Made by a program: the position numbers and the translations under genes
Shown here: piece after piece, positions 1-64,000 of the stretch
Layout of the letters: each line of letters begins with the position of its first letter
Numbering within the stretch: the stretch's first letter is position 1
Assembly (NCBI GenBank): GCA_965219995.1
Contig: CBDCOX010000002.1
Location: forward strand, 1,728,001 to 1,792,000
Reading direction: 5' to 3'
Source: Candidatus Latescibacterota bacterium
GTDB lineage: Bacteria; Latescibacterota; UBA2968; GCA-2709665
DNA length: 64,000 nucleotides
The notes under the pieces: model-generated
Databases searched by the model: none
The model's input: only the letters and a program-made list of their open reading frames with translations
Told to the model about the DNA's origin: nothing

Positions 1-143
1 GCAGTATCTTCCGCAAAGCCCTGCAGACCGGGGGTCTCGGCCTGGTGACCATACGAAAGCGTTGCGAAGCGGTGGATTAGAGGGTCGGTCTGCTACAACG
101 CAAAAAGGGTTCGCCCGGGATTTTTCGAATCCCGAAGGAACCC

Positions 144-253
144 TATCGGCCCGTGGAAAGAGCCCATCCGGGCTGCGGCCGGCCCTTGTGACCGAATGAC
201 GGCGTTGCGCTCCCTCCCCGAATCCAGGGACTCGCGCCGGTCGTGCGCCTGTC
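144..253. mobile_element. MITE family A, degenerate left half
   Basis: Matches 23364-23473 (GGCCCTTGTGACCGAA...GCGTTGCGCTCCCTCCCCGAATCCAGGGA); left TIR decayed; no right end. Confidence 0.75.
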
Positions 254-274
254 CTGACCTCCAGTGTCGTCGTT

Positions 275-856
275 TTACCGGAATTCCAGAGATTTCGCGA
301 TTGAACGGTATTCGTCGACGGGAAAGGCGGCAGACGTCCCGTTGCCCATCATCAGGTAAGCCTTCCGCCCGTCCAGCACCACCGTAACGAAGAACCGGTC
401 CCCACGCCGGCGAAGAAACACGGTCCGGAAGACCCACTCGATGCCGTCGCGCCCCGATATCTGAAACGTGCGTTTCTCCTGTCCCGTGTACCCCAGAAAC
501 GTGGCCTTGAATTCCTCTTCCAGTTCGGCGGTAACCGTCTGTAGCGTCGAATTTTCCGAAAGCGCGCGGGGCCGTAACGTCAACACCGCCTCAAATCCGC
601 CAATCGCCTCGCGGTTCATAACCACTTCGACTCTGGGCAATCCGTTCGGCTCCCGGGTCTGGAAGGACGTTTGCGCCGTCCAGCCCCACACATCCGGGAC
701 CGTAATCCGGAATCCCCATTCATCGTTGGAGTACACTCGGCCGCCGTCGGAATCGGTCGTCGGATTATTGGCGGTGTCCTCCGGGATAGGACCGCAACCG
801 AATATCGCGGCAACGGATATGTAGCAGAACCAGCCAATGGAACGGTGTTGGAACAT
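275..856 (-). CDS. Putative lipoprotein, PsbP/DcrB-like fold
   Basis: ORF 275-910; likely start ATG 856 (MFQHRS...) with lipobox-like IFGC; YSNDEWGFRITVPDVW resembles PsbP-like N-terminus. Confidence 0.55.
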   Translation of the reverse strand: MFQHRSIGWFCYISVAAIFGCGPIPEDTANNPTTDSDGGRVYSNDEWGFRITVPDVWGWTAQTSFQTREPNGLPRVEVVMNREAIGGFEAVLTLRPRALSENSTLQTVTAELEEEFKATFLGYTGQEKRTFQISGRDGIEWVFRTVFLRRRGDRFFVTVVLDGRKAYLMMGNGTSAAFPVDEYRSIAKSLEFR

Positions 857-958
857 GCCGCCCGCCTTCCTCTCCGCGAAACGCATGGCTACCGCAGGTT
901 TTTCTGTCATTTGATTCGATGTCCCGCCCGGCGGAATCCCGAACCCGTTCGGAATCTG

Positions 959-1633
959 TCAGTGCACGATGCCCAGCCGTCTCCATCGAATTTTTCCGAA
1001 CGGGTTCCAGAGGGGGGCGCTGGAGTTCCAGGAAAAATAGATAAGAAGCGGATGGGCCTTCACCTTGTCGAGGGATACCGTCCCCCAGAACCTGCTGTCG
1101 TCGCTGTTGTCCCGGTTGTCCCCCATCACGAACAAATGTCCGGGCGGCACCAAATAAGGCCCGTAGTTGTCACGGGTACTGTACCGTTTGAGCTCCGTCC
1201 GCCGGTCCATGAACTTCACCCCGTCGGGATTCGCAAACGGTTTGCCGTCGACGTAAACCACCTTGTTTCTGATCTCTATCGTCTGCCCACCTACGGCGAT
1301 ACACCGCTTGATGAAGTCCCTTGACTGATCCTTCGGATATTCGAAAATCACCATATCCCCGGGTTTTGGAGAACGAAATCCCGGCAGCCGAAAGGAAGGT
1401 AGCTTGTAATTCAGAACTGGCAGACGATCCGGAATCTGCGTTCCGAACGTCAGCTTGTCTCCGAGAACGTAGTCGCCCTCCATCAGCGTGTTTTCCATGG
1501 ATCCTGACGGGATGTGATAGGCCTGCACCAGCGTTGCCCGGATCAATACAGCCAGAAAGACGGCAAAAAAGATCGACTTCAGATAATCGACCAGAATTCG
1601 TCCGGGACGCGGCCGGCGGCGCAGTGACTTCAT
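959..1633 (-). CDS. lepB: Signal peptidase I
   Basis: IPSGSMENTL (Ser), FIKRCIA (Lys), GDNRDNSDDSRFWG; GGAGG RBS. Confidence 0.95.
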   Translation of the reverse strand: MKSLRRRPRPGRILVDYLKSIFFAVFLAVLIRATLVQAYHIPSGSMENTLMEGDYVLGDKLTFGTQIPDRLPVLNYKLPSFRLPGFRSPKPGDMVIFEYPKDQSRDFIKRCIAVGGQTIEIRNKVVYVDGKPFANPDGVKFMDRRTELKRYSTRDNYGPYLVPPGHLFVMGDNRDNSDDSRFWGTVSLDKVKAHPLLIYFSWNSSAPLWNPFGKIRWRRLGIVH

Positions 1634-1740
1634 GGGTCAACCTCCAGATCGTTCCAATGGGGAAAACACAGGCGGGCAACGTCTGCGGATTCGCATGTTT
1701 ACACGCGGAAACGTGCGGCAGGTTCCGGCCTGCCTCAGTG

Positions 1741-2715
1741 TCAAGCCGAGAAATACGGGACTTCGGGCCGTCCGCTTTCGGCGGATCGGTTCGCCGCAAG
1801 CGTCACGTCGAGCGAACGGACGCCGTCCTCGTAATCCGAAAGAACGGCCGACCCGTCGCCCGTACGAACGGCATCGATGAAAACCTCGTCGATATCACCC
1901 AGATCACGCTGTACCGGGCCCGGATCTGCCGCGGACTCCGGATGCACGACCAGGCCATCGGGCCCGAACTCCGCCCGCATGTCATTCAATATAAATGACA
2001 TGAGCCCGGTCCCGCCTCCCTGCCGAAACGTGCACGTGGACGTCAGCGAACCGATCGCGCCCGTCTCGAATTTCAGATTGATCACGTGCACGTCAGGAAT
2101 ATCCAGGTTATCCTCATCGTCCATGGTACGCAATGCGTAATAGGCGTGCACTTCCGCCACTTCACCCACAAGATAGCGAAGCAGATCCACCTGGTGCGTG
2201 GTCTGCTCAACGATCTGTCCGCCCGATTGTGACATCACGCGCCACCACGGCGTACCTGGCAGCCCGCCCCATCTGTGGACAGCGGTCATCCCGATCGTCC
2301 GACCTTTAAGGAACGCCTTCGCCTGCTGTGCGATGCCGGAATAGCGCAACTGATACCCCACGCAGGTCAGAACGCCCGCCTCCCGCACGGCCGCCAGTAT
2401 TTCGAGGGCCTTCTCCATTGTCGCCGCTACGGGTTTCTCCACGAAGAGATGCACACCGCGCTGCGCCGCCAGAATCTCCGCGTCGGTATGCGCAAACGTG
2501 GGAACGCTCACGTACAAAGCGCACAGCGATTCGGCGTCCAGCATCTTCCGATGGTCGGTATACGCCCTCGCGCCGAATTCCCCGGCCACACGCTCCGCGG
2601 TTTCCTCCACCACGTCGCAGATCGCCGCGATATTCACATCCTCCATCATCTGCAACACCCGCATGTGGGATCTCGCACGACCGCCTGCGCCTATAAACCC
2701 TACCTGAATAGCCAA
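1741..2715 (-). CDS. Gfo/Idh/MocA family oxidoreductase
   Basis: VGFIGAGG Rossmann motif, VEKP motif; likely TTG start 2715 after GGAGG. Confidence 0.9.
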   Translation of the reverse strand: MAIQVGFIGAGGRARSHMRVLQMMEDVNIAAICDVVEETAERVAGEFGARAYTDHRKMLDAESLCALYVSVPTFAHTDAEILAAQRGVHLFVEKPVAATMEKALEILAAVREAGVLTCVGYQLRYSGIAQQAKAFLKGRTIGMTAVHRWGGLPGTPWWRVMSQSGGQIVEQTTHQVDLLRYLVGEVAEVHAYYALRTMDDEDNLDIPDVHVINLKFETGAIGSLTSTCTFRQGGGTGLMSFILNDMRAEFGPDGLVVHPESAADPGPVQRDLGDIDEVFIDAVRTGDGSAVLSDYEDGVRSLDVTLAANRSAESGRPEVPYFSA

Positions 2716-2897
2716 AACACCTCCCGGAAACCTTGTGGTTAAAATACACAGCCTCAAAATTACCCTGCCGGGACATGGGCTGTCAAGCGAATTCATCATG
2801 CCCGGGAAGTTCACGCACCTGCTTTTGTCTTTGAATAATTCCGTCCGGACAACTAACTTACCCGTACCAAACCCACGCCCACCCCTGACGGAAGAGG

Positions 2898-3947
2898 ATG
2901 TACCCCATGCGAGTCGAGGACCTGGACACACCTGCACTGACCATCGATCTCGACATCCTTCTCAAGAATATCCGAGACCTCGCGGAATCCTGCAGCAAAC
3001 ATGAAATCGCGTTGCGGGTGCACACCAAGACCCACAAGATTCCCGAAATCGCCCGCCTGCAGCTTGAAGCCGGCGCCATCGGCATTGTCTGTCAGAAGCT
3101 GGGTGAAGCGGAAGTCATGGTCCACGCGGGTATAACCGATATCCTCATTCCCTACAACATCGTCGGCGCCCGCAAGGTGAAACGCCTTGTGCGACTCCGC
3201 GAACGGGCAACCATAACGGTAGCCCTGGACTCCGAAACGACGGCTCGCGGCATCTCCGAACAGGCGGGCAGACCGGAAATACCCATTCTGATCGAACTGG
3301 ATACCGGCGGGCGCCGATGCGGCGTCCAGTCGCCCGAAGCCGCACTGGACCTGGCGCGCAAAGTCGTTGCGCTGCCCGGCCTCCGCTTCCAGGGCATCAT
3401 GACCTATCCCAGCCGGCGGGAGGCGGAACCCTTTCTGTCGCGCACGCGGACACTGCTGGAGGGCGACGGTATTCCGGTAGCCACGGTAAGCGGAGGCGGA
3501 ACCGGAAGCGAAGCCGTCTCAAAGCAGATCGGTTGCACCGAAACCCGGATCGGCTCCTACGTTTTCGAAGGCATGCGCCGCATCAACCACACGGACAATC
3601 CCCCGAACCCGACCACCTGTGCCGAACGCGTGATCGTGACCGTGGTCAGCACGCCCACCCCTGAACGCGTTATCGTGGACGGCGGCCAGAAATCCTTTAC
3701 GAGCTATCCGCCCACTCCGTACGGATACATCGTGGAACACCCCAACGCCAGGATATACGGCATGTCGGTGGAACATGGTCATATCGACGCCAGTGCGTGC
3801 GACCATACGTTTCAGGTTGGGGAACGCCTTTCGGTTGTTCCCCAGCACCAGGGCATGACGACCAACCTGCACGACGTCGCCTATGCCGTGCGGAACGGCG
3901 CCGTGGAGGCCGTCTGGACCGTTGCCGGACGCGGCAGGGCGCAATAG
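2898..3947 (+). CDS. PLP-dependent D-threonine aldolase/D-serine dehydratase-like enzyme (alanine racemase fold)
   Basis: LDTPAL, HTKTHK PLP lysine, DTGGRRCGV, SVEHG. Confidence 0.85.
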   Translation: MYPMRVEDLDTPALTIDLDILLKNIRDLAESCSKHEIALRVHTKTHKIPEIARLQLEAGAIGIVCQKLGEAEVMVHAGITDILIPYNIVGARKVKRLVRLRERATITVALDSETTARGISEQAGRPEIPILIELDTGGRRCGVQSPEAALDLARKVVALPGLRFQGIMTYPSRREAEPFLSRTRTLLEGDGIPVATVSGGGTGSEAVSKQIGCTETRIGSYVFEGMRRINHTDNPPNPTTCAERVIVTVVSTPTPERVIVDGGQKSFTSYPPTPYGYIVEHPNARIYGMSVEHGHIDASACDHTFQVGERLSVVPQHQGMTTNLHDVAYAVRNGAVEAVWTVAGRGRAQ

Positions 3948-4048
3948 ATGGCCAAATCGAGACCGCGGCCCCTTTCATCCCCCGGGCCGGGACCGGATCA
4001 CCCGAAACGGCCCGTTCCGGCAGACGACTTGATATAAGGAGTTCTGAA

Positions 4049-4942
4049 ATGCGCCAAGTACAGTGGGAACGCATGTTCCCGGACCAACTGGAAGCCGCCT
4101 TCAATGACTGCCCGCTCGTCTACTTCCCGTACGGCCTTTGCGAACCTCATGGTCCGCACGACGCGGTCGGCCTGGATGGCCTGAAGGCGCACGGCATTGC
4201 CTGCGAGTCCGCGCGCGCGCACGGGGGTATTGTGGCGCCGCCGGATTACTGGCATATCCACGAAATTGGCGGGTATGCGCTGTGGCTCGAGCGTACCGTT
4301 GGACCGGTCAGACGTTCCTGGATGACCTGCATGCCGCCCTGGCAGCACTTCAAGAACATCTGCTACCACATCCGCATGGCGGACCACCTTGGCTTCCACG
4401 CCGCGATTTTTCTAACGGGACATTACGGCCCCAACTGGAAGGATCTCAAAACGCTCATCGGCCTGGTGCAGCCCCACGTGGGCACCAGGCTCTGCGGCCT
4501 GCCGGACCACGAAGCCAATCAGCCGGGTTTCGACAACGACGGACGAAGCGGCGGCGACCACGCAGGAAAGGTCGAAACGTCGCTTCTGTGGGCGCTCCAC
4601 CCCGACTGTGTGGACCTTTCGCGGCTGCCGCCCGAAGACGCTCCCGGACCCCATTTCGCGATGGGACCCACGGTCAGGCAGTCGGACCGCCGCGTTGGCG
4701 AGCGCATGGTTGCCGACGAAGTCCGATGGCTGGGCGAAAAGGCGAAGGAACTGCTGGGCGAATACGAGGAGAAGGACCCGCCCCACATGCTGCAGACCTA
4801 CGAAGACGTGGAAGTCCTCTGGGAGACCGTGATTCGCCCCTCTCTCTCGGGATTCGAGACCATGCAGAACAGCTGGACTGAGGAATCCCTTCCCGAGACC
4901 TCCACCTGGTATCCCAACTGGCGGGTGCCGCGGCGCGGATAG
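4049..4942 (+). CDS. Creatininase family protein
   Basis: GLCEPHGPH, TGHYG, GDHAGKVETS motifs; ATG 4049 after AAGGAG. Confidence 0.85.
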   Translation: MRQVQWERMFPDQLEAAFNDCPLVYFPYGLCEPHGPHDAVGLDGLKAHGIACESARAHGGIVAPPDYWHIHEIGGYALWLERTVGPVRRSWMTCMPPWQHFKNICYHIRMADHLGFHAAIFLTGHYGPNWKDLKTLIGLVQPHVGTRLCGLPDHEANQPGFDNDGRSGGDHAGKVETSLLWALHPDCVDLSRLPPEDAPGPHFAMGPTVRQSDRRVGERMVADEVRWLGEKAKELLGEYEEKDPPHMLQTYEDVEVLWETVIRPSLSGFETMQNSWTEESLPETSTWYPNWRVPRRG

Positions 4943-4954
4943 GCGCGCAGGCAT

Positions 4955-5031
4955 CGCGTCGGTCGCGCGCCTTGTATTCGGCCACAATGACTCGGCCTCG
5001 CCTGCAGAGCGACTTCTTCAACGGACTGCTA
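4955..5031. mobile_element. MITE family A, right half
   Basis: Near-identical to ~23453-23529; ends in TIR TTCAACGGACTGCTA. Confidence 0.85.
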
Positions 5032-5406
5032 CCGTTCCAGCAGTTCGATCTCGTATCCGTCCGGGTCGTCCACAAAGGCCATTTTCCGTCCGGTCGGAAA
5101 TGTCTCACGCCAATCGCCGGGCCAGATTTCAATGCCTTTGTTCTCGAGCCCGTCGCAAAACGCGATGAGGTCCGGCACGCCGATTGCAAGATGCATCAGA
5201 TCCTCGGGCACGTTCAGTTCGTAGTCTTCCGACCAGGTCAGTTCGAGCGTATGGGCGTTGCCAGGCAACTCCAGATGCATAATCTGGTTTCCCGCCGGGG
5301 ACTTCTCCGATCTGCTCTTCACCACGAATCCGAAATGGTCGCAGTAGAACGCCGCCGACCGGTCCAGGTCGTTTACCCGAATCCTGGTATGGAGAAATAC
5401 CGCCAT
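5029..5406 (-). CDS. VOC family protein (lactoylglutathione lyase-like)
   Basis: FLHTRIRVNDLDRSAAFY...HLAIGV...AFVDDPDGYEIELLE. Confidence 0.9.
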   Translation of the reverse strand: MAVFLHTRIRVNDLDRSAAFYCDHFGFVVKSRSEKSPAGNQIMHLELPGNAHTLELTWSEDYELNVPEDLMHLAIGVPDLIAFCDGLENKGIEIWPGDWRETFPTGRKMAFVDDPDGYEIELLER

Positions 5407-5506
5407 CGAAGGCTCCTTTCTTCAAATCATCGTCCGCCTGACCCGGAGAACAAAAAAAAAGACAGCCAGTAGCTGCCCCCGTACCCGCACCTTCGGTCCC
5501 GTCCTT

Positions 5507-5959
5507 CTACGCGGTTAGCGATGAAACTGCCTTACTCCCTTTCTCACCGGCCGACGGGCCGGCCGGTTCCGTTTCGAGCCCCAGCGCCTGGCGCACCTGT
5601 CGTATCGCCTGAAGGTAATAATTCCTCACCGTACTCTTGGATACCGACAGCAGCAGCGCGATTTCGGCCATGGACTTTCCCTGGGAACGCAGCAGCAATA
5701 CCTCGTACTTCCGACCTGTGAGTGTCGGTTCGATCACGTTTCTGACCGCATCCAGTTTCTCCTCGTCCAAATCCAATTTCGCATACGGGTCGGGATCGAG
5801 CGAATGCCGAATGATGAAAGACAGGGGTACGGTCTCCGTTCTGGGATGACACCGTTCCATCACCGTGTTGTATCGGGGCCCTCGCATATGGGTTCCACGC
5901 TCCCGACAGGACTGTTGGAGGCTCTCAACACTTTTCAGACGACGCTCGCACATCGTCAA
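5507..5959 (-). CDS. Small LuxR/sigma70 region-4-like HTH protein
   Basis: LTGRKYEVLLLRSQGKSMAEIALLLSVSKSTVRNY; start uncertain. Confidence 0.65.
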   Translation of the reverse strand: MTMCERRLKSVESLQQSCRERGTHMRGPRYNTVMERCHPRTETVPLSFIIRHSLDPDPYAKLDLDEEKLDAVRNVIEPTLTGRKYEVLLLRSQGKSMAEIALLLSVSKSTVRNYYLQAIRQVRQALGLETEPAGPSAGEKGSKAVSSLTA

Positions 5960-6006
5960 TTTAGCCTGTTCTTCTCAATCAGGCAAGTGAAAACTCGCCC
6001 CTTGCG

Positions 6007-6939
6007 CTATACGAGCGGACGCCTTGTGAAGCCCAACTCTTCCACAAGCTGCAATACCCGTTCATTCAAACGGTCCGCATGGCGCACGGTTTCCCGATCG
6101 GGCGTGAACGCCAGGCTGCGTACCTGTGACTGCCGAATGATCCCCCGCGCGGCCAGCAGGCGTTTCTCTACAACCAGGTACAACTCCATGTCCTGCAGCG
6201 AAAACACAATCTGCGCCAGAATGCCGTCGAACACGTCCATCGCGCCGTCCAGGTCGCCCGATGACCCGAGTTCCCAGATCCTGTTCATCACATCCGCGTG
6301 TCCGAGCCCTGGCATGACGCCGGCGACGCCCCACTCGAAGAGTTCCGGAAGATACATCCCGCCCCAACCCTCCAGCACGGCTACCTCCCCGTCGGTCGCC
6401 TCTCGAATCCCTCGCAGCTCGCGACCCAGAAGCGGCTCCTCCAGCTTGATATACCTGAAATTATCGCAGGCTTCGCGAAGTCGACGGCAGAACGTCCCGT
6501 CAACCGTGGGGCCGCCAGGATTGAAATCCTGAATCAGAATCGGCGCCTGCACCGCGTCGCAGATGGTCCGGCAATACGCAATAAGGTCCGCTTCCGTCGT
6601 TCGGAACTGCCTTGGGATTGCAAAACTGATGACGTCGGCGCCGGCGTCCTCGTTCGCGCGGGCAAGATTCGCCGCCTGTCGGGCTGACGGGTGGTTCGAC
6701 TGACCCACCACAGGTATCCTCCCCGCGGCCGACGCTACCGCGGCCCGGACGACCGCGAGCCGTTCTTTTCCTGATTGCTTGTAAAACTCGCTCGCATATG
6801 CCGGCAGACACACCGCCCCGATATCGAATGCGACCGCCGTCTCCACCTGTCGGCGGATGTCTTCGAATACAATCTCTTCACGGTCATCGAACGGTGTTAC
6901 CAGTACCGCCACGACACCACGTATGGCTTCCACGCCCAT
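6007..6939 (-). CDS. Dihydrodipicolinate synthase/N-acetylneuraminate lyase family aldolase
   Basis: GVVAVLVTPF, ASEFY, YIKLE Schiff-base lysine; ATG 6939 after GGAGG. Confidence 0.85.
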   Translation of the reverse strand: MGVEAIRGVVAVLVTPFDDREEIVFEDIRRQVETAVAFDIGAVCLPAYASEFYKQSGKERLAVVRAAVASAAGRIPVVGQSNHPSARQAANLARANEDAGADVISFAIPRQFRTTEADLIAYCRTICDAVQAPILIQDFNPGGPTVDGTFCRRLREACDNFRYIKLEEPLLGRELRGIREATDGEVAVLEGWGGMYLPELFEWGVAGVMPGLGHADVMNRIWELGSSGDLDGAMDVFDGILAQIVFSLQDMELYLVVEKRLLAARGIIRQSQVRSLAFTPDRETVRHADRLNERVLQLVEELGFTRRPLV

Positions 6940-7095
6940 GTCGATCCTCCCAGGAGCAGATCTGTCTGAGGCCAGGTCCGTCCGCATGGCCCCTGTCAAG
7001 GCGCCAGACGATCCTCCGAAGAGTGGATCGTTGGAACCACTCGGCGGACATTGCATGTCGGCAACCGGGACGCTTCTCAGCCGACCTGGTGGCTG

Positions 7096-7124
7096 TTGAC
7101 ACCGAAACGGGGATATGTTAAATT
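7096..7124 (+). promoter_or_regulatory. Sigma70-type promoter upstream of rel
   Basis: TTGACA-N17-TAAATT with extended -10 TG. Confidence 0.6.
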
Positions 7125-7294
7125 GTAACTTCCGAGAAATATTCGCGAAAGGACTTTCCGGGATCGTCAAGATCTGACCGGAAGGCCGCCAATCTGCGGC
7201 GCCAGATTCGATGCCGGTCGCTCGGAAAGCCCGAGGTACGGTATCTGCGGGACCCGCCGGCAGCGCGGGCCGCTCAGATCCGATGGAGGTCTCC

Positions 7295-9499
7295 GTGAGG
7301 TTACAAACGGCTGGCTCCAGAACCCTCCCGGCCATCGAAGCCGTCGTCGAACGTGAGTCCGGTTTTCCCGATCTTCAGAACCTGCTCCGGTCGGCGATCG
7401 ACGTTCGTCCGAACCAGAATCTTCCGCTCATCTCCAAAGCCTACCACTTCGCCGAACTGGCTCATCGAAACCTGCGCCGAAAGTCCGGCGATCCCGCAAT
7501 ATCCCACGCTGTGGCCGTGTGCCGCATCCTGATCGACCTGGGTCTCGACTCCGCGACTGCGGCCGCCGGCCTGCTGCACGACGTGGTGGACGAGACCGAT
7601 GTTCCTCTTGCCCAGATCGAATCTCATTTCGGTGCTGAGATTGCCGGCCTGGTTGACGGCGTGTCCAAAATAAAGGACTTTTCCTTCCAGAGCCCGGAAG
7701 CGGAACAGGCCGAGAATTTCCGCAAAATGCTGCTCTCGATGGCACGGGACCTCCGCGTCGTTCTCATCAAGCTGGCGGACCGCCTTCACAATATGCGTAC
7801 CCTGAAATTCATGCGACCGGAAAGCCAGGAGCGCATGGTATACGAGAGTCGCGATATCTATGCACCGCTTGCCCACCGGCTGGGCATGTCCCGCATCCGG
7901 GCGGAACTGGAAGACCTCAGTCTCAAGTGGCTGGATCCGAAAGCGTACCGTTATATCCAGGAAAAGATCAACCTGACCCGGGAGGAACGAGAGGCCTGCA
8001 TCGAAGCGGTGCGGAAGCCACTATCGGAGGCGCTCGAGAACGCGGGGATTCAGGCGGACATGACGGGCCGTTCCAAAAATTTCAGCAGCATCTACAAGAA
8101 AATGAACGGGCGTGAAAGAGCCTTCGATGAAATCTACGACCTTCTTGCGCTTCGCGTTCTGGTTGATACCGTTCCCGAATGCTACAACGTTCTGGGCCTG
8201 GTGCACACCATGTATCCGCCGGTCACCGCCCGCTTCAAGGACTTTATCGCCACACCCAAGAGCAACATGTACCAGTCACTCCACACGACGATCATTGGTC
8301 CGTCGGGTATGATGCTCGAGGTGCAGATCCGAACCAGGAAGATGCATCAGACGGCAGAGGTCGGCATTGCAGCTCACTGGCTCTACAAAGAGGGCAAGCG
8401 CGGCCCTTCCGAAATGGACCGCCACATGGCCTGGTTGCGAAGCCTGTTGGAGTGGCAGCGGGAAACCACGAGTCCGCAGGAATTCATGGACGAGCTCAAG
8501 GTCGATCTCTTCCCGAACGAGATCTTCGTGTTTACCCCTAAGGGTGACCTCATTCAGCTTCCGGAGGGCGCCACACCCCTGGACTTTGCGTTTGCAGTTC
8601 ACACCGACGTCGGCCTGCGTTGTATCGGCAGCAGGGTGGACGATCAGATGGTATCCCTCTCTACACCGCTGCGAACGGGCAGTACTGTCGAGGTAATCAC
8701 CTCACCCCACCAGAGGCCCAATCGCGACTGGCTCGATCTTGTCAAGAGCGCCCGGGCACGCAGCCGCATCAGGCGCTGGTTACGCGAGGAAGAGTTTTCT
8801 CAAAGCGTCCGGATCGGCAAGGACATCCTGGATCGGGAACTCAAAAGACGTCGAAAACGTACGGCCGAAGAAAAACTGGAGGCGGCTGCCGCTCACTTCA
8901 GCCTGCAGGACGTAGAGCACCTCTACGCCAGCCTGGGCAACGGTACGCTGTCCCTGGAACGGGTTGTGCATCAGATCTTTCCAGCGGCCCGCCCGATTCC
9001 AAGACGACAGCGGCCGGAAATCAAGAAAAGGGGCCGCAAGAACCCGATCGTGATCCACAGCCTGAACCACCTGATGATCCAGTTCGCCCGCTGCTGCCAG
9101 CCCATTTACGGCGATTCGGTGTTGGGCGTAATCACCCGGGGCAAAGGGATTTCCGTTCACCGGAGGGACTGTGTTAACATTTCAAACCTTCCGGAAGGAC
9201 GCGACCGCCTGGTAGACGTCGATTGGAATTCGGAAGAGGAGACGGCCTTCACCGTACAGATCCGCGTCAATGGCGAGGATCGCCCCAATTTCCTTCGCGA
9301 CATCAGTGAGGCCATATCGGGGGAGGGCGTGCCCGTTGTCGAGGGAGAGCTGAACACTTCCAGCGGTCAGGTGGGCAACCGATTCACCGTTGAGGTCAGG
9401 AACGTCAGCCAACTCCAAGACCTGAGAAAGAAGATCCTATCCGTACCGGGCGTCTCGTCGGTTCAGCGCATAAACGCAAGTTACGACAACGTCTTATAA
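7295..9499 (+). CDS. rel: RelA/SpoT long RSH (p)ppGpp synthetase/hydrolase
   Basis: HD domain, KLADRLHNMRTL, RFKD, YQSLHT, TGS (FTPKGD), ARCCQP, ACT domain; likely GTG start 7295 after GGAGG. Confidence 0.95.
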   Translation: MRLQTAGSRTLPAIEAVVERESGFPDLQNLLRSAIDVRPNQNLPLISKAYHFAELAHRNLRRKSGDPAISHAVAVCRILIDLGLDSATAAAGLLHDVVDETDVPLAQIESHFGAEIAGLVDGVSKIKDFSFQSPEAEQAENFRKMLLSMARDLRVVLIKLADRLHNMRTLKFMRPESQERMVYESRDIYAPLAHRLGMSRIRAELEDLSLKWLDPKAYRYIQEKINLTREEREACIEAVRKPLSEALENAGIQADMTGRSKNFSSIYKKMNGRERAFDEIYDLLALRVLVDTVPECYNVLGLVHTMYPPVTARFKDFIATPKSNMYQSLHTTIIGPSGMMLEVQIRTRKMHQTAEVGIAAHWLYKEGKRGPSEMDRHMAWLRSLLEWQRETTSPQEFMDELKVDLFPNEIFVFTPKGDLIQLPEGATPLDFAFAVHTDVGLRCIGSRVDDQMVSLSTPLRTGSTVEVITSPHQRPNRDWLDLVKSARARSRIRRWLREEEFSQSVRIGKDILDRELKRRRKRTAEEKLEAAAAHFSLQDVEHLYASLGNGTLSLERVVHQIFPAARPIPRRQRPEIKKRGRKNPIVIHSLNHLMIQFARCCQPIYGDSVLGVITRGKGISVHRRDCVNISNLPEGRDRLVDVDWNSEEETAFTVQIRVNGEDRPNFLRDISEAISGEGVPVVEGELNTSSGQVGNRFTVEVRNVSQLQDLRKKILSVPGVSSVQRINASYDNVL

Positions 9500-9640
9500 G
9501 AAGCTGTTTTAAAATTACTGGTAAGTTCCCGAGCGTCTCTTCTCGGGAATCCCTCACCATTCTTCCGCCGATTCGTCCCGTCTCGCTACGAAGCGATCGT
9601 CTCACGTCTTCCCGCCTCGTGAAGAAACGCGCGTACGTCG

Positions 9641-12280
9641 TCAGGTTGATTCTCTTCCGTCCAGTTCCCGCTTCCACCGATCCAGAGCAGCCAGAGCCTG
9701 GAGCGGTGTGGTATTGCCCACGTCCAGATCGCGCAATTCGGTGAGGACCGGATCTTCAGGGGCACGGGCGAACAGATTCATCTGCCCGTTCGCGGCGGCG
9801 GATTCACGAACCGTCGACGGGGTCGTTTCTTTCGTGGCCGGCGTCAAATCGTTCTCCTCCAGCCTGCGCAGCACGTCTCGGGCCCGCAAGACCAGTTCGC
9901 GGGGCATTCCGGCAAGCCGCGCCACCTCGATGCCATAGCTGTGGTCACACCCACCCGGCACCAGCCGGTGCAGAAACGTCACGTTGTCGCCCTCCTTCCT
10001 CACCGCGACGCTGTAATTCTTCACCCTCGGCAGTAACTCCTCGAGTTCCGTCAATTCGTGATAGTGCGTTGCGAACAACGTGCGAGGTTGCAGTGCCGCG
10101 GTGTTGTGCAGATATTCCGTCATCGCCCAGGCGATGCTCAGCCCGTCAAACGTACTGGTACCGCGCCCGATTTCATCCAGAAGCACCAGGCTCCTGGGGG
10201 TGGCGTTGTTCAGGATATTGGCCGCTTCGTTCATCTCCACAAGAAACGTGGATTCGCCCCGGGCAAGGTTGTCAGACGCGCCGACCCGTGTGAAAATCCG
10301 GTCCACCACACCCACACGCGCGGCCCTCGCGGGAACGAAACTGCCCAGTTGCGAAAGCAGAACGATCAACCCGATCTGACGCAGCATCGTGGATTTACCG
10401 GCCATATTGGGGCCGGTAATAATCAGCACCTGGTCGTGTTCGCCATCCACGTGGAAGTCGTTGGGTACAAACTTGCCGGTAGGCAGCAACCCTTCGACAA
10501 CCGGATGGCGACCCTCCCGAATTTCGATTCCGGTAGAATCGTCCACCTTTGGCCGGACGTAGTCGTTGGACACGGCCACTTCTCCCAGACAGGCCAGCAC
10601 GTCTACGACGGCCACCGCACGCGCCGTGCGCTGTACCTCGTTCACCCAGGCCTCCACCTCGCCCCTGAGCTGCTGAAACAGCTCTTTCTCCAGTTCCTTC
10701 GCCCGTTCGTCGGCCCCCAGGATCTTCGCTTCCCACTCTTTCAGCTCAGGCGTAATAAAGCGCTCCGCGTTCACCAGGGTCTGCTTGCGCAGGTAGTCTT
10801 CCGGAGCCCTGTCCATATTCGCCTTTGTGATCTCGATATAATACCCGAATGCCTTGTTATACCCGACCTTGAGCGACGGAATACCGGTACGCTCTCTCTC
10901 TTTGGCCTGAAGTTCAGCCACCCACCGGCGGCCTCCGGAGGCTGCGTCGCGGAGCTCGTCCAGTTCCCGGCTATAGCCCTCCCTGATAACGCCCCCTTCG
11001 CTGAGCTGAAACGGCGGATCGTCCACCACCGTGCGCCCGATCAGGTCGATCAGGTCGATCAGGTCAAGCATCCCCTGACACCGCGCCTTTACCAGCAGAT
11101 CGACCGTGGACTCCTTCAGCGCGTCTCGAAGGCCGGGTATGGCCTGCAGCGACGCCTTGAGAGACACGAGATCCCTTGGACTGCAGCGTCCACAGCAGAT
11201 CCGGGACATCAGGCGCTCGAGGTCTCCCACCTGCTTCAGGCCTGAACGAAGCGACTCCCGACGCGCGGCTTGCGCTGCCAGGTCTTCAACGGCGTCCAGT
11301 CTCGCTTCGATCCTCGAAATATCGAGCAGCGGCCGAGACAGCCATGACCTCAGCGTTCGCGCGCCCATCGCGGTGCACGTGCGGTCCAGCAGGGACAGCA
11401 GGGTCCCTTCCCGCCGCCCCTCCTGTATTGACGTAATCAGCTCCAGGTTCCGCTGGGTCACGAGGTCGAGACCCATGTGCGCCCCGTCACGCTCCCGGGA
11501 GAGGCGGGTGACGTGAGAGACCGCCCCCTTCTGATTCTGTTTGAGATACCCCAGCACCGCCCCCGCCGCGCCGATGCCCACCGTCATCCGGTCGCAGCCG
11601 AATCCCTTCAACGAATTGACCCGGAAATGTTCCAGCAACAGATCGTGCGCATAGGCGAATCCGAAGTGCCAGTCTTCGGTTCGCACGAGCAACGTGCCCG
11701 GCAATCGATGCGCCATCGCAGCCTCATTCGCTTCGGCCCACGACTCGGGCGCGAGCACCTCCGCGGGACTGATTCCCTCAAGCACATCCCACAATTCGTC
11801 CGCATCCCGTTCGAGAGCGCGGAAATCACCGGTTGACAGATCCGTCACCGCGATGCCCAGCCGGTTTGACTCGACCCGGAGACCCGCGAGATAGTTGTTG
11901 CGTTTCTGGTCCAGCAGGTTGTCCGAGAGCGCCGTGCCCGGGGAGACCACCTGGACGACCTCGCGCCGCACGACCGGCTTGCCTTTCTGCGGCGCCTCCA
12001 TCTGTTCGCAGATGGCCACTTTGCGACCCGCCTTGATCAAGCGGGCAAGGTAGGTATCCAGTGCATGATGCGGCACGCCGGCCATCGGCACGCTTTTCCC
12101 GCCTCGGCCGTTGTTGCGGGAGGTCAGCGTCAGCCCGAGAAGGCCGGAAACCTCTTTCGCATCGTCGTAAAACGTCTCATAGAAGTCACCCATTCTGAAC
12201 AGCAGCACGGCATCTCTGTATTCGTCCTTGAAATGCAGATACTGTTCCATTGCCGGAGTGACATCTCTCGGGCGTGCCAT
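9641..12280 (-). CDS. mutS: DNA mismatch repair protein MutS
   Basis: TPAMEQY, GDFYE, GPNMAGKST, STFLVEM, DEIGRGTS, FATHYHEL. Confidence 0.98.
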   Translation of the reverse strand: MARPRDVTPAMEQYLHFKDEYRDAVLLFRMGDFYETFYDDAKEVSGLLGLTLTSRNNGRGGKSVPMAGVPHHALDTYLARLIKAGRKVAICEQMEAPQKGKPVVRREVVQVVSPGTALSDNLLDQKRNNYLAGLRVESNRLGIAVTDLSTGDFRALERDADELWDVLEGISPAEVLAPESWAEANEAAMAHRLPGTLLVRTEDWHFGFAYAHDLLLEHFRVNSLKGFGCDRMTVGIGAAGAVLGYLKQNQKGAVSHVTRLSRERDGAHMGLDLVTQRNLELITSIQEGRREGTLLSLLDRTCTAMGARTLRSWLSRPLLDISRIEARLDAVEDLAAQAARRESLRSGLKQVGDLERLMSRICCGRCSPRDLVSLKASLQAIPGLRDALKESTVDLLVKARCQGMLDLIDLIDLIGRTVVDDPPFQLSEGGVIREGYSRELDELRDAASGGRRWVAELQAKERERTGIPSLKVGYNKAFGYYIEITKANMDRAPEDYLRKQTLVNAERFITPELKEWEAKILGADERAKELEKELFQQLRGEVEAWVNEVQRTARAVAVVDVLACLGEVAVSNDYVRPKVDDSTGIEIREGRHPVVEGLLPTGKFVPNDFHVDGEHDQVLIITGPNMAGKSTMLRQIGLIVLLSQLGSFVPARAARVGVVDRIFTRVGASDNLARGESTFLVEMNEAANILNNATPRSLVLLDEIGRGTSTFDGLSIAWAMTEYLHNTAALQPRTLFATHYHELTELEELLPRVKNYSVAVRKEGDNVTFLHRLVPGGCDHSYGIEVARLAGMPRELVLRARDVLRRLEENDLTPATKETTPSTVRESAAANGQMNLFARAPEDPVLTELRDLDVGNTTPLQALAALDRWKRELDGREST
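11039..11065 (-). repeat. Perfect 9-bp x3 in-frame tandem repeat inside mutS (DLI x3)
   Basis: GATCAGGTC x3 on the + strand. Confidence 0.9.
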
Positions 12281-12292
12281 AAAGACGCTTCC

Positions 12293-13636
12293 TTAATCCT
12301 GCGCTTCGTGCCGCCGTTCTCCCTTGCCGATGTCCGTCAGACGGCCGATAACCCGGTCCGGACGCACGTCGGTCAGCCGCACGGGCGCGATGGAATTCTT
12401 CGCGCTATCGGGCCCCGGAGCGAATACACGGATGTAATTGTCGGTAACGCCCTGCAGATACCCTGTGCCCGGCTCGCGCCTGTCTTCGAAGAGCACGTGC
12501 ATCGTTCGCCCCGCAAAACGACGCCAGAAGGCTTCGGTTTTCCGCGCGCCCAGTGTCCTGAGCAGCGCGCCACGACGCTTCTTCACGGCAGCGTCCACCT
12601 CGCCGCCCATTCGCGCGGCAGCGGTGCCGCTGCGCGGCGAAAAGGGAAACACGTGCAGGAACGCCAGGGGACCCTTGTCGATCAGGTCGAACGTGTTGGA
12701 GAATGCCTCATCGGTCTCGCCCGGAAACCCGACCATCACGTCCGCGCCGATGCCTATCCCCGGCACGCTTTCCGCCAGTGTCTCGATCAACGAGAGATAA
12801 CGCGACCGCGTATAAGGCCTGCGCATCGATCTCAGAATCCCGTCGTCTCCACTCTGGAGCGGAATATGCAGGTGTCTGCAGAACCTGGACGAGGCGGAAA
12901 AGAAATCGACCATCGCATCGGTAATGAACGACGCTTCGATCGAACTCACCCTGAACCGCTGAAGGCCCTCTATCCGCTCGATGGCTTCAAACAGATCCAG
13001 CAGTACGGGACCGTCCAGGTCCGCGCCATAGTCCCCAATGTGTACGCCTGCGAGGACGACCTCCTTGTAACCGGCATCAACAAGCCGTTTCACCTGATCG
13101 AGACAGCTCTGCAGACTGCGGCTTCGGCTCCTGCCCCTGGCAAACGGTATAATGCAAAATGAGCAGAACTCGTTGCAGCCTTCCTGCACCTTCACGAACG
13201 CACGCGCCCGGCCGCCGAAGTTGAAGATATCCATTTCCTGAAACTCGGCGGTTCGACGCCGCGTGACGTAACTTCGACCGATGGAGCACGCATCGTTGAT
13301 CAGGTCCAACAGATGTGTCTTTTCCGCAGTGCCCACGACCAGATCGACTTCCGGCATATCGATCAGCACGTCGGGATCGGTCTGCGCGTAACACCCCATG
13401 GCCACGACCGTGCCTTCGGGCGAAATGCGATGCGCCCGGCGCAGCATCTGCCTTGATTGTGCGGCGCCCGTACCGGTCACCGCGCAGGTATTCACCACCG
13501 TCACATCCGCCGAGCGCCCAAACACCACTTCCCGGTACCCTTCGTGCATGAACTGCTCACGGTACCATTCCGTATCGTAGGTATTCAACTTGCAGCCCAG
13601 GGTATAGAACGATACGGTCTTGCCGCTTTTGTTCAT
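12293..13636 (-). CDS. mtaB: tRNA t6A37 methylthiotransferase
   Basis: TLGCKLN, VNTCAVT, CNEFCSFC radical SAM motif, HVFPFSPRSGT. Confidence 0.9.
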   Translation of the reverse strand: MNKSGKTVSFYTLGCKLNTYDTEWYREQFMHEGYREVVFGRSADVTVVNTCAVTGTGAAQSRQMLRRAHRISPEGTVVAMGCYAQTDPDVLIDMPEVDLVVGTAEKTHLLDLINDACSIGRSYVTRRRTAEFQEMDIFNFGGRARAFVKVQEGCNEFCSFCIIPFARGRSRSRSLQSCLDQVKRLVDAGYKEVVLAGVHIGDYGADLDGPVLLDLFEAIERIEGLQRFRVSSIEASFITDAMVDFFSASSRFCRHLHIPLQSGDDGILRSMRRPYTRSRYLSLIETLAESVPGIGIGADVMVGFPGETDEAFSNTFDLIDKGPLAFLHVFPFSPRSGTAAARMGGEVDAAVKKRRGALLRTLGARKTEAFWRRFAGRTMHVLFEDRREPGTGYLQGVTDNYIRVFAPGPDSAKNSIAPVRLTDVRPDRVIGRLTDIGKGERRHEAQD

Positions 13637-13799
13637 CTCACCCGTTCCTTGTATTCGCCGCACGGCTCCGGCCGGCCTGCCGCGCCACCCTTACCGGCCG
13701 TGTACGGCAAACGCCGGAAACCCATTCTCATCCATACAACAAAGAGTTGAGGACAACTCCCCAACTCTCTGTCTGCAGCGTACAGGCTGTCCCAGAATC

Positions 13800-15746
<1,947 letters not shown>

Positions 15747-15850
15747 GATACAGCGACCTCCTTGGCCGATTCGCAATAGACTGGTGTCCCGGATATGCAG
15801 CTCGGCGAAAAAATACGGGAAAATGCGGAGACCCGGGCTCCGCAGGAATC

Positions 15851-16552
15851 TTACCGGCGTTCAAACATGGATTCCGTCGCGGGCGGACCGGTAATCCGCC
15901 TGCGCGGCCTGAGGTTGCCTATACTGAGCATCACCTCGCTACTGATGGCGTGGTAGGCGGACCGCCGCCTGGCGGGCAATTCGGAAGGAATCACATATAT
16001 AGGTTTACCGAACCGCACTGTCACGTGGTCCAGACCGAACAGACTCGCCCAGATGTTGACCGTACCCGAAACAAAAACGGGAACCACCGGAACCCGCGCA
16101 CGGTAAGCCAACATGCCGACCCCGTCTTTGGGCGGCCTCAGCGTGGAAGTCTTGTTACGGGTCCCCTCCGGCGAAAGAAACATCGCGCCGCCGGCTTTCA
16201 GACACCCTTCGATACTCCGCAACGCACCACGGTCTCCACGAGACCGGTCGATTGGCAGTGCATTCAGCTTCCGAATCAGCCACCCGAGAATCGGAACGTG
16301 AAATGCTTCCTGCTTGGTAACATACGAAAGTTCCCGGCACGCCGCAACCCCGATAAATACGGGATCTGCGAAGGAGGCGTGGTTGCTGGCCAGGATGACG
16401 CCGCCACTGCGTGGTACGAAATGACGTCCGGCGACGCGCAGCCGGAACATGCAACTGCATGCTCCGGCGCCCAGCGTCCATATGAATCGATAGAGGTTAT
16501 TGCCCCGACGGCCGGTGTAGATGTCTGTCCGCATTGTAGACCCGTGGATCAT
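15851..16552 (-). CDS. plsC: 1-acyl-sn-glycerol-3-phosphate acyltransferase
   Basis: NHASFAD (HxxxxD) and PEGTR motifs. Confidence 0.9.
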   Translation of the reverse strand: MIHGSTMRTDIYTGRRGNNLYRFIWTLGAGACSCMFRLRVAGRHFVPRSGGVILASNHASFADPVFIGVAACRELSYVTKQEAFHVPILGWLIRKLNALPIDRSRGDRGALRSIEGCLKAGGAMFLSPEGTRNKTSTLRPPKDGVGMLAYRARVPVVPVFVSGTVNIWASLFGLDHVTVRFGKPIYVIPSELPARRRSAYHAISSEVMLSIGNLRPRRRITGPPATESMFERR

Positions 16553-17238
16553 TCTTCCTGTATTCCGCGCTCGCGGGCAAGTTCCACCACACGGGTTGCC
16601 TGCGCTTCGATACTCATGCCGGTGGTATCCACCGTGATTGCATCCGTCGCCGGCCAGGGTCCCGATCGCCTCTGGGTGGCCCGGTCGCGCGTGTCTCGTT
16701 CGCGGATCCGTCCCTTCAGTTCGTCCAGGTCTGTTGTGACGCCGCCATCGAGCAACTCACGTTGTCGGCGCCGCGCCCGCTCGGCGACGTCGGCCACAAG
16801 GAATATCTTCAGTTCGGCCTGCGGAAAAACTGCGGTGCCCGTATCCCGGCCCTCCAGTACGATACCGCCCTCGAGCCCCAACTCCTGCTGGCGCGCAACG
16901 AGTATCTTCCGAACCTCGGGGTGCACGGCCACCCGGGAGGCGGCGTCAGAAACATCCGCCGAACGGATCTCTCCGGTCACGTCCTCGCCGTCGATCAGAA
17001 CCCTCTGGCCGCCGTCCTCCAGGCGAAAATCAAAATCCACCGCGGCGGCGGTCCCGGCGGCCGCGGCTGCATCGTCAGGGCTGAGGCCCATACGAATCAG
17101 GGTCCAACCCAGAGCGCGGTACATGGCGCCGGTATCCAGATAGAGATATCCCAGCCTGTTGGCGACACACCGAGCCGTGGTACTCTTGCCCGACCCCGCG
17201 GGACCGTCGATAGCGATCACGATACCCCTGTTGCCCAT
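16549..17238 (-). CDS. cmk: Cytidylate kinase
   Basis: IAIDGPAGSGKST, YLDTGAMYRA, EGRDTGTAVFP. Confidence 0.95.
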   Translation of the reverse strand: MGNRGIVIAIDGPAGSGKSTTARCVANRLGYLYLDTGAMYRALGWTLIRMGLSPDDAAAAAGTAAAVDFDFRLEDGGQRVLIDGEDVTGEIRSADVSDAASRVAVHPEVRKILVARQQELGLEGGIVLEGRDTGTAVFPQAELKIFLVADVAERARRRQRELLDGGVTTDLDELKGRIRERDTRDRATQRRSGPWPATDAITVDTTGMSIEAQATRVVELARERGIQEE

Positions 17239-17247
17239 AGCAACCCT

Positions 17248-17922
17248 TCACCCCGATTGCGGATCGCCGGAGCTCTCATCCGGATTCCCCGCCTCGCCCT
17301 CGGGCCGGCCCATCGCCTGCAGGAACCCGCCCGGCGACGACACCGCCGCCGCCCTCTCGTCCAGCAGTTCATCCAACTCCCGGACCTTCGGCAGATCCGA
17401 CAGCGTCTTCAATCCGAAGTGCTTCAGAAAGTCCCGTGTCGTACCGTAAAGCAGCGGACGCCCGGGGGCGTCCGAACGACCGGCGATGCGGATCAATCCC
17501 TTCTCGAGCAGATGCCGCACCACCCCGTCCACCGACACCCCCCGAATGTGTTCCACCTCGGCCTTCATGACCGGTTGTTTGAACACGATGATGGCGAGCG
17601 TCTCCAGGGCTGCCGACGAAAGCCGGACCGGCGCCTTGTCCTTCAGGAGCCGTCGGATCCAGACGCCGTATTCCGAATGCACCGTGAACAGGAATCCACC
17701 GGCGATTTCGGCGATTTTGAAACTGCGGCCTGTCCGGCCGTACTGCTCATTCAATTCCTCAACGTACGCGCGCACGTCTCCCGTACGGGCCCCGTCAAGC
17801 AACGATGCGATCTGGCTGGCGCCGAGCGGTCTGTCAGACGCCATCAACAGGGCCTCCACGACGCCCTGATTCCGTGCATCTTGGTCCGAGGAAACCGGAT
17901 CCATGCCGTACGACTCGCCCAT
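17248..17922 (-). CDS. scpB: SMC-Scp complex subunit ScpB
   Basis: LSSAALETLAII, IRGV, GRPLLYGTT..FL..FGL. Confidence 0.95.
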   Translation of the reverse strand: MGESYGMDPVSSDQDARNQGVVEALLMASDRPLGASQIASLLDGARTGDVRAYVEELNEQYGRTGRSFKIAEIAGGFLFTVHSEYGVWIRRLLKDKAPVRLSSAALETLAIIVFKQPVMKAEVEHIRGVSVDGVVRHLLEKGLIRIAGRSDAPGRPLLYGTTRDFLKHFGLKTLSDLPKVRELDELLDERAAAVSSPGGFLQAMGRPEGEAGNPDESSGDPQSG

Positions 17923-18002
17923 CCCTTACTCGATTCGATCGAATTACGGGCGGACTGAATCCGCCCGGTACCCAATCCGCGCCGCCAATGACGGATACAC
18001 GG

Positions 18003-18806
18003 TTAACGACCGGACGCCGGTTCTGTACCAGGCTCCACTTCCTCTTCATCCCGCCTGTAAACCCAGATTTCACCGTCCGATCCGCTTTGCCTGGCAAGCG
18101 CCCGCCCGGTCTTGATCAGCTCGAGCAGGGCGATGAACGTGACAATGAGGACAATCCGCGGAAGACCGGCAACCAGATCCGAGAACGGTACCCGATGCCT
18201 CTTCTGCAGAATGTCCTCGACGACCTCCATTCGTTCTCCGGTCGTGACTTCCAGTTGATGTACCGCGTGGTAGTCCTCTTTGGGCGCGGCGATGAGCGCC
18301 GTTCGAAACGCCGACATCAGATCGAACAGACTCACCGAACCATAGGCTGCGAACGGGGCCTGATCGGGCTCGTCGATTTCACCGGTGTCCAGCGCGGCCC
18401 CCCGATAAAAGCTGTCCCGATGCAAATCCTGTTTGTCTTCGAGCCAGTTGGCCACTTCCTTGAACTGCTGGTATTCCAGCAGGCGCCGCACCAGCTCTTC
18501 CCTCGGATCCTCTTCCTCCTCATCCGAGTCGGGATCCGCCGGCAGCAACATACGTGACTTGATCTTCATCAGTGTGGCCGCCATAACCAGGAAATCACCG
18601 GCAGGTTCCAGATTGAGCGTCTGCATCATTTCCACAAACTCCAGAAACTGTCGTGTGACGTCTGCGATAGGAATGTCGTAGATGTCGACTTCGTCCTTGC
18701 GAATCAGAAACAGAAGCAGGTCCAGCGGCCCTTCGAAGACGTCCAGCTTCACGCCGTACGCATCGTCGCCGGCACTCCCCTGTACTGCCGCGGATTCGGC
18801 ATTCAT
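18003..18806 (-). CDS. scpA: Segregation/condensation protein A
   Basis: FEGPLDLLLFLI, FLVMAATL..IKSRMLLP. Confidence 0.95.
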   Translation of the reverse strand: MNAESAAVQGSAGDDAYGVKLDVFEGPLDLLLFLIRKDEVDIYDIPIADVTRQFLEFVEMMQTLNLEPAGDFLVMAATLMKIKSRMLLPADPDSDEEEEDPREELVRRLLEYQQFKEVANWLEDKQDLHRDSFYRGAALDTGEIDEPDQAPFAAYGSVSLFDLMSAFRTALIAAPKEDYHAVHQLEVTTGERMEVVEDILQKRHRVPFSDLVAGLPRIVLIVTFIALLELIKTGRALARQSGSDGEIWVYRRDEEEVEPGTEPASGR

Positions 18807-18810
18807 TTCA

Positions 18811-19314
18811 TCAATCCATAAAAAGATAAGGCCGCCAGCGCCTGTCGGGCACGCCTATCAACTGGCTGATGGACGTAACGGTACTGGGCCGGCGAGGTCG
18901 GCGCAGAAGATTGATGCCCGCCTGTTCCGGCGTCTGATTACCTTTGAGATTATTGCAGTGCAGACATGCGCAAACCAGATTCTCCCACGTGTCCCGTCCG
19001 TTTCCGGTACGCGGTACCACGTGATCGACGGTCATCGGACCCTTTCGGGTACCGCAATACTGGCACCGGTGACCGTCCCGCTTCAAGACGTTTTTCTTGG
19101 ACAATGCAAGTTGCTTGGGAGCAACACGGACGTAGAGCCCGAGTCGTACGACGCTGGGCACAGGAAACCGTTCGGAAACCGTCCGGACATACAGGTCCAG
19201 CGCTTCGATGACCTCTGCCCGCCCGCGAAATACGAGAACGATCGCCCGCCGTGCGCTGCACACCTGGATGGGTTCGTAACTCTGGTTCAATACCAGAACC
19301 GGCCGGTTCAGCAA
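18811..19314 (-). CDS. HNH endonuclease (McrA-like, widespread chromosomal family)
   Basis: VLVLNQSYEP, RDGHRCQYCG, TVDHVVP, WENLVCAC..CN; likely TTG start 19314. Confidence 0.9.
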   Translation of the reverse strand: MLNRPVLVLNQSYEPIQVCSARRAIVLVFRGRAEVIEALDLYVRTVSERFPVPSVVRLGLYVRVAPKQLALSKKNVLKRDGHRCQYCGTRKGPMTVDHVVPRTGNGRDTWENLVCACLHCNNLKGNQTPEQAGINLLRRPRRPSTVTSISQLIGVPDRRWRPYLFMD

Positions 19315-19446
19315 AGGTACACACCCCCTTTGTCTACTGCCCGGGGCAAAGAAGATCGAACGCCGTTGAAGTGGTCGGACGCATTGCGGTCGACCCGGCC
19401 CGCATGGTGTCGTCGGCAGACCGGACATGCGTTTTGGAACCGGGCA

Positions 19447-19833
19447 CTAAAACTCGTCGATAAGCTCGCCATAGGCCTGAGGACTCAGTAGCGTTTCGAG
19501 TTCGTCGTCACGGGTCATCCGAACCACGATCATCCAGCCCTCGCCATAGGGATCCGAGTTGATCGGAGCCGCGTCTTCGCCAAGTTCCTCGTGGACCTCG
19601 AGTACGACGCCGGTCACCGGCGCGTAAAGATCCTCCACGGTCTTCACCGCCTCGATCGTCCCGAAGGGCTCTCCCTGCTCGATCTCATCACCGGCTTCCG
19701 GCAATTCGGCAAAGACAATGTCTCCCAGTTCACCCTGCGCATAGTCGGTAATGCCTATCGTACCCCGTTCACCCTCGATACGAATCCACTCGTGCTCTTG
19801 CGTGTACAGGAGGCCTTCCGGAATCTCCGACAT
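19447..19833 (-). CDS. gcvH: Glycine cleavage system H protein
   Basis: HEW, GITDYAQ..LGDIV, EAVK lipoyl lysine, NSDPYGEGW. Confidence 0.95.
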   Translation of the reverse strand: MSEIPEGLLYTQEHEWIRIEGERGTIGITDYAQGELGDIVFAELPEAGDEIEQGEPFGTIEAVKTVEDLYAPVTGVVLEVHEELGEDAAPINSDPYGEGWMIVVRMTRDDELETLLSPQAYGELIDEF

Positions 19834-19927
19834 GATTGATGACTCCCGAAAGAAAGGTTGGTATCCCGGTCGGGTCGCCAGCCGACCGGTCAGTCATAAT
19901 CGAATGGAAACGGGCGGCGGCCGAGGC

Positions 19928-21286
19928 TCAGACCCCATACCCCAACCTGGCCACGAACTCCGTGTCGATCCGGCCCGTGCGGAAATCCGCGTGCCGCATC
20001 GCTTTGAGATGAAATGGAATGGTTGTCGGGATCCCCTCGATCACGAACTCCTCGAGCGCGCGGACCATACGTGCCGTTGCTTCCTCCCGTGTGTCTCCGT
20101 ACGCAAGCAACTTGGCGAGGAGCGAATCGTAGTGGGACGGCACACGATAGCCGGCATACGCATGCGAATCGATACGGATGCCCGGTCCGCCTGGCGCATG
20201 GAACGTGCTGATTTCCCCCGCGGACGGTCGGAAGTTGTGATCGGGATCCTCCGCGTTGATGCGGCATTCGATGGCGTGTCCAAATGGCTGGATGTCTTCC
20301 TGGGCAAACGGAAGCGACTCTCCCGCGGCGACCCGGACCTGAGTTTTTACCAGATCAATACCCGTCACCAACTCGGTAACGGGGTGCTCGACCTGAATGC
20401 GGGTGTTCATTTCAAGGAAATAAAACGCGCCGGACGCGTCCAGAAGGAATTCCACGGTTCCTGCGCCCGTATAACCGACCGCCCTTGCCCCCGCAACGGC
20501 TTCTTTGCCCATCCGCCGGCGCAGTTCCTCGTCGACCACGGGTGAAGGCGACTCCTCGATCAGCTTCTGATGACGCCTCTGGATGGAACACTCACGCTCA
20601 CCGAGATGCACGATATTCCCGGCCTGATCGCCCATCACCTGGATTTCCACGTGTCTGGGCGCCACAACTTCCTTTTCCAGATAGAGCGTGCCCGATGTGA
20701 ACGCCGCGGACGCCTCGGCCTGTGCCGCATTCCAGGCCCGTTCGAGGCCGTCCTCCGAATCCACGGTGCGCATGCCCCTGCCGCCGCCGCCGGCCACCGC
20801 TTTCAAGCGAATCGGGTATCCGATCTCTTCGGCGGCAAGCTCCGCCTCGTCAAGGGTTTGCAACACCCCCGTACCCGGGGCTACCGGCACGTCCGCGGCC
20901 AGCATCGTTTCCCGCGCAACGGCTTTGTCGCCCATTCGGCGAATGGCCTCCGGAGACGGTCCGATGAACACGATGCCGCATGATGCGCACATCTCGGCGA
21001 AATCCGCGTTCTCCGCCAATGGACCGTACCCCGGATGGATCGCATCGGCGTTGGTCACCTCGGCGGCGCTTAGAATTCGCGGAATGTTCCGGTAGCTCTG
21101 GTCTCCCGGAGGCGGCCCGATGCAGACGTCCTCGTCGGCAACCCCGATATGCAGCGAATTGGCATCGGCTTCCGAATGGATGGCAATTGTGCGGATGCCG
21201 AGTTCCTTGCATGCCCGGATGACACGCACGGCGATTTCGCCCCGGTCGGCAATTAGAATCTTATTGAATAAGTGAGTGGATGACAC
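19928..21286 (-). CDS. accC: Acetyl-CoA carboxylase biotin carboxylase
   Basis: [45 protein letters not shown]; likely GTG start 21286. Confidence 0.95.
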
Positions 21287-21344
21287 GACTGATTCGGTGG
21301 GACGGCGGCGGAGCCGCCGCAGAGGTGAAAGAAGCGCCCTGGAA

Positions 21345-21818
21345 TTACAGCGGTTCGATGAGGAAAAGAGGCGTATTGTATTCGACCGGATTGCCGTTCT
21401 CGACAAGGATCCGGACCACCCGACCCTTTGCATCCGCTTCGATTTCATTCATAATCTTCATGGCTTCGATGATGCAGATCGTCTGTCCGACCGACACGAC
21501 GTCGCCCTCCTCCACAAAGGGCGGCGAATCCGGGTTGGGCGCACGATAAAACATGCCTACCATCGGCGAACTTATGCTGTGCAACCCTTCTGTCTCGTCC
21601 GGCTCGGCGGCAGCAGAACTCTCGCCGGCGTCGGCAGGCTGGGAAGCACCGGGCGCCTGCGCAACCGGCTGGACCGCGGCAGCACTGATTCCCGCGGCGA
21701 CACGAATTTTTCGAAGCCCCAGCACACCACGCTCGATTTCAATCTCCCGGACCTGGTCTTCTCCAACCAGTTCGATCAACCGCTGCAGGGTGTCCATCGA
21801 CGCTTTCGAGAGTTTCAC
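21345..21818 (-). CDS. accB: Biotin carboxyl carrier protein
   Basis: [15 protein letters not shown] biotinylation motif. Confidence 0.95.
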
Positions 21819-21966
21819 GCGCGCTCCTTCGAAAAAACGACGGCGGGCAACGAACGTCCGGTTTCAGAAATGTGTACCAACTCGGCAATCCGTTTCCGGT
21901 TCAGTACACCATGGATCAGGACACATCGGCCGCGATGCCCCGATTCCGGGTTCCGACGTTTCAGGT

Positions 21967-22524
21967 TCAAACTCGCTCGACGTACGTCTCTGTTCGGGTA
22001 TCGATTTTCAAAACGTCGCCCCTCTCCACAAACAGAGGCACCTGGACCGAAGCTCCCGTTTCCAGCACGGCCGGTTTGCTTCCACCGCTGGCGGTATCTC
22101 CGCGCAGTCCGGGGTCCGTTTCCGTTACTGCAAGTTCGACAAAAATCGGCAGCGCGACGCTCACGGCGTTTTGCTCGGCGACCAGAATTTCGAGAATCTC
22201 GTTCTCTTTCAGATATTTGACCGCGTTTCCCATCACCTCCGGAGACAGTTCGTGCTGATCGTAGGTCTCGTTATCCATAAAACAGTAGAGATCTCCGGAC
22301 TGGTAGAGGAACTGCATCTTTCGCCGTTCCAGCCGAACATCGTCCACCTTGTCTCCTGAACGGAACGTCCTGTCTATCATTGCGCCCGTTTTCACACGCT
22401 TGAGACGTGTTCGCACGACGGCTGCGCCTTTGCCCGGTTTGAAATGTTCGAATTCGACCATATAATAGAGTTCGCCGTCCAGACGCAAGACCATGCCGTT
22501 TCTGAATTCAGACGTTGAAACCAT
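21967..22524 (-). CDS. efp: Elongation factor P
   Basis: KPGKG loop, PGLRGDTA, KPAVLETG. Confidence 0.97.
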   Translation of the reverse strand: MVSTSEFRNGMVLRLDGELYYMVEFEHFKPGKGAAVVRTRLKRVKTGAMIDRTFRSGDKVDDVRLERRKMQFLYQSGDLYCFMDNETYDQHELSPEVMGNAVKYLKENEILEILVAEQNAVSVALPIFVELAVTETDPGLRGDTASGGSKPAVLETGASVQVPLFVERGDVLKIDTRTETYVERV

Positions 22525-22533
22525 CGTTCCGAA

Positions 22534-23280
22534 TTATCCTCCCGCCCACGTTTCATCCAATTTCTGAAGTTCCTTCAGCCGCATCTTTATTGTCCTGTTG
22601 TCCGGCTCCCGCTCACGGACCTGCTTCAGGACAGCCACTGCTTCTTCAATCAACCCCTGAGCCACGTACAGTTCGGCAAGGGTCGAGGTTGCAATCGGTA
22701 CGGTTCCGTCGCCGGTTCCGGATATCGCGGCCCGGTCCCCGGCAGAACCACGCCTGGCCGGGAGGTCCCGCAACAGACGGGAAAAATCCTCACGTTGGCC
22801 CGAATTCCGCTCTGTCGCGCCGCTGTCCGCGGACGCTTCGCGCTCGGGTCCGCTGCCGGATCCGGAGGCGGTTTGGTCTCCCCCCCGTTCGCCGGTTTCC
22901 ATTTCGGCAGCCAGCAGCCGGCTCATCGGATCGACCGCGAGGGCGCACCTGAAATACTGCAGCGCCCGTTCCTCGAAGCCCAGTCTTCTTTCGACCAGGC
23001 CCAGCAGCCAGCAGGCTGCCGGATTGTCGTGATCCAGCGAGAGCGTTTCCTGAAATTCCCGCCGGGCCTCATCCAAACGCCCCGCCGCCATGTGACACCT
23101 GCCCATCACGAGATGACCGGTAGGGTAAAACGGGCGGTATCTGAGGCCCTTCCGGCAGATCTCCGTTGCACGTTCCACGTTGCCCGATCGCAGCATCCCG
23201 TCGGCGAGGCGGGCAAACAGGATCGACGCGGGATTCCTGCTGAATATTCGTTCAAGCTGTGCAATAGATGTGGCCGTCAT
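22534..23280 (-). CDS. Tetratricopeptide repeat protein
   Basis: FARLAD...GHLVMGRC TPR helices; C-terminal TLAELYVAQG. Confidence 0.8.
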   Translation of the reverse strand: MTATSIAQLERIFSRNPASILFARLADGMLRSGNVERATEICRKGLRYRPFYPTGHLVMGRCHMAAGRLDEARREFQETLSLDHDNPAACWLLGLVERRLGFEERALQYFRCALAVDPMSRLLAAEMETGERGGDQTASGSGSGPEREASADSGATERNSGQREDFSRLLRDLPARRGSAGDRAAISGTGDGTVPIATSTLAELYVAQGLIEEAVAVLKQVREREPDNRTIKMRLKELQKLDETWAGG

Positions 23281-23310
23281 CGTCTCACCACCCGGTCTCA
23301 ACCGGAGGGA

Positions 23311-23339
23311 ATTATAGGCAAAAGCCCGATGCTTGTCAA
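23311..23339 (-). promoter_or_regulatory. Perfect consensus sigma70 promoter heading the TPR-efp-accBC-gcvH-scpAB-cmk-plsC-rpsA run
   Basis: Minus strand TTGACA-N17-TATAAT. Confidence 0.85.
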
Positions 23340-23363
23340 GGCCGCGACAATGCGACCGTCGCC

Positions 23364-23529
23364 TAACAGTCCGTTGATAAAATCCATCCGGTCTGCGTCC
23401 GGCCCTTGTGACCGAAATACAGCGTTGCGCTCCCTCCCCGAATCCAGGGATGCGCGTCGGTCGCGCGCCTTGTCTTCGGCCACAATGACTCGGCCTCGCC
23501 TGCAGAGCGACTTTTTCAACGGACTGCTA
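23364..23529. mobile_element. MITE family A, full-length copy (166 bp)
   Basis: TIRs TAACAGTCCGTTGATAAA and (revcomp) TAGCAGTCCGTTGAAAAA; two partial copies elsewhere in window; no transposase. Confidence 0.85.
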
Positions 23530-23740
23530 AACTTCCGCGCCGAGCGAACAGGCGTGTTTCAAACCGGGGGCACGCCGTCCCGAGAATGCGGAACGATGCC
23601 GCAGTTCGATTTCTACCGGCGCCCGGCCGCCGGGCCGGTCTCGTCCTTGAATTGGCTTGTGTGAATATGGGCGATGTGCTATATTCAAAGCTGTTTATGG
23701 CGCTTTTTCGCACCTGCTTTGTCCGCTCCGGGAGGCGGCT

Positions 23741-24262
23741 ATGGAACTCGTCAAGTTGTTTGTTTCATTCACGAAGGTCGGTATTTTTGCGTACGGGGGC
23801 GGACCGTCGATGATTCCGCTGGTCCAGGAGGAAGTCGTCGACGTGCACGGCTGGATGACCATCGAAGAGTTCACCGACGCGCTTGCGATGGGCTACGCCC
23901 TTCCGGGCCCGATCGCGACGAAAATGGCCGCGTACATCGGTTACCAGGTCGCACAGACACCAGGCCTGATCGTCGCCCTTTTCGGTACGGTCTTTCCCTC
24001 CCTCATCCTGATGATGATTCTGGGGCTGTTCTTCATGGCCTATAAGGGCGCGCCCGCAGTCCAGGCAATGCTCAAGGCAGTCCGGCCGGCTGTCGTCGGC
24101 CTTCTTCTCGTCGTGGTCTGGCAGATGGCGCCCAAGTCCGTGAATTCATGGCACACGGGCCTGATCGCCATAGCGGCCTTTGTCGCGATCCATTTCCTGA
24201 ACCTGCATCCGGCGGTCGCGATTGTCAGCACCGCGGTTCTGGGCCTGGCTGTTTACCGGTAA
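23741..24262 (+). CDS. Short-chain chromate transporter (ChrA family, single domain)
   Basis: FTKVGIFAYGGG, LPGPIATKMAAYIGY; ATG 23741 after GGAGG. Confidence 0.88.
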   Translation: MELVKLFVSFTKVGIFAYGGGPSMIPLVQEEVVDVHGWMTIEEFTDALAMGYALPGPIATKMAAYIGYQVAQTPGLIVALFGTVFPSLILMMILGLFFMAYKGAPAVQAMLKAVRPAVVGLLLVVVWQMAPKSVNSWHTGLIAIAAFVAIHFLNLHPAVAIVSTAVLGLAVYR

Positions 24263-24304
24263 AAATACGACACCCGTACCGCCTTCGGAGGAGCTCGTCT
24301 TCGA

Positions 24305-25333
24305 ATGAAGGACTTCTCGATTATTGAGCACAAAGCACTTAAAAACAAATGTTTATCTAATCAGGAGATGCTGGCGGTGCTTGATACGCCAAACGAAGAC
24401 CTGCTCCTCCTGATCCACGCGGCCTACCGCGTTCGCCACCGGTATTTCGGAAACAGAGTCCGGCTTCACGTGCTGCAGAACGCCAAGAGTGGACTGTGTC
24501 CGGAAGATTGCGCCTACTGTTCCCAATCTGCGGTATCCACGGCGGGCATCAGCAAATATCCGCTGTTGCCGCGAGAGCAGATCATAGACGGCGCCAGAAA
24601 GGCCAAGGCCGGCAGGGCATTGCGCTATTGCATCGTCACCAGCGGAAGAGGCCCGACCGACAGAGAGGTGGAAACCATTGCGGACATTGTGCGCGAAGTC
24701 AAACGAACCGTCGACATCGACATCTGCTGCTGTATGGGGCTGCTGGACGAAGCGCAGGCCAGGACGTTGAAAGCAGCCGGTGTGGATCGGATCAATCACA
24801 ACCTCAACACCAGCGCCGAACACCACGGCAGTATCGTGACCACGCACACCTACTCGGACCGTCTGAATACCATTAAGGCCGTCAGGGCCGCCGGCCTCGA
24901 AACCTGCTGCGGCGGAATCATCGGGATGGGAGAGTCCAGGCAGGACATCGTCGACCTGGCCGTGGCCTTACGGGAACTCGACATCGATTCGATCCCCGTC
25001 AATTTTCTGCATCCTATCGAAGGCACCCCACTGGCCGGGCGGAAACCGACGTCGCCGCAGGATGGCCTGAGGGCCCTGTGCCTGTTCCGTTTTGTCAATC
25101 CGAACAAGGAAATCCGCATCGCAGGCGGACGCGAACTCACGCTCCGCTCTCTCCAGGCCCTTGCTCTGTATCCCGCGAACTCCGTCTTTATGGAAGGTTA
25201 TCTGACCACCGGAGGACAATCCACGTCGGAGACCCATCGTCTCATCGAGGATATGGGATTCGAAGTTGAAGAAATGCGGCATCCTGAAAGCGGATCGGAA
25301 GCGCCCTTATCAACCCATGTGGACCTACGATAA
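24305..25333 (+). CDS. bioB: Biotin synthase
   Basis: [35 protein letters not shown]. Confidence 0.95.
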
Positions 25334-27197
25334 ACACTACGACGTCATCGTTGTCGGCGCGGGACACGCCGGGGCCGAGGCCGCACTGGCAGGCGCGCGC
25401 ATGGGGTGCAGCACGCTGCTGCTGACGATGAATCTGGATACGGTCGCCCAGATGTCCTGCAATCCGGCGGTTGGAGGTATCGCAAAGGGCCATATGGTGC
25501 GCGAGATCGATGCTTTGGGCGGTGAAATGGCGCAGAACATCGACGCAACGGGTCTGCAATTCCGTCTGCTGAACCGGAGCAAGGGGCCGGCGGTGCAGGC
25601 CCCCCGCGCGCAGGCCGACAAGAAAGCGTATCAGTTCCGCATGAAATACGTCGTGGAAAGTCAGCCGAACCTGGACCTCAAGCAGGGCCTTATCGAAGAC
25701 CTGCTGGTCGACGACGGCCGCATAAGGGGCATCCTCACCAGGTCCCGCACGATATTTCTGGGTCGGACGGTCATCCTCACTACAGGCACGTTCCTGCGGG
25801 GACTGATCCATGTCGGAGACCGGTCGCACAGCGCGGGGCGCGCCGGGGAGCAATCCGCGGAACGGGCATCGGGCGGCCTTCGGCGCCTGGGGTTCGAGCT
25901 GGGCAGATTGAAGACAGGGACGCCGCCCCGGATCAATTCCCGCAGCGTCGATTACGCCGCTATGGACATCCAGCCCGGAGACGAGCAACCGTGCCCCTTC
26001 TCCTACCGGACCAGGGCCATCAAGCAGGAACAGCTCAATTGCCACATAACCTGCACCACGCCGGCTACCCACGAAATCATCCGCCGGAACCTGGATCGCT
26101 CGGCAATGTACAGCGGACGTATCCAGTCCGTGGGTCCGCGGTACTGTCCTTCGATCGAAGACAAAGTCGTCAGGTTCGCCGACAGGCGGAAACACCAGCT
26201 CTTTGTGGAGCCGGAAGGTTACGACACCCGGGAAGTTTACCTCAACGGGCTGTCAATGAGTCTGCCCGAAGACGTTCAGGTCGAGGTTGTCCGCAGCGTT
26301 CCCGGCCTGGAAAAAGCGGAAATCATGCGGCCGGGCTATGCCGTCGAATACGACTATGTCCCGCCTACGCAGATCCTCCCCACCCTGGAAACCAAACCGG
26401 TCAGGGGTTTGTATTTCGCGGGGCAAATCAATGGCACCACGGGCTACGAGGAAGCGGCCGGACAGGGTCTGATGGCGGGTGTCAATGCCGCATTGCGCGT
26501 CCGGAACGACGACGCGCTCGTTCTGGACCGCGCCCAGGCCTATATAGGCGTACTGATCGACGATCTCACGACCAAGGGTACCGATGAGCCGTACCGGATG
26601 TTCACGTCACTGGCGGAATACCGACTGCTGCTGAGGCACGACAACGCCGACCTTCGTCTGACCGAGATCGGCCGCAAGATCGGGCTGATCACCGACTGTG
26701 CGTACAGGTCCTTCAGACATCGCGCGGAAGCGATCGCCGCCGAGCAGCGCCGTTTGAGAGGGGTAAAGGTTACGCCATCGAGCCGGGTTCAGCGGTACCT
26801 TCGGGAAGCGGGCACAACCCCTCTCGCCCAGGCCGCGCCGCTGATCGACCTGCTGCGCCGGCCCCAGCTCGACTTTCGGTTCGTGCAGGAAGTGGCGCCG
26901 CCTCCCGCGCCGCTGCCTCCCGACGTTTGCCAATCCGTTGAGGTGGAGCTCAAGTACGAAGGGTACATCCGACGCCAGGAAACGCAGGTGGCCAGGTTTC
27001 AGGATCTGGAGGCAAGGCGTCTTCCCGATAACATCAATTACCTGGACCTTCCCGCCATCTCCCGTGAGGCCGCAGAAAAGCTCTCGCGGGTGCGCCCCCG
27101 CTCCCTGGGTCAGGCGTCCCGGATTCCTGGCGTTTCACCCGCGGACATCTCCGCCCTGCTGGTCATCCTGAGAGCCCGTGCCCGAGGTGCGGCATGA
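25317..27197 (+). CDS. mnmG: tRNA uridine 5-carboxymethylaminomethyl modification enzyme
   Basis: [46 protein letters not shown]. Confidence 0.97.
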
Positions 27198-28054
27198 CGA
27201 TTGGCGCGACACAGGTGCAGGCCATTCTCTCGCTGCTGGCCGACCGTGACGCCGAGATCGTTGACATCGTCCGGAACAAACTGTTCACCATGGGCGAGCC
27301 GTTTGTCCGAATGATTCTGGATGCGGCGCCGAAAGGGTCGCCTGCACAACGGGAAGCGGGCAGGATTCTGTTGTGCCTCAAGGATCCTCCGCTGGAAACA
27401 CAGATCCGGAATCTGCAGGAGAACCCGGCCGGCGACATCGACCTGGAATCGGCGTCTTTCACCCTGGCCAGGCTCGCGTATCCCGCCCTCGACGTCCAGC
27501 ATTACCGAAGTCGCCTCAACAAAATGGCGGACGATCTGGCGCTCTCGATCGCCCCCGACGACCATCCGCTCCGGGTCATTCAGACCCTGAACCAATACAT
27601 CTTCGAGTCACAGGGCTTCCGAGGCCGGAAAAATGAACCCGTCGGTCCCGACGCCAGTTACATGAACCGTGTTCTGGATCGCAAGACCGGGCTCCCCATC
27701 TCAATATCGGCGCTATACATTTTCCTGGGCCGCCGGCTTGATCTTCCAATCTTCGGTGTCGGAATGCCCATACACTTTGTCGCAAAGTACAAGTCGACCG
27801 ACGGCATGGAGTACCTGTTCGATCCCTGCAACAAGGGACAGCTCCTGACGGCGAATGAATGCGCGGAATTCCTCTCGCGGTTCGACGTGGCATTCGAGCC
27901 AACCATGCTGCGCCAGTCATCCGACCGGCAGATACTCACGCGTATGATGCTCAACCTTTGCGCCGCCTACAGGAATCAAGAGGACACGCGAAAGGTCGAC
28001 TCGCTCCAGCGTCTGGTTCGGATCCTCCTCAAGCGTTCTCCATTCCAGGAATAG
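27194..28054 (+). CDS. SirB1/transglutaminase-like (Transglut_core2) protein
   Basis: [39 protein letters not shown]. Confidence 0.8.
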
Positions 28055-28098
28055 ACGACATCTTCACCTCAATTCGAAAAAAGACAACCGTTAAATTG

Positions 28099-28126
28099 GC
28101 CACAAAAAGCACAAAAAGGCACAAAG
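28099..28126 (+). repeat. Short phased CACAAA x3 repeat
   Basis: GCCACAAAAAGCACAAAAAGGCACAAAG in intergenic region. Confidence 0.6.
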
Positions 28127-28329
28127 GGTATCGCTGCAAAACGCGCCGACAAGGTCGTCCGGAAGGACATTTTTTTCGTTCACGTCCAGTGACCTGAAGG
28201 ATCATAGAAATCAGCAGTTAAATCGCCTTTTTTCACTTGCACATATTCGAATTAACGTCGCCGAATAATGACGAATCAAGGTTCAATTCCGAATTGTTGG
28301 AAACCCGCGTCCGTCGCAGCGCTCGTCTC

Positions 28330-28803
28330 ATGTCCGAAAATATCAAAGTTGTCGCGAAGAACCGCAAAGCAGGACGAGACTACTTTTTCGTCGACGGCTA
28401 CGAAGCCGGCATCGAGCTCAAAGGCACCGAGGTGAAGTCGCTGCGCCTCGGCAATGCAAATATGGCCGACTGCTATGCTCGCGTGGAAAACGGCGAGGTC
28501 TACCTGCACAACCTCCACATCGGCGAATACACCGAGGCCAACCGCTTCAATCACGATCCTGTCCGCAAACGCCGGCTGTTGCTTCACAGATACGAAATCG
28601 ACCGGCTGAGGGTCCGTACCGAAGAAAAGGGGCTGACACTGGTCGCCGTGAAGCTTTACTTCAAACGCGGCAGAGCCAAGGTCGAACTTGCGCTCGCCAA
28701 GGGCAAACGCGAATACGACAGGCGCCGCGAGATTGCCAAACGCGACGCGCAACGTGAGATGCGGCGAGAGCTCAAGGCGCGGCAAGCCGGATCCGGAGGC
28801 TAG
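28330..28803 (+). CDS. smpB: SsrA-binding protein
   Basis: NRKA..DY, EAGIEL.GTEVKSLR, RKRRLLLH, GKREYDRR. Confidence 0.97.
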   Translation: MSENIKVVAKNRKAGRDYFFVDGYEAGIELKGTEVKSLRLGNANMADCYARVENGEVYLHNLHIGEYTEANRFNHDPVRKRRLLLHRYEIDRLRVRTEEKGLTLVAVKLYFKRGRAKVELALAKGKREYDRRREIAKRDAQREMRRELKARQAGSGG

Positions 28804-28948
28804 CCTGCTCTGTCGTGGACGTCCATGAAAGATGTGGCGTTGGGTTTAATCTCCAGTCCCGGGGAAGAGAATCTGATGCGGAAACGGGCGTTTCAGCATG
28901 ACATGGCCGAAGCGATCTTCTGGGGCATACGAAACTTCAACCACCGAT

Positions 28949-29842
28949 ATGAGCGACAACTCACCCGGAACTGATCCGTCGATGCGAATCGAGCTTCCGC
29001 GCAGCGACCCGGGATACTACTACGATCCCAGGGTCACGGCCGGTCTTCACGGAGAAATCAGACTCTCTCCCAGGGTCGAAAGACATTGCCGGTGTGGCGG
29101 CAAGCCTCCGTATCAGACGTTTCAACGGCCGGACGCCAGGCCGGCATGGTGTCCATGTCGGCGATTCCGGATGAAAACACACGAGATCAACCGGCTGATT
29201 CGGATCTCCGGCATTCCCGGGCCGTTTCGATATAAATTCCTGGACGATTTCTACGAGAGTTACGATGGAAAACCGATTGGCGGCGCGAAACAACTCAAAC
29301 GCCAGTTACGCAGCCTGATCGAAAAAGCCCGCAATTCGATCACATCGCCCGGCAGGGACGCACAGGCCGTTGCCGTCCAACCGATACGGGGATACTTTCT
29401 CACGGGCAGACCCGGTGTCGGAAAGACCTATTTCTCATACGTCGCGCTCAACGAGCTCATCTTTCACTCGGGGCGCCCGGGTAAATTCATCAGCCTGTCG
29501 AAAGCATTCTTCCAGACGCTGCGTTTCGCGTTTGACGAAAACAGTCCCATGCACGGTAAGTCCGAGACGTTTCTGCGTACCCTCGGCAACATTCCATTTC
29601 TGGTCATCGACGACTTCGGCGTCCAGCGGAATACGGAGTGGGAGCTGGAAATGCTCTACAACCTGGTGGATACCCGATATGCCAACCGGCGATTCACAGT
29701 TGTAACCACCAACCAGGACATCGAGAACGTGAAAGACCTGGCTGAAGGCAGGCTCTATTCGAGATTTATCGAAATGTGTTACGTCATCCGCATCAAGGCG
29801 TCGGACTTCCGGGAACACGCCCGGAAGGAATACGAAATATAA
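28949..29842 (+). CDS. DnaC/DnaI/IstB-like AAA+ ATPase
   Basis: CRC...CPC Zn ligands, Walker A GRPGVGKT, Walker B LVIDDFG, TTN, SRFIEMC; start uncertain (28898/28949/28982). Confidence 0.85.
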   Translation: MSDNSPGTDPSMRIELPRSDPGYYYDPRVTAGLHGEIRLSPRVERHCRCGGKPPYQTFQRPDARPAWCPCRRFRMKTHEINRLIRISGIPGPFRYKFLDDFYESYDGKPIGGAKQLKRQLRSLIEKARNSITSPGRDAQAVAVQPIRGYFLTGRPGVGKTYFSYVALNELIFHSGRPGKFISLSKAFFQTLRFAFDENSPMHGKSETFLRTLGNIPFLVIDDFGVQRNTEWELEMLYNLVDTRYANRRFTVVTTNQDIENVKDLAEGRLYSRFIEMCYVIRIKASDFREHARKEYEI

Positions 29843-29908
29843 GATCCGGATTCGGGTGTGGTCGGGTCGTCAGGCCACGGAACCGTTCCGCAGGAACTAA
29901 CGTCAGAG

Positions 29909-30499
29909 ATGTCGCACCTGGTGGTCGCCACGAAAAATCCCGGCAAACTCAGAGAGATCCGGGAAATACTGGGTTCGGAAGTCCGGCTTCTTTCTCTGGC
30001 CGACTTTCCTGACGTCGGGGATATTGTGGAGGACGGCAGGACTTTCGAGGCCAACGCGATCAAGAAAGCGTTATCGGTCGCCTTGCATACGGGCAGGGCG
30101 TCTCTCGCCGACGACTCGGGCCTGGAGGTGGATGCGCTCGATGGGGCTCCGGGCGTATTCTCCGCGCGATTCGCGGGCGTAAAAGCCACCGACGAGCAGA
30201 ACAACGGCAAGCTTCTCAGGCTTCTCGAAGACACCCCGGACGCGAAACGTACGGCCCGTTTCCGCTGCGTTATCGCCGTCGGCCGTCCGGACGGCACCGT
30301 CCGCACGGCCGGGGGCACGGCCGAAGGGAGGATTCTCAGGAGCCCGAGGGGAACAGGCGGATTCGGATACGATCCTCTGTTCCTGGCTACCTCCGTCGGG
30401 CGGACGTTTGCGGAATTGACGCCGGAAGAAAAAAACAGGCTCAGTCATCGGGGAAGCGCATTGAAGTCGGCGATCCCTCTCCTGCGGAAGATCCTCTGA
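29909..30499 (+). CDS. rdgB: Non-canonical purine NTP pyrophosphatase
   Basis: ATKNPGKLRE, ADDSGL, APGVFSAR, GFGYDP, SHRG. Confidence 0.95.
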   Translation: MSHLVVATKNPGKLREIREILGSEVRLLSLADFPDVGDIVEDGRTFEANAIKKALSVALHTGRASLADDSGLEVDALDGAPGVFSARFAGVKATDEQNNGKLLRLLEDTPDAKRTARFRCVIAVGRPDGTVRTAGGTAEGRILRSPRGTGGFGYDPLFLATSVGRTFAELTPEEKNRLSHRGSALKSAIPLLRKIL

Positions 30500-30544
30500 A
30501 TCGGAAGTATGGGAGACCGGGCAGCGCGGCGCACGTCCCGCCGC

Positions 30545-30763
30545 TCAACGGTCCGTTCCGGAGTCGTCGACGTTGGAGCGGCGTTGATACCGCCGCACCC
30601 GCCGTGCGAAGATCCAGACCAGTCCCACCACCGCCAGGTATTTCAAACCTTCCCACACCCACCCCTCCCATCCAAGAATCACCGGCCAGAGCGCGAATAT
30701 CGACAGCAGGATGAACAGGTCCTCCAGCGCCACCCAGATGCGGCGTTCGTTGCCGTTTGACAT
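30545..30763 (-). CDS. Small two-TM membrane protein
   Basis: 72 aa with two hydrophobic segments; GGAGG RBS overlapping upstream gene end. Confidence 0.7.
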   Translation of the reverse strand: MSNGNERRIWVALEDLFILLSIFALWPVILGWEGWVWEGLKYLAVVGLVWIFARRVRRYQRRSNVDDSGTDR

Positions 30764-30767
30764 GGGT

Positions 30768-32948
30768 CTAACCTCCCGCGTCGGTTACCTGCTGCAGGTA
30801 AGAATACACCTGATAATTGCGATACACCAGCTTCACGTAATTGCGCGTCTCCCGGTACGGAATGCTCTCAACGAACTCATCCACGTCGTGCTCCGGGAGC
30901 CGGACCGACCATTTCCGCGCCACTTTCAATCCGGCGTTGTACGCCGATAAGGCCAGGCCCAACTGCCTGTCTTCACTGCGCCTGAAATGTCGGAAGTGAT
31001 CGGCCAGATGTCTGGCGCCCAGCAGAATGGAGGTGTGGGGATCCCACAGATCTTCCGTAGTGAAACCCTTGAGACGCAGCTTGCGCGCCACCTGGCGTCC
31101 CGTGGCCGGCATGACCTGCATCAACCCGCGCGCGCCAGCCCGCGACAATGCCATTTCATCAAACGCGCTTTCCTGTCGGATAAGTGCAATGACCAGATTC
31201 GGATCGAGCCCGAGATCCTGAGCGGCCCGGGTGATCTCGCCCCAGTAGTAGGTCGGATACAGCCTGCGAAATGACGTCAACGATATCGGCACCCCCTGTT
31301 CGCGTTCCAGATTGAGGATCCGGCCGGATACCCGAAACGCCTGGTTCATGGCACCGATGCGTTCATATCGCCGCTGCAATTCACTCAGCGCGAAAATTTC
31401 CCGTCTGTGCGCCCATCCCGCGTGTCTGTATTCCCGTTCTGCTTCATCATAGAGGCCCAGGTCGGCCAACCTGTCTCCCTTGAGCAGGTACGGTGACGGT
31501 TCGTAGGGTTGCTGCAACCCGTCGTCTCCCGGCGACGCCGGCGCCCGAGGGTGTGCCCTGTCTTTCAGAGCCAGCATCGCCCGCGCGCGAGATCCGTAAT
31601 ACGAGGTTGGGAAGCCGGCTGCGGCCCGCCGTATCCAATCCGCGCCCAACGCCTTCCGTCCTGCCCGTTGATAGGACTTGCCGGCCCAGTAGTAGCCCTG
31701 GTCGCGCATGTAATGTTCCGGCGTCTGGTCCGCCAGCTTCAAAAAGACGCGGGCCGCGTTTTCGAATCGTCCCAGACCGTAGAGCGCATAGCCCGCGCGC
31801 CATCTGGCACGATCGGCAAGATGGCTGCGGGGATACCGGCCGGCCAGACTCAGGAATACCTCACGCGCCTTTGTACGCCTGCCCCTTCGCTCATAGGCCA
31901 TCGCGGCCTGCCAGAGCGCCTCGGCGGCCCCGGGCGTTGCGGGATACTGGCGCGCGAACGACTGAAAGCGGCCGGCCGCTTTCAAATCGAGCCCCCGCTT
32001 CACGGAACAGCGCCCGAGATGAAACAATGCCTTCGGCGACCGGTATCGGCGATGCGCGATCAGGAATTCCCGCTCCGCCGTCCGGTAGTCCTTTTGCTTG
32101 TAGTGGGTCAGACCCAGTTCCAGCTGCGCGCGACCCAGCCATGCGGCATCACGCGACTCCCTGACGATCTGGCGAAGCGTCCGGACGGCCTCGCGAAACC
32201 GTCCGTGGCCTGAATATGCGACAGCCGCGTAATACTGTTCCTGCACCGATCGCAATTGCCCGATCGAATCCAGTGCGACGACCGCCTCGCGCGACCCCGG
32301 GTGATCCCGCACGAGGCGCAGCCGAACCCGCCTGGCATCCGCCGAATCTCCCGCGGCCTCCAACGCGCCCGCAAGGCCCGTGAGCGCCCTCACCGCGTGA
32401 CGGCTCGCGTCCGGCAGTCGCCGATACATCCCGGCTGCTTCCCGCGCCTGTCGCGCCTGCAGATAAAGGTCCGCCGACTGGATCGCCGCTTCTTCAAACA
32501 GCGGACCCGACGGCCGCCTTTCTACGGCCCGCGCAAGATACACCCGTGCGCTATCGGGCCGCCCGAGCCCCCGGTAGCACTCGGCCTGCCAGAAATCCAG
32601 GTAATCGAGAAGCCCCTCATGCGCGTTCTTTGCAGCGCGGAATCCGGCAAGCGCATCGTCGAATCGTCCAAGCTCCTTCAAACAAAGGGCACGCTGAAGT
32701 CCCGCCCTGCGAATCGCCCAATCGTCCATTCCGGCCTGATCCATACGGGACAGAACATGCAGCGCGTTCCGGAACGCTCCACGTGAGATCAGGGTCTCGG
32801 CACGCGCCAGCCGGTCCTGGCGTTCCCCTCTTGCCAGATGCCCGGGAAACGCCAGGACAGCCGACACCGCAAACGCCACGGTCACTCCGGCACGGCAACC
32901 CGCGCTCAGCCTGAACCGGACCAGGGCATTCTTGGACTTGGAATTCAT
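30768..32948 (-). CDS. TPR-containing soluble lytic murein transglycosylase (Slt70-like)
   Basis: RQESAF, GLMQ, AYNAG, ETRNYV; TPR-like N-terminal region. Confidence 0.9.
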   Translation of the reverse strand: MNSKSKNALVRFRLSAGCRAGVTVAFAVSAVLAFPGHLARGERQDRLARAETLISRGAFRNALHVLSRMDQAGMDDWAIRRAGLQRALCLKELGRFDDALAGFRAAKNAHEGLLDYLDFWQAECYRGLGRPDSARVYLARAVERRPSGPLFEEAAIQSADLYLQARQAREAAGMYRRLPDASRHAVRALTGLAGALEAAGDSADARRVRLRLVRDHPGSREAVVALDSIGQLRSVQEQYYAAVAYSGHGRFREAVRTLRQIVRESRDAAWLGRAQLELGLTHYKQKDYRTAEREFLIAHRRYRSPKALFHLGRCSVKRGLDLKAAGRFQSFARQYPATPGAAEALWQAAMAYERRGRRTKAREVFLSLAGRYPRSHLADRARWRAGYALYGLGRFENAARVFLKLADQTPEHYMRDQGYYWAGKSYQRAGRKALGADWIRRAAAGFPTSYYGSRARAMLALKDRAHPRAPASPGDDGLQQPYEPSPYLLKGDRLADLGLYDEAEREYRHAGWAHRREIFALSELQRRYERIGAMNQAFRVSGRILNLEREQGVPISLTSFRRLYPTYYWGEITRAAQDLGLDPNLVIALIRQESAFDEMALSRAGARGLMQVMPATGRQVARKLRLKGFTTEDLWDPHTSILLGARHLADHFRHFRRSEDRQLGLALSAYNAGLKVARKWSVRLPEHDVDEFVESIPYRETRNYVKLVYRNYQVYSYLQQVTDAGG

Positions 32949-33046
32949 GGCGGGTGGACAACGGATGCCATCTCAGGCGCGGACGCGGCAATCGTCGATG
33001 CGAGCGCCTGAGGGCGCTTTATCGCCCGTGTTTCCTGATGACGTCG

Positions 33047-34549
33047 CTATTGGAATAACGCCCGGAAATCCTCAATGACGGCCAGAATGCCGAAGCAGGT
33101 GAACACAAGGCCGCAGAGGATGTTCAGCGTGACGAGGAACGAACCCATTCTGAGCGGTCGGGGAAGGTACTTCCGGTCGACCCATACCATCGCAAAGCAC
33201 CATGGTCCGGCCAGCAGCACTCCTGTAACGTGGAGCGGAATCGTCATCATCGAAATCGGGTTCCAACCCACGCCACGGGGATCCTGTGACGCCGTCCACC
33301 AGGCGTAGATCACGAGTCCGATCGCCGCAATGCCGGAGTAGAGGAGCGTCCACAGGCGCATCCTGTCCAGGGGGAGACTCCGCCATTTCACGGACACGGA
33401 CCGAACACATTCGTGTGACGTCCGTACGTAAAGTTCGAATGCACCGTAGACCGTGCCGAAGATTGCGAAGAATACACCGGCCTTGTAGAGGGCCGACAGC
33501 AGGTTCTGCGCCGTTTTGCTGGGATGCAGCTGCGTGAGGAAGACCACCTGATAGTTGTAGAGGTCCATTCCCGACGGGACGATCCGGTTGGGTTGCAACA
33601 GCGTTGCACCGAGGATGAGAAACGTCGCGGTGAACACGAGCACACTGCCGAACGAAACCGTACAGTCGATAAGGGGTGCCTTCAGCCACCTCAGCCCAAG
33701 CCGGACATTCTTCTCGTCTTCGGCGAGGGCCGGCCTCCGGCTTCCGCCCGACACCCGGCCGATCATCCCCCAGGCCTTCTCTCTCATCATGCCCACGTAT
33801 CCCACGTAGTCCTGCACGCCGCCGCCCATTACGCCCATGTACGCGACCATTTCCACGATCAGCGTTCGATCGGCGAACGCAGGGTTCGCCTTGACCCACT
33901 GCGGATAATCGGGCAGTGAAGGCATCGTCGCGCCTGCGAGTACCGCAAGCCAGTCCGGATTCACCGCAAAGGTCGCGATAATCATTACCACCAGCATCGC
34001 GCCGACGAGCATCAGCTGTATACGCTCCAGAAACCCGTAACTCTGCATCAGGGTCAGCGCGGCAAGCAGAACGATGAACAGTATCGCAATGGCGTGCGGG
34101 TACAACCCCGGATTGCCGAACAGCACCCACGACGTGATGGTGCCGAGCATGATGGGCAGACTCGCGAGATAGAACGGGAATGCCACCATGACGACCGAAC
34201 CGATGATCCCCGGAAACAGCCCGCGAGGACCGGGCAATGCCGCCCACCGTTCCATCGGGTGTTCGCCCGTGAGCGTCATATAGCGCGCCGCGGTAGAGAC
34301 CTGCACACCCTTCGTGAGGCAGAACAGGCTGAATGCCCAGAACATCGCATACCCGAAGATCGCACCGCTGCGCGAAGCCCACACCGTTTCGCCGCTGCCG
34401 ATGGTCACCGACGCGATGACGGCGCCCGGTCCGAAGAATTTCAGGAAATCCGTCACCCGCCGTGAGCGCAGTTCGGGGGCCAATTCCGGAAAACGCTGTT
34501 TTTGTTCTTCAGGATTCACGAAGTCCCTCCTGCGGGCCGGCGGAGCCAT
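33047..34549 (-). CDS. Nramp/APC-superfamily transporter
   Basis: GPGAVIASVTIGSGE, RY...TGE, about 11 hydrophobic segments. Confidence 0.8.
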   Translation of the reverse strand: MAPPARRRDFVNPEEQKQRFPELAPELRSRRVTDFLKFFGPGAVIASVTIGSGETVWASRSGAIFGYAMFWAFSLFCLTKGVQVSTAARYMTLTGEHPMERWAALPGPRGLFPGIIGSVVMVAFPFYLASLPIMLGTITSWVLFGNPGLYPHAIAILFIVLLAALTLMQSYGFLERIQLMLVGAMLVVMIIATFAVNPDWLAVLAGATMPSLPDYPQWVKANPAFADRTLIVEMVAYMGVMGGGVQDYVGYVGMMREKAWGMIGRVSGGSRRPALAEDEKNVRLGLRWLKAPLIDCTVSFGSVLVFTATFLILGATLLQPNRIVPSGMDLYNYQVVFLTQLHPSKTAQNLLSALYKAGVFFAIFGTVYGAFELYVRTSHECVRSVSVKWRSLPLDRMRLWTLLYSGIAAIGLVIYAWWTASQDPRGVGWNPISMMTIPLHVTGVLLAGPWCFAMVWVDRKYLPRPLRMGSFLVTLNILCGLVFTCFGILAVIEDFRALFQ

Positions 34550-34568
34550 TGAACGCAGCGAAAAGAGA

Positions 34569-35534
34569 TCACCTGACCGCGAACGGATTTCCCGGCGACC
34601 CGGTGGCGCCCTTCAGCCGCAATGGCGCAAATACGAACGCGAATTCGTAAACGCCGTCTGCCGCCAGCCCGTCGAGATCGAGATTCTCCAGGATATAGAC
34701 GCCGCTGCGCTGTATCAGCAACTCGTGGACCCTGAACGCACCTTCCTGGTCTTCCCCGGGCACGGCCTCGACCGCCCACGTATCCGCGCCTACCATGACG
34801 ATCTTCCTTTCGAGCAGCCACCGCGCGGCTTCCAGTCCAATGCCCGGCTGACCCGAATTGTAGGTCTCATTGTCGACCATCCATAGTTTTCCGTGGCCGG
34901 TCCGGATCAGTACGACGTCCCCTTCGGTGACCGCGACGGCCTGCTTCTTCAGGGCCCCTTCGATGTCCGCCGCGGTAATCACATATCCCACTTCCAACCG
35001 CTCCAGGCCCTTGTAGCCGACCACGTCCACCAGAACACCGCGGGTAAAGAACACCCCTACGTTCTCAACGCCCAGTTTCTCCAGTCCGTAAGCCGACCCG
35101 ACCTCCGACCGCGTAAACCCATTGTAGAAGATATCCTGATTGCCCTTGCGCGTGCCGATATGGCCCAATCCATCGAACTGCGTTCCCACCTGTCCGATCT
35201 CGCCGCTGAACATTTCGTCGTACCAGATCAGCTGATTTTCTCCGACCGGCCCTCCCGTTGGCGAACCGGGAATGGTCAGACTGTAGTGCCGATTCCCGAA
35301 AAGCGGAATGCCGGGCTCGTACACCCGGCCGAGTTGATAGGTCTTGCCGGCCCGGATCAAACTCGCCGCAGACAAGACCTTTTCCGGGGTCAGGCGGTTC
35401 ATCGCGCCTCTCTGATCGCCTTCACCCCATTCCGAGGGCCACCACTTGTCTCCATCCGTGCCTTGCTGCGCCACGGCCGGAGTCATCGCGATCAGGCAAC
35501 CGACGAACAAGGCACACCAATATCGATTTCGCAT
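34569..35534 (-). CDS. Secreted cyclase-family (kynurenine formamidase-like) metallohydrolase
   Basis: Signal peptide; GTQFDGLGH, TRGVLVD, GDVVLIRTG, ENL, GATGSP. Confidence 0.85.
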   Translation of the reverse strand: MRNRYWCALFVGCLIAMTPAVAQQGTDGDKWWPSEWGEGDQRGAMNRLTPEKVLSAASLIRAGKTYQLGRVYEPGIPLFGNRHYSLTIPGSPTGGPVGENQLIWYDEMFSGEIGQVGTQFDGLGHIGTRKGNQDIFYNGFTRSEVGSAYGLEKLGVENVGVFFTRGVLVDVVGYKGLERLEVGYVITAADIEGALKKQAVAVTEGDVVLIRTGHGKLWMVDNETYNSGQPGIGLEAARWLLERKIVMVGADTWAVEAVPGEDQEGAFRVHELLIQRSGVYILENLDLDGLAADGVYEFAFVFAPLRLKGATGSPGNPFAVR

Positions 35535-35756
35535 TTCCGCCTCCTTGAGGGCGTAGGGTTGACACGGTATCGGCGCACACCGTGATTATGATAATACGCC
35601 CAATGACCAAAGGCAAGGGCGGAATGCGAAGTTTGACCCGACGGACAGAAGCCTGTTGCGCCCGGAACATGCGCATGGTATCTTGGACGCTGTCCTCGAC
35701 ACCGCCCCCGACGCACGGCGCCGACCCCGTCATCTTCGTCATTTCAGGGCGTACCC

Positions 35757-36776
35757 ATGAAGACCGAAATTCTCGGCCGAACCGGCCTGGAAATCCCGAT
35801 TGTGGGTCTCGGTACCGGCTTTATCGGCATCGCGGATCCCAACCGCGCGGCGGTGGAATACGATTTCATGGATGCGTGGACCGCTGACGGCCCGAAACCC
35901 TCGGGTGACGTCGCCGGCCGGTCCAGCCATATGGACGTCGAGCTGGGAATTGCAACGGTGCACGCGGCGATCGAAGCGGGCTCCACGCTGATCGATACCG
36001 CCCCGCTGTACGGCTCCGGAAACAGCGAGTCCATCATCGGCGAGGCCCTCAGGCAGCGACCCGACCTGGCAAAGCGGTGCACCGTCACCACAAAAGTGGG
36101 GCAGACGGCCGACGGCCGGGACTATTCATACGACGCAGTCATGCGGCAGGTCGAGGAGAGCCGGCGCCGGCTCGGAATCGACGGTTTCGACGTTCTCTAC
36201 ATCCACGATGCCATGGAGATTCCCGTCGAGGAAGTCATGGGCGGGAGCAGTGCCCTTGGCGCACTTCGAAAGCTTCAGGATGCGGGCGTCACACGCTTTA
36301 TCGGCACTGCCGCCAACGACCCCGGCACCAACGCCTGGTACCTCGAAACGGGGGAATTCGATGCCGCGGTCGTTCCTGATGCGCTCAGCCTGATCAATCA
36401 GCTTGCCGGCGAGCGCATCCTGCCCGCCGCGATCAGGCACAACGTGGGTCTCGTGGCTGCCACGCCGGTCGAACGGGGACTGCTCGCGACGGGTCCCGTG
36501 AAAGGCATCAATTACCTGGCCCGGAATTTCAGCCGGTCATGCGTGGATCACGTCTCGAAAATCCAGACTCTTTGCGCCAGACACGGGGTACCCATGGTTG
36601 CGGCAGCCCTTCAGTGGTGCACCCGCCATCCCCAGGTGGCCGCCACCATACCCGGCGCCCGCGTCCCGGCCGAGGCCCGTGCGAACGCCGATGCCGGAGC
36701 CGCTGAAATACCCGAAGCATTCTGGATGGAACTCGCCCCGCTCGTGCGCCACTTTGAAGTGGTCGTGGACCGATAA
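35757..36776 (+). CDS. Aldo/keto reductase
   Basis: LGRTGL, IDTAPLYG.G.SE, TTKVG, LYIHD. Confidence 0.9.
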   Translation: MKTEILGRTGLEIPIVGLGTGFIGIADPNRAAVEYDFMDAWTADGPKPSGDVAGRSSHMDVELGIATVHAAIEAGSTLIDTAPLYGSGNSESIIGEALRQRPDLAKRCTVTTKVGQTADGRDYSYDAVMRQVEESRRRLGIDGFDVLYIHDAMEIPVEEVMGGSSALGALRKLQDAGVTRFIGTAANDPGTNAWYLETGEFDAAVVPDALSLINQLAGERILPAAIRHNVGLVAATPVERGLLATGPVKGINYLARNFSRSCVDHVSKIQTLCARHGVPMVAAALQWCTRHPQVAATIPGARVPAEARANADAGAAEIPEAFWMELAPLVRHFEVVVDR

Positions 36777-36798
36777 AAAAGCCGCGGATGTTCAGTTT

Positions 36799-37689
36799 AT
36801 GGCCCTGAACCTGACCCTTCTGGGAACAGGAACCCCCACCCCCCTCGACCACCGCGCGGGCTCCGGCTACCTCGTCACGTTCGACGAGGAGGTCCTGCTG
36901 TTCGACTGCGGCCCGGGCGTCGCGCGACGCCTCCTCGAAGCGGCCGTCCCGCCCGAGGCGCTGACGCGTCTCTTTCTGACCCATCTCCACTACGACCACT
37001 GCGTGGACTACGCGTGTATCGTACTCACCCGATGGGACCAGGGCGCGGGCAAGATCCCCGACCTCGACGTGTACGGTCCGGCGCCGTTGATTCGCATGAC
37101 GGAGAGTCTCTTCGGGCCCGACGGCGCCTTCGGGCCGGATCTCGATGCAAGAACACAGCACCCCGGCAGCGAGTTCGTCTACGAACGGAGGGGCGGAATC
37201 CTGCCCCGGCAACGGCCCTGCCCCACCGTCACCGAAGTGGCGGACGGCTCGTGCATTCAGGTCGGGAACTGGCGTGTCTATACCGCCGAAGTCATCCATG
37301 TCCAACCGCAGCTCACGTGCCTGGCCTACCGGCTGGACACCCCCTACGGGACCGTCGTCTTCGGCGGCGACACGGCGCCGACCCCCCGGCTAACGGAACT
37401 GGCGAGAGGCGCGGACGTTCTCATTCACATGTGCCACCTGATCAACGACGTCGAACGGGACCCGCGCATCACAAGCTGCTGCTCCGGCCACCTCGACGCC
37501 GCCCGGACCGCCTCGGAAGCGGGAGTCGGCACACTGATTCTGACCCACGTTACGGAACAGTTGGAGCCGCCCGGCGTCCGGGAGCGCCTCGTGGCCGAAG
37601 CCGCGCGCATCTTCAACGGCCACGTCGTTTTCGCGGAAGATCTCACGGAAGTGCCCGTCGGTCCCATCGATCCGGAACCCATCCGATAG
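36799..37689 (+). CDS. Metallo-beta-lactamase fold hydrolase (RNase Z/AtsA-like)
   Basis: LLGTGTP, FDCG, THLHYDH, GDT, LTH. Confidence 0.85.
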   Translation: MALNLTLLGTGTPTPLDHRAGSGYLVTFDEEVLLFDCGPGVARRLLEAAVPPEALTRLFLTHLHYDHCVDYACIVLTRWDQGAGKIPDLDVYGPAPLIRMTESLFGPDGAFGPDLDARTQHPGSEFVYERRGGILPRQRPCPTVTEVADGSCIQVGNWRVYTAEVIHVQPQLTCLAYRLDTPYGTVVFGGDTAPTPRLTELARGADVLIHMCHLINDVERDPRITSCCSGHLDAARTASEAGVGTLILTHVTEQLEPPGVRERLVAEAARIFNGHVVFAEDLTEVPVGPIDPEPIR

Positions 37690-37765
37690 CCGGCGCCGGG
37701 CGCGCCCGGGTCGCTACACGGTTTTACGTCATCAGACTTCCGACCCACACTCCAGGAGCTTCAAG

Positions 37766-39130
37766 GTGAAAGCCCTCATCCTGGCCGCCGGTAAAGGCGA
37801 ACGATTCTACCCGTTCAACCACTACCGGCCCAAACCCATGTTTCCCATTTGCAACCGGCCGCTGATCGAGTGGACCGTTGAACGCGTCGTGGACGCGGGC
37901 TTCACGGACGTCGGCATCGTCGTGGGCCACCGGCAGGGAAGGATACGCAGCCATTTTTCGGACGGCAGCCGATTCGGATGCGGGATCACGTACATCGAAC
38001 AGCCGGAGCAACTCGGGACGGCCAATGCCGTATGCGCCGCGGCAGAGTTTATCGGCAGGAGCGACTATCTGATTGTCTACGGCGACCTCTTCTTCGAACC
38101 GAAGGTCCTTTCGCAGCTACGGGATGCGTTCGCCGACCGCTCCGTGGCCGCGGTACACCAGAGCGATCAGCTCAGCCGGCGCATTCGCGTGGAAACCGAC
38201 GACCGCGAGAACGTCGTTGGCTACACCTGGAAGCCCCGTTCGTCCGCCGGCACGGCGCTGTCCGGCCTGTTCATGTTCAGGAACGACGCGCTGCAGGACC
38301 TTGCGAATACATCGGACTTCATAACCCGAGTGCAAAACGGCGTCACGCCGCCCGAGGGCCACGATATCGCCGATGCCCTGCCGGTCATGCACCGGGAAGG
38401 CCGGCCCGCCGCCGCCGTCCGATCCGACGGCGTCTGCTTCGATATGGACCTGCCCTGGGAACCCCTCGCGGTCTGTCGACTGGCTGCGCGGGAAATGGCC
38501 CGGGAACTGCCGGACACCCGGATCGCCGAAACGGCGCGAGTGGACGTCAACGCGCACGTCGACGGCCCGGTATTCGTGGACGAAGGCGCGACCATCTCAT
38601 CCGGGGTCCGTATCAGCGGGCCCGTCTGGATCGGCAGAAACACGCACGTTTTCGAGGGCTCCCAGATTGCCTCCGGCACGGTCATTGGGGACGACTGCCG
38701 GATCGGCCCGTTCGCGAAGGTTTCCGGCATTGTGGACCGCAACAACCACATCACGTTTCTCGGAGAATTCAGCGGCGTCATCCTGGCGGGCGGGCGGATC
38801 ACCCACCAGATGCAGATTGCGGGCATCTACGGCGAAGGCGCGGAGTTCGGCGCCGGCACCCAGGTTGGAACGCTCAGATTCGACGATGGCCCCACGCAGG
38901 TGGAAGTGAAGGGCATCCGCCGTCCCGCCCCCGGTTTCTCCGGCGCACTCTTCGGCGACTATGCTCGCACGGGCGTGGGGACCATCCTCATGCCGGGCCG
39001 CATCGTCGGCCCCGGCGCGATGGTCGGTCCCGGCGTGGTTCTGATGAAAAACGTGCCGCCTCACAAAGCCGTGATCCTGAAGCAGGAGCACGAGGAAATC
39101 GATTGGGGGCCGGAGATTTACGATCACTGA
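37766..39130 (+). CDS. Sugar-phosphate nucleotidyltransferase with left-handed beta-helix (GlmU-like)
   Basis: ILAAGKGERF..RPKPM, QLGTA.AV, YGD; hexapeptide repeats in C-terminal half. Confidence 0.85.
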   Translation: MKALILAAGKGERFYPFNHYRPKPMFPICNRPLIEWTVERVVDAGFTDVGIVVGHRQGRIRSHFSDGSRFGCGITYIEQPEQLGTANAVCAAAEFIGRSDYLIVYGDLFFEPKVLSQLRDAFADRSVAAVHQSDQLSRRIRVETDDRENVVGYTWKPRSSAGTALSGLFMFRNDALQDLANTSDFITRVQNGVTPPEGHDIADALPVMHREGRPAAAVRSDGVCFDMDLPWEPLAVCRLAAREMARELPDTRIAETARVDVNAHVDGPVFVDEGATISSGVRISGPVWIGRNTHVFEGSQIASGTVIGDDCRIGPFAKVSGIVDRNNHITFLGEFSGVILAGGRITHQMQIAGIYGEGAEFGAGTQVGTLRFDDGPTQVEVKGIRRPAPGFSGALFGDYARTGVGTILMPGRIVGPGAMVGPGVVLMKNVPPHKAVILKQEHEEIDWGPEIYDH

Positions 39131-39134
39131 ACCA

Positions 39135-40903
39135 GTGTCCAGGACAGGAGTGTCGATGCTGCGGGACCGGATCGAGGCCGAGATTCACCGGCGCGCGGAT
39201 GGTTACAGACACCAGACCCATCTGATTGCCGATTATTACAGGGTTCGCCGAAAAATCGCCTACCCGCTTCCGATCCGTAAGATAGTGCTACCTGGACTGC
39301 CCATCCCCGGCATCGCCGCTTACCCGTGGGCTATCTGGATGACGTGGAGCCTGGAAGAGCGAATGCTCAGCCTCGGGTGGGCGTCGTCGTGGTTCAGAGA
39401 CGAAGAGGCGCGCCGGCTGGCCGTTGCCGACCTGGACGCCCTGGCCGAATGGCCGTGCTACCGCCAGCTTCCGATGCCCGACCTGAGTTCCGGTCACGCG
39501 CTGCGCATGCTCTGGCTGGCCTACACCCGGTGGGACTGGCTGCCCGGATGCCTGCTGGAAAAGATCGAACGTGCGTTTCACCGCCACATCGAAGACACGC
39601 TTCCATTGTCCGATGCCAGGCACGGCGCCTTCAAAAGCAAGGAAGACATCCTGGCCCTGGACGAACCCCACACCGTGCTGCACAACATCCCGTTCATCGG
39701 CACGGTTGGCCTTGCCCTTGCCGCAAACGGGATTTCCCATCCCGCCGCCGAAACATTGAACCGGAGGCTGGAGGCGCTCCTTGGGGCGATCCTGGACCTG
39801 CGAACGAACGGCCATTCGGAAGGGATCGGTTACGACGGATACATTCTGGATTTCGCCGCCGACTGGCTCGGGACACTCTCCGCGCCAGGAAGGATGGCCC
39901 TGATGGGCCATCCGCGCTTCGACGACGTGATGGATGAATCCATCGCGCTCGGGGCGCCCGGGAATATTGCAAATATCGCCAGGTTGAGCGACGCGGAACC
40001 CGGGAGATGCCGTTCCACATATCCTGTCATGCCAAACACTACCGCTACCGGCCCTCGCCCCGTACCGGATGGTTCCTGAAACGCTGTCCCCTGCGGTGGC
40101 TGCGCGCCGATGCGCTCGCAGCGCTGCACGAGGTTGCGGATGAACTGAAATGCGAGCCGCCCGAAGCCGGGGCCATCGATGCCCACTATGCGGTCGTGCT
40201 CAGGAGCGGATGGGAGGCGGACGACCTGTCGGTGGCCATGGCGGCCAGCAACTCGAAGATGAGTCATATCCAGAACGACAACGGAACCATCGTCATCGGC
40301 GCCGCGGGCCGCTGGCCGGTATCGGACCCCGGCTACCAGCAGTACATGAAGAAAAGAGAGCGTGAATTCACACTGGGGCTGACGGCGCACAATGCGCCCG
40401 TCATCAATGGTGCGGCACAGACCGGGAAGCCGGCAGACCGCAGGGTCGCGCTGCGGCAGGGTGACGGAAACACGCCGATGGCCGAACTGGACCTTACGGC
40501 CTGTTATCCCGCGGAAGCGGGGTTGAAACGGGTCGTCCGAACGCTGTGGCTTTCGGAGAAGAACCTGGTCGTGCTCGCCGACCGCGTGCGAGGCGCCGCA
40601 GTCGAGTCGATCGCCTATCACTGGCACGGTCACCCGGACGCCGCCTGGTGGGTGGAGGGTGACATGGCCCGGCTCTACGCGCCCGACCTTACGATCTGGA
40701 TCGGCTCGCCCCAGGCCCGGATCACAGACCGAAACGTCGACCGCCTGCCCGGATCCAGGGGCCATCTCACGCTTGGCGCGAACGCCGACCCGTCCGCGCC
40801 ATTCGTCTGGTGGGTTTTCGCGACAGGCGATACGCGACCGTCCGTGTCACTGCACGAACAGGGAAGTGAGATCCGTGTCGACGGCCGCAGTTTTCAGGTA
40901 TGA
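39135..40903 (+). pseudogene. Heparinase II/III-like protein split by a single frameshift near 40000
   Basis: ORF 39135-40079 (SEGIGYD) continues in another frame as EMPFH...VLRSGW...H.QNDNG...DPGY...AHNAPVING; one extra base at GAACCCGGGAGATG joins the halves. Confidence 0.7.
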
Positions 40904-41026
40904 TGAATTTTTGCGCCCGATACAGATCGAGAACCGCCGTCCCGCTGGAAGATGCAACCCGCCGGACGCGTGAGATTTCAGGCCTGGCCCGGCTCCGTTT
41001 GGCGATGCGAGAGAAGGAACTCTTGA

Positions 41027-42958
41027 ATGAACGCTTCGAAGATTTGTGACGTTCCCTTCCTGGCGCCCTCCAATTCCACGGGGGAGCTCATACCCGACCC
41101 CAATCTCGGACGCCCTGTGCTCTACCAGTCCATGTTCTCCGCGGTGCCTGGCCGCCCGCCGGCGCTGGTACGCACCGACTTCGAGCGTCACGAGTACGCG
41201 TCCTTCGCCCAGCCTCGAGGCCGCGGGACCTGGAAGGCCCGGCTCCTGTCCGACAACAAGATCTGGTTCGGCATGAACGGCCCGGGGCAGCTCGCCTGTT
41301 TCAACCCGATCACCGAATCCTACGAGGACGTCCCGCCCCACAGCCCGTCGACGAAAAACTCCCATCTCACGGACGTCGTCGAAGGGCCGGACGGAAGGCT
41401 GTACATGCCGGGCTACCCTTCTGGCGACTGTGTGGTTTACGACCGCAGCACGGGCGAATACCGGGAAGTCGCCGTCGCGGAAAGCAACCATCAGCTCTTC
41501 GCCGCCTGTCTCACCGACGGCGGACACATCGGCATTCTCAACGGCCTCCAGCACGGCGTCTACGCCCTCGATCCACGCACGGATGAAGTCACCGTGACGT
41601 CGCCGCCGCACCTTACCGGCCGGCCGGACGCTTACAGCGGCTTCCTGCGCCTCGGCGATCAGTTCCTGGTCACCGTCGGCCATCCTGAAGGCGGCATCGA
41701 AATCTGTCGGTTTTCTGCGATGGACCTCAACTTTCTCGGTTCCTTCGTTGTCAGGACGGCGGTTACCTCCGGACGGAACCTGATGGCCTCGCCGGAAGGC
41801 CGCCTCTATATGAGCGTGGACGACGGGTACCTCTACGCCATCGACCTGAAAAGGGAGTGCGCAGAACTCGCCTGCCGCATCCCTCGTGTTCCCAGCCGCG
41901 GCAACTACTATCTCCTTGACGAGCATCGGGTCCTTTTCGCCGGCCACTCCCAGTATTACGGCCTCTGTGACATCCGGACCGGCGAACTCGATCTCCACCG
42001 GACGGAGATAGAGAATCCCCCCATCGGCATCTTTTCCATTCTGCCGACATCAACCGGCGATATCTACTGCTCGGCCCATCTGGGCCTTTCCCTCTCACGC
42101 GTGTACCCGGCTTCTGAACGGGCGGAGGTACTGGGGTTGACGTACAACGGGTCGGGCGAAATCTACGGCAGCGCCGAAGCCGGCGGCAACATCTACAGCA
42201 TCGCCTATACGCACAACGTGCTTACCGTATACGATCCGGTTCGACCCTGGCGCCCCGGCCCCGCCGCGAGCGACAATCCGCGGAATCTCGGCCCGATGGG
42301 AGACGAACAGTACCGACCCGTCACCGGCATTCTCAAAGGGCCGCGAAACAGACTCTACATCGGATCCATGCCGGACTACGGGGCGCGTGGCGGCGCGCTT
42401 ACCGTTGTGAATCCTTCCGATAACAGCCACAAGTCCTACCGCCACCTGGTCCCCGATCATTCCATTCTGGGCCTGGCCGCAGGCCCGGAACACGTCTATC
42501 TTGGCACCAGCGTTATCGCGGACGGCTATATCCGGCCGGCCGAAGGCAACGCGTGTTTCCTGATTTTCGATCCCGGCAGCGAAAACGTCCTTTACAAGCT
42601 GGAAATCGAGGGCGCCCGCAGCCTCATTACCATGGGCTGCGCCTCGGACCGCGTCTTTTTCTGGACCGACGACCACGCGGGCGGCAGTCGACTTTTCGCC
42701 TGCCGTCTTTCCGACCGCGTGGTCAGTGCCGTCAGCACCCCGTTCACCAGCGGCAGGCCCCACAACCGGCCCATGATTACGGGCACGGACGGCGATCTCT
42801 TCTTCACCCACGGAAACCGGATCGTTCGCCTCGATCCCAGGACCGAATCGCTCGCCATCGCCCACACCACGGACGCCGGCGATACGCCGATTCTGGCCGG
42901 AACCGGCGGCGGTATCCTGTTCTCGCAACGGCACGAACTCTGGCTGTTGACGTTATAA
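41027..42958 (+). CDS. Beta-propeller repeat protein, function unknown
   Basis: Repeated GPDGRLY/PEGRLY/TGDIY/GGNIY/NRLYIG blades. Confidence 0.75.
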   Translation: MNASKICDVPFLAPSNSTGELIPDPNLGRPVLYQSMFSAVPGRPPALVRTDFERHEYASFAQPRGRGTWKARLLSDNKIWFGMNGPGQLACFNPITESYEDVPPHSPSTKNSHLTDVVEGPDGRLYMPGYPSGDCVVYDRSTGEYREVAVAESNHQLFAACLTDGGHIGILNGLQHGVYALDPRTDEVTVTSPPHLTGRPDAYSGFLRLGDQFLVTVGHPEGGIEICRFSAMDLNFLGSFVVRTAVTSGRNLMASPEGRLYMSVDDGYLYAIDLKRECAELACRIPRVPSRGNYYLLDEHRVLFAGHSQYYGLCDIRTGELDLHRTEIENPPIGIFSILPTSTGDIYCSAHLGLSLSRVYPASERAEVLGLTYNGSGEIYGSAEAGGNIYSIAYTHNVLTVYDPVRPWRPGPAASDNPRNLGPMGDEQYRPVTGILKGPRNRLYIGSMPDYGARGGALTVVNPSDNSHKSYRHLVPDHSILGLAAGPEHVYLGTSVIADGYIRPAEGNACFLIFDPGSENVLYKLEIEGARSLITMGCASDRVFFWTDDHAGGSRLFACRLSDRVVSAVSTPFTSGRPHNRPMITGTDGDLFFTHGNRIVRLDPRTESLAIAHTTDAGDTPILAGTGGGILFSQRHELWLLTL

Positions 42959-42961
42959 CCG

Positions 42962-45106
42962 GTGGAATCGCCAAAGCAGGAACCCATCGTGAAAACCGAC
43001 ACCAACTGGAAATCCCGCATCCGTCCCGACCACCCCCGGATCTTCATCAACGGCGACACGCTGCCGGCGATCCGCGCGCGTGCCGCGGGCGGATGCAACG
43101 ACCACTACCTCGAGGTCAGGTCGTTCGCCGAGTCGACGCCTGAGATGGAATGGGCCGCGATCGTCAGGCCGCCGCCCCTGCCCGACGGCACGGAAGTGCG
43201 CGATTGGGGCCATCGGATGATGTGCTCCGCCATCGTCCATCTCGTGGAACCTGCGGCCGACCGACGTACACGGCTCATTTCCGAATTGCGCGCGAGCGCG
43301 GAATACTACCACGCCTGTTACGCGGAGGACGAATCCGTCAACTGGTATGCCGCGAGCCGCGCCGCGTGCCTGGTTACCCTGGACTGGATCTGGAATGAAC
43401 TCGACCCGGAGGACCGGCGCGAGATCGGCCTGCGTCTGCTGGACCACGTGGACGAAGCGCTTCACAAGCCCGGCATCCGTCGCCGCAACGGTTCCGACCA
43501 CCGCAGCGGATTCTACGGCGCGCCCAGCCTGGCCTGGTTCGCGGGCCTCCTGCTTTACGGAGAAGGCTTCGACGACGATCGGGCGGCCCGTTTTCTCGAT
43601 CAGGGATACGACGACCACGTCAAGCTGCTGGTTCACCGCGCGTCCTCGTGCGGCGACGACGGCGGCGAAGCTTCGCCCACGCTCGGGTACGCGTTCGGCG
43701 AATACCCCCTGGCGCAATGGAACTTCATCCATACCGTCCAATCGTCGACCGGTGAAGACATTTCCGGAAACTGGCCGCACATCCGCATGTTTCCCAACTA
43801 TGTCATCTGGAACTGGCTTCCCGGCGACCTCGAGTTCGGGTACGGCGACAACGCACACACCGATAACCGAATGCGGACTAACTGGATGTACACCCATATG
43901 TCCCACATCATGCACTTCTTCGGCGGGACCCATCCGGAGTGGGCCGGACTGGCGCGAACCATTCGGGACATGGCCGGCGGCGGATTCCCGCCGGACAAGT
44001 GGCCGATCTATCCGTTTCTGCTCGACGGTCCGGATACCGCGCCTCCGGCTCGAGGGCCGGGCATCCTTCCGCCCGCCCGTCATTTCGAGAACCTGGGTCA
44101 ACTCTTCATGCGTTCAGGTTCCAGTGACGCCGACACGTATGCCCTGTTTTGCGGCGGGGGCAGCCTGAGAAGCCACCGCCATTACGACGCCACTCACTTT
44201 ACGATTTTCAAGAACGGATTCCTCGCGCTTGACAGCGGCACACGCCAGGGAAACACCGACAACCTGCAGAACTACTACGCGCAGACGGTCGCCCACAACT
44301 GCGTCCTTATCAAGATGCCCGGCGAAGCGCCATCGCCGTACTGGAACGGCGAGGTCTACGGGCAGGCCGGTGGACAGAACAAACCAATCGGCTCGGAGAT
44401 TACCGCTTTCGAAACCAACCCCGAGTTCACATACGTCGCCGCCGACGCCACTCCGGTCTACAATGCCGACAAATGCGCCCTCATGGTCCGGCAGTTCGTC
44501 TTTCTGCCGCCCGACCATTTCGTCGTATTCGACCGGGTCACGTCCACTTGCGCCGGGTACGACAAGACCTGGCTTCTGCACCACGCCAACGAACCCGTGG
44601 TCGAAGGCGCCTCATGGCGGTCGGACCAGCATCAGGGACGCATTATTGCGCGGACACTGTTACCGGAAGACGCCGTGCTGGACAAGGTCGGCGGGCCGGG
44701 CAGGGAATTCCTCGCCGACGGCGTCAACTATGCGATCGACGAGGGCCCGTCGCGGCTCATCGTTGAGAACAAATATCCGATCGGCAGGATGCAGTACGAC
44801 GAAATTCCCGAGCTTATGGGCCGCTGGCGGATGGAAGTCAGACCGGGCACGGACCGCAAAGAGGACCTGTTCCTGCATCTCATACAGGTTGGAGATCGGA
44901 ATCTGCAAAGGATGGACGAAGCGGATGTCAGCGTCTCCCGGAACGGTGTCGAACTCGACTTCATCGCGTGCGGCAGTCGCGTCGTGATCTCGTTCGCGGC
45001 CTCCGGAGAGACCGGCGGTCATATCACGCGTATCCGGAACGGGGAGCGGCTTGTAGACAAGGACCTCGCCGGGGATGTACAGGCCCAGGCCGGTCTCGCC
45101 ACATAA
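42962..45106 (+). CDS. Heparinase II/III family polysaccharide lyase-like protein
   Basis: DHPRIF, FMRSG, HRHYD..HFTI, LALDSG, YAQTVAHN, VVFDRV. Confidence 0.85.
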   Translation: MESPKQEPIVKTDTNWKSRIRPDHPRIFINGDTLPAIRARAAGGCNDHYLEVRSFAESTPEMEWAAIVRPPPLPDGTEVRDWGHRMMCSAIVHLVEPAADRRTRLISELRASAEYYHACYAEDESVNWYAASRAACLVTLDWIWNELDPEDRREIGLRLLDHVDEALHKPGIRRRNGSDHRSGFYGAPSLAWFAGLLLYGEGFDDDRAARFLDQGYDDHVKLLVHRASSCGDDGGEASPTLGYAFGEYPLAQWNFIHTVQSSTGEDISGNWPHIRMFPNYVIWNWLPGDLEFGYGDNAHTDNRMRTNWMYTHMSHIMHFFGGTHPEWAGLARTIRDMAGGGFPPDKWPIYPFLLDGPDTAPPARGPGILPPARHFENLGQLFMRSGSSDADTYALFCGGGSLRSHRHYDATHFTIFKNGFLALDSGTRQGNTDNLQNYYAQTVAHNCVLIKMPGEAPSPYWNGEVYGQAGGQNKPIGSEITAFETNPEFTYVAADATPVYNADKCALMVRQFVFLPPDHFVVFDRVTSTCAGYDKTWLLHHANEPVVEGASWRSDQHQGRIIARTLLPEDAVLDKVGGPGREFLADGVNYAIDEGPSRLIVENKYPIGRMQYDEIPELMGRWRMEVRPGTDRKEDLFLHLIQVGDRNLQRMDEADVSVSRNGVELDFIACGSRVVISFAASGETGGHITRIRNGERLVDKDLAGDVQAQAGLAT

Positions 45107-45170
45107 GGGCAGGTTCGGGCGGGCCGATGAAAGGTCTCAAGTTTCTCACCCTTTGACGAAGAGACGCCAG

Positions 45171-46073
45171 ATGACCGAATTTCGGGGCATCTACCCCGCG
45201 CTGATTACGCCAATGACGCCTGAAGGAGAATTCAACGAAGCGGCCTTCCGACGGCTCATGGAATACAACATAAGTGCCGGGGCGCACGGCTTCTGGGTAG
45301 CGGGCGGCGCCGGCGAAAGCGTATTGCTGGACGACGAGGAGAATTCCCGCATTGCCGAAGTCGCCGCCGACCAGGCGGCCGGCCGCGCCGGAATCATCAT
45401 GCACGTGGGGGCGCCTACCACCGCGCGCGCCGCCAGGATGGCCGAAAATGCGGCAAACGCCGGCGTCGACGCCATCTGCGCCGTACCTCCTTTCTTCTAC
45501 CGGCCCGGGCCGGACGAGGTCGCAGAACACTACCGGGCGGTCGGCGCGGCCGCGGACCTTCCGCTTTTCATCTACAACATTCCCGGCGCGACCGGCGTCG
45601 AGATCACCCTCGAACTGGCGGAGAAGATCCGGCAGCACGTGCCGCAACTTTCCGGACTGAAGCATTCGGCGCCCGCGTTTGCAAACACCCGTCATTTCGC
45701 CAGTATGGGCCTTTCGTGCCTCATCGGCAGCGCGGCGCTTCTCCTTCCTGCACTCACCATCGGCGCTTCGGGCTGCGTGGATGGCCCCCTGTCACTTTCT
45801 CCGGACGTCTGGGTCAATATCTGGACGGCGTATCACCGCGGAGACATGAAATCCGCCGAAGCCGACCAGAAACGGGCGGCCGAACTCTATACGATCTTCA
45901 ACCGAGCCGGATATATCGCGTCCATGAAGGCCCTGCTATCAGAGAAACTCGGGATCGACTGCGGGGACCCGCGCCCCCCGCAACGCCCGCTCACCGGCGA
46001 GGAGAGAGCCTTTGTCATCCGTACGGCGACAGCGCTGGGGATGATGGAATCCGTAATTGTCGACGGCCGATGA
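45171..46073 (+). CDS. DHDPS/NanA/KDG-aldolase family lyase
   Basis: GIYPALITP, GGAGES, IYNIP, GLKHS. Confidence 0.88.
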   Translation: MTEFRGIYPALITPMTPEGEFNEAAFRRLMEYNISAGAHGFWVAGGAGESVLLDDEENSRIAEVAADQAAGRAGIIMHVGAPTTARAARMAENAANAGVDAICAVPPFFYRPGPDEVAEHYRAVGAAADLPLFIYNIPGATGVEITLELAEKIRQHVPQLSGLKHSAPAFANTRHFASMGLSCLIGSAALLLPALTIGASGCVDGPLSLSPDVWVNIWTAYHRGDMKSAEADQKRAAELYTIFNRAGYIASMKALLSEKLGIDCGDPRPPQRPLTGEERAFVIRTATALGMMESVIVDGR

Positions 46074-46149
46074 CCGTTCAGGAACATGACGATGGACCCG
46101 TCCGTCGCATTTTGCGACACATTGGACCCGATTCACGGAGATTGCGTAT

Positions 46150-47061
46150 ATGATCCCCTTACTCAGCAGCCTGTGCTACGGAACGCTTGAAGTCTGCCAG
46201 CTTCCAAGGACCTGGTGGAAAGTCCTGCTCCGGAACGCGGGCATTCTCGACGAAGAGTATCCCGACGTCAGCGAAGGCCTGGACAAGTCCGTCCTCGAAG
46301 TGCTGAAACTGGACAGAGAGACGACCCTGGCGTATCTGCGGGAGACCACGCCCGACTATCTTCAGTTCGAAGCCTGGGTCCTCGGACAGAACGACGGAAC
46401 GCTGGACCGACAGGCAATCGAAAACTGGAATGATTCCGTGCGCAACCGCGTTCACACGCGACCCGACAAGCTCGAAGAAACCACAGGCGACATCGGCATT
46501 CCCAACGACGGCGCGATCACATCGGCCGTGATCCTCAACAGCCTCCAGGACTGGATGCTCTTCTACAGACGGGACCTGGCGGGGGGATTCTCATCCCTGC
46601 GCGGCACCGTGGTTCCTCTCGTCTCCAGCCTGGACTACGGTCCTCTCAACGTCTGCCAACTCCCTCGTACGTGGCTGAAGATATTGCTCAGGTCCCGGAA
46701 CCTGCTTCACCCGGACTATCCCGATATGACCGAAGACGGACTGGACCCCCGCGTCCTGCGCGCCATCAACATCCGGCCGGACGACGCCCTCCGTTTCATC
46801 AGAGACAATGCGCCTACCTATCTCGACTTCGAAGCCTGGGTTCTGGATAAAAACGACGGCCGTGTCGACCCGCGCGCCGTGGAGGAGTGGAACAGCTTTG
46901 TGCGGACCCGCATCCATACCGAAGAGAAAATCGTCGATATTCACAATACGCTGGGCCTGGCAAACGACGGAAGCCTGACCTCCGCCGTGGTCCTGAACCA
47001 CGTTGAAGACTGGCACTTCGCGCATGCCGACCTGACGGGCAACACCGCCGGGTCGACCTGA
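46150..47061 (+). CDS. Tandem-duplicated DUF5069-like domain protein
   Basis: Two ~145-aa internal repeats PL.SSL.YG.L.VCQLPRTW.K..L...YPD...GLD...P.YL.FEAWVL...TSAV.LN...DW. Confidence 0.75.
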   Translation: MIPLLSSLCYGTLEVCQLPRTWWKVLLRNAGILDEEYPDVSEGLDKSVLEVLKLDRETTLAYLRETTPDYLQFEAWVLGQNDGTLDRQAIENWNDSVRNRVHTRPDKLEETTGDIGIPNDGAITSAVILNSLQDWMLFYRRDLAGGFSSLRGTVVPLVSSLDYGPLNVCQLPRTWLKILLRSRNLLHPDYPDMTEDGLDPRVLRAINIRPDDALRFIRDNAPTYLDFEAWVLDKNDGRVDPRAVEEWNSFVRTRIHTEEKIVDIHNTLGLANDGSLTSAVVLNHVEDWHFAHADLTGNTAGST

Positions 47062-47161
47062 CCGGCCGGCCCAGGCAGAGGGCCGTAGTGGTATTGCGTA
47101 CGACATTGGCGAACATATACGTCTGTCCGTTTCGACATTGGATCAACCATCTGTTTTGTTG

Positions 47162-47190
47162 TTGACATCATCCGAACTTTGAGTTAAAAT
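47162..47190 (+). promoter_or_regulatory. Near-consensus sigma70 promoter heading the repeat/WD40 locus
   Basis: TTGACA-N17-TAAAAT; CGACATTGG direct repeats at 47101 and 47133 just upstream. Confidence 0.8.
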
Positions 47191-47228
47191 ACCATTAAAT
47201 TCAGGTATTAGTTTACATTGTCGGAAAA

Positions 47229-47426
47229 CAGCACCGGCCGGATTGTACGGGAGGTGATACTCGAAACCACGCCGTTAAGTGTCTCGTCGTTGTACGACTT
47301 GTTTCAGGCGGTGATCGGCGGAAGAATTGGCTACAGCCGGTCACGGGTTTGTTCGGATAAAAAGGGGAGGTGATCGTCGAAACCACGTCGCCAAACGTTT
47401 TGCCGATGTACATCTACGTGAGAAAC
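47229..47426 (+). ncRNA. Candidate two-unit structured non-coding motif, copy A
   Basis: Cores GGAGGTGAT-N4-GARWCCACGYCG-N6-GTY-N4-YG-N-TGTAY at 47250 and 47366; homologous pair at 57378/57493. Confidence 0.5.
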
Positions 47427-47607
47427 TGTGGCTCGGGGAATTCCTGAAATGACACGTCGCGCTGTGTGTGAACGGTCGATTCCGTTATAATCCCACACCG
47501 CGTCTCTTCAGATTACCGGCATACCTTCCAGGTTGATCCCAGAATCCCATCAAGCACAGTCTCTTCATACGGTTTCATCTCAGTAAATCCCTCGTATTCA
47601 CTTGAAT

Positions 47608-48324
47608 CGGTGTCCGTGGGGCGGTTGGGCTGTACGCCTGCCGCATGAATCACGGGGCTCGCCGGATTCATGTGATTCACTGTCCGGGGTGGGATTGGGT
47701 GGCGCGCCCTGCGCCTTCCGTCAAGGTTGATCTCCCTGTAATCGCGTGATTCACTGTCCGAATTGCATCCGGGTAGCATGCCGTGCATCCTCCTGACGGC
47801 AAACACCCGAATCATATGATTCGCGTTCCACGGGGCGGCTGGCCTGAGCGCCTTTCGCTTTAATCACGGCAATCACTCGTGGCATATGTATCGCAGTCCG
47901 GGTTGTGGATGAGCGGCGCGCCCTGCGTCCTCATTGCGGTTGATCTTCCTGCATTCACGTGAGTCACTGTCGTTGGTGGCCGCTGGATGGCGGATCCTGT
48001 GCCTTCATCACAGTTTTTCACTCTGTTTTCTTGAATCGCTGCCCCGCGTGCGGCCGAGCGGCGCGCCCTGCGCCCTCCAGCACGGCATTCACCCTGATCG
48101 TATGATCCGCTCTCCGTGGTGCGGCTGGGCTGCAAGCCTTCCGCCTTAATCACGGAAATCATTCGAATCATACGGATCACAGGCCGGCGTGCGATTCGGC
48201 GACGTGTCTTCCGCTTCACCTTCCCGGTAAATCTATCATGATCACGGGCATCAAGGCCCGGATTCGGCCGAGCGGCGGGCCGCGCGGTTTGATCAATGTC
48301 AATACGTTCAGTCACAGTCACTCC
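47608..48324 (+). repeat. Degenerate tandem array, 10 units of 70-74 bp with 9-bp-phased AATC ladders
   Basis: Unit anchors (CACTGTCCG-like) at 47608, 47678, 47752, 47822, 47892, 47965, 48037, 48108, 48178, 48252. Confidence 0.75.
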
Positions 48325-48511
48325 AGTGTTCTGTCCCCGAAATAAGTTGCCTAAATTCGGCCGTCGAGTCGCCCGGCTCGCGAGGCGCCAGAGCGCAGGC
48401 GACCTGGCCGGGTCGGCGAGCGATGGCACTTCGACAAGCTCAGTGCAAGCAACGCTGCGAGACGGGATGAATCGGCGGATGAATGGTGAAGTATTTTTGG
48501 GACAGGACACT
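48325..48511. mobile_element. MITE family B (187 bp) carrying an internal REP-like hairpin
   Basis: TIRs AGTGTTCTGTCCCCGAAATA and (revcomp) AGTGTCCTGTCCCAAAAATA, 17/20 match; GCACTTCGACAAGCTCAGTGC at 48426-48446. Confidence 0.75.
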
Positions 48512-48530
48512 CGTCAGGGAGGGCGTTCAG

Positions 48531-50615
48531 ATGAACAGGACATTGATATTGAGCACTGTTCTTCTCCTGGCGACTGTCTTGTTTGCACCGGACAGCGGTG
48601 CACAGGATTACAATCGCTGGAGCTTGCCCGAAGGGGCCCTGATGCGGCTGGGCAAAGGAGATGTGCGCGACGTGGTCTGGTCGCCGGACGGAACGCGCCT
48701 GGCAGTGGGAGGCAGCATCGGCATCTGGCTCTACGATGCCCGCACCGGGGCGCAAACCCGCCTGATCACAGGACATTCGTTCCGGGTCAATGCGGTTGCG
48801 TTTTCGCCCGACGGCCTGACGCTGGCAAGCGGCAGCCGGGACCATACGGTGCGGCTTTGGTACGTGGCCACAGGACAGGAGAAAAGCATCCTCACAGGAC
48901 ATACCGACGACGTTGAAGCGGTGGCATTCTCGCAGGATGGAACGACGGTGGCAAGCGCCGGAAGCGACTCCACGGTGCGGGTGTGGAACGTGGCCACAGG
49001 GGAGGAACGACACACGCTCACGGGACACGTCGGAAAAGTTGGGGCGGTCGTGTTTTCACCAGATGGTCTGACGCTGGCAAGCGCCGCAAGCGACTCTACC
49101 GTGCGGGTGTGGGACCTGGCCACAGGGGAGGAACGACACACGCTCGCGGGACATGTCGGAGAGGTTTGGTCGGCCATCGGAATGGCCCGGTCGGTCGTGT
49201 TTTCACCAGATGGTCTGACGCTGGCAAGCGCCGCAAGCGACTCTGCGGTACGGGTGTGGGACGTGGCCACAGGGCAGGAGGAATACACCCTTACAGGACA
49301 TACCGATGATGTCTCTTCGGTGGCGTTTTCGCCGGATGGGGCGACGCTGGCAAGCGGCAGTTTCGGCAGGACGGTGCGGGTGTGGGACGTGGCCACCGGA
49401 CAAGAAAGACACGCCCTGACGGGACATACCTCGTCTGTCAGGTCGGTGGTGTTTTCGCCCGATGGGACGACGCTGGCAAGCGCCGACTGGCACAATAAGA
49501 TGCGCGTGTGGGACGTGGAAACGGGGCAGAGACAAAGCACGCTCACCCTCACTGGGCATACGCGCGCAGTACGTTCGGTGGCGTTTTCGCCGGATGGATC
49601 AACGCTGGCCAGTGGCGGTACCGACCTTTCGGTGCGACTGTGGGACGTGGCCACAGGGCAAGATCTACGCACCTTCACAGGACATACCGCTTCGGTCAGG
49701 TCGGTTGCGTTTTCGCCCGACGGGGCGACGCTGGCAAGCGGCAGTTTCGACGGGACGGTGCGGATGTGGGACGTGGCGACAGGGCACGAGAAAAACACGC
49801 TCGAGGGACATTCACGGTTTGTCTGGACGGTGGCATTTTCGCCCGACGGAAAAACGCTGGCAAGCGCGGGCGGAACCGACCTTACGGTGCGGGTGTGGGA
49901 CGTGGCCACAGGGCAGGAAAAACACGTCCTGAGGGGACACACGGCCATCGTCTATTCGGTGGCGTTTTCGCCGGATGGCAGAACGCTGGCAAGTTCCAGT
50001 CAGGACAGGACGGTGCGGTTGTGGGACCCGGCCACAGGGAATGAGAAAAACACGATCGCAGCACATACCCGTTGGATCTATTCGTTGGCGTTTTCACCCG
50101 ATGAGACGACGCTCGCAGGCCCCGATGGCGATGGTACGGTGCGGGTGTGGGACGCGGCGACAGGACGGCTTATTCGCACCCACACTGCATATAAAGAGAG
50201 TTTCCTGTCGGTGGCGTTTTCGCCCGACGGGGCAACCCTCGCGACCGGCAGTCTGCGCAATCCGGTGTGGTTGTGGAACATGGCCACAGGGCAGGATATA
50301 CGCACCTTCACGGGACATACCTTTCCGGTCAGTTCGGTGGTGTTTTCTCCGGATGGGAAAACGCTGGTAAGCGGCAGTTACGACGGCACGATATTGCTGT
50401 GGGACGTCTCGTCACGAACCGCACTGCAACCCCTTGCCGCCGACTTCGACGGCGACGGGGCCGTGGGTTTTTCCGACTACCTGCAATTCGTCGCGAAGTA
50501 CGGGCTGAGCTGGGGAGATGCGGAATATGACGCACGCTTCGATCTGGACGGCGACGGTACCGTCTCGTATGGCGACTGGACGATCTTCAGACGCAGCTTC
50601 GGCCGGGGCGGATGA
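48531..50615 (+). CDS. Secreted WD40 repeat protein 1 (14 repeats, C-terminal EF-hand/dockerin-like pair)
   Basis: Signal peptide then QDYNRWSLPEGA.MRLGKG; GH...FSPDG..LAS...D.TVR.WD repeats; DFDGDG...DLDGDG tail; ATG 48531 after GGGAGGG. Confidence 0.92.
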   Translation: MNRTLILSTVLLLATVLFAPDSGAQDYNRWSLPEGALMRLGKGDVRDVVWSPDGTRLAVGGSIGIWLYDARTGAQTRLITGHSFRVNAVAFSPDGLTLASGSRDHTVRLWYVATGQEKSILTGHTDDVEAVAFSQDGTTVASAGSDSTVRVWNVATGEERHTLTGHVGKVGAVVFSPDGLTLASAASDSTVRVWDLATGEERHTLAGHVGEVWSAIGMARSVVFSPDGLTLASAASDSAVRVWDVATGQEEYTLTGHTDDVSSVAFSPDGATLASGSFGRTVRVWDVATGQERHALTGHTSSVRSVVFSPDGTTLASADWHNKMRVWDVETGQRQSTLTLTGHTRAVRSVAFSPDGSTLASGGTDLSVRLWDVATGQDLRTFTGHTASVRSVAFSPDGATLASGSFDGTVRMWDVATGHEKNTLEGHSRFVWTVAFSPDGKTLASAGGTDLTVRVWDVATGQEKHVLRGHTAIVYSVAFSPDGRTLASSSQDRTVRLWDPATGNEKNTIAAHTRWIYSLAFSPDETTLAGPDGDGTVRVWDAATGRLIRTHTAYKESFLSVAFSPDGATLATGSLRNPVWLWNMATGQDIRTFTGHTFPVSSVVFSPDGKTLVSGSYDGTILLWDVSSRTALQPLAADFDGDGAVGFSDYLQFVAKYGLSWGDAEYDARFDLDGDGTVSYGDWTIFRRSFGRGG

Positions 50616-50733
50616 GGCGCGGGCGCCGTCACTCGCTCCATGTCATACCAAGAGCCACATCAAACACAGTCTCTTCATGGGTTTTTAATCAGCCTTTAAT
50701 CAGCTCTTAATCACAGTCCGGGAGGGTATTCAA
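50616..50733 (+). repeat. Conserved WD40 intergenic leader (AATC ladder), before gene 2
   Basis: CACATCAAACACAGTCTCTTCA...TTTAATCAGCCTTTAATCAGCTCTTAATCACAGTCCGGGAGGGTATT. Confidence 0.85.
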
Positions 50734-52815
50734 ATGAAAAGGACAGGAACTTCGAGCATGATTCTTCTCTTGGTTTCTTTCTTGTTCACACAGTTCACCC
50801 ACGCACAGGACTACAATCGCTGGAGCCTGCCGGAAGGCGCCCGCATGCGGCTGGGCAAAGGCAACGTGCGTGACGTGGCGTGGTCACCGGACCGCACGCT
50901 CCTGGCCGTGGGGGGCAGCGTCGGCATCTGGCTATACGATGCCGAAACCGGGGCGGAAGTTTCCCTGATCACAGGACATTCGTTCAGAGTCAATGCGGTT
51001 GCGTTCTCGCCCGACGGTTTGACGCTGGCTAGTGGCAGCCGCGACGATACGGTGCGGTTGTGGGACGTGGAAACGGGACAGGAAAAAAGCATCCTCACGG
51101 GACATACCTACGACGTCGAGGCTGTGGCATTCTCGCTTGACGGTTTGACGCTGGCAAGCGGCAGTCGCGACGGTACGGTGCGGGTGTGGGATTTGAACAC
51201 AGCGCAGGAGAAACATACCCTGTTAAATGACAAGTACCGGGGTCAATTGAATAAGCCCTGGGTCTATTCTGTGGCATTCTCGCCCGATGGTCTGACGTTG
51301 GCCAGCGCCGGAAACGACTCTACAGTGCGGGTGTGGGACGTGGAAACCGGGCAGGAAAAACACACGCTCACCGGACATACCCATCGGGTCTGGTCGGTGG
51401 CTTATTCACCGGATGGCATGACGCTGGCCAGTGCAAGTCTGGACAGCACGGTGCGGTTGTGGGACGTGGAAACGGGACAGGAACGGAGCATCCTGGAAGG
51501 ACATACCCATCGGGTGTATTCGGTGGTGTATTCGCCCGATGGATCGACGCTGGCAAGCGCCAGCCGGGACAGTACCGTGCGGGTATGGGAGGCGGCCACA
51601 GGACAGGAAAAACACACCCTCACAGGCCATACGTCCAGCGTCCGGTCGGTTGCGTATTCGCAGGACGGGATGACGTTGGCAAGCCGCAGTTACGACAATA
51701 CGGTCCGGACATGGGACGTGGAAACGGGACAGGAGAGTCGCATCCTGCGCCTTACAGGGCATACACAATCTGTAAACTCGGTGGCGTTCTCGCCGGATGG
51801 GACCACGCTGGCAAGCAGCGGTAATGATCCCACCATCCGGTTGTGGGTCGTGTCTACGGGGCAGGTAAAGAGCACTTTCGCAGGACAAGGGTCGGTGGCG
51901 TTCTCGCCGGATGGGACCACGCTGGCAACCGGCGGCGGTCGGGACGGAACGATGCATTTGTGGGAGGCGGACACAGGGCAGGAGAAACACACCCTCACAG
52001 GACATACGTCGTCTGTCGTGTCGGTCGCGTTCTCGCCCGATGGATCGATGCTTGCAAGCGCCGGCGGACGGGATGAAACGGTCCGGGTGTGGGACGTGGC
52101 CACAGGGCAGGAGAAAAACACCCTTACGGGACATACGGCGTCTGTCGTGTCGGTCGCGTTCTCGCCCGATGGATCGACACTTGCAAGCGCCGGCGGTCGG
52201 AACGACAATACGGTGAAGATGTGGGATCCGGCAACCGGGCACGAGAAAAAAACCCTCACAGGACATAACGCCGGGCTCCAGGGAGTGGAGTTTTCGCCCG
52301 ACGGGGCGACGCTTGCAAGCGCCGACTCTCGGGGTACGGTGCGGTTGTGGGACGCGGCCACCGGGCGCGAGAAAAAAACCCTCACGGTACCTGGAGAGAA
52401 TTTCTTTTCGCTGGCGTTTTCACCGGATGGGACAACGCTGGCAACCAGCAGTCCGCACAAGGCGGTGTGGCTGTGGGACGTTGTCACCGGGCAGAATATA
52501 CACGCACTCAGGGGACATACAGATCCGATCTGGTCGGTGGCGTTTTCGCCGGATGGGACGACGCTGGCAAGCGCCAGTTACGACTGTACGATTCTGCTGT
52601 GGGACGTCTCGTCACGTGACGCTCTGCAACCGCTTGCCGCCGACTTCGACGGCAACGGGTCCGTTGGTTTTTCCGACTACCTGCAATTCGTCGCAAAGTA
52701 CGGGCTGAGCTGGGGAGATGCCGGATATGACGCACGCTTCGACCTCGATGGCGACGGCGAGGTAGGGTCCCGCGATTGGTGGATATTCGGTAAAAGCTTC
52801 GGCCAGGGCGGATGA
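50734..52815 (+). CDS. Secreted WD40 repeat protein 2
   Basis: Same architecture as gene 1, 14 repeats. Confidence 0.92.
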   Translation: MKRTGTSSMILLLVSFLFTQFTHAQDYNRWSLPEGARMRLGKGNVRDVAWSPDRTLLAVGGSVGIWLYDAETGAEVSLITGHSFRVNAVAFSPDGLTLASGSRDDTVRLWDVETGQEKSILTGHTYDVEAVAFSLDGLTLASGSRDGTVRVWDLNTAQEKHTLLNDKYRGQLNKPWVYSVAFSPDGLTLASAGNDSTVRVWDVETGQEKHTLTGHTHRVWSVAYSPDGMTLASASLDSTVRLWDVETGQERSILEGHTHRVYSVVYSPDGSTLASASRDSTVRVWEAATGQEKHTLTGHTSSVRSVAYSQDGMTLASRSYDNTVRTWDVETGQESRILRLTGHTQSVNSVAFSPDGTTLASSGNDPTIRLWVVSTGQVKSTFAGQGSVAFSPDGTTLATGGGRDGTMHLWEADTGQEKHTLTGHTSSVVSVAFSPDGSMLASAGGRDETVRVWDVATGQEKNTLTGHTASVVSVAFSPDGSTLASAGGRNDNTVKMWDPATGHEKKTLTGHNAGLQGVEFSPDGATLASADSRGTVRLWDAATGREKKTLTVPGENFFSLAFSPDGTTLATSSPHKAVWLWDVVTGQNIHALRGHTDPIWSVAFSPDGTTLASASYDCTILLWDVSSRDALQPLAADFDGNGSVGFSDYLQFVAKYGLSWGDAGYDARFDLDGDGEVGSRDWWIFGKSFGQGG

Positions 52816-52922
52816 AGCGCGGTCGCCGCCACTCGCTACAGGTCATCACAAGAATCACATCAATCACAGTCTCTTCAAGGGCTTTTAATCAGCTCTTAAT
52901 CACAGTCCGGGAGGGTATTCAG
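52816..52922 (+). repeat. Conserved WD40 intergenic leader, before gene 3
   Basis: Same leader with one TTTAATCAGC unit fewer. Confidence 0.85.
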
Positions 52923-55004
52923 ATGAAAAGGACAGGAACTTCGAGCATGACTCTTCTCTTGGTTTCTTTCTTGTTCACACAGTTCACCCACGCACAGGAC
53001 TACAATCGCTGGAGCCTGCCCGAAGGCGCCATAATGCGTCTGGGCAAAGGAAACGTGCTCCGCGTGGCCTGGTCGCCGGATCGTACGCTGCTGGCCGTTG
53101 GCGGCACCGCCGGCATCTGGCTCTACGATTCCCTAACGGGAGAGGAAATTTCCCTGATCACAGGACACTCGTTCAGAGTCAATGCGGTTGCATTCTCGCC
53201 CGATGGTCTGACGCTGGCAAGCGGCAGTCGCGACGATACGGTGCGGTTGTGGGACGTGGAAACGGGACAGGAAATAAGCATCCTCACGGGACATACCTAC
53301 GACGTCGAGGCAGTGGCTTTCTCGCCGGACGGGACGACCCTGGCAAGCGGGAGTCGGGACGGTACGGTGCGGGTATGGGACGTGGCCACACGGCAGGAGA
53401 AACATACCCTCTTGAACGAAAGCTACCAGGCGTGGGATAGTCCCTGGGTCCTTTCGGTAGCGTTTTCGCCAGATGGCCTGACGCTTGCAAGCGCCAGTCT
53501 TGACACTACGGTGCGTGTGTGGAACGTGACCACAGGGCGGGAACAACACGCACTAAGAGGACATACCAGGAGGATACGCTCTCTGGTGTTTTCATCTGAC
53601 GGATTGACGCTGGCAAGCGCCGGAAACGACAGTACCGTGCGGCTGTGGGACGTGGAAACGGGACAGGAAGAGCGCTCCCTGAAAGGACATACCCACGTGG
53701 TGAATTCGGTGGTGTATTCGCCGGATGGATCGACACTGGCAAGCGGCGGTTGGGACAATGCGGTACGGTTATGGGACACGGCCACCGGACAGGAGAAAAG
53801 CACCCTCACAGGTCATACCCGCGGGGTCCGTTCGGCTGTATTTTCTCCAGATGGGATGACGCTGACGAGCGCCGGTTGGGACAATACGGTGCGACAGTGG
53901 GACGTGGAAACGGGACACGAGCAAAGCACCCTCACCCTTACCCTCACGGGACATTCCCGTGAAGTACATGCGGTGGCGTTCTCTCCGGACGGCAAGACGC
54001 TTGCAAGCGGCAGTTGGGACAGGACTGTGCGGTTGTGGGACGTGGTCACAGGGCAGGAGAACAACACCCTTACGGGACATACCAGTTCGGTCAGGTCGGT
54101 GGCGTTTTCGCCGGATGGCAAGACGCTGGCAAGTGGCGGTTTCGACAGGACCGTACGGTTGTGGGACGTGGCCACAGGGCAGGAGAACAACACCCTCACG
54201 GGACACACCGGTCGGGTCGGGGCGGTTGCGTTTTCTCCAAATGGGGCGACGCTTGCAAGCGCCGATGGCGACGGTGAGGTGCGGTTGTGGGACGTGGCCA
54301 CCGGACAGGAACAGCACGCCCTCACGGGACATTCGGATATTGTCTATTCGGTGGCGTTTTCTCCGGATGGCAGAACGCTGGCAAGTTCCAGCGGGGACAG
54401 CACGGTGCGGTTATGGGATACGGCCACCTGGCAGGAAAGAAACACCCTTTCAGGGCATTCACGTTGGATCCATTCGGTGGCATTTTCACCCGATGGGGCG
54501 ACGTTGGCAAGCGCCGATGGCAACGGTACGGTGCGGCTATGGGACGTGGCCGCAGGTCAGCACATACGCGCCCTCACGTCCGGAGATAATTTCTGGTCGG
54601 TGGCGTTTTCGCCGGATGGAACAACGCTGGCAACCGGCAGTCCGTTCAAGGCGGTGTGGTTGTGGGACGTGGCCACCGGGCAGGACATACGCACACTTAC
54701 TGGACATACCGATCCGGTTAGATCAGTGGTTTTTTCGCCGGATGGGACCACGCTGGCAAGCGGCAGTTACGACTGTACAATTTTTCTGTGGGATGTCTCG
54801 TCACGTGCCTCACTGCAAGCCCTTGCCGCCGACTTCGACGGCGACGGAACCGTGGGTTTTTCCGACTACCTGCAATTCGTAGCGAAATACCGGCTGAGCT
54901 GGGGAGATGCGGGATACGACGCGCGCTTCGACCTGGATGGCGACGGTGAGATCAGCTCCGCCGATTGGTCGATATTCAGAAAAAGCTTCGGCCGGGGTGG
55001 ATGA
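52923..55004 (+). CDS. Secreted WD40 repeat protein 3
   Basis: Same architecture, 14 repeats; true start ATG 52923 (MKRTGTSS) after GGGAGGG. Confidence 0.92.
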   Translation: MKRTGTSSMTLLLVSFLFTQFTHAQDYNRWSLPEGAIMRLGKGNVLRVAWSPDRTLLAVGGTAGIWLYDSLTGEEISLITGHSFRVNAVAFSPDGLTLASGSRDDTVRLWDVETGQEISILTGHTYDVEAVAFSPDGTTLASGSRDGTVRVWDVATRQEKHTLLNESYQAWDSPWVLSVAFSPDGLTLASASLDTTVRVWNVTTGREQHALRGHTRRIRSLVFSSDGLTLASAGNDSTVRLWDVETGQEERSLKGHTHVVNSVVYSPDGSTLASGGWDNAVRLWDTATGQEKSTLTGHTRGVRSAVFSPDGMTLTSAGWDNTVRQWDVETGHEQSTLTLTLTGHSREVHAVAFSPDGKTLASGSWDRTVRLWDVVTGQENNTLTGHTSSVRSVAFSPDGKTLASGGFDRTVRLWDVATGQENNTLTGHTGRVGAVAFSPNGATLASADGDGEVRLWDVATGQEQHALTGHSDIVYSVAFSPDGRTLASSSGDSTVRLWDTATWQERNTLSGHSRWIHSVAFSPDGATLASADGNGTVRLWDVAAGQHIRALTSGDNFWSVAFSPDGTTLATGSPFKAVWLWDVATGQDIRTLTGHTDPVRSVVFSPDGTTLASGSYDCTIFLWDVSSRASLQALAADFDGDGTVGFSDYLQFVAKYRLSWGDAGYDARFDLDGDGEISSADWSIFRKSFGRGG

Positions 55005-55121
55005 GGCGCACGTGCCGTCACTCCCTCCAGGTCATTACACGAACCACATCAAACACAGTCTCTTCATGGGTTTTAATCAGCTTTTAATCAGCTCACAATC
55101 ACAGTCCGGGAGGGTATTTAG
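55005..55121 (+). repeat. Conserved WD40 intergenic leader, before gene 4
   Basis: CACATCAAACACAGTCTCTTCATGGGTTTTAATCAGCTTTTAATCAGCTCACAATCACAGTCCGGGAGGG. Confidence 0.85.
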
Positions 55122-57224
55122 ATGAAAAGGCTAACGATTTTGGGCCTCATTTTTCTCTCGACGTCTGCCTTGTTTGCACAGAACACCCACGCACAGGACT
55201 ACAATCGCTGGAGCCTGCCAGAAGGCGCCATTATGCGTCTGGGCAAAGGGTACGTGTGGGACGTGGCATGGTCGCCGGACCGCACGCGCCTGGCCGTCGG
55301 GGGTACCGCCGGCATCTGGGTCTACGATGCGAGCACCGGAGAGGAAGTTTCCCTGATCACTGGACATTCCTTCAGAGTCAATGCCGTTGCGTTTTCACCC
55401 GATGGTCTGACGCTGGCGAGCGGCAGTCGGGACGATACGGTGCGGTTGTGGGACGTAGCCACAGGACAGGAAAAAAGCATCCTCACGGGACACAGGTACG
55501 ACGTCGAGGCGGTGACATTCTCGCCGGATGGGGCGACGCTGGCAAGCGGCAGTCGCGACGGCACGGTGCGGGTGTGGGACGTGGACACAGGGCAGCAAAA
55601 ACACAGGCTAATCAATGAAAAGTACCCGGACAGGTTGAGTAACCCCTGGGTCGTGTCCGTGGTGTTTTCTCCCGATGGTCTGACGCTTGCAAGCGCCAAT
55701 CGGGACACGACGGTGCGGGTATGGGACGTGGAAACGGGGCAGGAAAAACACACCCTCACACAACATACGGGGAGGGCACTCTCGGTGGCTTTCTCGCCAG
55801 ACGGGATGACGCTGGCCAGTGCAGGCCAGGACAGTACGGTGCGGGTATGGGACGCGGCAACGGGGCAGGAAAAACACACCCTCACACAACATACCCATTG
55901 GGTGTATTCGGTGGTGTATTCGCCGGATGGGGCGACGCTGGCAAGCGCCAGCCGGGACAGTACCGTACGGGTGTGGGACGCGGACACAGGACAGGAGAGG
56001 AGTATCCTCACAGGACATACGTCCAGCGTCAGATCGGTTGCGTATTCACAGGATGGAGTGACGCTGGCAACCCGCAGTTTCGACAGTTCGGCGCGGGCGT
56101 GGACGGTGCGGGTGTGGGACGTGGATACGGGGCAGGAGAAAAGCACCCTCACCCTCACAGGGCATACGTGGTCTGCCAATTCGGTGGTGTATTCGCCGGA
56201 TGGGACGATGCTGGCAAGCGGCAGTAACGACAATACGGTGCGGTTATGGGACGTGGACACAGGGCAGCATATACGCACCTTCGAAGGACATACCCGTGGT
56301 GTCGGTCCGGTGGCGTTTTCGCCGGATGGGACGACCCTGGCAAGCGGTGGCGGCTATCGGGACCCAACGGTGTGGTTGTGGGACGTGGACACAGGGCAGG
56401 AGAAGAATACCCTCACAGGACATACGGCGTCTGTCGAGTCGGTGGCGTTCTCGCCGGACGGGAAAACGCTGGCAAGCGCGGGCGGTCGGGACGAAACCGT
56501 GCGGTTGTGGGACGCGGCCACAGGACAGGAGAAAGACACCCTCACGGGACATACGGCGTCTGTCTCGTGGGTGGTGTATTCGCCCGACGGATCGACGCTT
56601 GCAAGCGCCAGTTACGACCATACCGTGAAGTTGTGGGATTCGGCAACCGGGCAGGAGAAGAACACCCTTACAGGACATAACGAAGCGATCCATGCGGTGG
56701 TGTTTTCGCCCGACGGGAAAACGCTTGCAAGCGCCGATACTGACGGTACGGTGCGGTTGTGGGACGCGGACACAGGGCAGCACATACGCGAACTCGCCAG
56801 CGGCGATAACTTCTGGACGCTGGCGTATTCGCCGGATGGGATGACGCTGGCAACCGGCAGTCCGTTCAAGGCGGTGTGGCTGTGGGACGTACCCTCAGGG
56901 CAGAATATACGCGCCCTCACGGGACATACTGATCCGATCAACTCGGTGGTGTTCTCGCCGGATGGCAGAACGCTGGCAAGCGCCAGTTACGACTGTACGA
57001 TTCTCTTGTGGGATGTCTCGTCACGTGCCGCTCTGCAACCCCTTGTCGCCGACTTCGACGGCGACGGGTCCGTGAGCTTTTCCGACTTTCTGCAATTCGC
57101 CGCGAAGTTCGGGCTGAGCTGGGGAGACGCGGGATTTGACGAACGCTTTGACCTGGACAACGACGGGGATATCGGGTATCCCGATTGGTCGATCTTGCAA
57201 AAAAGCTTTGGCCGGGGCGGATGA
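55122..57224 (+). CDS. Secreted WD40 repeat protein 4
   Basis: Same architecture, 14 repeats. Confidence 0.92.
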   Translation: MKRLTILGLIFLSTSALFAQNTHAQDYNRWSLPEGAIMRLGKGYVWDVAWSPDRTRLAVGGTAGIWVYDASTGEEVSLITGHSFRVNAVAFSPDGLTLASGSRDDTVRLWDVATGQEKSILTGHRYDVEAVTFSPDGATLASGSRDGTVRVWDVDTGQQKHRLINEKYPDRLSNPWVVSVVFSPDGLTLASANRDTTVRVWDVETGQEKHTLTQHTGRALSVAFSPDGMTLASAGQDSTVRVWDAATGQEKHTLTQHTHWVYSVVYSPDGATLASASRDSTVRVWDADTGQERSILTGHTSSVRSVAYSQDGVTLATRSFDSSARAWTVRVWDVDTGQEKSTLTLTGHTWSANSVVYSPDGTMLASGSNDNTVRLWDVDTGQHIRTFEGHTRGVGPVAFSPDGTTLASGGGYRDPTVWLWDVDTGQEKNTLTGHTASVESVAFSPDGKTLASAGGRDETVRLWDAATGQEKDTLTGHTASVSWVVYSPDGSTLASASYDHTVKLWDSATGQEKNTLTGHNEAIHAVVFSPDGKTLASADTDGTVRLWDADTGQHIRELASGDNFWTLAYSPDGMTLATGSPFKAVWLWDVPSGQNIRALTGHTDPINSVVFSPDGRTLASASYDCTILLWDVSSRAALQPLVADFDGDGSVSFSDFLQFAAKFGLSWGDAGFDERFDLDNDGDIGYPDWSILQKSFGRGG

Positions 57225-57349
57225 TGCGAACAAACGGTATCGGAAACCTGTCGCTCCAGATGTGCATTAAGGCAGGTTACCCACTCCTTCGGATGTGTTC
57301 GTGGGATGAGAGTTGAAGTCATAACAGACGTCTGTACTTACAATCTATC

Positions 57350-57558
57350 GATCACCTAATCTGGCTGCGTCCGGGAAGGAGGTGATATCGGAGTCCACGT
57401 CGAGGAGAGTCAGATTGTTGTACGTCTGCTTCAACGCGATGATCGCCGTCACAAGTGGTTATGCCGACCACGGATCGGATCGCGTTCTGAAAGGAGGTGA
57501 TATTGGAATCCACGTCGTTAGACGTCTTACCGCTGTATGCCTAAGTAAGAACTACGTG
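57350..57558 (+). ncRNA. Candidate two-unit structured non-coding motif, copy B
   Basis: Cores at 57378 and 57493 align without gaps to 47250 and 47366. Confidence 0.5.
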
Positions 57559-57646
57559 TCGGAGCAAGTGGTGAACGGAAACGCTGCGCTATATAAGGTA
57601 TCGAACAATGCCGCTGACCCGTGAAAAACTTGCCTCTACGCATCGT

Positions 57647-57752
57647 CCTCACTCGCTCCAGGTCATCACAAGAATCACATCAGACACAGTCCCTTCATGT
57701 GTTTTAATCCGCCTTTAATCAGCTCTTAATCACAGTCCGGGAGGGTATTCAG
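57647..57752 (+). repeat. Conserved WD40 intergenic leader, before gene 5
   Basis: CACTCGCTCCAGGTCATCACAAGAATCACATC...TTTAATCAGCTCTTAATCACAGTCCGGGAGGG. Confidence 0.85.
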
Positions 57753-59843
57753 ATGAAAAAGTCAACGATTCTGACCGTCACTCTTATTGTGTCAGCGGCT
57801 CTGTATGCGCAAAACACCCACGCGCAGGACTACAATCGCTGGCGCCTGCCGGAAGGGGCCCTCATGCGTCTGGGCAAAGGGACCGTGCTAAACGTGGCAT
57901 GGTCGCCGGACCGCACGCGCCTCGCCGTCGGGGGTTCCGTCGGGATCTGGCTCTACGATGCCCGAACGGGGGAGGAAATGTCCCTGATCACAGGACATTC
58001 GTTCAGAGTCAACGCGGTTGCGTTTTCGCCTGACGGCCTGACGCTGGCGAGCGGCAGTCGCGACGATACCGTGCGGTTGTGGGACGTGGAAACCGGGCAG
58101 GAAAAGAGCATTCTCACGGGACACAGGTACGACGTCGAGGCAGTGGCATTCTCACCGGATGGGACGATGCTGGCAAGCGGCAGTCGCGACGGTACGGTGC
58201 GGTTGTGGGACGTGGAGGCAAGTCAGGAGAAAAGCACCCTCGTCAATGAAAAGTACCGGGGCAACTTGAATAGCCCCTGGGTCGTGTCCGTGGTGTTTTC
58301 GCCCGATGGGGCGACGCTGGCAAGCGCCAGCCGGGACAGTACCGTGCGGGTGTGGGACGTGGCCACAGGGCAGGAAAAACACACGCTCACGGCACATACC
58401 CATGAGGTTTGGTCGGTGGCTTTTTCGCCGGACGGAATGACGCTGGCCAGTGGGGGTCGGGACAATACGGTGCGGGTGTGGGACGTGGAAACGGGACAGG
58501 AAAAGTTCACCTTGGACGGGCATACCCATTGGGTGTATTCAGTGGTGTTTTCGCCCGACGGGTTGACTCTGGCAAGCGCCAGTCGGGACAGTACGGTCCG
58601 GATGTGGGACGCGGTGGCGGGGCGTGAGAAAAATACCCTCACTGGGCATAAGTCCAGAGTCCAGTCGGTTGCGTATTCGCAGGACGGGAGGACCCTGGCA
58701 AGCCGCAGTTTCGACAATGCGGTGCGGGTATGGGACGTGGACACTGGGCAGGAAAGAAGCACCCTCACCCTCACAGGGCACACTTCCTCTGTCAATTCCG
58801 TGGTGTATTCGCCGGATGGGACGATGCTGGCAAGCGGCAGTAACGATCGTACGGTGCGGCTATGGGACGTGGACACCGGGCAGGATATACGCACCTTCAC
58901 GGGACATACCCGTGGGGTCAGTTCGGTGGCATTTTCGCCGGATGGGTCGACCCTGGCAAGTGGTGCCGGCTATCGGGATGACACGGTGCGGTTGTGGAAC
59001 GCGGCCACAGGGCAGGAGAAAGACACCCTCGAAGGACATACGGGCGCCGTAAGGACTGTGGCGTTTTCGCCGGATGGGTCGACCCTGGCAAGTGGTGGCG
59101 GCTTTCGGGATGAAACGTTGCGGGTGTGGAACGTGGCCACAGGGCAGGAGAAATACACCCTCACAGCACATACCGATGATGTCTCTTCGGTGGCGTTTTC
59201 CCCCGATGGTCAGACCCTGGCAAGCGCAAGTCACGACCAGACGGTGCGATTGTGGGATCCGGCAACCGGGCAAGAAAAATTCACCCTCACAGATCATACC
59301 CGGGCGATCCAGGGGGTGGCGTTCTCGTCCGATGGGGCAATGCTGGCAAGCGCCGATATCAGAGGTACGGTGCGGGTGTGGGACGTGGCGACCGGTCAGC
59401 ATTTGCGCGCCCTCACAGGCGGCGATAATTTCTGGTCGGTGGCGTTTTCGCCGGATGGGACCACGCTGGCAACCGGCAGTCCGTACAAGGCGGTGTGGTT
59501 GTGGGACCTGGCCACGGGGCAGAATATACGCGCCCTCACGGGACATACCGATCCGATCAATTCAGTTGTGTTTTCGCCCGATGGCAGAACGCTTGCAAGC
59601 GCGAGTTACGACGGTACGATTCTGCTGTGGGATGTCTCGTCACGTGCCACGCTGCAGCCCCTTGCCGCCGACTTCGACGGCGACGGCACCGTGGGCTTTA
59701 CCGACTTTCTGCAATTCGTCGCGAAGTATGGGCTGCGCTGGGGAGATGCGGGATATGACTCGCGTTTCGACCTTGACGGCGATGGAGAGGTCGGGTCCTG
59801 GGATTGGCGGATCTTCGGCCAAAGCTTCGGCAGGAGTAACTGA
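57753..59843 (+). CDS. Secreted WD40 repeat protein 5
   Basis: Same architecture, 14 repeats. Confidence 0.92.
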   Translation: MKKSTILTVTLIVSAALYAQNTHAQDYNRWRLPEGALMRLGKGTVLNVAWSPDRTRLAVGGSVGIWLYDARTGEEMSLITGHSFRVNAVAFSPDGLTLASGSRDDTVRLWDVETGQEKSILTGHRYDVEAVAFSPDGTMLASGSRDGTVRLWDVEASQEKSTLVNEKYRGNLNSPWVVSVVFSPDGATLASASRDSTVRVWDVATGQEKHTLTAHTHEVWSVAFSPDGMTLASGGRDNTVRVWDVETGQEKFTLDGHTHWVYSVVFSPDGLTLASASRDSTVRMWDAVAGREKNTLTGHKSRVQSVAYSQDGRTLASRSFDNAVRVWDVDTGQERSTLTLTGHTSSVNSVVYSPDGTMLASGSNDRTVRLWDVDTGQDIRTFTGHTRGVSSVAFSPDGSTLASGAGYRDDTVRLWNAATGQEKDTLEGHTGAVRTVAFSPDGSTLASGGGFRDETLRVWNVATGQEKYTLTAHTDDVSSVAFSPDGQTLASASHDQTVRLWDPATGQEKFTLTDHTRAIQGVAFSSDGAMLASADIRGTVRVWDVATGQHLRALTGGDNFWSVAFSPDGTTLATGSPYKAVWLWDLATGQNIRALTGHTDPINSVVFSPDGRTLASASYDGTILLWDVSSRATLQPLAADFDGDGTVGFTDFLQFVAKYGLRWGDAGYDSRFDLDGDGEVGSWDWRIFGQSFGRSN

Positions 59844-59895
59844 AGCGAACAATCGGTGTAGGAAACAGGTACCGCCAATTGTCTCCACGAATCCA

Positions 59896-60007
59896 TCACT
59901 CGGTTCAGGTCGTCAACAAACTCACATCAAACACTGTCTATTCGTGCCGTTAAATCATAGTCAATCCCTCGTAATCAAAGTCAATCATCGTCAGGGAGGG
60001 CATTCAG
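59896..60007 (+). repeat. Divergent WD40 intergenic leader, before gene 6
   Basis: CACATCAAACACTGTCT...AATC x4 at ~10-bp spacing...TCGTCAGGGAGGGCATTCAG. Confidence 0.7.
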
Positions 60008-62185
60008 ATGAAAAGGTCAACGATTTTCGGCGTCACCTTTGTTTTGATGATCGTCCTGTTTTCGCACGACAGCCTGGCACAGGATCATACACGCCTGGGA
60101 CTGCCCCAGGGGGCCCTAATGCGCCTGGGCAAAGGAGAGTCACGCCTGGTGGCCTGGTCGCACGACGGCACGCGCCTGGCGGTGGGGGGCACGATTGGAA
60201 TCTGGGTTTACGATACTGAAACCGGGACCGAGGTTTCCCTGCTCGCGGGTCATCGATCTGAAGTCGTATCGATGGTGTTTTCGCCCGATGGGACGATCCT
60301 GGCAAGCGCCAGTAGCGACTATACGGTGAGGCTGTGGGACGTGGCAACGTGGCGGGAAAAAAGCACCCTCACAGGACATACCCATCGGGTCAATTCGGTG
60401 GCGTTTTCGCCGGATGGGACCACGCTGGCAAGCGCCAGTACGGACAATACGGTACGTTTGTGGGACGTGGCATCGGGTTTGGAAGAAAACACACTCACAG
60501 GACATACGGGCACAGTCAATTCGGTGGCGTTTTCGCCGGATGGGACCACGCTGGCAAGCGCCAGCCGGGACGAAACGGTCCGGTTATGGAACGCGGCCAC
60601 AGGACACCAGCAAAACACTCTCACAGGATATACGTCAAGTTTCACGTCGGTGGTGTTTTCGCCGGATGGGAAGGCACTGGCGGGCGCCAGTTATGATCGT
60701 ACAGTGCGACTATGGGACGTGGCCACGGGAGAGGAAAAAGGCGCCCTGCCAGATCAAAACTGGTGGGTCGGGTCGGCGGCGTTTTCGCCGAATGGGAAGA
60801 CCATGGCCAGCGGCGGTTACGACAATACGGTACGATTGTGGGACGTGTCAACCGGGTACGTAAACCACACACTTACAGGACATACGGAGACAGTCAGGAC
60901 GGTGGTATTTTCGCCTGACGGGACAACCCTGGCCAGCGGCAGCTCGGACAATACCGTGCGGCTGTGGGACCTGACCACGCAAAAGGAAAAAAACACCCTG
61001 ACAGGACATTCCGGGACGATCAGGACGATAGCGTTCTCGCCGGACGGGACGTCTCTGGCAAGTGCCAGTTGGGATCATACGGCGCGGTTGTGGGACGTGG
61101 CCACGGGGCTGGAAAAGAGCAACCTCACGGGACATTCCGGTGCTACCAGGTCGGTGGCGTTTTCACCGGATGGTGCGACGCTCGCAAGCGGTGATGCGGA
61201 CGATAAAGTGCGGTTGTGGGACGTGGCCACAGGGCTGGAAAAATACTCCCTCAAAGGACATACCCGCGATGTCAGTTCGGTCGCATTTTCGTCGGATGGG
61301 ACCACGCTTGCAAGTGGAAGCTGGGACGGTACCGTGCGGCTGTGGGACGCGGCGACGGGGCAGGAAAAACACGCCCTCAAAGGACACACCGGAGGAGTCG
61401 AGTCGGTAGCGTTTTCGCCGGACGGGAGAACGCTGGCAAGCGCTGGAGGTCGGGACGAAACGGTGCGGTTGTGGGACGTAGCTGGGGGGAAGGAGCAAGG
61501 CACCCTGACAGGACATTTCGGTCGGGTTCTTTCGGTGGCGTTTTCACCGGACGGGACGACGCTGGCCAGCGCCAGTTGGGACAAAACCGTCCGGCTTTGG
61601 GACGTGGCCGCCGGGCAGGAGACAAGCACCCTCACGGGACATACCCGCTTTGTAGATTCAGTCGTGTTTTCACCGGATGGATCCACCTTGGCAAGCGCCG
61701 GTCGGGACAGTACCGTGCGGTTGTGGGACGTGGCCACCGCGCAGGAAAGAAGCACCCTCACAGGACATAGGGATTGGGTCTCCTCGGTGGCATTTTCGCC
61801 GGATGGGAGGACGCTGGCGAGCGGCAGCCGGGACGGTACGGTGCGGGCGTGGGACGTGCCCACAGGGCAGGAAGAACACACATTCACAGCAGATACATAC
61901 TGGATCCCCTCGATTGCGTTTTCGCCGGATGGGAGAACCGTGGCTAGCGGCGGCAGCGCGATTTTAACGTGGGATATGTCGCCGTATGTCGCGCCTCAGT
62001 CCCTTGTTACCGACTTCGACGGCGACGGGGCCGTGGGTTTCCCCGACTTCCTGCAGTTTGCGTCGCAGTTCGGGCAAAGCCTGGGCGACGCCGGATTTGA
62101 CGCGCGATTCGATCTGGACGGCGACGGTACCATCGGATTCAACGATTTCGTGATCTTTGCACGGAGCTTCGGCCAGGGTGGATGA
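60008..62185 (+). CDS. Secreted WD40 repeat protein 6 (15 repeats, most divergent paralogue)
   Basis: QDHTRLGLPQGALMRLGKG N-terminus; DFDGDG/DLDGDG tail. Confidence 0.92.
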   Translation: MKRSTIFGVTFVLMIVLFSHDSLAQDHTRLGLPQGALMRLGKGESRLVAWSHDGTRLAVGGTIGIWVYDTETGTEVSLLAGHRSEVVSMVFSPDGTILASASSDYTVRLWDVATWREKSTLTGHTHRVNSVAFSPDGTTLASASTDNTVRLWDVASGLEENTLTGHTGTVNSVAFSPDGTTLASASRDETVRLWNAATGHQQNTLTGYTSSFTSVVFSPDGKALAGASYDRTVRLWDVATGEEKGALPDQNWWVGSAAFSPNGKTMASGGYDNTVRLWDVSTGYVNHTLTGHTETVRTVVFSPDGTTLASGSSDNTVRLWDLTTQKEKNTLTGHSGTIRTIAFSPDGTSLASASWDHTARLWDVATGLEKSNLTGHSGATRSVAFSPDGATLASGDADDKVRLWDVATGLEKYSLKGHTRDVSSVAFSSDGTTLASGSWDGTVRLWDAATGQEKHALKGHTGGVESVAFSPDGRTLASAGGRDETVRLWDVAGGKEQGTLTGHFGRVLSVAFSPDGTTLASASWDKTVRLWDVAAGQETSTLTGHTRFVDSVVFSPDGSTLASAGRDSTVRLWDVATAQERSTLTGHRDWVSSVAFSPDGRTLASGSRDGTVRAWDVPTGQEEHTFTADTYWIPSIAFSPDGRTVASGGSAILTWDMSPYVAPQSLVTDFDGDGAVGFPDFLQFASQFGQSLGDAGFDARFDLDGDGTIGFNDFVIFARSFGQGG

Positions 62186-62347
62186 GGCGCCGCCGGCAGG
62201 GATGAATCCACTTTCAACTAAAGGATTATCTCCAATGAAAAAGCCTCCGTTGTTCAGCCTTGTCTTTATGTACGCTGGAGATGAACTCAAAGCCGAGCCA
62301 GTCGCGCAGCAAGCGGGCGGCTGGACCGCGAGTCTGCGGGGTGGCTT

Positions 62348-62938
62348 TCAGGAAGGGGCGGTGGGCTGACAGGTGGAACTGACGGCCTGCCACTGGCGCA
62401 GAACCTCAAAGACGAGGACGGCGCTGGCCGCGGCGACGTTGAGGCTGTTTCTGTAGCCGTACATGGGCATCTCAACCAGCTCGTCGCAGCACTCAAGCGC
62501 GTCGCGACTCACGCCGAGACCCTCATCACCCACGATGAGGCCCAGGGGGCGCGGATAGTTCAGTTCGGTGTAGCAGCGGCTGTGCGATGTCGTCTCCAGC
62601 GCCCACACAGGCACCTGGCGAGCGCGCAAGTGCTCAATGGCTTGTAGCGTGGTGGCGAAGTGGCGGGTCTCGATGAACGAGAGGGTACCCAACGCCGTCT
62701 TGTCGAGCTTGGGATGGGGAGGATGAGCCGTGTAGCCACAGGTGTAGATACCCTGCAAGCGACCTGCGTCGGCCATCCGGAAGATCGAGCCGACGTTGAA
62801 GGCGCTGCGCAAATTGTCGAGTACCAGATAGAGTGGGTGCTTGGGCAGGCGGGCGTATTCGTCGACGGGCATCTCCGCGTCGAACGTGCGGACCTCAAAG
62901 CCGGTCTCCTTGCCGTAGTTGCCCGGCCGCAATTTCAC
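62348..62938 (-). CDS. SpoU/TrmH family RNA methyltransferase
   Basis: LDNLRSAFNVGSIFR, GDEGLGV, SLNVA. Confidence 0.9.
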   Translation of the reverse strand: MKLRPGNYGKETGFEVRTFDAEMPVDEYARLPKHPLYLVLDNLRSAFNVGSIFRMADAGRLQGIYTCGYTAHPPHPKLDKTALGTLSFIETRHFATTLQAIEHLRARQVPVWALETTSHSRCYTELNYPRPLGLIVGDEGLGVSRDALECCDELVEMPMYGYRNSLNVAAASAVLVFEVLRQWQAVSSTCQPTAPS

Positions 62939-63972
62939 CCGACTTCCTCCGGGGCGACGGGCCTCTGCTCGGCGGCAGAGAGCCGGGCGGCCTCGATAGC
63001 GCCCATGGTCTGCCGCACGCTCTCGGCGGTGACGGCAAGCTCGGCGCGGCCGGCGAGCGCGTCAGCGATGTTTTCGTAGTAGGAGCGCCAGCGACCGGGT
63101 GCCGTCTTAATGATGGTTTCCTCGGCTGACCTATAGAGACGGGCGTAGTGCTCGGGTGCCTCTTCAGCCGCGTCGATGCCGCCGGCGATCATGGCCTGCT
63201 CCTGTGGGTCAACGCCCTCTTTGACCAGTGCGCCTTCCGTGCCCAGCACGTACCAGCGCGGCTTGGCTTTGCTCGCCAACGACGAGGTTTCCACGCGCGC
63301 TTCGACGCCGTTGGCAAAGTGGAGTACGGCCAGCGCGTGGGACTCGACGTTGATGTTGAGCGGATCGCCGGAGTGGAAGGTGGCGTACACTTTTGCGAGC
63401 GGCGCGTCGATGAGCTGGAGGGCTTGATCGACCAAATGTGCGCCTAAATCGAAGAACTTGCCGCCGCCGTGCTGTGCGAAGCTACGCCAGCCTCGCGGAG
63501 GCCCGTATTGGCCCCAGAACATCTCCAGCACAAAGAGATCGCCGAGCAGCCCTTGCCCCAGCGCGTCTTTAACGGCGAGAAAATCGCCGTCCCAGCGGCG
63601 ATTCTGAAAGACGCTGAGCAAGCGGTCGTGCGCCTGGCTGGCGGCGATCATCCGGTCGGCCTCAGCCATACTCAGGCACATGGGCTTGTCGGTGACGACG
63701 TGTTTGCCCGCTGCCAGCGCCTGAACCGCTTGCGGGGCGTGGAGGTCGTTGGGCGTGGCGAGGACGACTAAATCAACGGCTGAATCGGCCAACACCTCAT
63801 CGAAGTGGCGGAAGGCCTTTACACCCAAGTCGCGCTGAATTTCGTCGCGGGCCTCCGGCCGGCTTGTGGCGATGCCGTAGAGGTTCAGGCCGCCGGCCAG
63901 TCCCACTAGATAGGCGTGGAAGCAGCGGCCGGCAAAGCCATAGCCGATGACGACGACATTGGGTTTTTCCAT
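62935..63972 (-). CDS. Gfo/Idh/MocA family oxidoreductase (IolW/YdgJ-like)
   Basis: IGYGFAG..FH, ATPNDLH, DKP, FQNRRWDGDF, DLGAHLVDQ. Confidence 0.9.
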   Translation of the reverse strand: MEKPNVVVIGYGFAGRCFHAYLVGLAGGLNLYGIATSRPEARDEIQRDLGVKAFRHFDEVLADSAVDLVVLATPNDLHAPQAVQALAAGKHVVTDKPMCLSMAEADRMIAASQAHDRLLSVFQNRRWDGDFLAVKDALGQGLLGDLFVLEMFWGQYGPPRGWRSFAQHGGGKFFDLGAHLVDQALQLIDAPLAKVYATFHSGDPLNINVESHALAVLHFANGVEARVETSSLASKAKPRWYVLGTEGALVKEGVDPQEQAMIAGGIDAAEEAPEHYARLYRSAEETIIKTAPGRWRSYYENIADALAGRAELAVTAESVRQTMGAIEAARLSAAEQRPVAPEEVG

Positions 63973-64000
63973 GATTCTACCTGTGAAACGGGCGTTTTTG

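Follow-up and report, generated by a model that had tools for sequence, protein, structure and literature searches.

A start-less spacer element complementary to the 16S rRNA 3' end ahead of secreted WD40 genes in one genus of Latescibacterota

The WD40 gene array and its spacers

The 64-kb window (the whole stretch of DNA that was analysed) comes from the genome of what is presumably an uncultured symbiont of the FCB group, and most of the metagenome runs that contain it carry a sponge label. A heparinase II/III-like gene, a DHDPS-family gene and a DUF5069 gene (window 42962-47061) are followed on the 3' side by six tandem genes of about 700 amino acids, each encoding 12-13 WD40 repeats (Pfam) and, as read from the sequence, a signal-peptide-like N-terminus and a dockerin-like C-terminus. 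The element described here is present in two copies, copy A in the spacer between the DUF5069 gene and the first WD40 gene and copy B in the spacer between the fourth and fifth WD40 genes, each copy consisting of two units. A first-pass annotation, made from the letters of the sequence, had confined copy A to 47229-47426. This extent proved too narrow, since the two copies are homologous across approximately 430 nt (~47170-47600 and ~57300-57750). Independent sponge metagenome contigs (run X5) covered 47072-47898 with 8 differences and 56975-57679 with 0 differences, and thus span both copies, so the arrangement is not an artefact of one assembly. The features of the locus are listed below.

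47162-47190, plus strand: predicted sigma-70-like promoter, TTGACA-17-TAAAAT, called from an 11/12 consensus match only
47250-47365, plus strand: unit A1 (first-type), core GGAGGTGAT-ACTC-GAAACCACGCCG, a contiguous run of 9 bases that complements the 16S 3' end, CTC where a start codon would be expected
47366-47470, plus strand: unit A2 (second-type), core GGAGGTGATC-GTC-GAAACCACGTCG, a contiguous run of 10 bases that complements 16S, GTC where a start codon would be expected
47519-47600, plus strand: copy of the common leader, C-rich and G-poor (..CCTTCCAGGTTGATCCCAGAATCCCATCAAGCACAGTCTCTTCAT..), homologous to 57650-57740
48531-50615, plus strand: WD40 gene served by copy A, first of the array, likely true start ATG 48531 after GGGAGGG (listed ORF start 48483)
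57378-57492, plus strand: unit B1 (first-type), 11 contiguous 16S-complementary bases (AAGGAGGTGAT), TCG at the would-be start position
57493-57600, plus strand: unit B2 (second-type), GAAAGGAGGTGAT from 57489 being perfectly complementary to the 16S 3' end over 13 bases
57640-57752, plus strand: C-rich common leader with, at its end, the true ribosome-binding site of the WD40 gene (GGGAGGG, 7 nt, ATG 57753)
57753-59843, plus strand: secreted WD40-repeat gene served by copy B, 696 aa, Pfam WD40 E value 2e-158, signal-peptide-like N-terminus

The synteny of the heparinase II/III-like, DHDPS-family and DUF5069 genes just 5' of a unit and the WD40 array was seen in all 14 congener loci that reach far enough (16 fetched), and DUF5069 homologues with 43-62% identity are widespread among other Latescibacterota. 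The listed starts of two of the WD40 open reading frames (48483 and 52812) are probably too early; a GGGAGGG-N7-ATG lies at 48531 in one case and some 110 nt into the 52812 frame (to ~52925) in the other. The corrected starts are followed by signal-peptide-like MNRT.. or MKRT.. sequences, and the upstream parts of those frames are translated common leader.

The spacers of the array take two forms. The short form (118-165 nt; for example 50615-50734, 55004-55122 and 59843-60008) is leader alone, with about 105 nt of the C-rich common leader, ending in GGGAGGG-N7-ATG, making up the entire spacer before the unit-less WD40 genes at 50734, ~52920, 55122 and 60008. The long form (~530 nt) contains one or two units plus the leader, and also a degenerate second copy of the first 20 nt of the leader directly past the stop codon. 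The units are part of an optional long spacer form, and since four of the six WD40 genes in the window have none, the element is dispensable for expressing a cistron. Family-wide, the C/G ratio reaches up to 2.0 at +120 to +200 past a unit, within the C-rich, G-poor leader that spans +100 to +240, in a genome of 60.6% G+C.

The spacer before the first WD40 gene contains additional repetitive DNA. A degenerate array of repeats of approximately 71-74 nt occupies window 47580-48300, with five copies of a 54-nt core that are 61-100% alike. Each repeat has a GGCGCGCCCTGCGCC hairpin-like core, and the repeat start, TGATTCACTGTCCGGGG, resembles the AATCACAGTCCGGGAGGG that lies just 5' of the true WD40 ribosome-binding site. 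A similar degenerate array follows the first-position unit in several congeners; Tandem Repeats Finder gives no report for the 47580-48300 array. Immediately 5' of the first WD40 gene, at 48325-48511, lies a dispersed MITE-like repeat of approximately 187 nt, and another 20 copies of nearly full length, with 76-84% identity, are scattered over the chromosome in either orientation. In four metagenome runs the depth of contigs shows a roughly ten-fold jump over 48013-48754.

A conserved motif and its restriction to one genus

The pattern GGAGGTGAT-N4-GARWCCACGYCG matched the 64-kb window exactly four times, at 47250, 47366, 57378 and 57493, all on the plus strand, against 0.01 matches expected from shuffles and with none of 100 shuffles reaching four; these four are also the only copies in the genome (5.44 Mb, two contigs). 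The four units had been reported in the first-pass annotation at these positions with periods of 116 nt (A1 to A2) and 115 nt (B1 to B2), and both the positions and the periods were reproduced, as was the gapless alignment of the units, which are identical pairwise at 28-35 of 46 positions.

In order to examine the units as a family, we collected them by a motif search allowing up to 4 mismatches in 17 sources, namely the window and 16 fetched congener loci, and obtained at least 61. All 61 share the strand of the WD40 genes. Their sites are long spacers within tandem arrays of ~700-aa secreted WD40 genes or at the start of such arrays, 90-150 nt past the preceding stop and approximately 190-320 nt (mostly 250-280) before the next WD40 start. 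Single units number 33, and there are 14 pairs with a spacing of 110-119 nt. When 61 genomes were searched with up to 2 mismatches, the motif was found in 13 of the 14 other genomes of the genus and in none of the seven genomes of the family's four other genera; more distant relatives gave scattered single matches, and the reversed-pattern control gave one. A BLAST analysis with a 161-nt unit also recovered 13/14 congeners and 0/7 of the other-genus genomes, and in an exact-pattern scan of 185,579 species genomes the multi-copy loci were confined to this group, with approximately 80 single matches in unrelated phyla. Single matches outside the genus can be coding look-alikes, as in the class-level relative L005, where a match with 2 mismatches (~1500) lies inside a cysteine-synthase-like gene (..KVILDSTSGNTG..). 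We rejected a decayed PLP-enzyme gene as the origin of the motif on this example, as the likeness stops at the 25-nt pattern and is probably due to chance.

The 16S rRNA of this genome has the 3' end GGATCACCTCCTTTC, and the unit consensus GAAAGGAGGTGAT is a perfect complement of its last 13 bases. The E. coli 30S subunit shares the CCUCC core of this end, though not its entire tail. A complement of 13 nt far exceeds the length of a working Shine-Dalgarno (SD) sequence. The full complement is present in 18 of the 61 units, and 45 have at least 9 contiguous complementary bases. The first-pass annotation had pointed out complementarity to a typical 16S 3' end; measured against the genome's own 16S, with runs of 9, 10, 11 and 13 bases in A1, A2, B1 and B2, it is stronger than was claimed. 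Logo positions 0-8 and 13-24 are inflated, the copies having been gathered with the motif itself, while the conservation of GAAA (positions -4 to -1; 1.0-1.4 bits) is free of this ascertainment because it lies outside the search pattern. The least conserved part of the core is formed by the four bases where a start codon would fall, 5 nt downstream. Elsewhere in the genome many AAAGGAGGT sites are followed 5-8 nt later by an ATG and a long frame, and against this normal SD use the start-less copy is exceptional.

Past the SD complement conservation is patchy for approximately 90 nt (GAA.CCACGTCG, AAACGT, CCG, GTA, TACGTGAGAAACT and GCTCGGGGCAAGTG), the conserved tail of unit A2 being TACGTGAGAAACT..GCTCGGGG. 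Information content approaches 2 bits in the core and amounts to 1.0-1.4 bits at the patches GAAA, AAACGT, CCG and GTA, which are free of ascertainment; a few bases away it drops below 0.6 bits. The CCACGTCG half showed no complementarity to 16S beyond 7-mers, and the SD stretch is not specially accessible, with a predicted unpaired probability of 0.33 versus 0.39 across all 13-nt windows. The conserved feature of the units is their primary sequence.

The predicted promoter lies 88 nt before A1, and its predicted start would place A1 approximately 50-55 nt into the transcript. Seven of the 17 sources (the window, L041, L037, L039, L044, L046 and L047) have identical hexamers 5' of their first-position unit and an eighth (L043) has a weaker form, TTGACA-17-TAAACT, at a distance of 88 or ~171 nt from the unit; the search for sigma-70-like promoters was negative at 53 of the 61 units. 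A sigma-54 and an ECF promoter were also considered and rejected, as judged by eye, for unfit spacings and the lack of GG in the A units.

A primary sequence conserved in patches, without RNA structure or coding signal, might also be expected if the unit were a DNA operator or promoter-proximal module for a sequence-specific, probably multimeric, regulator of the WD40 cassettes, its SD likeness being inherited from an old gene start. We consider this rather unlikely. The ACGT cores at +19, +29 and +50 of the unit are 10 and 21 nt apart and paired units, 115-116 nt apart, are separated by about 11 helical turns, an apparent helical-phase spacing that was read by eye from the consensus. A palindrome, TGGA-A-TCCA or GGATCC, occurs in many copies, but is missing from both A units of the window (TCGAAACCA). 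The restriction of the units to long spacers would fit as well, since such spacers could hold internal promoters, yet at the 53 units mentioned above none of the sigma-70-like type was seen, and no regulator gene is evident beside the array. An operator also leaves unexplained why the best-kept stretch corresponds exactly to the 16S complement, GAAA included.

In congeners, the WD40 arrays end with a gene of 390-400 aa that has no Pfam match (MDREDLRERLE.LE.RLRWQKR..; for example L042 8506-9684). The array in this genome is without that gene, and a 69% identical paralogue lies 330 kb away (G000:C2:2105430-2106629).

The working SD and start of this end-of-array gene occupy the place of the second unit in three congener loci (L040, L041 and L045). 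This would be in keeping with the units being functionless relics, that is, pieces of a former gene start, comprising the SD and the first codons, that were duplicated together with the WD40 cassette through unequal recombination and homogenised by gene conversion. The array plainly arose by tandem duplication, gene number varies among the congeners, and the long spacer has an apparent degenerate second copy of the beginning of the leader past the stop. However, conservation across 13 species is very uneven, near 2 bits in the core and below 0.6 bits nearby, and such a pattern is produced by selection, not by gene conversion. In addition, the native start region of the end-of-array gene (AAGGAGGCAGAAAATGGA) shares little with the unit beyond the SD, and the comparative data lean toward slower substitution in the core than in the neighbouring spacer and at synonymous sites. 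A relic is therefore, in our judgment, an unlikely explanation.

Coding potential and RNA structure of the units

The units were analyzed for signs of protein coding. From the differences between A1 and B1 over 81 nt, the first-pass annotation had argued that the element is non-coding; our recount upheld the flat spread over codon positions, although not the exact numbers (26 differences, 9/7/10, in place of 28, 7/10/11). The non-coding call itself was confirmed with a matched coding control. The unit block gave a pN/pS of 0.76-1.05 and a flat entropy by codon position (0.61/0.60/0.67), whereas WD40 coding DNA of these cassettes, over its first 102-192 nt, gave a pN/pS of 0.32-0.37 and entropies of 0.35/0.22/0.57. 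Across all six frames of the unit pN/pS was 0.72-1.06, the column entropy had no three-base period (0.77/0.71/0.82), indels that are not multiples of three occurred in 5 of 44 aligned non-first units, and no Pfam match was obtained for unit-overlapping frames on either strand. Two specific frames were considered and ruled out. The first starts with the GTG inside GGAGGTG (VILESTSLNVLPMYIYVRNCGSGQVLK, 'VILESTS...') and is contradicted by pN/pS, the flat entropy and the matched control; the second runs from GGA (GGDIGIHVAKRFAAVHLREKLWLGASAE; GGDIGIHVAKRF..LREKLWLGASAE) and is contradicted by the six-frame pN/pS together with the same entropy and control.

A start codon at the 5-nt spacing was present in 20 of the 61 units, in every case TTG, and absent from the other 41. 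In the window, ATG, GTG and TTG are all absent 5 bases past GGAGG from three of the four units, as had been noted at first pass, the exception being B2, in which TTG opens a frame of 13 codons only. Among the 61 units frame length ranges from 7 to at least 80 codons, with 27 codons in 14 units, 34 codons in 8 and a stop within 17 codons in 14. A conserved start, an open frame and purifying selection, by which a small protein or leader peptide would be recognized, were not found in the units. The units are non-coding.

Leader-peptide/Rho attenuators of the tna, mgtA and corA type have a strong ribosome-binding site, a short frame and a C-rich, unstructured tract before the regulated gene, and several of these components have counterparts here. 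A unit could be a decayed leader ORF that ends just before a C-rich, G-poor Rho loading site and so subjects the WD40 gene to Rho-dependent attenuation. The consensus with TTG at the ideal 5-nt spacing (20/61), the frames that stop after 27 or 34 codons at approximately +85 to +106, the C-rich tract that comes next and the presence of Rho in the genome (702 bits) all agree with this. The start codon and frame are, however, not conserved as they are in the attenuators: a translation-dependent device should keep its start, which 41 of the 61 units lack at that spacing, and the early stops (14/61) and the frame-breaking indels (5/44) point in the same direction. The C-rich tract also precedes the unit-less genes and so is not tied to the unit. 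We regard attenuation of this kind as quite unlikely.

The first-pass annotation had further proposed a structured small RNA or tandem switch-like leader, had suggested a search of Rfam, and had named a lack of covariation among homologues as an outcome that would speak against such an RNA. Two tandem units, the presence of CAC upstream of GTG in most copies, and the ATCACCT upstream of B1 (57352-57358), which by inspection has the potential to pair with and sequester AGGTGAT, could all be taken to favor a structured RNA. The Rfam search returned no match at the gathering score in the whole 64-kb window, the scan by which copy B was covered, and a permissive scan around copy A (47050-48500) yielded no more than three hits to snoRNA and lncRNA models, all at chance level (E 5-10). 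Applied to 44 units, RNAalifold predicted three pairs, between GTG and the CAC downstream of it, at -0.06 kcal/mol and without compensatory changes; for 23 whole leaders it gave -3.9 kcal/mol. The inner stems, whose pairing had appeared to be retained despite differing sequence in the four units, did not hold up in the wider family: in 44 non-first units 54.3% of cells were paired versus 53.6% in shuffles, and 209 of 500 shuffles were as high. The closure of CAC on GTG was paired in 83.7% of cells because both sides are conserved, with no pair altered on both sides, and hence it received no support from covariation.

No convincing covarying helix emerged from a scan of all column pairs, and a search for a conserved terminator found none. 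The idea that the core pairs with an anti-SD-like ATCAC..CTCC of the leader was also rejected, as such pairing was no better than in shuffled leaders (mean z -0.27; 2/47 below -2). With no Rfam match, practically no RNAalifold consensus structure and no stem covariation, the reading of the unit as a structured RNA, whether cis-regulatory (for example a tandem riboswitch-like leader) or a small RNA, is highly improbable, and by its own criterion it is already refuted at the present sampling depth.

Proposed ribosome docking and comparison with known systems

The element is real, conserved, specific to the genus and to its strand and context, non-coding, unstructured and complementary to 16S, and can be classed neither as a gene nor as a riboswitch-like RNA. 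For a conserved SD from which no protein starts, ribosome docking is the only established role that we know of. By analogy we tentatively propose, as a possibility that falls short of being probable, that the units are start-less 30S docking sites, similar to the STAB-SD discussed below, that shield the WD40 mRNA from 5'-end-dependent decay. The first-pass annotation had suggested a decoy for ribosomes or for an RNA-binding protein; the ribosome form of that idea is kept as the best available reading, an inferred one. In such a scheme the unit would be carried, in the sense orientation of a presumed transcript, in the 5' leader or long intercistronic spacer of the secreted WD40 genes. A 30S subunit would dock on the 16S-complementary stretch and, in most copies, would be unable to start translation. 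The ribosome parked there would remain as a durable block close to the transcript's 5' end, or to that of a processed segment, and would shield the WD40 message downstream of it from 5'-end-dependent decay.

Models for RNase J (TIGR00649 and PF17770) each had 0 matches in this 98.6% complete genome, with controls positive in 13/14 and 7/14 genomes. An RNase E/G homologue (345 bits; an RNase G-sized frame of 520 aa) and two RNase Y genes are present. Given that no RNase J was found, the nuclease that is blocked would be RNase E/G or RNase Y. The conserved downstream patches (GAA.CCACGTCG, AAACGT, CCG, GTA and TACGTGAGAAACT) are not accounted for by 30S docking, and they may represent a second binding site.

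It is tempting to speculate further that the start-less 13-nt super-SD and the C-rich tract approximately 100 nt behind it act together as a sensor of free ribosomes, which we consider very unlikely. Plentiful 30S subunits would park on the unit and the message would survive, escaping Rho or RNase E/G and RNase Y, while a scarcity of ribosomes would shut off the WD40 eukaryote-like proteins. If such a sensor were real, it would be a modular, duplicable ribosome-parking cassette for the host-interaction genes of a sponge symbiont, and the first STAB-SD-like device working without RNase J.

To our knowledge, very few functional SDs that start no protein have been described, chiefly in Firmicutes mRNAs guarded from RNase J1. 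The present element is an extreme form, with 13 complementary bases, often doubled, before up to ten paralogous genes. The symbiont seems to be without RNase J. If the element works as proposed, parked ribosomes would be a more general means of insulating segments of long mRNAs. WD40 eukaryote-like proteins may mediate interactions with the host. Secreted WD40 'eukaryote-like' proteins have been reported from sponge-associated Latescibacterota (PMC12993501), and the element may be a handle on the expression of such proteins. With a core of 25 nt it is readily testable by one-step mutation in a heterologous reporter.

Several other systems offer points of comparison. A polypurine stabiliser has been described in mycobacterial katG, where translation is needed (PMC2358910). 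An antitermination site of the ops/RfaH or LoaP type was rejected, as the genome has no NusG paralogue (PF02357 identifies one gene, a housekeeping-sized NusG), and so was a CsrA/RsmA-binding leader, as CsrA was not found (PF02599, 0 matches in the genome). The effect of upstream ribosome-binding sites and mini-ORFs on RNase E scanning in E. coli was reportedly studied by Lodato et al. in 2012. According to another E. coli report, upstream ribosome-binding sites impede RNase E scanning in proportion to their 16S complementarity, protection is suggested to be limited by the transience of ribosome binding so that a staying ribosome should obstruct better, and trapping with retapamulin is given as a test (PMC9943677). 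The likeness to the present element is that protection there tracks 16S complementarity, and that this genome has an RNase E/G homologue; the difference is that the obstacles described there include both a start codon and a short frame (PMC9943677), and a start at the proper spacing is missing from 41 of the 61 units.

A different kind of obstacle, STAB-SD, is found in Firmicutes, whereas the present element is in Latescibacterota. As the 5' stabiliser of cry3A, STAB-SD is said to go back to Agaisse and Lereclus in 1996. It has been described as an SD-like sequence that does not direct initiation, binds the 30S subunit, stabilises the Bacillus thuringiensis cry3A mRNA and blocks RNase J1 (PMC4113751). 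The two are alike in that the sequence is SD-like, complementary to the 16S 3' end and located in a long 5' untranslated region, more than 100 nt before the real start (PMC4113751). All of the units lie in spacers ahead of WD40 genes. A start codon 5 nt past GGAGG is missing from 41/61 units, and no frame had a coding signal, yet 20/61 units have TTG there. The action proposed for STAB-SD, a bound 30S shielding the mRNA downstream, would by analogy be the same here. They differ in that the present element is longer (the 13-nt complement plus ~90 conserved nt), is often doubled and is repeated before many paralogous genes, and in that neither model (TIGR00649/PF17770, 0 matches) detected in this genome an RNase J1, the 5'-3' exonuclease that STAB-SD blocks. 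Thus, the element is closest to STAB-SD, but given that it does not share the dependence on RNase J that defines STAB-SD, it is better described as a variant that may act in a STAB-SD-like manner than as a member of that class.
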